From Acaryochloris thomasi RCC1774 (GTDB taxonomy: Bacteria > Cyanobacteriota > Cyanobacteriia > Thermosynechococcales > Thermosynechococcaceae), in the NCBI RefSeq assembly GCF_003231495.1, contig NZ_PQWO01000007.1, positions 1 to 32,000 of the forward strand: a DNA stretch of 32,000 nt, given 5' to 3'. The position numbers and the translations under genes were made by a program. Every line of letters begins with the position of its first letter. Within the stretch, counting starts at the first letter, position 1. Shown here piece after piece: positions 1-32,000 of this stretch. Below the pieces are notes generated by a model. It did no database searches and was not told the DNA's origin. It saw only the letters and a list, made by a program, of their open reading frames with translations.

Positions 1-329
1 ACGGCTACTTCGGTCGGTTGATCTTCCAATATGCTTCTTTCAACAACAGCCGCGCACTACACTTCTTCTTGGGTGCATGGCCAGTGATTGGAATCTGGTT
101 CACAGCAATGGGCATCAGCACCATGGCATTCAACCTCAACGGTTTCAACTTCAACCACTCCATCGTTGACAGCAGCGGCAACGTCATCAACACTTGGGCC
201 GATGTTCTAAACAGAGCTAACCTTGGTTTTGAAGTCATGCACGAGCGCAACGCTCACAACTTCCCTCTGGACCTAGCTTCCATGGAATCCACTACAGTTG
301 CTCTGACTGCTCCAGTCATCAATGGCTAA
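1..329 (+). CDS. psbA: Photosystem II reaction-centre protein D1 (PsbA), 3' fragment; the 5' part lies outside the window
   Basis: Frame 3 reads [53 protein letters not shown]...[30 protein letters not shown] plus a short C-terminal extension. This is the near-invariant D1 C-terminal sequence. The stop codon is at 327-329. Confidence 0.97.
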
Positions 330-387
330 TCACACCCTTCTAATAGACCTAGCGTAAGTTAGCTCAATAATTAGATAGTGATTAACG

Positions 388-420
388 AAAGTCCGCCCTC
401 AATTGAGGGCGGACTTTTGC
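388..420 (+). terminator. Rho-independent terminator of psbA
   Basis: Perfect 13-bp stem aaagtccgccctc / gagggcggacttt with loop aatt, followed by a T-run, about 60 nt after the psbA stop. Confidence 0.85.
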
Positions 421-595
421 TATGTGAGCAGACTGACCTGATCCAAGAGCAGGTGGCGTTTGTTGATAGATGGCCTAAACTGGTGAAACATTTACCTCCT
501 CAGATTAGACAGAGATATAGGGAATCGCTGTAGAGCGATTCTACGAGCAGTGCTAGAAAGGGCCTCCCTTTACACCCATTAGCAAGTGATTTCTG

Positions 596-1312
596 ATGAG
601 CCCAAAACACTCTAATATTCCCGATATAACGCTTGAGGCGTTGTGCCGAACCTTTTTCAAGGAAGTGACAACCTATGGCTTTCAGCAGCTTGACTACATT
701 CGGTTCGTCAACCTGCTGCTGGATCTGGCAATGCAGAATGATCGTGGGAGTGCGTCCGTTTCGCACACTCCCAGCACCGCAAACCTAGACTTTCCTGTTT
801 CTAGTGGGCTGCCGATTGAAGGCCCCCGAGTTGATCTTCGGGCCTTTAATCCTGCGACAGATCTCGATCTTTTAGAAGGCTGGCTTAATGATGATGATGG
901 CAGATATTTTTTGCTGTCTAGAACCACCTCTCCTGATCTAGATATTGAGGATGTCATCAATCAGAAAAGTAATTTGGTGGGTACGATCTCGCTCAAAGAT
1001 GGTCAGGCTATTGGTTCCGTGATCTTTCTCGATTATGACGCCATGCGGCATAAGGCAGAACTGCGTAAGCTAATTGGAATCAAGTCTATGCGGGGTATGG
1101 GGTATGCCAGAGAGGCTACCGAGTTATGGCTAAGCTACGGTCTCAATAGCCTTGGGTTGAAAAAGATTTACCTCAATACCCTGGATACAAACTTGAGAAA
1201 TCTCAGACTCAACGAACAACTGGGGTTCAAAATCGAGGGCATCCTGAGAAACGAAGTCTATTTTGATGAAAGGTATCACGACGTTCTCAGAATGGGACTG
1301 TGGCGGGAGTAA
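596..1312 (+). CDS. GNAT-family N-acetyltransferase (RimJ/RimL-like C-terminal domain) with an uncharacterised N-terminal region of about 100 aa
   Basis: The C-terminal half (GSVIFLDYDAMRHKAELRKLIG...RGMGYAREATELWLSYGLNSLGLKKIYLNTLDTNLRNLRLNEQLGFKIEGILRNEVYFDERYHDVLRMGL) shows the GNAT motif A / acetyl-CoA pocket pattern. The N-terminal part was not recognised. Confidence 0.75.
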   Translation: MSPKHSNIPDITLEALCRTFFKEVTTYGFQQLDYIRFVNLLLDLAMQNDRGSASVSHTPSTANLDFPVSSGLPIEGPRVDLRAFNPATDLDLLEGWLNDDDGRYFLLSRTTSPDLDIEDVINQKSNLVGTISLKDGQAIGSVIFLDYDAMRHKAELRKLIGIKSMRGMGYAREATELWLSYGLNSLGLKKIYLNTLDTNLRNLRLNEQLGFKIEGILRNEVYFDERYHDVLRMGLWRE

Positions 1313-1350
1313 ACGTCTAATGAACTCTGTTGCGGCAATTTTGAGGGTGT

Positions 1351-1815
1351 ATGGATCGGTTGTCTGAAAGCATGGAGAGTGCCACCGTAGAGCAGTACCT
1401 CCATGACCACATACCTCTGTCTCGGTCTATGGCTGTGTCAGTGGTACAAGTCAATCAAAAGGGCGTGGTTTTGTCCGCGCCGCTGCCCCCAAATATTAAT
1501 CATCGCAGTACTGCCTTTGGTGGCAGCCTCTCTGCAGTTGCAATTCTAGCGGCTTGGACTTACGTTCACTGTCAGCTTCAGAATTTATCTTTGCCTTGTC
1601 GTATTGTGATTCAAGGCAACAGTATCGAATACCTGCAGCCTGTTGAGACCGATTTTCAAGCTCACTGTATGGCTCCGTCTCAGCTGCTCTGGGATCGCTT
1701 TATTAAAACAATTACGAGGCGGGGCAAGGGTCGGATTTCTCTAAACGTTGAAATTGTCTCAGATGCTTTACTGGCCGGGACATTTCAGGGACAATATGTG
1801 GCTCTTAAGCTCTAG
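1351..1815 (+). CDS. Hot-dog-fold thioesterase, YiiD C-terminal-domain-like
   Basis: 154 aa. HIPLSRSMAVSVV...LSAPLPPNINHRSTAFGGSLSAVAILAAWTYVHCQL resembles the YiiD_C putative thioesterase family. It lies 38 bp downstream of the GNAT gene on the same strand. Confidence 0.6.
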   Translation: MDRLSESMESATVEQYLHDHIPLSRSMAVSVVQVNQKGVVLSAPLPPNINHRSTAFGGSLSAVAILAAWTYVHCQLQNLSLPCRIVIQGNSIEYLQPVETDFQAHCMAPSQLLWDRFIKTITRRGKGRISLNVEIVSDALLAGTFQGQYVALKL

Positions 1816-1930
1816 GAGAAGGGCTTCTTCATTGGAGTAACCTCATAAAATTCACGATCACTATTTAAAGTCTCTCGTAAATGCCCACTGGAACATCCTG
1901 GAACATCTGTGGTATTTAGAGAGCGAGATA

Positions 1931-2917
1931 TTGAGACAGAATAGGCTTTTAGAATTAGATGCATTAAGAGGTCTGGGGGCGGTTGCGGTGGTTTTGTATC
2001 ACTACTTTTTCCGCTATAGCGAAATCTATGGTCACCCAAATTTATCTGTAGGTTGGGCGGACTATGGAAAATACGGTGTCCAGTTGTTTTTTATCATTAG
2101 TGGTTTTGTGATCTATTGGACTCTCAATCGCGTAGAGAAGCCAATGGATTTTATCGTTTCTCGCTTTGCTCGACTTTATCCTGTCTATTGGATGGCACTA
2201 ATCCTCACCTTTGCTCTGGTTAGCTATTTTGGCTTAGCGGGACGAGAGGTAGAGCTTAGCGATGCGATCAAAAATTTGCTGATGTTCCATGAATACTTGG
2301 GAGTGCAGCATGTTGATGGTGTTTACTGGACGCTAACAATAGAGCTGAGCTTCTATCTCTTAGTTTTTGTGATTTATCTTTTGAATCAGCTTCGGTCTGT
2401 GGAGCTATGGTTCACACCGCTAATTTTTCTGTCGTTAGCGAGAACAGCAGGATTCATTGCTATTCCAGGTTTAGCTGCTCAGCTTCTAATTCCTGAATAT
2501 ATTATGTTTTTTGTGGCTGGCATTTGCTTTTTCAAGATCTATAAAAACTTGTCAGATCGCATGACGGTTCCTATCTTGCTGCTGTCTCTTGTCTCAACGA
2601 GCTTTGTGTTTTCGGTCAAAGATTTCTGGGTGTTTTCTGTTCTCTATGCTGTTTTCTATTTGGCTATCACAGGATGGCTGGCTTTTCTGCGGCTGCGGTT
2701 GTTTGTGGGGCTGGGGACAGTTTCATATGCCCTATATTTGGTCCATCAGAACATTGGCTACATTATTATTAATCAGTCGTATCGATGGGGTTTGCCTCCT
2801 GTTTTTGGAATATTAGCTGCGATCGCAACCTCTTTACTCATTGCATCTGTCCTGACTTATTACATTGAGAGGCCCTCCGCCAGGATGATTCGGAGGGCTT
2901 ATAAAAGCCAAGCCTGA
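1931..2917 (+). CDS. Integral-membrane O-acyltransferase (acyltransferase family 3)
   Basis: 328 aa and polytopic. The N-terminal LDALRGLGAVAVVLYHYF motif and the repeated hydrophobic helices are typical of the acyltransferase_3 family. TTG start in the ORF track. Confidence 0.8.
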   Translation: MRQNRLLELDALRGLGAVAVVLYHYFFRYSEIYGHPNLSVGWADYGKYGVQLFFIISGFVIYWTLNRVEKPMDFIVSRFARLYPVYWMALILTFALVSYFGLAGREVELSDAIKNLLMFHEYLGVQHVDGVYWTLTIELSFYLLVFVIYLLNQLRSVELWFTPLIFLSLARTAGFIAIPGLAAQLLIPEYIMFFVAGICFFKIYKNLSDRMTVPILLLSLVSTSFVFSVKDFWVFSVLYAVFYLAITGWLAFLRLRLFVGLGTVSYALYLVHQNIGYIIINQSYRWGLPPVFGILAAIATSLLIASVLTYYIERPSARMIRRAYKSQA

Positions 2918-3047
2918 TGGTTATTAAAGGCTCTTCTGCTCTTGCAATTGATGGCTTGAGGGATAAAGGGTCCATCAATATATTTGTGTTAGCCAGCCAT
3001 CTCTACATGGAGGTGAGCCTTCTGGTCGTTCGAGGTGTTGGAAGATT

Positions 3048-3078
3048 AAAAAAGAGCTGCGGGGAAATGCCGCAGCTC
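3048..3078 (-). terminator. Orphan Rho-independent terminator oriented on the minus strand
   Basis: Perfect 9-bp stem gagctgcgg / ccgcagctc (3054-3062 / 3070-3078) with a 7-nt loop. The plus strand has A6 at 3048-3053, which is a U6 tail when read on the minus strand. No annotated minus-strand gene lies upstream. Confidence 0.6.
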
Positions 3079-3306
3079 AAGGGTGTGTTTGGAGTGTGAG
3101 GAGTTGTTCCTGCTCTCATTTTAGGAGGACAGGCCCTGGTAATTGACTGCCGTAACAGTTTTTGTAACCAGGTCTAGGCGTTCTGTTTCGGTAACAGGGG
3201 CATGGGATGCGATTTCATTTTCCATACTTGAAGAGTGGTCTGATGCATTATTTCAAGTTCAGTCGGCCATACTAGATTTTGTGGGGTTACTTATACAAGG
3301 ATAATT

Positions 3307-5511
3307 TTGATGACACGGATGAGACGCCGTCAGTTTTTGCAGTTTGCCGGTGGTGCAGTTGCATCTTTGGGGTTCAGTCAGCTCGATATTCAAAAACAAA
3401 GCCTTCGCTATGCGCAGGTATTGGCCCAGGATAATGCTCGCAAGCTAGCGCTGCTGGTAGGTATCAACACTTATCCCACGGCCCCGCTCTACGGTTGCGT
3501 CACTGATGTAGAGCTACAGCGTGAATTGTTGGTCCATCGGTTTGGCTTCAACCCTAAAAATATTCTGACAGTCACCGATGCCCAGGCGACGCGCAAGGGT
3601 ATTTTGCGGGCCTTTGAAGAACATCTGATCAAGCAGGCAAAACCAGGAGACGTGGCGGTATTCCACTACTCTGGGCATGGCTCACAGGTGAATGATCCTG
3701 ACAAAGATACGCGGGATGGCCTTAACGGAACGCTGGTGCCGGTTGATAGTGTCTCTGGTCAAGAGCAAGGCCGCCAGGTCGTGAATGACATTATGGGGCA
3801 TACTCTTTTTCTACTCATGTCTGCGGTGCCCACCGACAACCTGACAATGGTTTTAGATAGCTGCTTTTCGGGGGGCGGTAAGCGCGGTAATATGCGCGTC
3901 CGGTCTATCAATCGCCTTGCCAGGGAGTCGGGTGGCGTTTTCCCAAATCGTGAAGAACTCGCCTATCAGCAGCAGTGGTTATCTCGGTTGAAGATGTCGG
4001 CGGATGAATTTAAGCAAAAGCGGCGGACTGGTGTTGCCAAGGGCGTTGTGATTGCCTCAGCCAATCGCAATCAGTTTGCTTCTGATGCTACCTTTGACGG
4101 GTTTAATGCGGGGGCCTTTACCTACCATATGACCAAATACCTCTGGCAACAGACAGGGGAGACGCCGGTTGTCGGTGCGATCGCAAACATCTCACGCCGC
4201 ACCACCCAAGAAAATGACCAGGATCCTGAACTCGAATGTACGCCCCAGTGCGATCCGAATAGCGTTGCCGATCAGCGCCCGTTTTACTTCCTCAATGCAT
4301 CTACGGCCCCTGCTGAGGCTGTGATCACTGACGTTAGCGGCAATCAGATGACCTGCTGGCTGGGCGGAATCGAAACTTCGAACCCACTGGATAAGAATAC
4401 AATTCTGGCCGTCGTCGATGATCAAAGCCAAGAGCTTGCAAAAGTTAAGCTAGAGTCCCGAACCGGGCTGATTGGTAAAGGCACTTTACTACAGGGCAAT
4501 GCTCAAGCCTTTAAGCCGGGTGCCCTTCTGCAAGAAGAAGTTCGTGGCATCCCGACCAATCTGATGCTGCGGATTGGGCTTGATCCTTCTTTGGAAACCG
4601 GCATGTCAGAGGCAAAGGCTGCACTAGTCTCGGCTTCCAGAATTGAAGCTGCAGAGTTAGGAGAGGGGCAAGTTGACTATATTTTGGGGCGCATAACGTC
4701 TAAAGATCGTAAGCGCCTCCAGGGGCGTGTTCCCACCGTGCCAGAAGTTGGAATGCTCGGATTGTTTACCCCTACGAAAGAGAATATTCTGAGCGACTCT
4801 TTCTCCGGTGCAACGGATGAATCTGCTGCTGATGCTGTTCTGAGACTGCAGGCCAAGTTCAAGCTTCTGCTTGCCAACCGCATCCTGAGGGCAATTCTCA
4901 ACCCGAGTTCTTCAAAATTAGGCGTTACCGCCACCGTGGTCCCGATTGGCGCTGAGAGTCGAGCACTGGCGGCAACCAGAACACGAGGCAGCGACCTCGT
5001 GACCACTGCGATTACACCTGAAGTGGGCGAGGTCAAACCCGGCGATAATATTCAGATTCAAGTGAAAAATCAAGAAACCCAGGATCTCTATATCAGCGTG
5101 CTGGGGATTGGCTCTGATGGCGAAATGACGGTTCTGTTCCCCTCAGACTATACGGCAGCTACGGATGCCTCTCTGGTCGGCGCAGGACAAACCCTTAAGG
5201 TTCCCCAAGCCGGACGCGATGACTATGATTTTGTTGTCAGTGGCCCCGCTGGAACCATTGAAGTGATTGTGTTGGCCAGTGCTCGCTCTCTGCGCGATAC
5301 GCTCAAAGGTCTGAAGAAAATTGCGAGCCGCTCGGGGCAACGGCCCGGGGAACCCCTCGCGATCAGTGAGCCTTCAGCGGTTGTCGAAGGACTGCTCGGT
5401 GACCTGACTGATACCACCCGTGCCTTTTTGAAAGTTCAGCGCCAGGAAACACAGCAGATAGACGCGACCCAGCTCGCAGCGCTGTCTCTCTCGCTTAATG
5501 TCGTTGAATAA
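3307..5511 (+). CDS. Orthocaspase (peptidase C14 caspase-domain protein) with a twin-arginine signal peptide and a DUF4384-like C-terminal domain
   Basis: The N-terminus MTRMRRRQFLQFAGGAVASLGF has the Tat R-R-x-F-L motif plus a hydrophobic core. The caspase His-Cys dyad is present: FHYSGHGSQ (His codon 3676-3678) and LDSCFSGG (Cys codon 3862-3864). The C-terminal DLYISVLGIGSDGEMTVLFPSDY...IEVIVLAS (about 5035-5290) resembles DUF4384. The ATG at 3310, preceded by aagga, is the more likely start. Confidence 0.85.
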   Translation: MMTRMRRRQFLQFAGGAVASLGFSQLDIQKQSLRYAQVLAQDNARKLALLVGINTYPTAPLYGCVTDVELQRELLVHRFGFNPKNILTVTDAQATRKGILRAFEEHLIKQAKPGDVAVFHYSGHGSQVNDPDKDTRDGLNGTLVPVDSVSGQEQGRQVVNDIMGHTLFLLMSAVPTDNLTMVLDSCFSGGGKRGNMRVRSINRLARESGGVFPNREELAYQQQWLSRLKMSADEFKQKRRTGVAKGVVIASANRNQFASDATFDGFNAGAFTYHMTKYLWQQTGETPVVGAIANISRRTTQENDQDPELECTPQCDPNSVADQRPFYFLNASTAPAEAVITDVSGNQMTCWLGGIETSNPLDKNTILAVVDDQSQELAKVKLESRTGLIGKGTLLQGNAQAFKPGALLQEEVRGIPTNLMLRIGLDPSLETGMSEAKAALVSASRIEAAELGEGQVDYILGRITSKDRKRLQGRVPTVPEVGMLGLFTPTKENILSDSFSGATDESAADAVLRLQAKFKLLLANRILRAILNPSSSKLGVTATVVPIGAESRALAATRTRGSDLVTTAITPEVGEVKPGDNIQIQVKNQETQDLYISVLGIGSDGEMTVLFPSDYTAATDASLVGAGQTLKVPQAGRDDYDFVVSGPAGTIEVIVLASARSLRDTLKGLKKIASRSGQRPGEPLAISEPSAVVEGLLGDLTDTTRAFLKVQRQETQQIDATQLAALSLSLNVVE

Positions 5512-5512
5512 T

Positions 5513-5544
5513 AAAAAAGCTCAACTCCAGACGGAGCGAGCTTT
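5513..5544. terminator. Putative bidirectional terminator hairpin between the convergent caspase and rqcH-like genes
   Basis: gctcaactccagacggagcgagc forms an interrupted stem (GCTC+CTCC / GGAG+GAGC). It is flanked by A6 upstream and TTT downstream. The U-run is better on the minus strand. Confidence 0.4.
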
Positions 5545-5751
5545 CGTAAGAATCAGTTACGTGATATCTCAAGTGAAGGAGGTCAGACTGAGCGTTCCCA
5601 CACGCGACAGTGACCTTTTGTATAATTCCTCACAGTTTTATCGTAATGTAACAGGCGCAATATTTCTTAATAGATAGATTTTTTGTTTTTTTTTGTGGCT
5701 TTTCAATAGCTAAAACTTATTGATTCGCGAAATTCAAGTCAAAGCTAGCTG

Positions 5752-7485
5752 TTACGCCTTGGGCTGCTGCATTTTAGCCTTCGCGAGCTGCGGCTGTCCC
5801 CAGGTTACTTGCTCATGCTTATAGATCACCATGCCGGGCTGCGCGCCCTTGGGTTTGTAAACATGCTTGGGGCTGGTGTAGACCACAGGAACCTGATGGC
5901 TTTGACGGGCACGACTGTAGTAAGCCACAAAGTGGGCTGCCCATTCAATGTCTGTTTCACTGGCAACCGCGCCTGCGTCTAGGCGCAGAAGGGCATGGCT
6001 ACCGGGTATCTCTTGGGTGTGAAACCACAGGTCATAGCCGGTGGCGACGCTGAAGGTGAGCTGATCGTTTTGGCGATTGTTGCGGCCCACCAGCAGTTCC
6101 CAGCCGTCTGGAGATTGATGGCGAATAAAGTCGGTCTTCGCCTGTGGTTTGGCGACGTGGTCAGGGGTTGGCCAGTAGCCCTGCTCAATTAGCTCTATCC
6201 GGATCTCTTCTAGCGTTTCTAGATCGGCCTCGTTTTTATAGGTTTCGGTCTGCTCAATGGCAACCTCAACTTGATGGAGGTACTGCAGCTCTAGTTCGAC
6301 TTCAGCCAGCAGCGGCTCTAGGCGATCGCGCGATCGCTTTAGCTTTTGATGCCGCTTGTAGAGAGCCTGGGCATTCTGAACGGCGTTCTGCTCAGGATTG
6401 AGCGAGATGGTGCGTGAGGTATCTCCCTCAAAGTCTGGCAGCGTAATCGACTGCATTCCGATTTCCCAGGATTGTAGGTTTGCCATCAGCAGATCGGCCT
6501 GCTGGCGATGCTCGTCGGCGGTTTCAGCGGCCTGAAGCTGCGTATGAAAGCTGTTGGCTTTGATCTGGAGTTTTTTGGCAACGCTGCTGACCTTTTGCTG
6601 GAGCTGATGGCGTAGTTGCTTAAAGACTTGCTGGTTGAGCTGCTGGGTATAGTACTGATCTAAAACCTGATGAATGCTTGGGGCAGGTTGAGTCATCTGC
6701 CAGCCCATGACGGTATAGCCCTCAGTTTGCCAGCCAGGAGTGAAGGTTCCCTGTTTTAAGGCCCGGAGCCAATCCTGCCAAAGGGCGAAGAGCTGTTGCC
6801 ATTGATCAGGGGTGAGCTGATCGGTGTTCTGATCTGCTGATGGTCCTGCTGTTGCCACCATTGATCGAGCTAGGGCTGGACTCAGGCCACGATAGGTGCG
6901 CAGGTTGCGAGCCACGGGGCCAGGAACGAGGGCAACCCGCTCTTGCCAATGTGCTTGAGATTCTTCGAGAGAGGGGACAGGATCGGTGAGGGCGGGGGGT
7001 AAGCTGTAGGGCTGTCCTGTCTGGAGCGGCCGCACCCTCGATTGTTTTTCGCTCACCTGATGGGCGACGGTCACTATTTTTTGTTCAGCGGTGGTCAGGA
7101 TCACATTGCTGTATTTATTCATGACCTCAACGTAGAGATGCCAGGACACCGGATCTTGAGGGCGGCGGGCAAACTGGAGGTCGATGACGCGCTCCCAAGG
7201 TCCTGAGGGTTTGAGCGCCACAAGCGCTAGGCCTTTGAGCTGATGGCGAAGCTGTTCGCTAAAGGTAAAGGTATCTGCTGCTTTGGGAGGGGGCGTGCCG
7301 AGACAGAGGCGTGCGGCTTGGGGGTGCCAAGAAATGGTGAGCCACCCCCGCTGGTCAAGGGTGCGCAATGCTAAGTAGAGCGTGTAGCGGTCGCGTTGAT
7401 AGATCTGCTCGAGGCGGGCAGGGAGCCAGTGCGATCGCAAATCACAGCAGGCGGCACACAAAGTCGTAAAGTCAACGGGCTGCAC
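5752..7485 (-). CDS. NFACT-family protein (FbpA / RqcH-like ribosome quality-control factor)
   Basis: 577 aa. There is an NFACT-N-like N-terminus, a central Gln/Leu-rich coiled-coil region, and a C-terminal NFACT-R (DUF814) signature: DLWFHTQEIPGSHALLR...AAHFVAYYSRARQSHQVPVVYTSPKHVYKPKGAQPGMV. Confidence 0.8.
   Translation of the reverse strand: MQPVDFTTLCAACCDLRSHWLPARLEQIYQRDRYTLYLALRTLDQRGWLTISWHPQAARLCLGTPPPKAADTFTFSEQLRHQLKGLALVALKPSGPWERVIDLQFARRPQDPVSWHLYVEVMNKYSNVILTTAEQKIVTVAHQVSEKQSRVRPLQTGQPYSLPPALTDPVPSLEESQAHWQERVALVPGPVARNLRTYRGLSPALARSMVATAGPSADQNTDQLTPDQWQQLFALWQDWLRALKQGTFTPGWQTEGYTVMGWQMTQPAPSIHQVLDQYYTQQLNQQVFKQLRHQLQQKVSSVAKKLQIKANSFHTQLQAAETADEHRQQADLLMANLQSWEIGMQSITLPDFEGDTSRTISLNPEQNAVQNAQALYKRHQKLKRSRDRLEPLLAEVELELQYLHQVEVAIEQTETYKNEADLETLEEIRIELIEQGYWPTPDHVAKPQAKTDFIRHQSPDGWELLVGRNNRQNDQLTFSVATGYDLWFHTQEIPGSHALLRLDAGAVASETDIEWAAHFVAYYSRARQSHQVPVVYTSPKHVYKPKGAQPGMVIYKHEQVTWGQPQLAKAKMQQPKA
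6322..6337. repeat. Two abutting HIP1 octamers (GCGATCGC GCGATCGC); one of many HIP1 copies in the window
   Basis: Direct reading gives gcgatcgcgcgatcgc. HIP1 is the highly iterated palindrome typical of many cyanobacterial genomes. Confidence 0.8.
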
Positions 7486-7772
7486 TGAAATAAAAACTCA
7501 ACTGATATTTTTGATTAATAGACTTTCATCAATCTATATAAATAAACTCACCCAATTAGGTGATAGGATCCCCGCCTAATCGGGTGAAAAGCCTGATTTC
7601 AAACGTATATAGACGTTAAGCACTGGCACTTTAATGGGGTTTGCCGATACCATGAGAGTAGGGATCGTAATCTAGAGCAATTCTCAAGAAAAAGCGTCTA
7701 TTTCCCATTTATTGGGTGAAGACGAACTGTTCTCATCTTTATTTATATAGCCACCTGCGGGGAGTAAAGTCG

Positions 7773-8039
7773 ATGGATATCAGACTCATTAATATTGGTT
7801 TTGGGAACATTGTCTCTGGTAATCGCGTAATTGCGATTGTCAGCCCAGAGTCAGCACCTATTAAGCGTATCATCACCGACGCCAGAGAGCGGGGCGAGCT
7901 GATTGATGCCACCTATGGTCGGCGAACTCGAGCCGTGATTGTGACCGATTCGGGCCACGTCATTCTCTCGGCGATTCAGCCAGAGACAGTGGCGAACCGT
8001 TTCTTGCTCAACAAAGACAGTCGAGACGAAGATGATTAG
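7773..8039 (+). CDS. remA: RemA-family (DUF370) DNA-binding regulator
   Basis: [77 protein letters not shown] matches the conserved RemA/DUF370 sequence. The ATG at 7773 is preceded by ggag, and the track ORF start at 7716 is probably too long. It sits directly upstream of gmk, as in other bacteria. Confidence 0.9.
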
Positions 8040-8068
8040 GCGGCTCTGTCATTGCATGCGTAATTAAG

Positions 8069-8623
8069 ATGTCGGGGCTTCTCGTGGTCTTAACTGGACC
8101 CAGTGGTGTTGGTAAGGGGACATTGCTGCAGGCTCTCCTGCAGCGTCACCCAGATATCTATGTCTCTGTTTCGGCGACGACCCGCTCGCCGCGTCCCGGT
8201 GAGGTAGATGGTCAGCACTATTACTTTTGGACGCCTGAAAAGTTCCAGGCCATGATTGCAGCGGGAGCATTTTTTGAGTGGGCGCAGTTCGCTGGGAATT
8301 TTTACGGTACTCCGCGCGCGCCGGTCATGCAGCGAGTTGCTCAGGGGCAGCGGGTGATTTTAGAAATTGAACTGGAGGGGGCTAGACAGGTGCGGAAAAC
8401 GGCCCCGGATGCCTTCCAGATTTTCATTTTGCCGCCCTCTGTGGAGGAGCTAGAGCGGCGCATTCGCGATCGCGGTCAGGATGATGAAGGTGCGATCGCA
8501 CGTCGTCTTGCCCGAGCAAAGGTGGAGCTGGCTGCCGCCGATGAGTTTGACCTGCAAATTATGAATGATGATCTACCGACGGCCCTTTCGGCTCTGGAGT
8601 CAGCCCTTTTGGGTTCGCAGTAG
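8069..8623 (+). CDS. gmk: Guanylate kinase
   Basis: 184 aa. It has the P-loop GPSGVGKGT, then [21 protein letters not shown] and [15 protein letters not shown]-type motifs characteristic of Gmk. Confidence 0.95.
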
Positions 8624-8633
8624 TGCTGGTCTC

Positions 8634-9218
8634 TTACCCTGATGTTTCGCAATTGCTGGCTGACAGGGTATTGGGGTTAACGATTTCGGTATAGTCGCCG
8701 ATGCGAACAATTCCCAGTCCGCTCGAAATAGCGAGACAGCGTCCGGTGTTGCCGGGGCGGTAGAAGACGAGCAAATTATTGGTGGTTGTGGTCCCCCTGG
8801 GGGAAAATTCGACAGTGGTACCGTTTGTGAACGCCATGGCGATGCCGGTTTCGTTGTTGGTCAAAATGCTGACCCCTAGCTTTTCAAGATTGCGGGGGCC
8901 AGTGGGCAGGCAGGTCTGTGATGTTCCCTGAACCCGTGCCGTAATTGTATTGGGAACCAGCACACCCAAATCCACTTCACAAATTTGTCCCTGTTTGATG
9001 GCTTCGGACTGCGCTTCTTTGAGTGCGCCTTCCACCTGGGCGATCACGTCATCGACTTTTTTTCGGTTGAGCCATCCTAAAAAGCTGGGGACTGAGATCG
9101 CAGCAAAGATGCCCACAATTAAGCCAATAATCACCATTTCGGTGAGTGTAAAACCGTGCGGGGCCTTTTTATACGTTGTATACGTTAATCGACGGTTTGA
9201 AAGGAGACCCAGCATCAT
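8634..9218 (-). CDS. Prepilin-type pseudopilin, GspH/FimT-like ('T1'); paralog of 15028-15594
   Basis: Leader ...KKAPHG followed by FTLTEMVIIGLIVGIFAAISVPSF, which is the class III signal with Glu5. WLNRKKVDDVIAQVEGALKEAQSEAIKQGQ is shared with the paralog. Confidence 0.85.
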   Translation of the reverse strand: MMLGLLSNRRLTYTTYKKAPHGFTLTEMVIIGLIVGIFAAISVPSFLGWLNRKKVDDVIAQVEGALKEAQSEAIKQGQICEVDLGVLVPNTITARVQGTSQTCLPTGPRNLEKLGVSILTNNETGIAMAFTNGTTVEFSPRGTTTTNNLLVFYRPGNTGRCLAISSGLGIVRIGDYTEIVNPNTLSASNCETSG

Positions 9219-9808
9219 TCGCAGGCAAAGGAGGCGTTGGGGATGATTTCGGAGTAGGAGGTTGCGATCGCAGCCGCATCCATCGTATCAGTGTCATCGA
9301 TAGGCTCCTCGCCCTCTGCGTACACCGCATAGCTCACGCTCAAAACGTTAAAGGGCGCAGTTGTTGCGGGCGACATCACGCGCCGAAGAACATAGGGTCT
9401 TTGACCCATTGCACTCTCTCGATCTAAATCTTGTGGACTAACGCTATCGCCAGTTTCTGAGTCCCCTTCTTTGATCAAGATATCGTCTCGCAGTAGATCG
9501 GCATAGCCCGCTGCTGCATTGCCAGCCGAGCAGCGATTGCTGTGTTCTGTCTCTTGAGGCACCCCACTACTGATGTTTAAGCGACTAGCTTCAAATCGGA
9601 TATTCTCTGCATCTTGCTGCATCCAAGTTGTCGCCTCACTGAGCTCCTGACCTCGAACCTTAAACATTGCGGAAACCACAAATGCCTGTGTGGAAATACC
9701 CACAAAGGTCAGCGTCAGCAAGACCCCCACCAAAACTTCAACCAGAGTAAAACCCTGCTCCATTCGCTTTTTCTGTCTCAGGCTCAAGGCTAATATCAGC
9801 TTATCCAT
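9215..9808 (-). CDS. Prepilin-type pseudopilin, PilV/GspI-like ('V1'); paralog of 15703-16287
   Basis: MDKLILALSLRQKKRMEQG|FTLVEVLVGVLLTLTFVG carries the N-methylation motif with Glu5. The start was trimmed to the ATG at 9808 by analogy with the paralog's leader; the track ORF extends to 9901 and would overlap the upstream gene. The 3' end overlaps T1 by 4 nt. Confidence 0.8.
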   Translation of the reverse strand: MDKLILALSLRQKKRMEQGFTLVEVLVGVLLTLTFVGISTQAFVVSAMFKVRGQELSEATTWMQQDAENIRFEASRLNISSGVPQETEHSNRCSAGNAAAGYADLLRDDILIKEGDSETGDSVSPQDLDRESAMGQRPYVLRRVMSPATTAPFNVLSVSYAVYAEGEEPIDDTDTMDAAAIATSYSEIIPNASFACE

Positions 9809-9873
9809 AGGTGTTTTGTCGATAAATCTTACAAAGGAACTGCACGGATTATCTTCTACTTGAAGTAAAGAAA

Positions 9874-11133
9874 CTAAGGCACAGCCTGCTGAGTCTCCCA
9901 CTGAGAGATCGGTTCTAACTGGGGCGGCAGGACAGCTCCGACGGGAGGACCATTGTTGATAGGATTCACAACAACGCCATTAGTGTCACCATCCCAACTA
10001 TTGATCCAAAAAGCCCCCGTTATTTGGACTGCCGGAGTGCTGGGGTTGGCCGGAGTGCAGTCTCCCGCCGGTGTACCGCCAGAGATGAAATCAACATCAT
10101 AATTAGGGGCATGGAAATGCACGTTGCATAGCACCGAGCCTTCATCGAGCTGAATATCAGACGTGCCGGAGGCATAGATAGTAACTCTAAAGGGATCATT
10201 TGCACCGCAGGGGGTAATTCCATCTGTCTGAACGCATTTTATAGCTTGCCCCCTGAGGTCTATATCTCCGCTTGTCCACAGCTCGACGACAGAACCACTC
10301 CAGATTTCTAAAGAGCGATTGAGCGTAGCGGTCTGATATCGATAGACCGTATTAGCAGGCGGGTTCTCTGCCCCTAGCGGACCACTCGCTGGTACCGCCA
10401 GCGGAGAGGCAGGTAGAGGTTCTATTATGGGTATGCCCTGACCGGACAAAGATTGATCAATCCGAATTAAGTTAGCCGAGGGACCGATATTGAGAGGCGC
10501 TGAACTGCAGTTACCCACGACCGTTCCTTCGATGGCGGGGCTATCGGCAATGGAACCTCTAACCCACACAGTTGCAACTTGATTGACGGGCCGAATTGGG
10601 AGAACAACCTGCACCTGAGAGATTGACTCGCCGGGTTCTCCGGCATTGACGCGCCCCTGCACTGTTAATGTGCCGTTGCTACCAGGGGTTCCCGGAGTGT
10701 CATAGACATAATCAACAACACGAAACTCTCCGTTGAGGGGTTGTGCGCCGGACTCGCTGGGATCGACATTCGGCCAATCCGACCCAGTAGAGAGTAGAGC
10801 AGCCAGTTCAGCGGTATTGACATTCCCAGGGCAGATATTAATGCTACCGAGATTATTCCAGCTTGCAGACCCTCTGTCGGGATACATTGCCAACGTTCGA
10901 TGGCGGTTCAAAAAGGTCTGTACTTTGCTGACGCCGGATTCAGCGGCAGCAAGGCTTTTGGCGGTCGCTTTTTGAGCAGAGGCATTGACCTGATCGTTTT
11001 GAGATCGCACCACCATCGTCACCCCGAGCAACAGCATAATTAGCCCGACGCCAATAGCAACAGGTAAAGCAAAACCATCGTTATCAGGGAACGGGTTCCT
11101 ATGCTCAGTCATAGAATTGTTCCTAGTAAACAT
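9874..11133 (-). CDS. Large pilin-like protein lacking Glu5, PilX/GspK-like or HpsA-like ('X1'); paralog of 16336-17589
   Basis: DNDG|FALPVAIGVGLIMLLLGVTMVVRSQNDQV is a pilin-type hydrophobic N-terminus without Glu5, followed by a ~380-aa Gly/Thr/Asn-rich domain. It shares blocks with X2 (AAESGV..V..FLNR.R, SGSDWP.VDP, GEFR, FHAP.Y.V.F, G.FW.N.W). An alternative start is the ATG at 11112, preceded by aggaa. Confidence 0.75.
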   Translation of the reverse strand: MFTRNNSMTEHRNPFPDNDGFALPVAIGVGLIMLLLGVTMVVRSQNDQVNASAQKATAKSLAAAESGVSKVQTFLNRHRTLAMYPDRGSASWNNLGSINICPGNVNTAELAALLSTGSDWPNVDPSESGAQPLNGEFRVVDYVYDTPGTPGSNGTLTVQGRVNAGEPGESISQVQVVLPIRPVNQVATVWVRGSIADSPAIEGTVVGNCSSAPLNIGPSANLIRIDQSLSGQGIPIIEPLPASPLAVPASGPLGAENPPANTVYRYQTATLNRSLEIWSGSVVELWTSGDIDLRGQAIKCVQTDGITPCGANDPFRVTIYASGTSDIQLDEGSVLCNVHFHAPNYDVDFISGGTPAGDCTPANPSTPAVQITGAFWINSWDGDTNGVVVNPINNGPPVGAVLPPQLEPISQWETQQAVP

Positions 11134-11266
11134 ATATCAACACTGGCGTCTGTCTTTTTTAACCCCTTTTAGACAGGTTCCTCTGGACGGTGAATACTGT
11201 CCAGAGGAATGCTAGCTTGTATATATTCTAAGCTTTTGTGTTGAAAACGTTGCAATGACGTAGGGA

Positions 11267-12532
11267 TCAGTTCACTGTAGGAGTGATAGTGGCCCTAACG
11301 ACTAGATCTTGCATGTCGAAGGCTGAGCTGCTGGTATCCGTTTCACCTAACTCGTAGATAAAGACAACCTCGTTACCGGCTAAGCTAACTTTGCCGTTGG
11401 CATCAGTAATGCTATCGAGATAGCTATCTAAGCTAGTTTGGTTGTCGAACGGGACGTAGTTAGGAACGGTGTCTCCATTCTGCAATGCAATTACTTGAGG
11501 TGAGCTAGAAGCAGAGTTAGCTTCGGTATAACTACCGTTGCAAGTCCCACTGCTAATATCCCCTTCTGAAATTCCGGTGATGTCAAGAGTCGTTCCTGCA
11601 GGAGCGTTGTCCCAGTTATGTACTGCAGCGGCCGAGGAAACTGTCTGAGTTGAGGTTGTGTTGCCAACAGTAAAATTTAAATCTGCACGAGTTGGAATAT
11701 TAGCTCCGCCAGCGCCACAGGTAATGGCTCCACCCACGATTTCAATACGCATCGTGGAGTTTACGCCCGTTTTGATCGTGCCGTTGTTTTCCGTAAAAGT
11801 TGCACCAGATTGAGGAGTATAGGCTACAGGTGTTATTTGTTTTGCCCGCACTGCCATTTGAGAGTTCGTGGCATAGGTATCGGTCTGTTCTAAGACTTTG
11901 TTGATTCTGCCTGTTTGCTGTACTTGAGCAATCTTGCCGGTCGGATCAACACAAACATAAAATCCTGCTGCACCATTACCATTCCAGCCAGTGGGACAGG
12001 TTGGAGTGGTGCCATTGACTTCAATTTTGTCAATCAGAGGCTGATGGGACCAACTACCAGGATTAGCTGCATTGGTATAAGCGCCTGCATCATTCAAATC
12101 AGGTCCCCAACGATAAATAACCTTAGGTCCTTTCCATGTGTCATCAGCTGGATCAGCTAGGTAATAAATAACGGGTTCAGTGGCTTCAGCCATCTGCAAC
12201 ATGAGTACCCGCTGCACATTGGCCACGCCTATTGTGGTTTCAGGGGTAAATTCTGCAGGCACATTGGAGATAGCTGAAACATCTTGGATGATGGACTGTG
12301 AGGCACGTGTTTCGTCTTCAAAAAAAGCCAAGGCTCGATCTAGCTCTACTCGTCGTTCGCTTTTGGCGTTGGCGGTAGTGCTGACATCAATCATTCTGGC
12401 TACACCGTAGCCGCCTGTTGCAACCATCATGAGGGTGACTGCACTGCCCAACAGCAAGCTAGGTAAAGAAAACCCTTTCTCGGAGTGACCAAGGGTATGC
12501 GTTTTGATCTGTTTTAAAATTTGTAGTGACAT
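11267..12532 (-). CDS. Large pilin-like protein, PilW/GspJ-like position ('W1'); paralog of 13121-14680
   Basis: 20-aa leader MSLQILKQIKTHTLGHSEKG followed by FSLPSLLLGSAVTLMMVATGGYG. Conserved blocks shared with W2: ERRVELDRA / ERRAELNRS, GP.V.YR.GP, SW.HQPLIDKI, CPTGW, and the C-terminal F.(M/L)QD.V..(A/I)..TP. Confidence 0.75.
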   Translation of the reverse strand: MSLQILKQIKTHTLGHSEKGFSLPSLLLGSAVTLMMVATGGYGVARMIDVSTTANAKSERRVELDRALAFFEDETRASQSIIQDVSAISNVPAEFTPETTIGVANVQRVLMLQMAEATEPVIYYLADPADDTWKGPKVIYRWGPDLNDAGAYTNAANPGSWSHQPLIDKIEVNGTTPTCPTGWNGNGAAGFYVCVDPTGKIAQVQQTGRINKVLEQTDTYATNSQMAVRAKQITPVAYTPQSGATFTENNGTIKTGVNSTMRIEIVGGAITCGAGGANIPTRADLNFTVGNTTSTQTVSSAAAVHNWDNAPAGTTLDITGISEGDISSGTCNGSYTEANSASSSPQVIALQNGDTVPNYVPFDNQTSLDSYLDSITDANGKVSLAGNEVVFIYELGETDTSSSAFDMQDLVVRATITPTVN

Positions 12533-12976
12533 GAAACTTCGATTTCCTGATTATCTGTAGCGCATAGAGCCTTATGGCTAATGCGGACAATCAGACTGGT
12601 TAAAGATTTGAAAAATCTTTCAAACCATAACCCCCCCCGAAGTCTTGACTGGTGTATGCGCGCTCTCAACAAAGGCCAAACAACTACGGTCAAAATACTG
12701 ACCATATACTTATTATGGCGGGAGATTTTTTAATTGCCTTCCGTACAAATACTGAGGTGCAGACTTTTGGCATGTGCTAAACAGGTCAATCTCGCTTCTA
12801 AAGAAGGATGTTTTTAATCACAAGGCCGATTGCCTAATTGACATAGAGATTCTATCCGGGCTGTATTGATATAGATTTGAATAGCGTCAGCTCACTTTTA
12901 GCCGCTTGCATGCTTTTGAATAATAAAGCTACATCAATTATCGAGTTCTGAGATCAAGCTTTTGTTTATTTGCTAT

Positions 12977-13029
12977 AAAAAAGCTCTCAAAGCCAGAAGG
13001 AAACTAAGATCCAACTGGCTTGAAGAGAG
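12977..13029 (-). terminator. Rho-independent terminator downstream of W2, separating the two pseudopilin modules
   Basis: On the minus strand, CTCTCTTCAAGCCAG...CTGGCTTTGAGAG forms 7+5 bp with a small internal loop, followed by CTTTTTTAT (A-run 12977-12982 on the plus strand). It lies about 90 nt after the W2 stop. Confidence 0.6.
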
Positions 13030-13120
13030 CTAATATAAGGTCTTACAGGTACTAAGGAAAAGGAGAAAACCCTTTTCTAGGATCAAGATCTGTCGGAAGA
13101 AATGTTAGCCTTCCGATTGA

Positions 13121-14680
13121 TTATCTTCGACCACTTCGACCACTTCGACCACTTCGACCACTTCGACCACCTCGACCACTACCCTCATCATTGCTGACTT
13201 GGTTATTATTGGAGTTGCCAGGATCACATCCCTCTGACCCATTGCCGCGTCCCTGATTACAGCTGCTGCCACCGCCATTATCACTATTGCTATCGCTATT
13301 GTTTGCTGCGGTAGTAGTGTCACTGCCTCTTCTACTGCTGCCGCCACGGTCATTGCCACCGCTATTGTTAGCTGCAGGAGTGGTTGTTTCTGTGGTAGTT
13401 GTTTCCGTCGCAGTTGTCGTTGTTGTATCAGGGGTCAAGTTGATATAAAGAACTGCATCTTGAAGGTCGTAGGTTGACCCAGAGTTGTAGTAGTATAGCT
13501 CGAACAACATCAAGGAATCATAGCCGGGGTTCGGTAGCGTTGCTACTCTGTCGCTGTCGATATAACTGTTCAAGAATGAATCTAACGAAGTTCCACCACC
13601 CCATGCAGCCTCAGCTTCAGGAATTGTTTCTCCGTTTAGAACAGTCTTCACAAAGTCTGAATGGCTCGGATTCCCAGAATTTTTTGAGGTGTAGATTGAC
13701 TCAGCTTCGATGTAGATTTCTGTACCTTTTGCCAAATTAGCAATCTGGACTTGGCCATTTGTATTATTACGGTAAAACTGCTCTTGTCTCCAGCCACTAC
13801 CAGGCTCTTTGTAATGGACAGTCTGCAGAGTATCGATAATACAGCTGCTAGAACCACAGGAGCGGATATCTCCGCCTAAGAAGGAGACGGTAATGGTTCC
13901 TGGCGTCTCTAAGGTAAGGGTGCCGCTATCTTGTGTGAGGCCGCCTGTGGGTGCCGAGATCCCGCCTGGGGGAGTATAGGCTACAGTCGTAACTTCTGAG
14001 GATCGAGTTGTCGCGGCAGTCTGAGTTTCATAGGTGTCAGAGTTTTTGCCATGCTCTAGCTCACCCGTGTGGAAGACCTGTGCTTGGCTCCCGTCGTCAG
14101 AAACGCAGGCTCGGAAACCTGTATTGTTGTTAGCTGTCCAGCCTGTAGGACAAGCAAAGCCAGCAACCGCATTGGCATCAATTTTGTCGATTAGAGGTTG
14201 GTGAACCCAAGAGCTAGATGTGTCGGCCACGCCAGTTGCGTTATCAATCGGTGGCCCAAAGCGATAAACGACCTGAGGACCGCGCCAAGTATTGCCGGTA
14301 GGGGCTGCTGTGTAATAGACGACATCTTGTTGTCCATTGTTTTGCAAGACAAGGACTGGAGTGATGGTGCTTGTATCAATACCGCTGGGATAGGTTGTAA
14401 AATCAGCCGGCAAGGTAGCTGTTGCGGCATTGGCGACAATGGCGTCAGCCTGATTCACTTCGTTAGTAATAAAGTCAACGGAGCGGTTGAGTTCTGCGCG
14501 ACGCTCTGCTTGTTCTTCAACCGTCTGGCTGTTTCCAACCATTGCAGAGACGCCTGCTCCCCCAGCAGCAACCATGGCTAGGGTTGCAACGCCTGCGATC
14601 ATTAGATCAGGCAGTGTAGCTCCTAGTTCTGAATTGCCATTGGTGAGCTTTCGTAGCTGTCTAGTAAATTTAGTGTACAT
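13121..14680 (-). CDS. Large pilin-like protein ('W2') with a Thr-rich then Asn/Ser/Gly/Arg-rich low-complexity C-terminal tail ending in (SGR)n
   Basis: Leader MYTKFTRQLRKLTNGNSELG followed by ATLPDLMIAGVATLAMVAAGGAG. The start was trimmed to the ATG at 14680 because the leader length then equals W1's; the track ORF runs to 14794. The tail reads ...TTTTATETTTTETTTPAANNSGGNDRGG...GSGRGGRSGRSGRSGRSGRR. Confidence 0.75.
   Translation of the reverse strand: MYTKFTRQLRKLTNGNSELGATLPDLMIAGVATLAMVAAGGAGVSAMVGNSQTVEEQAERRAELNRSVDFITNEVNQADAIVANAATATLPADFTTYPSGIDTSTITPVLVLQNNGQQDVVYYTAAPTGNTWRGPQVVYRFGPPIDNATGVADTSSSWVHQPLIDKIDANAVAGFACPTGWTANNNTGFRACVSDDGSQAQVFHTGELEHGKNSDTYETQTAATTRSSEVTTVAYTPPGGISAPTGGLTQDSGTLTLETPGTITVSFLGGDIRSCGSSSCIIDTLQTVHYKEPGSGWRQEQFYRNNTNGQVQIANLAKGTEIYIEAESIYTSKNSGNPSHSDFVKTVLNGETIPEAEAAWGGGTSLDSFLNSYIDSDRVATLPNPGYDSLMLFELYYYNSGSTYDLQDAVLYINLTPDTTTTTATETTTTETTTPAANNSGGNDRGGSSRRGSDTTTAANNSDSNSDNGGGSSCNQGRGNGSEGCDPGNSNNNQVSNDEGSGRGGRSGRSGRSGRSGRR
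13125..13178. repeat. 9-bp tandem repeat (cttcgacca x5 plus one variant cctcgacca), in frame, encoding the (G-R-S)n C-terminus of W2
   Basis: Direct reading shows units at 13125, 13134, 13143, 13152 and 13161 (identical) and at 13170 (1 mismatch). Confidence 0.95.
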
Positions 14681-14951
14681 GTTAGTTGTGATCCCCTCGT
14701 AACCTAAGAAATATATCGATGGCTTTGCCAAAAGGCAGTACTTGCTTCTGCTGCTAAAGTAAGTTGCTAGAGCGATCAGAAGCTGGGTAGACAATCATGA
14801 TCAACAGCGATTGTCTGAGCATTTGGTTGACCATTTCTATACGGCAAAGGCTATCAATTTTACTATTACTATTCTTAGAGAAAAATACAGGGGAAGCCTG
14901 CGTAATATTACGGATATTCAAAAGTACGAACACAAGCTGTTTTCGTGACAG

Positions 14952-14981
14952 AGGCTCTAGGGACTGTTTTCCCTAGAGCCT
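14952..14981. promoter_or_regulatory. Perfect 12-bp stem-loop in the T2-W2 intergenic region (terminator, processing or stability element)
   Basis: aggctctaggga (14952-14963), loop ctgttt, tccctagagcct (14970-14981). There is no flanking U-run on either strand. It lies about 45 nt downstream of the T2 stop. Confidence 0.5.
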
Positions 14982-15027
14982 TAGTGATACTGGATGCTTA
15001 AGTGCTGGTTTCGATTATCCTGTTAGA

Positions 15028-15594
15028 TTAATCGGTGATGCAGTTCCCCTCAACTGGGTTGGCTGGTGGGGGATTGGCGCCGGAGTATTCTCCAGTTCTC
15101 AAAAGGCCCAAGCCGCTAGAAATGACCAAGCATCGCATATCGCCAGAACCGTCAGCTTGGTAAACTACGGCAACTTTGTTAGAAGTGGTTGTCCCTTTTG
15201 GTGAAAACACAATGTCATTGCCAGGATTAGATAATTCGACTAGGGCACCAGTGTCATTGCCGGTCTTGCCGTTCGTTCCATCTAGTATACGAACACCTAG
15301 CTTGGATAAATCTCTCGATCCTGTTGTTAGACAGTTGCTTGGATTTGCCGTAACGCTTGCACCAATTGATATCGTGCATTGCTGACTTTGCTTGATGGCC
15401 TCTGACTGACCTTCTTTTACTGCGCCTTCCAATAGGGCTAGTGCGTCATCTACTCGTTTGCTATTCACCCAAGATAAGAAGCTAGGAGCTGCGATCGCAG
15501 CCAAAATGCCAATGATTGCAATCGTGACTAATGTTTCAATTAGGGTAAAGCCTTCATCTTTAACTTTGAGGTGTCGCGGTCTAACAAATAGCAT
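15028..15594 (-). CDS. Prepilin-type pseudopilin, GspH/FimT-like ('T2')
   Basis: MLFVRPRHLKVKDEG|FTLIETLVTIAIIGILAAIAAPSF is a canonical N-methylation motif with Glu5. WVNSKRVDDALALLEGAVKEGQSEAIKQSQ is shared with T1. Confidence 0.88.
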   Translation of the reverse strand: MLFVRPRHLKVKDEGFTLIETLVTIAIIGILAAIAAPSFLSWVNSKRVDDALALLEGAVKEGQSEAIKQSQQCTISIGASVTANPSNCLTTGSRDLSKLGVRILDGTNGKTGNDTGALVELSNPGNDIVFSPKGTTTSNKVAVVYQADGSGDMRCLVISSGLGLLRTGEYSGANPPPANPVEGNCITD

Positions 15595-15702
15595 TTAAAC
15601 TTTCTCCAGTGAGGCAGTAAGAATAGATTGACGATGGGTTATTCACCTATTTCTAGAATGCCCAAGGACCTACCGAGACTAACTTGAACTCCTCGAAAAT
15701 CA

Positions 15703-16287
15703 TTAGCTCGGTTGTGCGGGACAGACCAGCGAGGCATCAGGTAAGAGCTCACTATAGAATGTCGCAACGACACTGTTATCTGCCTGATCAGTAACGGTAT
15801 AGGTGACTGCTAGCCTGTTGTAGGGAGACGTATTCACGTTCGTAAATGCGCGGGCTAAGGTGTAGGGCCGTGAGCCAATCTCACTGTTCATGGTCATTGA
15901 GTTTGCGTTGCCACCGCTTAAGGGGGCATTGGTGACAATGTCATTGTTCAATCTGGCACCATACCCTTCTGTGCTATTGGACCCACCGTCGTCTGCTGAG
16001 TCTCCAAGGCAAGCCAAAAGAAATGGATTATATTCAGTTCCTCCCAAATCAAGCTGGGTTGCACGAACCTTTAAGCTTTCTAAGTCAGCGTTAATCCACT
16101 TATCTGCTTCACTGATCTCCTGGGCACGAACTTTAAGAGCAGTGGCAGCTACAAAAGCCTGCATTGATACAGCGGCAAAAATCAAGACCAGTAAGATACC
16201 AACCAAAACTTCCACTAAGGTAAAACCTTCGTTGGGCTGCTGCCGCTTCAAAAGCAGGGCCTGAATATTGGATCGCTGAACAGGCAT
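15703..16287 (-). CDS. Prepilin-type pseudopilin, PilV/GspI-like ('V2')
   Basis: ...LLLKRQQPNEG|FTLVEVLVGILLVLIFAAVSMQAF. QAFVAATALKVRAQEISEADKW parallels V1's QAFVVSAMFKVRGQELSEATTW. Confidence 0.85.
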   Translation of the reverse strand: MPVQRSNIQALLLKRQQPNEGFTLVEVLVGILLVLIFAAVSMQAFVAATALKVRAQEISEADKWINADLESLKVRATQLDLGGTEYNPFLLACLGDSADDGGSNSTEGYGARLNNDIVTNAPLSGGNANSMTMNSEIGSRPYTLARAFTNVNTSPYNRLAVTYTVTDQADNSVVATFYSELLPDASLVCPAQPS

Positions 16288-16335
16288 AATGGCTATCTTC
16301 CTTTTGTTCGTAATTTTTTAGTTGTTTGTACTTGA

Positions 16336-17589
16336 TTACTGGGCTTGCTCTGTTTGCCAGTCTGCGATGGGTGCCATTTGTGGCAAAGGTTGTGTTGGCG
16401 CTGCCTGCCAGCTTGCTCTGGGAGCATCAAGCACAACTGCGCTCGATGTATTGTCTGTCCAATTGTTCACCCAAAAGACTCCTGTGTTTCGGGTCCCAGC
16501 GCCACAGTCAACAGGTGTGCCCCCTGTCGTATTGTTGAACGTGACATTATAGGTCGGGGCATGGAAGAAGATGTCGCAAATGCTTGTGCCCCTATCGAGG
16601 GTAATAGTAGGTGTCCCTGTCGAAGTAGAGCCGACTCCGTAAATCGTGGCGTTGAAAGGACCACAGCTTGCGCTGGCACCACAGTAATGAACGGCTGATA
16701 ATGCGCTGAGATCGATGTCACCTGTGACCCATATTTCTACGGAGCTACCCTCAGATATTTCAAAGCTGCCGTCTAGTGTGGGCACAACATATTGGTAGGT
16801 GTCGCTACCATCAATAACCCCGCTGCTATCAATGTTGCCTGGCTCTGGCAGTGTTATATCTGTAATGCTTGTTAATGTATTAACGTTGCTACCCGGTTGG
16901 CTAGGAATGCCAGGCATTGTGAGATTTGTTCTTAGGAGGTCGTTGCTAGCCTGAAGACTGACACTGGGGCTAGATCCGCAGGGTGCGATGACGTCTGCAT
17001 CAATGACAGAGTTGCCTGCAATTGTCCCCCCTACCCACAATCCCGCTGTTTGTTTTCTAACGGGGTTAATGGGAATCTCGACTTGAATTTGAGAAATAGC
17101 GTCACCTGCATTAATGCGCCCTTGCACCTCTAGAGTGCCTGTACCCAAGGGAGCATTCGGGGTGCCGCTAGTGTCGGCAGCATAGGTGTAGCTGAGTAAA
17201 CGGAATTCACCTCTGCTCGCATCAGTAGGGTCAACGTCAGGCCAATCACTGCCGCTGGGCTGTAGTTCTCCTAAGTCACTACTAACACTGTTTGCGTTGC
17301 AGCTTTCCAACACATTAGTGACGGAACCATTCCAGCTTCCGGATGGGAGCACTGCTAGAGCGCGATATCGGTTAAGAAAAGCGCGGACTCGATTGACCCC
17401 AGATTCAGCTGCAGATACGCTTTCAGAGGCATCAGCTTGATTAAGAGCACTGACCTGATCGTCTTGAGATCGCAAAACTAAGGTTATGCCTAGCAATAGC
17501 ATGACAAGTCCCATACCTATAGCAACTGGCAGGGCAAAGCCCGCTTCTTTGTTGTCTTGCTTGGGTATTAACCACTTTGTGTATCTCAT
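16336..17589 (-). CDS. Large pilin-like protein lacking Glu5, PilX/GspK-like or HpsA-like ('X2')
   Basis: ...KQDNKEAG|FALPVAIGMGLVMLLLGITLVLRSQDDQV. It is collinear with X1 over its full length (417 vs 419 aa). Confidence 0.78.
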   Translation of the reverse strand: MRYTKWLIPKQDNKEAGFALPVAIGMGLVMLLLGITLVLRSQDDQVSALNQADASESVSAAESGVNRVRAFLNRYRALAVLPSGSWNGSVTNVLESCNANSVSSDLGELQPSGSDWPDVDPTDASRGEFRLLSYTYAADTSGTPNAPLGTGTLEVQGRINAGDAISQIQVEIPINPVRKQTAGLWVGGTIAGNSVIDADVIAPCGSSPSVSLQASNDLLRTNLTMPGIPSQPGSNVNTLTSITDITLPEPGNIDSSGVIDGSDTYQYVVPTLDGSFEISEGSSVEIWVTGDIDLSALSAVHYCGASASCGPFNATIYGVGSTSTGTPTITLDRGTSICDIFFHAPTYNVTFNNTTGGTPVDCGAGTRNTGVFWVNNWTDNTSSAVVLDAPRASWQAAPTQPLPQMAPIADWQTEQAQ

Positions 17590-18279
17590 CTGTTGCTATT
17601 TAAACCTAACTGCGATGAATAGAAACTAACTTTTGAGGTGATAGATAAAACCAGTTTGCTGCTTGATCTGCTACGACCAACTGTATAAATAGTGTTCAGA
17701 TCCGCATCCAAATATTAATCCTGAGGTCTACAGGCTGACGTAGAGCGCAAGAGGCTCAGGCACCCTAAAATAGTCCCCACCCTAAAATGCAGGGAGATGA
17801 CTATGGCGAGTCGCGAGGTTATGCCTACTGCAACTTTGCCTACTTATATGATCAGCAGAGAAACTCGTATCAACTTGAGTAAAATTACTGAACTTGCTGT
17901 ACGACCTCACTGATATCGTCAGTTTTCTCAGTAGTAGAGATAGCCTTTGCGTATAACCCCAGTAACCCCAAATCAAGCTTTCTTTATGATGCCCAAAGCC
18001 TCCGGTCTATCTAGCACCGTTGGAATAACACAGCCGCTTGCTGTTTGGAGCTGCATAGCTAATACCCTACAGCTGCCTGCGGACAAGAGTTTTAAGCGAA
18101 GCCAGAGAACTATTGCGAGTGGTGCAGAGCGTAATCGGCATCACTCGATTGCTTGTGTGAGCATCACCTTGAAGAGCTAGAAATATCACCTGTACGGCTA
18201 GAGAAGCGTCACTGAGTTAACTGTGCGTTGCCGCCATGATAGTCACATGGTTCAAACAACACACACAGGAGACCCAACC

Positions 18280-18870
18280 ATGAAACGTACCGTTCTTTTC
18301 ACCATTACAACTGCTCTTACTCTTTCTGCTGGCTTACCTGCCTTTGCCAATCCTCTTTCTCCCAGTGCTCGCGATGCCGACGACCCACGGGCCATGTGCA
18401 GCGATGTCTTAATTGGAAACAACGTTAAAAACCATATTGTTGAGCAAACTAACGTACAAGAGAAAACAGACATTCACAAATATAACCAGAAAGATATCCG
18501 CAAAACGGCGCGAACTGCAAAGTGGGACAACAGCACCTATGAGCGCTCCACTCGCAAGGGGGGCGGTAGAGGAAATGTGAAGGTTCTCTGGGGCCTTGTC
18601 AGCGCTGGGGGTGGGGGTGATAAAACCACCACTAATCTCTCCAAGACAGCTAATGCTGGGGAAAATACCTTCAACAACTATCAAGATCGTAGCCGTTCTG
18701 GTTTCCGTGACCGCAGCACGTTCTCTGATACCAGCCGGTTCGAAGACTTCAGCACTAGTACTGTTGTAGCGGGTCAAAACTGTGATGCTGTTGTGCAGGC
18801 TGAAGCGGCTAAGCAAATTAATCGACAGAACAATAACTCTGCTGCTGCAGGTCACTTTCTATCCTGGTAA
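18280..18870 (+). CDS. Secreted hypothetical protein (Sec signal peptide; Asn/Ser/Thr/Arg/Gly-rich)
   Basis: MKRTVLFTITTALTLSAGLPAFA|NP is a signal peptide. The ATG at 18280 is preceded by agga, so the track ORF start at 18223 is probably too long. No family was recognised. Confidence 0.6.
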   Translation: MKRTVLFTITTALTLSAGLPAFANPLSPSARDADDPRAMCSDVLIGNNVKNHIVEQTNVQEKTDIHKYNQKDIRKTARTAKWDNSTYERSTRKGGGRGNVKVLWGLVSAGGGGDKTTTNLSKTANAGENTFNNYQDRSRSGFRDRSTFSDTSRFEDFSTSTVVAGQNCDAVVQAEAAKQINRQNNNSAAAGHFLSW

Positions 18871-18959
18871 GGCTTTGTAATCAGGGATAGTTGCTATCCC
18901 TGGTTGTCTTTCTTTTGTCTATTTCTGTTGCGCTCACTGCTATTTTCGGAGAAATCATC

Positions 18960-19847
18960 ATGTATAAGCAAGCTGCTGGTGTTGCGATCGCACTATCAAC
19001 CATCACATCGGTCACTTTACCTGCGTTCGCTCAGTCCACTCCTAGTTCTTATCAAGCCGCATCATCCGTCAGCACGATTCCGGCTTCCACAGCATTGACG
19101 GTTACCTTTCCCGGCAATATGGTCGTGAATGCCAAGAAAAAGCAAGATTATCCGATGACCTTGTTTTTAGCCCAGCCCCTTTTTGATAGCCAGGGACAGC
19201 AGGTTGTTGCAGCTAATTCACCCATTGTTGCGAAGATGACGCCGACGAAGGGAGGCGCGCAGATCGTTGCTGAATCTTTAGTGATTAATGGCCGAGTGGT
19301 TGCGATCCAGGCTTCGAGTCCCTTGATTCCTAGCTATAGTGTGACTCAAACTAGTAGCTATCAGTCTGCCCGCGAAGGTAGCGCCATGTTTGCCAACATT
19401 GCGGGCGGAATTACCGGCGGAGCGACGGGGAGCGCAAATGCTTTTAACCGAGCTTCGTTTCTGGGCGGTGGTCTAGGTGCCTTGGCGGGTCTAGCGTCGA
19501 GCAAGAAGCATAAGGTGGTTGAGGTTCCGGCAGGCAGTATCTATGTTCTGACGCTCGAAGCGCCGATTGCAGTGGGTGGAGCGCCCCAGCCCGCAGTACA
19601 AACTGCCACCCAGCCAACATCTCAGTTTCAGTTCAAAACAGAGCAGGAATATGGCCATGGACTCGCACAATTGCTGCAGGCTTATCAGCGGGGTGAAGCG
19701 TCGGCGGCTCAAGTCTTAGATCGGGTTCGTGCGGCTGATCTTTATGCAACGAAACAGCTACAGGCACCGCTCTATCCTCCTGTGGCTCAGCGTCAGTTGG
19801 TGAAGCAGATTGTCGGATTTGAGTATGCAATTGATGGCGCGATCTAA
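18960..19847 (+). CDS. Secreted hypothetical protein with an internal glycine-zipper segment
   Basis: MYKQAAGVAIALSTITSVTLPAFA|QS is a signal peptide. The ATG at 18960 is preceded by ggagaa. It contains GGITGGATGSANAFNRASFLGGGLGALAGLASS. There is a faint resemblance to the TrbI/VirB10-type beta-domain, which was not established. Confidence 0.6.
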   Translation: MYKQAAGVAIALSTITSVTLPAFAQSTPSSYQAASSVSTIPASTALTVTFPGNMVVNAKKKQDYPMTLFLAQPLFDSQGQQVVAANSPIVAKMTPTKGGAQIVAESLVINGRVVAIQASSPLIPSYSVTQTSSYQSAREGSAMFANIAGGITGGATGSANAFNRASFLGGGLGALAGLASSKKHKVVEVPAGSIYVLTLEAPIAVGGAPQPAVQTATQPTSQFQFKTEQEYGHGLAQLLQAYQRGEASAAQVLDRVRAADLYATKQLQAPLYPPVAQRQLVKQIVGFEYAIDGAI

Positions 19848-20308
19848 AGGCGGCGCTGCAGTCGACGTAGCGTGGCTGCTCGACTGACGATTTGAGTGGT
19901 TTTTGATGAGCGCTGAGCGGTAAATACTTTGCCGGAGAATAGGCTTGCCAGCCCTGATCGGCGATAAACGGTATAGTCTTCTTGCTGTTCTGTGGCCTCA
20001 GGATCACGTTCAAAGCCTAGTTCCGCCAGGATCTGCTCAAGCTGGCTCTTTTGAACGGATGCATTTTGAGTGCTGATATCGATGCTCGCTGTCCTGTTAA
20101 AGTAGCTGCCAATGCCGCCCGCAAGCAACCCTAAAATAATGCCGTAGCGATAGAGCTGCACTGAGCTAACGGATAGGTTTAATCCTTGAGATCCAGCGAC
20201 CACAACTACCACAATGGTCATGCTGAAGTAGTACAGAAAGGTAAACCCGACTCCTGGCCCCGGTAGCTGGGAACCATCTGAGCCGGGTTCTGTTTTATCT
20301 TTCGTCAT
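19844..20308 (-). CDS. Hypothetical membrane protein (two predicted TM helices plus a ~80-aa soluble C-terminal domain), 12 bp downstream of smtA
   Basis: 154 aa. The hydrophobic segments are FTFLYYFSMTIVVVVVAG and YGIILGLLAGGIGSYF. It is on the same strand as smtA with only a 12-bp gap (20309-20320). Confidence 0.6.
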   Translation of the reverse strand: MTKDKTEPGSDGSQLPGPGVGFTFLYYFSMTIVVVVVAGSQGLNLSVSSVQLYRYGIILGLLAGGIGSYFNRTASIDISTQNASVQKSQLEQILAELGFERDPEATEQQEDYTVYRRSGLASLFSGKVFTAQRSSKTTQIVSRAATLRRLQRRL

Positions 20309-20320
20309 CTATTGGTCCAC

Positions 20321-20482
20321 TTAGCACCCGCATCCAGTATGACCGCATCCGGCCCCTTGAGGATGTCCCTGGGCACAGGCATCGCTGCAGTAGGGCTTAT
20401 CATTCGCCATCACGGCTTCTTTGAGATCGACGATACAAAGACAAGAGGGACAAGCACATTTCATTTGACTAACGGCTGCCAT
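20321..20482 (-). CDS. smtA: Bacterial metallothionein (SmtA/BmtA family), 53 aa; absent from the supplied ORF track
   Basis: Minus-strand translation gives MAAVSQMKCACPSCLCIVDLKEAVMANDKPYCSDACAQGHPQGAGCGHTGCGC*. The Cys/His pattern (KCAC..CLC...YCS.AC..GH....GCGHTGC.C) matches Synechococcus SmtA. An RBS (GGAGAAAGCAA) precedes the ATG. It is divergent from smtB. Confidence 0.9.
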   Translation of the reverse strand: MAAVSQMKCACPSCLCIVDLKEAVMANDKPYCSDACAQGHPQGAGCGHTGCGC

Positions 20483-20532
20483 TTGCTTTCTCCTTTGCGC
20501 AACTTGCGCTGCATTACTATAAACTTATGATA

Positions 20533-20550
20533 TCTGAACATATGTTCAGA
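20533..20550. promoter_or_regulatory. Candidate SmtB operator: perfect 18-bp palindrome in the smtA-smtB divergent promoter region
   Basis: TCTGAACATATGTTCAGA is its own reverse complement. The TGAACA / TGTTCA half-sites resemble ArsR/SmtB-family operators (TGAACA..TATTCA type). Confidence 0.7.
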
Positions 20551-20569
20551 CGTCAATTAGGGGTTCAAA

Positions 20570-20992
20570 GTGTTGTTATTCGAAGGTGCCTCTATGTCCC
20601 AGTCCTCTCTTCCTGATGCAGAGCTTTCCAGTCTGTTAGATACGGAGTCGCCGATTTGTGATGATCAGCATGATCCTGATTCTGTTTGCGCGACAGAGAT
20701 TTTGGCTGCGGAGAAGGCACAGAGAATGGCGGAGTTTTTTGCGCTGTTAGGGGATGCCAATCGATTGCGAATTCTATCGGTGTTGGCCGCTCGAGAGGTC
20801 TGTGTGGGTGACCTGGCAACCATTCTGGAGATGAGTGAATCGGCTGTCTCGCATCAGCTACGAACGCTGAAGGCGGTGCGGCTGGTGAGCTATCGCAAAC
20901 AGGGTCGTCATGTTTATTACGCTCTGCATGACCATCATGTTCTGGAGCTATATCAGGCGGTGGCAGAGCACTTAGATGAAGGAGGGCGGTAG
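20570..20992 (+). CDS. smtB: ArsR/SmtB-family metal-sensing transcriptional repressor
   Basis: [76 protein letters not shown] is near-collinear with Synechococcus SmtB, including the ELCVGDL and alpha5 D/H metal-site region. The start is GTG 20570 or ATG 20594. Confidence 0.92.
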
Positions 20993-20996
20993 CTCT

Positions 20997-21893
20997 CTAG
21001 CTGTATTCCTGTTCAATTTCCCTGAGAGACTGCCAGAATTTTTGGGTATGCAGCCAGCCGACAAAGCCGCCGTAAAGATACTGCCCTTGGGGTGAGGCGG
21101 CGAAAATATGAGGGATGCCGAGGGGATTCTTCCAGGTGCGGAGGGTGATGCCGTTGGGGAGCTTTAGCCAGACTTTGGCGCGATAGAAGTCGCGTTGGTG
21201 GGCGTCGGTCATTCCTTCAATATTTTGCAGACGTTCAATGAGCTGGGCAGTAATGTCACAGGTATCGCATTGAAACTGAGCGGAATCTCGCCAAAATTCT
21301 CGGATGGTGTCAGAAACCTGAAGGTGATGACGTAGAGCTGGATGGCTAAGTCCCGGAAGTTCGGCTACAGCAGCGTGACGAAGTTGGGTTGAGCAGCTTG
21401 TGATCGTTCCGTCGCTGCCGCCATCTACGTTTCCTCGGATGATTAGGGTCGGAATTTTGGATGCGATCGCAACCCCTATCCCCCTCCGACTTTTTCCTAA
21501 ATCTCTGGCAATGCCAATGCCCCAGCCAAAGGGATCAATCATGCGGGCTAAATCCGCGCCACCGACGGGAGATCCGACGAGGACCAGTGATTCTACCTGC
21601 GGCCACCATTCGGGGTGACGGTGCAGAACTTCGAGCCAGATTAAGCCCCCCATTGAGTGGCCAATAATTCGCATGGGGGTGTGGGGATGCTGGGCGTGAG
21701 TTTGGGTTGCGATCGCATCCACCCGATCAATCAAAGGCTCAATCCGTAGCCAAGTGCGCCAGTAGCCTAAATTCGGAGCGACAATTTTTGAAGTCGGAGC
21801 CGCCAGTTGGGTTGCTAAATACTCAATATGACGGTGATCATCTGCCCATCCATGTTGGGTATAGATGATGTGTTGGGGTGATTCCTGAAGCAT
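20997..21893 (-). CDS. Alpha/beta-fold hydrolase (canonical GHSMGG nucleophile elbow) with an extra ~90-aa C-terminal region
   Basis: 298 aa. RIIGHSMGGLIWLEV is a lipase/esterase G-x-S-x-G motif. N-terminal HGWADDH. Confidence 0.75.
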   Translation of the reverse strand: MLQESPQHIIYTQHGWADDHRHIEYLATQLAAPTSKIVAPNLGYWRTWLRIEPLIDRVDAIATQTHAQHPHTPMRIIGHSMGGLIWLEVLHRHPEWWPQVESLVLVGSPVGGADLARMIDPFGWGIGIARDLGKSRRGIGVAIASKIPTLIIRGNVDGGSDGTITSCSTQLRHAAVAELPGLSHPALRHHLQVSDTIREFWRDSAQFQCDTCDITAQLIERLQNIEGMTDAHQRDFYRAKVWLKLPNGITLRTWKNPLGIPHIFAASPQGQYLYGGFVGWLHTQKFWQSLREIEQEYS

Positions 21894-21998
21894 AGTGAAG
21901 ATCGTGCAGCTCTAATCTAATTTTATGCAAGTACAAGAGGGGATGGATGCTCACAGGTACAGTTAGGGTATTGGTCTTGTCGTGCATATGCTTGTTTT

Positions 21999-22655
21999 AT
22001 GATGCCTCCGCCCACTTTGGCTGCAGTACAAATGGGCCGAAATATTGAAGGCCAATGGATTTGGCAGAATTTAGACCTTGAACTACAGCCGGGTGAGCGT
22101 CTTGCCATTGTTGGTCCTTCTGGGGTCGGTAAAAGCCTTCTTCTTCGCGCGATTGCTGGGCTAGATCCCATTCAAGCCGGTCAGCTGACTTTTGAGGGAC
22201 AGTCTGTTTCCGCGCTCTCAATGCCTCGATATCGTGCGCAGGTCATCTACTTGCATCAGCGACCTGCGCTCATGGAAGGGACGGTGGAATTTAACCTCCG
22301 GCAGGTTTATCGATTAACGCTGCATCGGAAGAAAGCCTATAGCCAGGAGCAGATTCTGCAATATCTTGCCCCCCTCAGCCGAGAGGCTGACTTCCTGCAA
22401 CGCTCAGTAGAAAATCTATCAGGTGGGGAAGCGCAAATTGTGGCTTGCCTGCGGGCGCTGCAGCTCTCGCCCCAGGTTTTGCTTTTAGATGAACCGACGG
22501 CTTCAATGGATGAGACGATGGCTCAACAAATTGAAGCCCTGATTACGCAGTGGCAGCAGACTGATGAACAACGTTCCTGCATTTGGACAAGCCACAACAC
22601 GAGCCAGATTGAACGTGTCACCGATCGCCAGTTTATTCTTCAGAGAGAGCCTTAA
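21999..22655 (+). CDS. fetA: ABC transporter ATP-binding protein, FetA/YbbL-like (putative iron export)
   Basis: 218 aa. It has Walker A GPSGVGKS, signature LSGGEAQ and Walker B LLLDEPTASMD. The short single-domain architecture and the 1-nt overlap with the fetB-like permease gene mirror E. coli fetAB. Confidence 0.8.
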   Translation: MMPPPTLAAVQMGRNIEGQWIWQNLDLELQPGERLAIVGPSGVGKSLLLRAIAGLDPIQAGQLTFEGQSVSALSMPRYRAQVIYLHQRPALMEGTVEFNLRQVYRLTLHRKKAYSQEQILQYLAPLSREADFLQRSVENLSGGEAQIVACLRALQLSPQVLLLDEPTASMDETMAQQIEALITQWQQTDEQRSCIWTSHNTSQIERVTDRQFILQREP

Positions 22656-23458
22656 TGGATCAGAACTATATTCCAATTAGCAATGCCCAACTGGTTCTGG
22701 CCTCCAGTCTGATTTTGATCAATATGGGCCTTTCTTTCGCGCTGCGGCTGGGCTTAGAGAAGAGTCTTGGAATTGCCACTATCCGCTTGGTGGTGCAGCT
22801 TTTGCTGGTGGGCTACATCTTAGATTGGGTGTTTGCTTTAAATAATCCCTGGCTGGTGTTGCTAGTGGCGTTGATGATGAGCGCGATCGCAGGTCAGGCT
22901 TCTGTCAGTCGAACCCGCCGTCGGTTTCCTTCGATTTACTGGCACAGTCTGCTTTCGATTCTGGCCTCTAGTGCTTTGGTTACAGGTTTACTGGTTCAAG
23001 GCGTGATTCGGATCGATCCTTGGTATGACCCTCAATACGTCATTCCGCTGCTGGGGATGGTGCTGGGTAATACGTTGACGGGAACGTCTCTAGCCTTAGA
23101 TCGGTTTATGGAGGATTTGGTGCGGTTGCGATCGCAAATTGAATCCCTCCTAGCCCTAGGCGCAACCCGCTGGGAAGCAGCAGGACCGACGATCAATGAA
23201 GCTATTCGCACCGGCATGATTCCGACGATTAACTCAATGATGGTGGTGGGGTTAGTGAGTTTACCTGGAATGATGACGGGCCAGATTTTAGGAGGCGTTG
23301 ATCCGACCGATGCGGTGCGCTACCAGATCGTGATCTTTTTTACCATTGCGGCGGGGACTGCTTTGGCCTGTATGGGGATTGTGATGCTGGCATTTAGAGT
23401 GTTATTTAGTGCAGATCATCAGCTACGGCTAGACCGACTGAGAAGATGCGATCGCTAA
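22655..23458 (+). CDS. fetB: ABC transporter permease, FetB/YbbM (UPF0014) family
   Basis: VQLLLVGYIL, VIPLLGMVLGNTLTG, LALGATRWEA, MIPTINSMMVVGLVSLPGMMTGQILGGVDPTDAVRYQIVI align block by block with E. coli FetB. Confidence 0.85.
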   Translation: MDQNYIPISNAQLVLASSLILINMGLSFALRLGLEKSLGIATIRLVVQLLLVGYILDWVFALNNPWLVLLVALMMSAIAGQASVSRTRRRFPSIYWHSLLSILASSALVTGLLVQGVIRIDPWYDPQYVIPLLGMVLGNTLTGTSLALDRFMEDLVRLRSQIESLLALGATRWEAAGPTINEAIRTGMIPTINSMMVVGLVSLPGMMTGQILGGVDPTDAVRYQIVIFFTIAAGTALACMGIVMLAFRVLFSADHQLRLDRLRRCDR

Positions 23459-23548
23459 ACCAGACTTTCTTCAAGGTGCCCCCTGAAATAAGTGAAAAAG
23501 GACTTCGAGTTACACCCGCATTAGAAGCTCATTATTACCCTAATACCC

Positions 23549-23761
23549 TTGACCTCTATGCCCGAAGTCATTGAGAGCCCCCTTGAGTTGACTCACTTTC
23601 AACTCCCTGAAGCTGTTCATGCGCGTCTTCAACTATTGCTCGATCGCCAGGATGCCGGTGAATCCTTAACTCCACTGGAACAAAAAGAGGCAGAGGGTCT
23701 AGTCGAATTAGCGGAATTTCTGCCTCTACTGCACCTGCGGTCACCAAGAGTTGCAAAATAA
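23549..23761 (+). CDS. Small hypothetical protein (about 67-70 aa, helical and acidic)
   Basis: The ORF includes ...ARLQLLLDRQDAGESLTPLEQKEAEGLVELAEFLPLL. The start is TTG 23549 or ATG 23558. No partner gene or recognised domain was found. Confidence 0.4.
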   Translation: MTSMPEVIESPLELTHFQLPEAVHARLQLLLDRQDAGESLTPLEQKEAEGLVELAEFLPLLHLRSPRVAK

Positions 23762-23814
23762 ATAAAATGGCCTCGATCCCTTTCTAATATCAGGCATGAA
23801 GTAAGGCGACTGTT

Positions 23815-23850
23815 AAAAAAATAGCTCGCTCTCATTACAGAGGCGAGCTA
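23815..23850 (-). terminator. Rho-independent terminator for the minus-strand small-gene unit (psb34-like plus 60-aa ORF)
   Basis: The stem tagctcgctctc / gaggcgagcta (23822-23850, one bulge) is preceded on the plus strand by A7 (23815-23821), which is a U7 tail on the minus strand. Confidence 0.6.
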
Positions 23851-23929
23851 GAAAGGAGAGTTGTGATACACGTTGAAATCGTTGCTTCTGATGTTTGCTC
23901 GTGACGAAAGCAGACAACTGAAGACTCTT

Positions 23930-24112
23930 CTAAGCAGCCTGTGGCGGTTCGAAGCCATGCGTTCCCCGCTGGGCTGCAATCTGTCGTAGAGACTCTAGCT
24001 CCGCATTGCGAGCATAGGGTACGGTGAGCATCTGCTCTTGTGAACATCCTTGAGCGTTGAGGAGTGAACCTGCAATCTTGCCAGCAATAGCAAGTGAAAG
24101 TATTAAGAGCAT
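23930..24112 (-). CDS. Hypothetical small protein (60 aa) with a hydrophobic N-terminus
   Basis: MLLILSLAIAGKIAGSLLNAQG... from the ATG at 24112. There is no clear RBS. It lies between the psb34-like gene and the minus-strand terminator. Confidence 0.3.
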   Translation of the reverse strand: MLLILSLAIAGKIAGSLLNAQGCSQEQMLTVPYARNAELESLRQIAAQRGTHGFEPPQAA

Positions 24113-24184
24113 GGGCTGAATCTCAAACTGCAATACTGGGTAAGGCTAGGGAAGAAACAAAAATGTTAAGGCCAAAACAGCTAA

Positions 24185-24355
24185 CTAGCTGACGGCAAAA
24201 GCAATGGCGAAGACACCAGACATCAGGATTGCCGTTGCAGCTCCCATGAACCAGTAGGTGCGCTGTTGAGCCGGAGAAGGATACTCTGCTGCACTTGTTT
24301 GAGGATCCCTTGCAAAGTTGTTGATAACGCCTCTTTCATCGGTTGTGCTAATCAT
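24185..24355 (-). CDS. Small single-pass membrane protein, ssl1498/Psb34-like (56 aa); absent from the ORF track
   Basis: Minus-strand translation gives MISTTDERGVINNFARDPQTSAAEYPSPAQQRTYWFMGAATAILMSGVFAIAFAVS*. The N-terminal (G)G.(L/I)NNFA motif plus a single C-terminal TM helix is what I recall for the cyanobacterial Psb34 (ssl1498) family. A gagg RBS lies upstream. Confidence 0.55.
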   Translation of the reverse strand: MISTTDERGVINNFARDPQTSAAEYPSPAQQRTYWFMGAATAILMSGVFAIAFAVS

Positions 24356-24689
24356 CTGTTGGCCTCAAATATATCTCTATGTAAATAAATGTAGCAGTAT
24401 TGTAACGATTCTGCAATATTTGTTTACAATGCTTTTTTTGTTGCCTGATGATTCCTGCGGCGGCTGTTGCGGGTCCTCTTTGCAAAATATTTGGGCGATC
24501 GCATCAATTCTGTGACTGTTCTGATTCGCTTTCACCATAATCACTGCATTGTCGTGAGGACTTTGAGGCGAATCGACGCTTGCTGGATGATCCATGAAAA
24601 TGTTTGCATCATGCACTCGTGCGAGTCACCTGGTTGTTGAAGCGGTTTGTTATTGCGCGGGCATTCCCTGATGTGATGTATCGAGCCAC

Positions 24690-25004
24690 TTAGAAAGCTT
24701 CTTTGCTCGAGTGCGATTGATGAGGTACTGAGAGCTCATCCAGGCCGCGTTTAGTGGAGTCGTCAGTCTCAAGGGAGTGGTTCTCAGGGTAAATAGGATC
24801 TGCTAGCAATAAAACTACCTGCAGAGATAAAGTATTCTCATTTGATTCACGGGAACCAAATTCTTTTACGCGATTTTTCTCACCTAATTGAAGGTGCATA
24901 TCAAGAATTATCTGACCTAATCTCCATTCAGTAAATGTCTTAAGTCCTTTTCTAAAGGGTGTTCTGAGCCTTGTTCGCATTGATGGAAGTCGCTGCTGAC
25001 ACAA
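24690..25004 (-). CDS. Doubtful hypothetical ORF (104 aa) in an AT-rich low-coding region
   Basis: It is the only long ORF in 24356-25141. No RBS or recognisable domain was found, and the composition differs from neighbouring genes. Confidence 0.2.
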   Translation of the reverse strand: MCQQRLPSMRTRLRTPFRKGLKTFTEWRLGQIILDMHLQLGEKNRVKEFGSRESNENTLSLQVVLLLADPIYPENHSLETDDSTKRGLDELSVPHQSHSSKEAF

Positions 25005-25062
25005 AAGTTAATCCGCTGCTTATTGCGAATCACTTTCATTTCTGCTGTAATCAAATTGTGAT

Positions 25063-25087
25063 CTTATTGAGATTTGATATCAATAAG
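25063..25087. promoter_or_regulatory. Candidate operator: palindrome CTTATTGA-N9-TCAATAAG, 55 nt upstream of the first CP43/IsiA-like gene
   Basis: 8-bp perfect arms at 25063-25070 and 25080-25087. The core TATTGA-N9-TCAATA recurs at 30377-30397 upstream of isiB. It is AT-rich and Fur-box-like. Confidence 0.55.
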
Positions 25088-25141
25088 ATTTAGGGCTTCG
25101 CTAATGGTCCATTGATATAGCGCTCAGAGGAAACAGCCATC

Positions 25142-26158
25142 GTGACGACCACAATTCCCGCAGCCAAAGAAGCAGAAGAATTTCCCTGGTGGGCTGGTAA
25201 TGCCCGCTTTGCAGACGCTTCAGGGCAGCTACTCGGTGCCCATGTCGCCCATGCAGGGCTGATTGTCTTCTGGGCCGGAGCCTACACCTTATTTGAGTTA
25301 GGTCGCTTCGACCCGGCCCAACCCATCTATTTACAGGGGTTGATTCTGCTTCCCAACTTGGCCCGCTTCGGGTTGGGACTGGGTGACGCAGGGCAGATTA
25401 TCGACCCCCATCCCTACTTTGTTGTGGGTGTTTTGCACCTGATTAGCTCTGCCTTTCTCGGATTTGGTGGCCTGTATCACGCACTCAAAGGTCCGGCTCA
25501 GCTTGAAGATCGATTCCCGCGCTATGGCTATCGCTGGGATGACCAGAAAGCGATGACCAATATCTTAGGGACTCACCTCATCCTGTTGGGGCTGGGGGCA
25601 GGACTGCTTGTGCTAAAGGCGACTAAGTTTGGGGGACTCTACGATTCGAGCTTGGGTCAACTGCACCTCGTCACGAATCCCACGCTGAATCCGGTGGTGA
25701 TTGTGGGCTATCTGCTGGGCCTCCAGAGTCCAGACTGGATTGCGGGCGTCACCTCTCTTGAAGATATTGTCGGCGGTCATGTTTGGGTCAGTGTTCTCTG
25801 TATCGGAGGTGGTCTGTGGCACTGTGCCACGAAGCCGTTCCCTTGGGCACAGCGATTGTTCACCTGGTCCGGTGAAGCATACCTGTCCTATAGCCTTGGT
25901 GCGTTGGCCCTAATGAGCTTTGTTGCCACCTACTTTGTGGCGGTCAATAGCGTGGCGTATCCCACAGAATTTTATGGGCCTAGCTTGAGCCTAGTTTTTG
26001 GGCAGGTGCCTGAATTTGTCTCAGTGGATGGTCAATTGACCACACGCGTCTGGCTCGCTAATTCCCATTTCTGGCTTGGGTTCTTCGTACTTCAGGGTCA
26101 TCTCTGGCATGCTCTGCAGGCCCGAGGGCTCAACTTAAATCGCGAACTTTTACGCTAA
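25142..26158 (+). CDS. CP43-like chlorophyll-binding antenna protein (IsiA/Pcb/CBP family), paralog 1
   Basis: 338 aa. [40 protein letters not shown]...[24 protein letters not shown]...[13 protein letters not shown] has six-helix CP43 homology but lacks the large lumenal loop E of PsbC. GTG start with GAGGA 10 nt upstream. Confidence 0.9.
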
Positions 26159-26189
26159 TTTCTTGCACTCTCAGCGTTAGGAAAAAACT

Positions 26190-27692
26190 ATGACAGCAGT
26201 CATTGATTCTACGATGGCCGAAGGCCGGTCGGAGACCATCGCATCTGAGCCGGCGACGCCTATAGCTGCAACCCAGGCCCCATATCCTTGGTGGCGGGGC
26301 AACGCTCGATTTATTAATCAGTCAGGAAAACTCCTTGGTGCCCACCTTGCCCAGGCCGCGCTAATCATCCTCTGGGCCGGAGCGATGACGCTCTTTGAAA
26401 TCTCGCACTTTAACGCCGCACAGCCGATGTACGAGCAGGGGGTAATTCTGCTGCCGAATCTTGCTCGTTTGGGTTATGGCGTCAGTGATGGCGGAATCGT
26501 CAATGATCTCTATCCCTACTACGTGATTGGCGTTGTGCATTTGGTCAGCTCTACAGTGTTGGCGGCAGGTGGACTGTTCCATGCCCTCATTGGCCCTGCG
26601 ACATTAGCGATCGATGATACCTTTGCAGGTGACTTTGGCTACGACTGGACTGACCCCAACAAGATGACCTCGATCCTCGGGACACATCTAGCGGTTCTAG
26701 GGTGCGGTGCTTGGTTGCTGGTGGTGAAGGCGATGTTCTGGGGCGGGCTTTATGACGCCAATCTAGAAACGGTTCGCGTTGTTACGAACCCAACCCTCAA
26801 CGCGGGTCGCATTTTCGGTTATCTCATCGGTCCACTATCGAGTGGTGGAATGGTGGCTGTCGATAGCCTCGAAGATATTGTCGGTGGTCATCTGTGGATT
26901 GGTTCTGTTCTGGTTCTGGGCGGTGTATGGCACACCACTACGCAGCCTAGAGAATGGGCAAAGAATCTGCTGGTGTGGTCTGGTGAAGCCTATCTCTCCT
27001 ACAGTCTGGCGGGTTTGGCCTATATGGGGCTGTTGGCCGCTTACTTTGTGACGGCGAATACGGTGGCTTACCCAGAAGCTTTCTATGGATCTTATGTTGC
27101 GCCGTTGGATCAGCATCCGTTTGTGAACTCTCGGAGTTGGCTTGCGATCGCACATACCTTCCTGGCCCTAGTCGCTCTCCTCGGCCATCTTTGGCACGGC
27201 TTCCGCGCCAGAGCCGCTGTCGCCGGATTCGACTTTACCCAAAACCAAGTCGTTCAGACTCCAGATTCCCAAATTGGCAACCTACAAACTCCAGTCAACT
27301 CATCTGCTGCTGTTACTTGGCTGATTGGCAACCTGCCCATTTATCGCCCTGAGCTGACCGCCTTCCGTCGCGGCCTAGAAATTGGCATGGCCCACGGTTA
27401 CTTTCTCCTTGGTCCTTTTGCTCTCCTCGGCCCCATGCGGACCTCGGATATTGCCTTTGAGCGGGGACTACTGGCTGCCTGTGCTCTAATTGCCGTCTTA
27501 AAAGGAGCCTTAGATTTGTACGGCACCGCTAGCTTTAGTCAAGGCCGAGCACCCAAGGGATTCTCGCCACAGGTTCCTACAGCCCTCAAGACTTTAGAGG
27601 GTTGGCGTCAGTTCAGCTTGGCTTTTTTAATCGGGGGCGTCGGCGGAGCCGTGTTTGCCCATGAGTTATTGACTAAAGCTCAGCTCTTTTAG
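26190..27692 (+). CDS. CP43/IsiA-family antenna protein fused to a full-length PsaL-like C-terminal domain
   Basis: Residues 1-350 form an IsiA/CP43-like core ([40 protein letters not shown]...[14 protein letters not shown]). Residues ~353-500 (nt 27246-27692), [62 protein letters not shown]...[26 protein letters not shown], are collinear with photosystem I subunit PsaL. Confidence 0.9.
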
Positions 27693-27751
27693 CCCCCGAT
27701 CTAGATTTTGAGGATGTCGCTCTTCTAACTGCTTAGCTGAGTCCTCAATGT

Positions 27752-27780
27752 GCCTGCGGCTGTGGCACGCAGCTGCAGGC
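27752..27780 (+). promoter_or_regulatory. Stem-loop between the IsiA-PsaL fusion gene and isiA (weak terminator, attenuator or processing site)
   Basis: gcctgcggctg / cagctgcaggc forms an 11-bp stem (one G-U) with a 7-nt loop, followed by the pyrimidine-rich ttctctcc rather than a clean U-run. Confidence 0.4.
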
Positions 27781-27827
27781 TTCTCTCCATCGTGTCCCTA
27801 TCTCTGACTATAAGGAGTGTTTTTTAG

Positions 27828-28859
27828 ATGCAAAGTTACGGAAAACCTGATGTCAAGTACGACTGGTGGGCCGGAAATTCGCGGTTTGCAGAACAGTCTG
27901 GCCTCTTTATCGCTGCCCATGCGGGGCAAGCCGCTCTCAGTGCCCTCTGGGCCGGAGCCTTCACGCTATTTGAACTCTCTAAATTCTCGCCTGATATACC
28001 GATGGGCGAGCAAAGTCTGATTGTGCTGCCGCATTTAGCCTCCCTTGGGTTGGGCGTCGGGGCCGGCGGTCAAATCGTGGATACCTATCCCATGTTTGTG
28101 GTGGGGGCCATTCATCTTATTTCCTCGGCCGTTTTGGGTGCTGGAGCACTCCATCACGTTTTTGGTGCCTCTGGTAACCTGCAAGAAACGGATGGAAAAG
28201 CCAAGAGCTTCCACTTTGAATGGGATAGCGATCCTAAGGCTCAGCTCGGCATGATTCTAGGGCACCATCTTCTATTCCTCGGCATCGCCTGTCTGCTGTT
28301 TGTCATGAAAGCCACTACCTGGGGCGGTCTCTATGATCCGGCTCTTCAGGATGTGCGCTTAGTCTCCCCAACCCTCAATCCAGCAACAATTTTTGGTTAT
28401 CAAACCCACTTTGCTACCGTCAATAACCTCGAAGACTTGGTCGGCGGTCACGCTTTCGTTGGTTTTCTTGAAATTGTCGGTGGCATCTGGCATATTCTCG
28501 TTCCACCGATGCCTTGGGCCAAAAATCTGCTTCGTTTTTCTGGCGAAGCTGTTCTCTCTTACTCCCTTGGTAGCGTTGCCCTAGCCGGTTTTGTCGCTTC
28601 TTACTTCTGTGCCGTTAATACATTGGCCTATCCCATTGATTTTTACGGCCCCGTTCTGGATGTGAAGTTTGGCATCATGCCCTACTTTGCTGATACCGCA
28701 GCTCTACCCGTTGGTATTCATACTGGCCGCTGCTGGCTTGCCAATGCCCACTTCATCTTGGCCTTTGCCTTTTTGCAGGGACATTTTTGGCATGCATTGC
28801 GATCGATGGGCTTTGACTTTGAGCGCGTCGATCAGGCTCTGAAATTTGAACGTTCTTAG
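27828..28859 (+). CDS. isiA: Iron-stress-induced chlorophyll-binding protein IsiA (CP43')
   Basis: 343 aa. The N-terminus [33 protein letters not shown] matches canonical IsiA (MQTYGNPDVTYGWWAGNS...). Strong RBS aaggag. It ends in [19 protein letters not shown]. Confidence 0.88.
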
Positions 28860-29021
28860 TCATCGTTATTCAAGGCTAGTTCAAGCAGAACGCAATCAAT
28901 CAATCGGCAGAAGCTTTAGGGTTCTCTCTTGACAGACCTTCTGCTTAAACCCAAGGCGTCATGCAGACTCTCCTCTGTGGCGCCTTTCTCATTGACATCA
29001 AAACTTTGAGGAATTCCCACC

Positions 29022-30164
29022 GTGACTACGGCAAATCTTTTATCATTTACCCCCGACAACATGACCAAGAGCTGGTGGAATGGCAATGCCCGTCTCACCA
29101 AGTTTTCGGGTTTGCTCCTTGGGGCTCATTTGGCCCATGCTGGCTTAATTGTGCTTTGGGCAGGTACCCGAGTCATTTCAGAAGTCGGTAACTTTGACCC
29201 CAGCCTGTCTTTCCCTGACCAAGGACTGCTGTTAATCCCCCATCTTGCGGCTCTTGGCTTCGGTATTGGCCTCGATGGAACGGTTGATACCTATCCTTAT
29301 TTTGTGATTGGGGTTTTACATCTTGTCGCCTCTGCTGTTTTAGCAGCAGGTGGCCTCTACCATGTCTTTGGCGGGTCCCCAGTTCTAGAAGAATCAGAAA
29401 ATAGCCGAGCGGTGAAGTTCCACTACGAATGGAACGATCATCGACAATTAGGCTTAATTCTTGGCCACCACCTTATCTTTCTCGGGGTCGCGGCTTTGCT
29501 CTTTGTTCTCAAGGCCACCACCTGGGGCGGCATCTATGATCCGACCGTGGGGACAGTCCATACTATTGACAACCCAACCCTAAATCCAGCCACGATCTTT
29601 GGCTATTTGTTTGGCCGCAATCATGGCGTTTGGTCCGCTCAAGGGCTAGCTAGCGTTAGTACGCTACAGGATGTTGTTGGCGGTCATGCCTGGATCGGTG
29701 CCCTTGAAATTTTGGGGGGTATCTGGCATATTCAAAAGCCCCCGGCACCTTGGTCTCGCTGGTTGCTCAAGATTAACGCCCATGCTGTTCTCTCCTATAG
29801 CCTCGCCGGAGTCGCCTGGATGGCGTTTTTATCCTGCTTCTTTCTCTATAATCCTTTGGTGTTTCCGCCAGAGCTGTACGGTACAGGCAAAGATTCATTG
29901 GCGAATGTTCAGTTTCTCTTGGGCTTGACAGCGCTGGGAGGGCACGTATGGCACGCTTCTATTTCTCGGGCTGAGGTGCAGGCAAAGTCTAGCCGCGTCT
30001 CTGATTCAAAGGTTCCTGCTGCGACTAAATCCAGCTCGACCGTAGTAGAGAAAGAAATACAGGATAGTCCGGAAGACGTGACCACAATAAAAGAGACGCC
30101 CCAAGGTGATGTAGATGCATCGGCTGAGGTAAAGGTCGAAGAGACTGAGACGAAAGATCCATAA
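29022..30164 (+). CDS. Divergent CP43/IsiA-family antenna protein, paralog 4, with a shortened helix V-VI loop and a ~65-aa acidic Ser/Thr/Glu-rich C-terminal tail
   Basis: 380 aa. It has SWWNGNARLTKFSGLLLGAHLAHAGLIVLWAG and YFVIGVLHLVASAVLAAGGLYHVF. The core ends at GGHVWHASISRAE, then comes VQAKSSRVSDSKVPAATKSSSTVVEKEIQDSPEDVTTIKETPQGDVDASAEVKVEETETKDP. GTG start with an upstream gagga; an alternative ATG lies 13 codons in. Confidence 0.85.
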   Translation: MTTANLLSFTPDNMTKSWWNGNARLTKFSGLLLGAHLAHAGLIVLWAGTRVISEVGNFDPSLSFPDQGLLLIPHLAALGFGIGLDGTVDTYPYFVIGVLHLVASAVLAAGGLYHVFGGSPVLEESENSRAVKFHYEWNDHRQLGLILGHHLIFLGVAALLFVLKATTWGGIYDPTVGTVHTIDNPTLNPATIFGYLFGRNHGVWSAQGLASVSTLQDVVGGHAWIGALEILGGIWHIQKPPAPWSRWLLKINAHAVLSYSLAGVAWMAFLSCFFLYNPLVFPPELYGTGKDSLANVQFLLGLTALGGHVWHASISRAEVQAKSSRVSDSKVPAATKSSSTVVEKEIQDSPEDVTTIKETPQGDVDASAEVKVEETETKDP

Positions 30165-30189
30165 CACTCCTTTCAGCTTTACTTGGAAT

Positions 30190-30231
30190 ACCCAGTCTCT
30201 CTACTCACGAGGAACTGGGTGTTCACTTTTT
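30190..30231 (+). terminator. Putative terminator after the fourth antenna gene
   Basis: Stem acccagt (30190-30196) / actgggt (30214-30220), then gttcac and T5 (30227-30231). Confidence 0.45.
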
Positions 30232-30363
30232 AAAGGAGACATCGCTCAAATACAATTCTTTTTCATTTGTTTTTTAGGTCAATTAAAAGATTTATTTTAC
30301 GTGTATCGCTCAAACCCTTTTATAGAGGGAGTTATAAGGATTGTTGATTTCCTCTGACAGGGG

Positions 30364-30398
30364 TTGACAACCTATCTATTGAAATATATTCTCAATAG
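30364..30398 (+). promoter_or_regulatory. Candidate isiB promoter (TTGACA-17 bp-TATTCT) overlapped by the palindrome CTATTGA-N9-TCAATAG
   Basis: TTGACA is at 30364-30369 and TATTCT at 30387-30392. The inverted repeat arms are at 30376-30382 and 30392-30398. This is the same TATTGA-N9-TCAATA core as at 25065-25085. Confidence 0.5.
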
Positions 30399-30694
30399 TG
30401 TGATGAGTAATTGTTTGCTGCAGCTGTGAAAAACTCGATCGATGCAAATGTATGTGCCGTGATGGAAGTAGGTCTGATCTCAGCGTATCTATGGGCAGGT
30501 AATCAGTCCTTCGTTGGGCGAGTTCAGTTGTTTTAGCGTTCGCTCCGCTTTCTGCGATCGCAAGCCTTCAGGAAGCCTAGATCTTACCGGTACTGGCAAC
30601 TTCGCTCAGATTTTTCAATAGCTTTCTAGAGAATTTTTGTTTTGCGGTTGAGTCCAGCGACGACCGCGCATTTAGTTAATGACAGGAGACTTTA

Positions 30695-31210
30695 ATGACA
30701 CAGGTTGGTTTATTTTTCGGTACCACCACTGGCAAAACAGCGAACATCGCCGAGATGATTCAAGACGGTCTGGGGGGCGCAGATGTCGTTTCCGTGGCTG
30801 AAATTCATGAAGTCGAAGAAAACAGCGAGCTGCTGGCCTATGACTGCTTGATTATTGGCTGCCCCACCTGGGATATTGGCGAGCTGCAGAGTGACTGGGA
30901 TACGTTTTTCCCGAATCTAGACAGCATTGATTTCAGCGGTAAAAAAGTGGCCTACTTCGGTACGGGAGACCAAATTGGTTATGCCGATAACTTTATGGAC
31001 GCAATGGGAATCTTGGAAGCCAAAATCAGCGAAAAGGGCGGTGCGACTGTCGGACAAACCTCTACAGAGGGCTATGAATATGAGAGTTCTAAGGCAGTGA
31101 AAGACGGTCAGTTCTGCGGTTTAGCGATTGATGAAGACAATCAAGATGACTTTACTGATGAGCGTGTTTCCGCTTGGATTACGCAACTGAAGTCAGAATT
31201 CGGCCTTTGA
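30695..31210 (+). CDS. isiB: Long-chain flavodoxin
   Basis: 171 aa. VGLFFGTTTGKTANIAEMI...IIGCPTWDIGELQSDWDTFF...VAYFGTGDQIGYADNFMDAMGILEAKISEKGG...GLAIDEDNQDDFTDERVSAWITQLKSEFGL is near-collinear with cyanobacterial IsiB/FldA. RBS aggag. Confidence 0.95.
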   Translation: MTQVGLFFGTTTGKTANIAEMIQDGLGGADVVSVAEIHEVEENSELLAYDCLIIGCPTWDIGELQSDWDTFFPNLDSIDFSGKKVAYFGTGDQIGYADNFMDAMGILEAKISEKGGATVGQTSTEGYEYESSKAVKDGQFCGLAIDEDNQDDFTDERVSAWITQLKSEFGL

Positions 31211-31237
31211 TCATTTACTCTATCTTTTTGCAATATT

Positions 31238-32000
31238 ATGTCCTCCATTTGTGAAGCCCTTTGGGTGAATACCAGCGCCAGTCTCCAGCGCTTTGATCAG
31301 CCTTTACTAAAGTGCTTGGCTGGCCATATTGGGGTTGCCCATTGGGCCTATCGACAAACGCCTGATGAAGCCAGTGATCTAGATGTTCCAGTCCAGCTTT
31401 TGCATGAGTACTTGCAGGAGCAAGATCGCCCGCTCCATCTAATCGGCCACGGTACCGGTGGACTTGTCGCTCTGTTAGTGGCGCGCCAGTTCCCGGAGTA
31501 TGTGCGATCGCTCACGTTATTGAGTGTGGGTGCCCAAGCCAGTCTGGACTGGATCGCTCACTACTATTTTCATCTCAAGTTCTTGGGCTGTCGTCGAGAG
31601 CAAATCTTTTATCAGCTGATCACTGATCTATTTGGTCGCCAGAATCCCGCTGGGCATCAATATCTGGGTAAGATTCTGCAACAGGCATTAGCGACCTCGC
31701 CATCCCCTAATTCAATGATCCAGACGGCAAACGTTCCTAGGAATGGAGTGCCCGTGCCGTTTTTGGCCTGTGGAGGCCATGATGATGTGGTTGTCGATCC
31801 CCATGAAATTGAAGGTTGGCGAGGGTGGTTAAAGGACTGCGATCGCATCTACCACTGCCCCCACGGTCGGCATTTTTTCCATGGAACGCATCCTCAGCTT
31901 GTGAGCCAACAAGTCCTGGAGTTTTGGAATCAGGTGAATTTGCAAACGACCCCATCCTGGTTCGAGATCTCACCGGCCTTTGCGATTAACTGCAGGCTTT
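31238..32000 (+). CDS. Alpha/beta-hydrolase-fold protein downstream of isiB (IsiC-like position); 3' end outside the window; the nucleophile-elbow Ser is replaced (GHGTGG)
   Basis: The frame is open from the ATG at 31238 to the window end (254 codons, no stop), so it is not in the ORF track. LHLIGHGTGGLVALLVARQFPEYVRSLTLLSV is a hydrolase-fold strand-elbow-helix with Gly at the Ser position (31445-31462). It begins 27 bp after the isiB stop. Confidence 0.7.
   Translation, partial: MSSICEALWVNTSASLQRFDQPLLKCLAGHIGVAHWAYRQTPDEASDLDVPVQLLHEYLQEQDRPLHLIGHGTGGLVALLVARQFPEYVRSLTLLSVGAQASLDWIAHYYFHLKFLGCRREQIFYQLITDLFGRQNPAGHQYLGKILQQALATSPSPNSMIQTANVPRNGVPVPFLACGGHDDVVVDPHEIEGWRGWLKDCDRIYHCPHGRHFFHGTHPQLVSQQVLEFWNQVNLQTTPSWFEISPAFAINCRL

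Follow-up and report, generated by a model that had tools for sequence, protein, structure and literature searches.

Two paralogous sets of probable core minor pilins side by side in Acaryochloris thomasi RCC1774

The minor pilins PilX, PilV, FimT and PilW start and cap type IV pili. In the 32,000-nucleotide stretch of Acaryochloris thomasi RCC1774 DNA analysed here (hereafter the window), eight consecutive genes of the minus strand resemble two copies of such a set. The locus thus raises two questions: what are these eight genes, and what would one genome do with both copies? As set out below, it is highly probable that they encode the cyanobacterial core minor pilins PilX, PilV, FimT and PilW in two paralogous sets of old origin. 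The locus adds one more case of a layout that has lately been reported from many cyanobacteria and does not represent a new kind of system.

Eight genes with prepilin-type starts

All eight open reading frames between 8634 and 17589 are intact. As an earlier reading of this DNA from its sequence alone (hereafter the sequence-only reading) had claimed, each opens with a short, basic, prepilin-type leader with Gly at its end, followed by a hydrophobic helix. The leaders are 15-22 aa long. The features of the locus are:

T1, 8634-9218, minus strand: FimT/GspH-family minor pilin, 194 aa, G|FTLTE; start codon overlapping the stop of V1
V1, 9215-9808, minus strand: PilV-like minor pilin, 197 aa form, G|FTLVE
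X1, 9874-11133, minus strand: PilX-type minor pilin, 419 aa (412 aa from the second Met), G|FALPV
Perfect 11-bp hairpin lacking a U-tract, 11178-11209, minus strand: within the 133-nt W1-X1 spacer
W1, 11267-12532, minus strand: PilW/GspJ-like minor pilin, 421 aa, G|FSLPS (Ser at +5), no tail
Terminator-like hairpin plus U6, 12976-13031, minus strand: intrinsic type, about 90 nt past the stop codon of W2
W2, 13121-14680, minus strand: PilW/GspJ-like, 519 aa from the ATG at 14680, G|ATLPD
W2 C-terminal tail, 13124-13417, minus strand: 98 aa (aa 422-519), Thr-rich linker, motif CNQGRGNGSEGCDPGN, (GRS)n-RR
T2, 15028-15594, minus strand: FimT/GspH-family minor pilin, 188 aa, G|FTLIE
V2, 15703-16287, minus strand: PilV-like minor pilin, 194 aa, G|FTLVE
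X2, 16336-17589, minus strand: PilX-type minor pilin, 417 aa, G|FALPV; pilin fold interrupted by a beta-solenoid

Glu is found at +5 in T1, T2, V1 and V2 and in none of X1, X2, W1 and W2. In alignments of family ORFs, Gly at -1 is near-invariant across all four families, and every T (79/79) and every V (54/54) has Glu at +5. These starts place the proteins in the type IV pilin-like class, and cleavage by PilD is predicted from the leaders. Searches with profile models agree with the minor-pilin identity proposed in the sequence-only reading. T1 and T2 score 27.1 and 25.2 bits on Pfam GspH (PF12019, cut-off 21) and are thus members of the GspH/FimT family; both are named “GspH/FimT family pseudopilin” by NCBI/RefSeq. 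On the N_methyl models of the class III signal (Pfam PF07963 / TIGR02532), T2 (33.5 bits), V2 (24.3) and V1 (21.3) exceed the cut-off of 21.2, while T1 stays under it at 14.5 bits, the motif G|FTLTE being nonetheless present; the X and W proteins have no match to them. The exact V1 sequence is already in NCBI, where it is named a prepilin-type cleavage/methylation protein.

For the X and W proteins, kinship and predicted fold are more informative. X2, W1 and W2 score above the cut-off of no Pfam or NCBIfam model; Pfam PilX_N has no match among the window proteins, nor do the gspJ and PilW models match W1 or W2. The AF2 model of X2 (pLDDT 78, pTM 0.71) consists of helix, sheet, solenoid and final strand, the combination of pilin fold and beta-solenoid that has been described for cyanobacterial PilX (bioRxiv 10.64898/2026.02.12.705559), and its top PDB match by Foldseek is ComZ (6qvi, E 8e-4), followed by ice-binding proteins. 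The X family comprises 782 clusters at 50% identity. Its +5 residue is always hydrophobic (L/V/M/I; Val in X1 and X2), Pro occupies +4 in 53/54 gap-free sequences, and Pfam DUF7305 matches 27/41 of its members, X1 weakly (E 0.027) and X2 not at all. X1 and X2 thus belong to the cyanobacterial beta-solenoid PilX family.

W homologs at 35-38% identity carry the names PulJ/GspJ or PilW at NCBI and JGI. The AF2 model of W1 (pLDDT 86.5) combines an N-terminal helix and pilin sheets (1-230) with a beta-sandwich (245-420), and the whole-chain model has no significant Foldseek match in the PDB. W2 has a pilin domain, a beta-sandwich domain and the tail. Its longest ORF reaches 14794; the ATG at 14680 is backed by an RBS/upstream block conserved in the ortholog from a related MAG, where the upstream block of W1 is likewise conserved. 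The W starts had been called non-canonical, and G|FSLPS and G|ATLPD are indeed seen, but this is not a trait of the family: Glu stands at +5 in 78/84 gap-free positions (87 aligned ORFs), its absence is particular to W1 and W2, and the Ser of W1 is unique among the 87. The (GRS)n-RR end of the W2 tail is encoded by a tandem repeat (9 bp x 6.2, at 13125-13180). The motif CNQGRGNGSEGCDPGN aligns with the tails of many W homologs and is found only in W-family proteins (6/90 W ORFs in the loci, 17 database matches). A conserved C-terminal tail on some PilW proteins is not discussed in the cited cyanobacterial minor-pilin literature.

Two non-coding elements lie between genes. The hairpin at 12982-13031 with its U6 folds at -28.5 kcal/mol (z = -4.5, 0/200 shuffles as good), in line with the intrinsic terminator proposed there on the minus strand. 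The region of the W1-X1 spacer (11125-11275) folds at -41 kcal/mol (z = -3.8), and its hairpin may act as a weak terminator or in RNA stability.

Paralogy and gene order in relatives

Pairwise blastp aligns each of the four proposed paralog pairs well beyond the N-terminal helix, at 33-50% identity overall (E 1e-36 to 1e-86): T1/T2 at 48% (E 1.6e-42), V1/V2 at 36% (E 3e-36), X1/X2 at 41% over full length (E 1.4e-86) and W1/W2 at 33% over about 425 aa (E 1.6e-61). Matches between families are confined to the N-terminal helix. The sequence-only reading had the C-terminal halves of both X and W diverging strongly. This holds for W, where the C-terminal domain is about 23% identical against about 39% for the N-terminal part, W2 has IRSCGSSSC where the family conserves ITCGAGG, and W2 alone bears the 98-aa tail. 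It does not hold for X: what has diverged there is a patch early in the solenoid (columns 201-280 of the alignment, 17/74 identical), and over the last 160 aligned columns identity is back at about 45%.

The duplication is old, because every gene has its own ortholog in relatives: each of the eight groups with its counterpart in the related MAG at 100% bootstrap and 47-74% identity, W1 being the best conserved (74%). For W2, the ortholog paired at 100% bootstrap is in locus L001; X1 has orthologs in L003 (50%), L085 (73%) and L087 (48%). The paralogs are only 33-50% identical, and therefore both copies have been kept for long.

Gene order is conserved as well. The metagenomic contig L087 repeats the full order X2-V2-T2-W2-W1-X1-V1-T1 at 36-61% amino-acid identity to the window (52-61% when the W2 counterpart is left aside), and the order X-V-T-W recurs in genomes of Acaryochloris and Thermosynechococcaceae. 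V2 lies immediately downstream of X2, as in related loci, and gmk is convergent to T1, as in L003 and L085. The relatives do not support a left module of “permuted” order W-X-V-T, as the sequence-only reading had it. In the related MAG, W1 goes with W2 in a block X2-V2-T2-W2-W1 and X1-V1-T1 lies elsewhere, beside gmk; L085 has X1-V1-T1 with no W on the same strand, and in L086 a W1-like gene stands alone. W-X-V-T is thus doubtful as an evolutionary unit, and the conserved blocks are X2-V2-T2-W2-W1 and X1-V1-T1. The tailed W2 most likely serves set 2, and W1 most likely serves set 1 or is common to both sets.

Two putative tip complexes for one pilus machine

What would two sets do? With good confidence, we read each set as one of two alternative priming/tip complexes of type IV pili whose machinery is encoded elsewhere, by homology with GspH-I-J-K and FimU-PilVWX and with the systems studied experimentally in Synechocystis and Thermosynechococcus. 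A prepilin peptidase, also encoded elsewhere, would cut each protein after the conserved Gly, and one each of X, V, T and W would assemble at the inner membrane into a four-subunit complex. This complex would prime polymerisation of the major pilin by the common PilB/C/M/N/O/Q machine and stay at the pilus tip, which X would cap because it has no Glu at +5 and carries a bulky beta-solenoid. The same machine would then carry either of two tips and so build filaments that differ in function: one set probably serves DNA uptake and the other probably adhesion, aggregation or flotation, or secretion-linked behaviour. Two alternative tip complexes had already been suggested in the sequence-only reading, in agreement with the published cyanobacterial model (bioRxiv 10.64898/2026.02.12.705559): in Synechocystis either set alone primes pili, in Thermosynechococcus the Com and EPS loci separate competence from motility, and S. 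elongatus UTEX 3055 relies on two sets of Com type. Several points count against our reading. No major pilin, PilB/T, PilQ or PilD domain is present in the remaining ORFs of the window, as had been noted before; A. thomasi is reported to live in the plankton and to lack motility (PMC6002478); X2, W1 and W2 exceed no Pfam or NCBIfam cut-off, and the whole-chain W1 model has no significant PDB match; and W1 has no acidic residue at +5, an unusual trait in any subunit other than the one at the extreme tip.

Characterised relatives exist for both large subunits, and the earlier statement that X and W have no known structure or function is out of date in view of the work on RntA, PilW, PilX1-3, PilA12 and ComZ. 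In S. elongatus, RntA and PilW are required for transformation (PMC7125226); RntA is related to the PilX-like Slr0226 and belongs to the set classed as Com-type. Studies also exist of PilX1-3 and PilA12 in Synechocystis. A structural analogue with a solved structure is ComZ of Thermus thermophilus (PDB 6qvi), a tip pilin associated with competence, which combines a pilin fold with a large beta-solenoid, as the X2 model does. The two are only about 10% identical with a low TM-score (0.2), and a profile search of the PDB detected no sequence-level relation. Proteobacterial FimU-PilV-PilW-PilX(-PilY1) and T2SS GspH-I-J-K share with the A. thomasi sets the four-subunit priming/tip complex, a tip subunit with no Glu at +5 and the GspH domain seen in T. 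The A. thomasi locus differs in having no PilY1, in gene order, and in an X far larger than Pseudomonas PilX or GspK, and its proteins stay under the cut-off of every NCBIfam equivalog.

The four-subunit make-up mirroring GspH-I-J-K, the GspH family of T, the PulJ/GspJ names of W homologs and the non-motile habit of A. thomasi (PMC6002478) would also suit short pseudopili that, in the manner of a type II secretion system (T2SS), push proteins through a secretin instead of tipping long pili on the cell surface, for instance in the secretion that regulates biofilms in S. elongatus. We regard this as improbable. The window has no GspD/E/F or GspG gene near the sets, and experimentally studied cyanobacterial homologs act on PilA1 type IV pilus filaments. 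The T2SS equivalogs of NCBIfam score far under their cut-offs (gspH 24-33 bits against 80; gspI and gspJ about 14 bits, T2 only), and membership of T2SS GspH-I-J-K itself is rejected on these scores and on the absence from the window of secretin, ATPase and platform genes. The secretion reading overlaps with that of two tip complexes, because the machinery is common to both.

The X-V-T-W order had also been likened to hpsA-D of filamentous cyanobacteria, which would make these EPS-type pseudopilins driving polysaccharide secretion. HpsA-D of Nostoc punctiforme and PilA9-12 of Synechocystis are indeed the EPS-type branch of the same superfamily, with the same four-subunit logic and a PilX_EPS that also bears a solenoid. 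The matches in the window, however, are weak: HpsA at 13.1-14.7 bits (X1/X2, N-terminal helix only, E about 0.01), HpsB at 17.7-21.4 (V2 and T2), HpsC at 15.2-24.4 (V and W; W1 with E 2e-5, and W2) and none for HpsD in the NCBIfam search. With equivalog cut-offs of 400 (NF038301, HpsA), 150 (NF038303, HpsB) and 200 bits (NF038304, HpsC), Hps membership is rejected and the likeness to hpsA-D falls. X, at about 420 aa, is also much smaller than PilX_EPS (773 aa in PilA12 to about 1500 aa, the HpsA model having 1503 positions). Both L085 and A. marina carry, divergent beside a Com-type set, an EPS-like set of T, W and an X of 810-834 aa. For the L085 protein, in which the HpsA match was tested, the 810-aa PilX beside X1-V1-T1 matches internal HpsA regions (E 5e-17) and reaches 30 bits on the X-family HMM, where X1 and X2 orthologs exceed 335 bits in the same run; it is clearly distinct from X1 and X2. 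A. thomasi, moreover, is unicellular and non-motile (PMC6002478). An Hps-type role is thus very improbable.

By this exclusion and contrast, both sets are assigned to the small-PilX, “Com-type” lineage of Schuergers et al. 2026. Com-type sets are defined by a PilX and a PilV that group by structure with PilX1-3/RntA and PilA5/RntB, PilX_Com being found together with PilV_Com; they include Synechocystis PilA5-8 with PilX1-3, S. elongatus PilA3/PilW/RntA/RntB and T. vulcanus tll2333-35 (bioRxiv 10.64898/2026.02.12.705559); PilX1-3 homologs are reported to be syntenic with PilA5 homologs. Compared by the descriptions of PilA5, RntB, RntA and PilX1-3, the A. thomasi sets share with them the four families, a small PilX with a beta-solenoid insert and a hydrophobic +5, an X directly upstream of V, and a location away from the pilus motor. 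That X is small, is not HpsA-like and adjoins V, and that relatives carry contrasting EPS-type sets, are indirect pointers to this lineage. Several sets per genome are found elsewhere too (two Com-type in S. elongatus UTEX 3055, multiple in A. marina). Unlike the Com-type sets described, those of A. thomasi lie head to tail within 9 kb with adjacent PilW genes, and their W proteins have a C-terminal beta-sandwich of about 180 aa, the Cys-motif and Arg-rich tail in W2 and Ser at +5 in W1.

That the two sets are redundant, or one is decaying, with no functional specialisation, is scarcely credible: the same-family paralogs within one locus, the Glu lost from W1 and the diverged W2 C-terminal domain would fit, but 8/8 ORFs are intact, the MAG holds separate orthologs, L087 keeps the eight-gene order and the paralogs are distant enough to imply long retention of both.

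A candidate cassette site and its meaning

Comparison with relatives shows minor-pilin sets that appear to behave as exchangeable cassettes: a Com-type set takes the place of an EPS-type set at one site, one PilW is an orphan and one set is carried on a plasmid. In A. thomasi, X2-V2-T2-W2-W1 sits exactly where the near relative L085 has its EPS-type set, bordered at one end by X1-V1-T1-gmk and at the other by orf215 and orf318, conserved genes for secreted proteins. A tentative and on balance unlikely extension is that this is a site for swappable minor-pilin cassettes, with the W2 tail (Thr-rich linker, Cys-x10-Cys loop and arginine-rich (GRS)n end) as a ligand-capture module at the tip and W1 as a free-standing PilW for the W-less X1-V1-T1. 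The GRxR tail of FimT binds DNA, and the W2 tail might do so in the same manner; its (GRS)n end can vary in length through the 9-bp repeat. If this were true, the W2 tail would be a previously undescribed module.

The general picture was already published in 2020-2026 and is unchanged by this locus; the minor new details are the Cys-motif and arginine-rich tail of W2, the Ser at +5 of W1 and the apparent replacement of an EPS-type cassette. The locus offers a clean, compact case of “two priming complexes, one machine” in a marine cyanobacterium that is not a model organism and, A. thomasi being reported as non-motile, lends itself to the question of what role a second Com-type set has where there is no surface motility.

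Eight prepilin-like genes in four paralog pairs

Eight consecutive minus-strand ORFs span positions 8634-17589, and six of the eight proteins are identical to A. thomasi RCC1774 GenBank/RefSeq entries (locus tags C1752_02693 to 02700). All eight have a leader of 15-22 residues with Gly at its end, followed by a hydrophobic helix. By blastp, they form four unambiguous paralog pairs with 33-48% identity (E of 1.6e-42 or lower, except for V), similarity across families being limited to the N-terminal helix. ORFs, leaders and pairings were thus all found as the sequence-only reading had proposed.

Minor-pilin genes in order of transcription (all minus strand; the arrow marks the predicted cleavage site)
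X2 (16336-17589): PilX, 417 aa, G↓FALPV; 41% identical to X1 over the full length, E 1.4e-86
V2: PilV-like, 194 aa, G↓FTLVE; 36% identical to V1, E 3e-36
T2: FimT/GspH, 188 aa, G↓FTLIE; 48% identical to T1, E 1.6e-42
W2: PilW/GspJ-like, 519 aa, G↓ATLPD; 33% identical to W1 over ~425 aa, E 1.6e-61
W1 (11267-12532): PilW/GspJ-like, 421 aa, G↓FSLPS
X1: PilX, 419 aa, G↓FALPV
V1: PilV-like, 197 aa, G↓FTLVE
T1 (8634-9218): FimT/GspH, 194 aa, G↓FTLTE

Related loci supplied 54-87 ORFs per family for assessing motif conservation. In all four families the residue at -1 is almost always Gly; every T and V sequence has Glu at +5. In X proteins, +5 is always hydrophobic, and Pro stands at +4 in 53 of 54 gap-free sequences. 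Public annotations conflict over start codons, and some remove the prepilin leader: RefSeq T1 is 167 aa long and begins at Met28, downstream of G↓FTLTE, and GenBank X2 is 388 aa long and begins within the hydrophobic helix. The conserved leader is present in the long forms of both.

HMM searches placed T and V in pilin families: T1 and T2 score 27.1 and 25.2 bits against the Pfam GspH cut-off of 21 (RefSeq name, GspH/FimT pseudopilins), and V1 and V2 both exceed the cut-off of the N-methylation motif model. For X1 and X2, no model reached its cut-off. The X family comprises 782 clusters at 50% identity (E <= 1e-3; 343 at E <= 1e-30), JGI and UniProt frequently label its members PilX, and 27 of 41 sampled members match Pfam DUF7305. 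The AlphaFold2 model of X2 (pLDDT 78, pTM 0.71) begins with a long helix and a pilin sheet; a beta-solenoid of ~170 residues comes next, and a last strand closes the fold. The PDB entry that it matches best is ComZ, a competence tip pilin from Thermus (6qvi; E 8e-4, probability 0.90), followed by ice-binding proteins; model and matches agree with cyanobacterial PilX as published. NCBI and JGI annotations of W homologs read PulJ/GspJ or PilW family. In the W1 model (pLDDT 86.5), residues 1-230 form a pilin-like domain and residues 245-420 a C-terminal beta-sandwich that is well predicted; the whole model gave no significant Foldseek match, just weak FN3/beta-sandwich noise, and the sandwich no significant PDB match. 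X and W family profiles searched against PDB sequences returned nothing meaningful.

We think it probable that the genes encode two alternative X-V-T-W complexes that prime and cap type IV pilus filaments. One machine, encoded elsewhere, would build the filaments, giving two filament types per cell. The remaining ORFs of the window include no major pilin, ATPase, secretin or prepilin peptidase, as had been noticed from the sequence. A role in a pseudopilus resembling that of type II secretion is unlikely, and overlaps with the proposed one.

Lineage of the two sets

A classification of cyanobacterial pilins from 90 genomes defines a core priming complex of FimT, PilW, PilV and PilX in two lineages (10.64898/2026.02.12.705559). 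The EPS lineage, with an expanded HpsA-like PilX, includes Synechocystis PilA9-12 and the Nostoc hps locus; the Com lineage, with a smaller PilX, includes PilA5-8 with PilX1-3 and S. elongatus PilA3/PilW/RntA/RntB. In Synechocystis, each set by itself primes pili, and filament morphology differs between sets; two Com-type sets occur in some species, S. elongatus UTEX 3055 being one, and A. marina carries multiple sets (10.64898/2026.02.12.705559). Earlier papers (PMC7125226 among them) had already identified proteins resembling PilX and a role in competence for RntA, RntB, PilW and PilA3. Since such sets are already covered by this literature, the window is a further instance of a described kind.

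That the genes form an Hps/EPS-type system is highly improbable. Against the NCBIfam Hps equivalogs the window proteins score 13-24 bits, with cut-offs of 150-400, on which Hps membership was rejected, and X aligns with HpsA over the first ~60 positions only, i.e. the helix. The hpsA-D analogy drawn in the sequence-only reading therefore holds at the level of the superfamily and fails at that of the family.

A metagenomic contig, L085, carries orthologs of X1, V1 and T1 (73-76% identical to the window genes) adjoined by a divergent set whose T, W and X proteins have 208, 381 and 810 aa. This 810-aa protein matches internal HpsA regions in three stretches (E 5e-17), and scores 30 bits with the X-family HMM, as against >335 bits for X1/X2 orthologs in the same run. 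A. marina MBIC11017 has the same layout, with genes for 211, 386, 834 and 339 aa, all on one strand, divergent from an X-V-T-W set of 452, 174, 192 and 416 aa. Synechocystis PilA12, which is EPS-type, has 773 aa. Homologs of PilX1-3 are reported in synteny with PilA5 homologs, and in the window X likewise lies beside V. Given the low Hps scores, the contrast within L085 and A. marina, the size of PilA12 and the X-V synteny, both window sets are probably of the small-PilX Com type, an assignment made by exclusion and contrast. A broad search with a 41-sequence X profile returned close cyanobacterial relatives only, and no Synechocystis or S. elongatus reference proteins.

Age, arrangement and surroundings of the duplicated sets

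We fetched 80 genomic loci via a conserved W motif and classified their ORFs with iterated HMMs. In this sample, which is biased to sets with a W gene, Acaryochloris and Thermosynechococcaceae usually have X-V-T-W; the order is V-T-X-W in Chamaesiphon, and in Pleurocapsales W is divergent from X-V-T-T. Each of the eight window genes has an ortholog in al_S4C752_1, a MAG from a stromatolite (47-74% identity, 100% bootstrap for each pair), and the duplication is therefore older than the split between A. thomasi and the MAG. These separately conserved orthologs also make redundant or decaying copies very improbable.

The full order X2-V2-T2-W2-W1-X1-V1-T1 recurs on contig L087 at 36-61% identity (52-61% without the W2 counterpart). 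In the MAG, X2-V2-T2-W2-W1 forms a single block, with the unrelated petL and gatB coming next, and X1-V1-T1 lies on a separate contig beside gmk, remA, an NFACT gene and a caspase-domain gene, as in the window. L085 has no same-strand W with X1-V1-T1, and locus L086 has a lone W1-like gene (58% identical) among unrelated neighbours. Judged from these layouts, X2-V2-T2-W2-W1 and X1-V1-T1 beside gmk are the conserved blocks, and W1 is mobile. What had been taken for a permuted W-X-V-T module is thus better described as a W-less X-V-T set after a free-standing W. A quartet needs one W to function, and we infer the simplest assignment: W2 for set 2, W1 for set 1. The grouping of W1 with W genes of X2-like modules in the neighbour-joining tree was set aside for its 42% bootstrap. 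Upstream of the X2-type block, the MAG (locus L001) has a ComFB-domain gene (4010-4381) and a Response_reg+DUF3685 gene (7386-9191), neither of which the window contains; ComFB proteins are described as c-di-GMP receptors regulating cyanobacterial pilus functions.

Two ORFs lie immediately upstream of X2:
18223-18870, plus strand: Sec-signal ORF, no Pfam match; 72% identical to the L085 gene at 390-1022
18891-19847, plus strand: Sec-signal ORF, no Pfam match; 61% identical to the L085 gene at 1-261

Their L085 counterparts follow the EPS-type T-W-X set with the 810-aa protein. Between X1 and the Sec-signal genes, L085 thus has an EPS-type set, whereas A. thomasi has X2-V2-T2-W2-W1, oriented the other way. 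The difference looks like replacement of one cassette by another, EPS-type against Com-type, at a conserved site. Plasmid pMB03 of Acaryochloris sp. 'Moss Beach' (NZ_CP071720.1, 3752-9308) has a remote homolog of X (27% identity with X2), with three genes annotated as prepilin-type/type II secretion after it and another prepilin-type gene upstream, which fits movement of minor-pilin sets between replicons.

Other window ORFs encode guanylate kinase, GNAT and acyltransferases, an ArsR regulator, an ABC transporter and the following proteins; several have no Pfam match.
3307-5511, plus strand: caspase-domain protein (Peptidase_C14 + DUF4384)
5752-7485, minus strand: NFACT protein
7716-8039, plus strand: RemA
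25142-30164, plus strand: four tandem CP43/IsiA/Pcb-like genes, that at 26190-27692 fused to a PsaL domain
30695-31210, plus strand: flavodoxin

The first three flank gmk, and this neighbourhood is the one also found beside X1-V1-T1 in the MAG. Rfam IsrR matches (70-98 bits) lie antisense inside each of the four CP43/IsiA/Pcb-like genes; they probably reflect likeness to isiA coding sequence and need not imply four antisense RNAs.

A minus-strand terminator hairpin followed by U6 (12982-13031; -28.5 kcal/mol, z = -4.5) sits after W2, where a terminator between the modules had been predicted. The W1-X1 spacer holds a strong hairpin without a U-tract (11178-11209), and W2 and W1 each have their own upstream block conserved in the MAG. 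Together, these features suggest several transcription units, predicted as X2-V2-T2 | W2 | W1(-X1-V1-T1). CRP-type sites (TGTGA-N6-TCACA) upstream of the sets numbered 14 against 13.5 expected, which is no signal, and a generic promoter/terminator scan, which overlooked the long-loop terminator, gave counts no higher than shuffled controls.

The PilW-like proteins and the possible roles of the sets

In the W family, Glu occupies +5 in 78 of 84 gap-free positions (87 ORFs aligned) and Asp in 4. W2 has Asp; W1 has Ser, unique among the 87, and its MAG ortholog has Glu.

The last 98 aa of W2 form a tail in which a Thr-rich linker leads to the motif CNQGRGNGSEGCDPGN and then to (GRS)n-RR. The (GRS)n end is encoded by a 9-bp tandem repeat (13125-13180; 6.2 copies, 95% matches), the unit of which is in frame, so that copy number could alter tail length. 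The Cys motif recurs in many W-homolog tails, where it is frequently joined by another pair of Cys and a Lys-rich end, and within the data searched is confined to W-family proteins. A full-length Pfam/NCBIfam scan gave the tail no model above cut-off (New_glue, weakly, at 16 bits against 31). Speculatively, the tail might capture DNA, being basic, flexible and carried by a tip subunit of the competence lineage.

Overall, the observations of the sequence-only reading stand, and its interpretation stands in part. To what has been published, only the cassette replacement and the PilW tail add anything; the W2 tail, the W1 Ser at +5, the cassette replacement and the plasmid-borne set may be new details. 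As A. thomasi is described as non-motile, planktonic and sheathed (PMC6002478), roles in competence, in aggregation/flotation or linked to secretion are more likely for the two sets than twitching motility.
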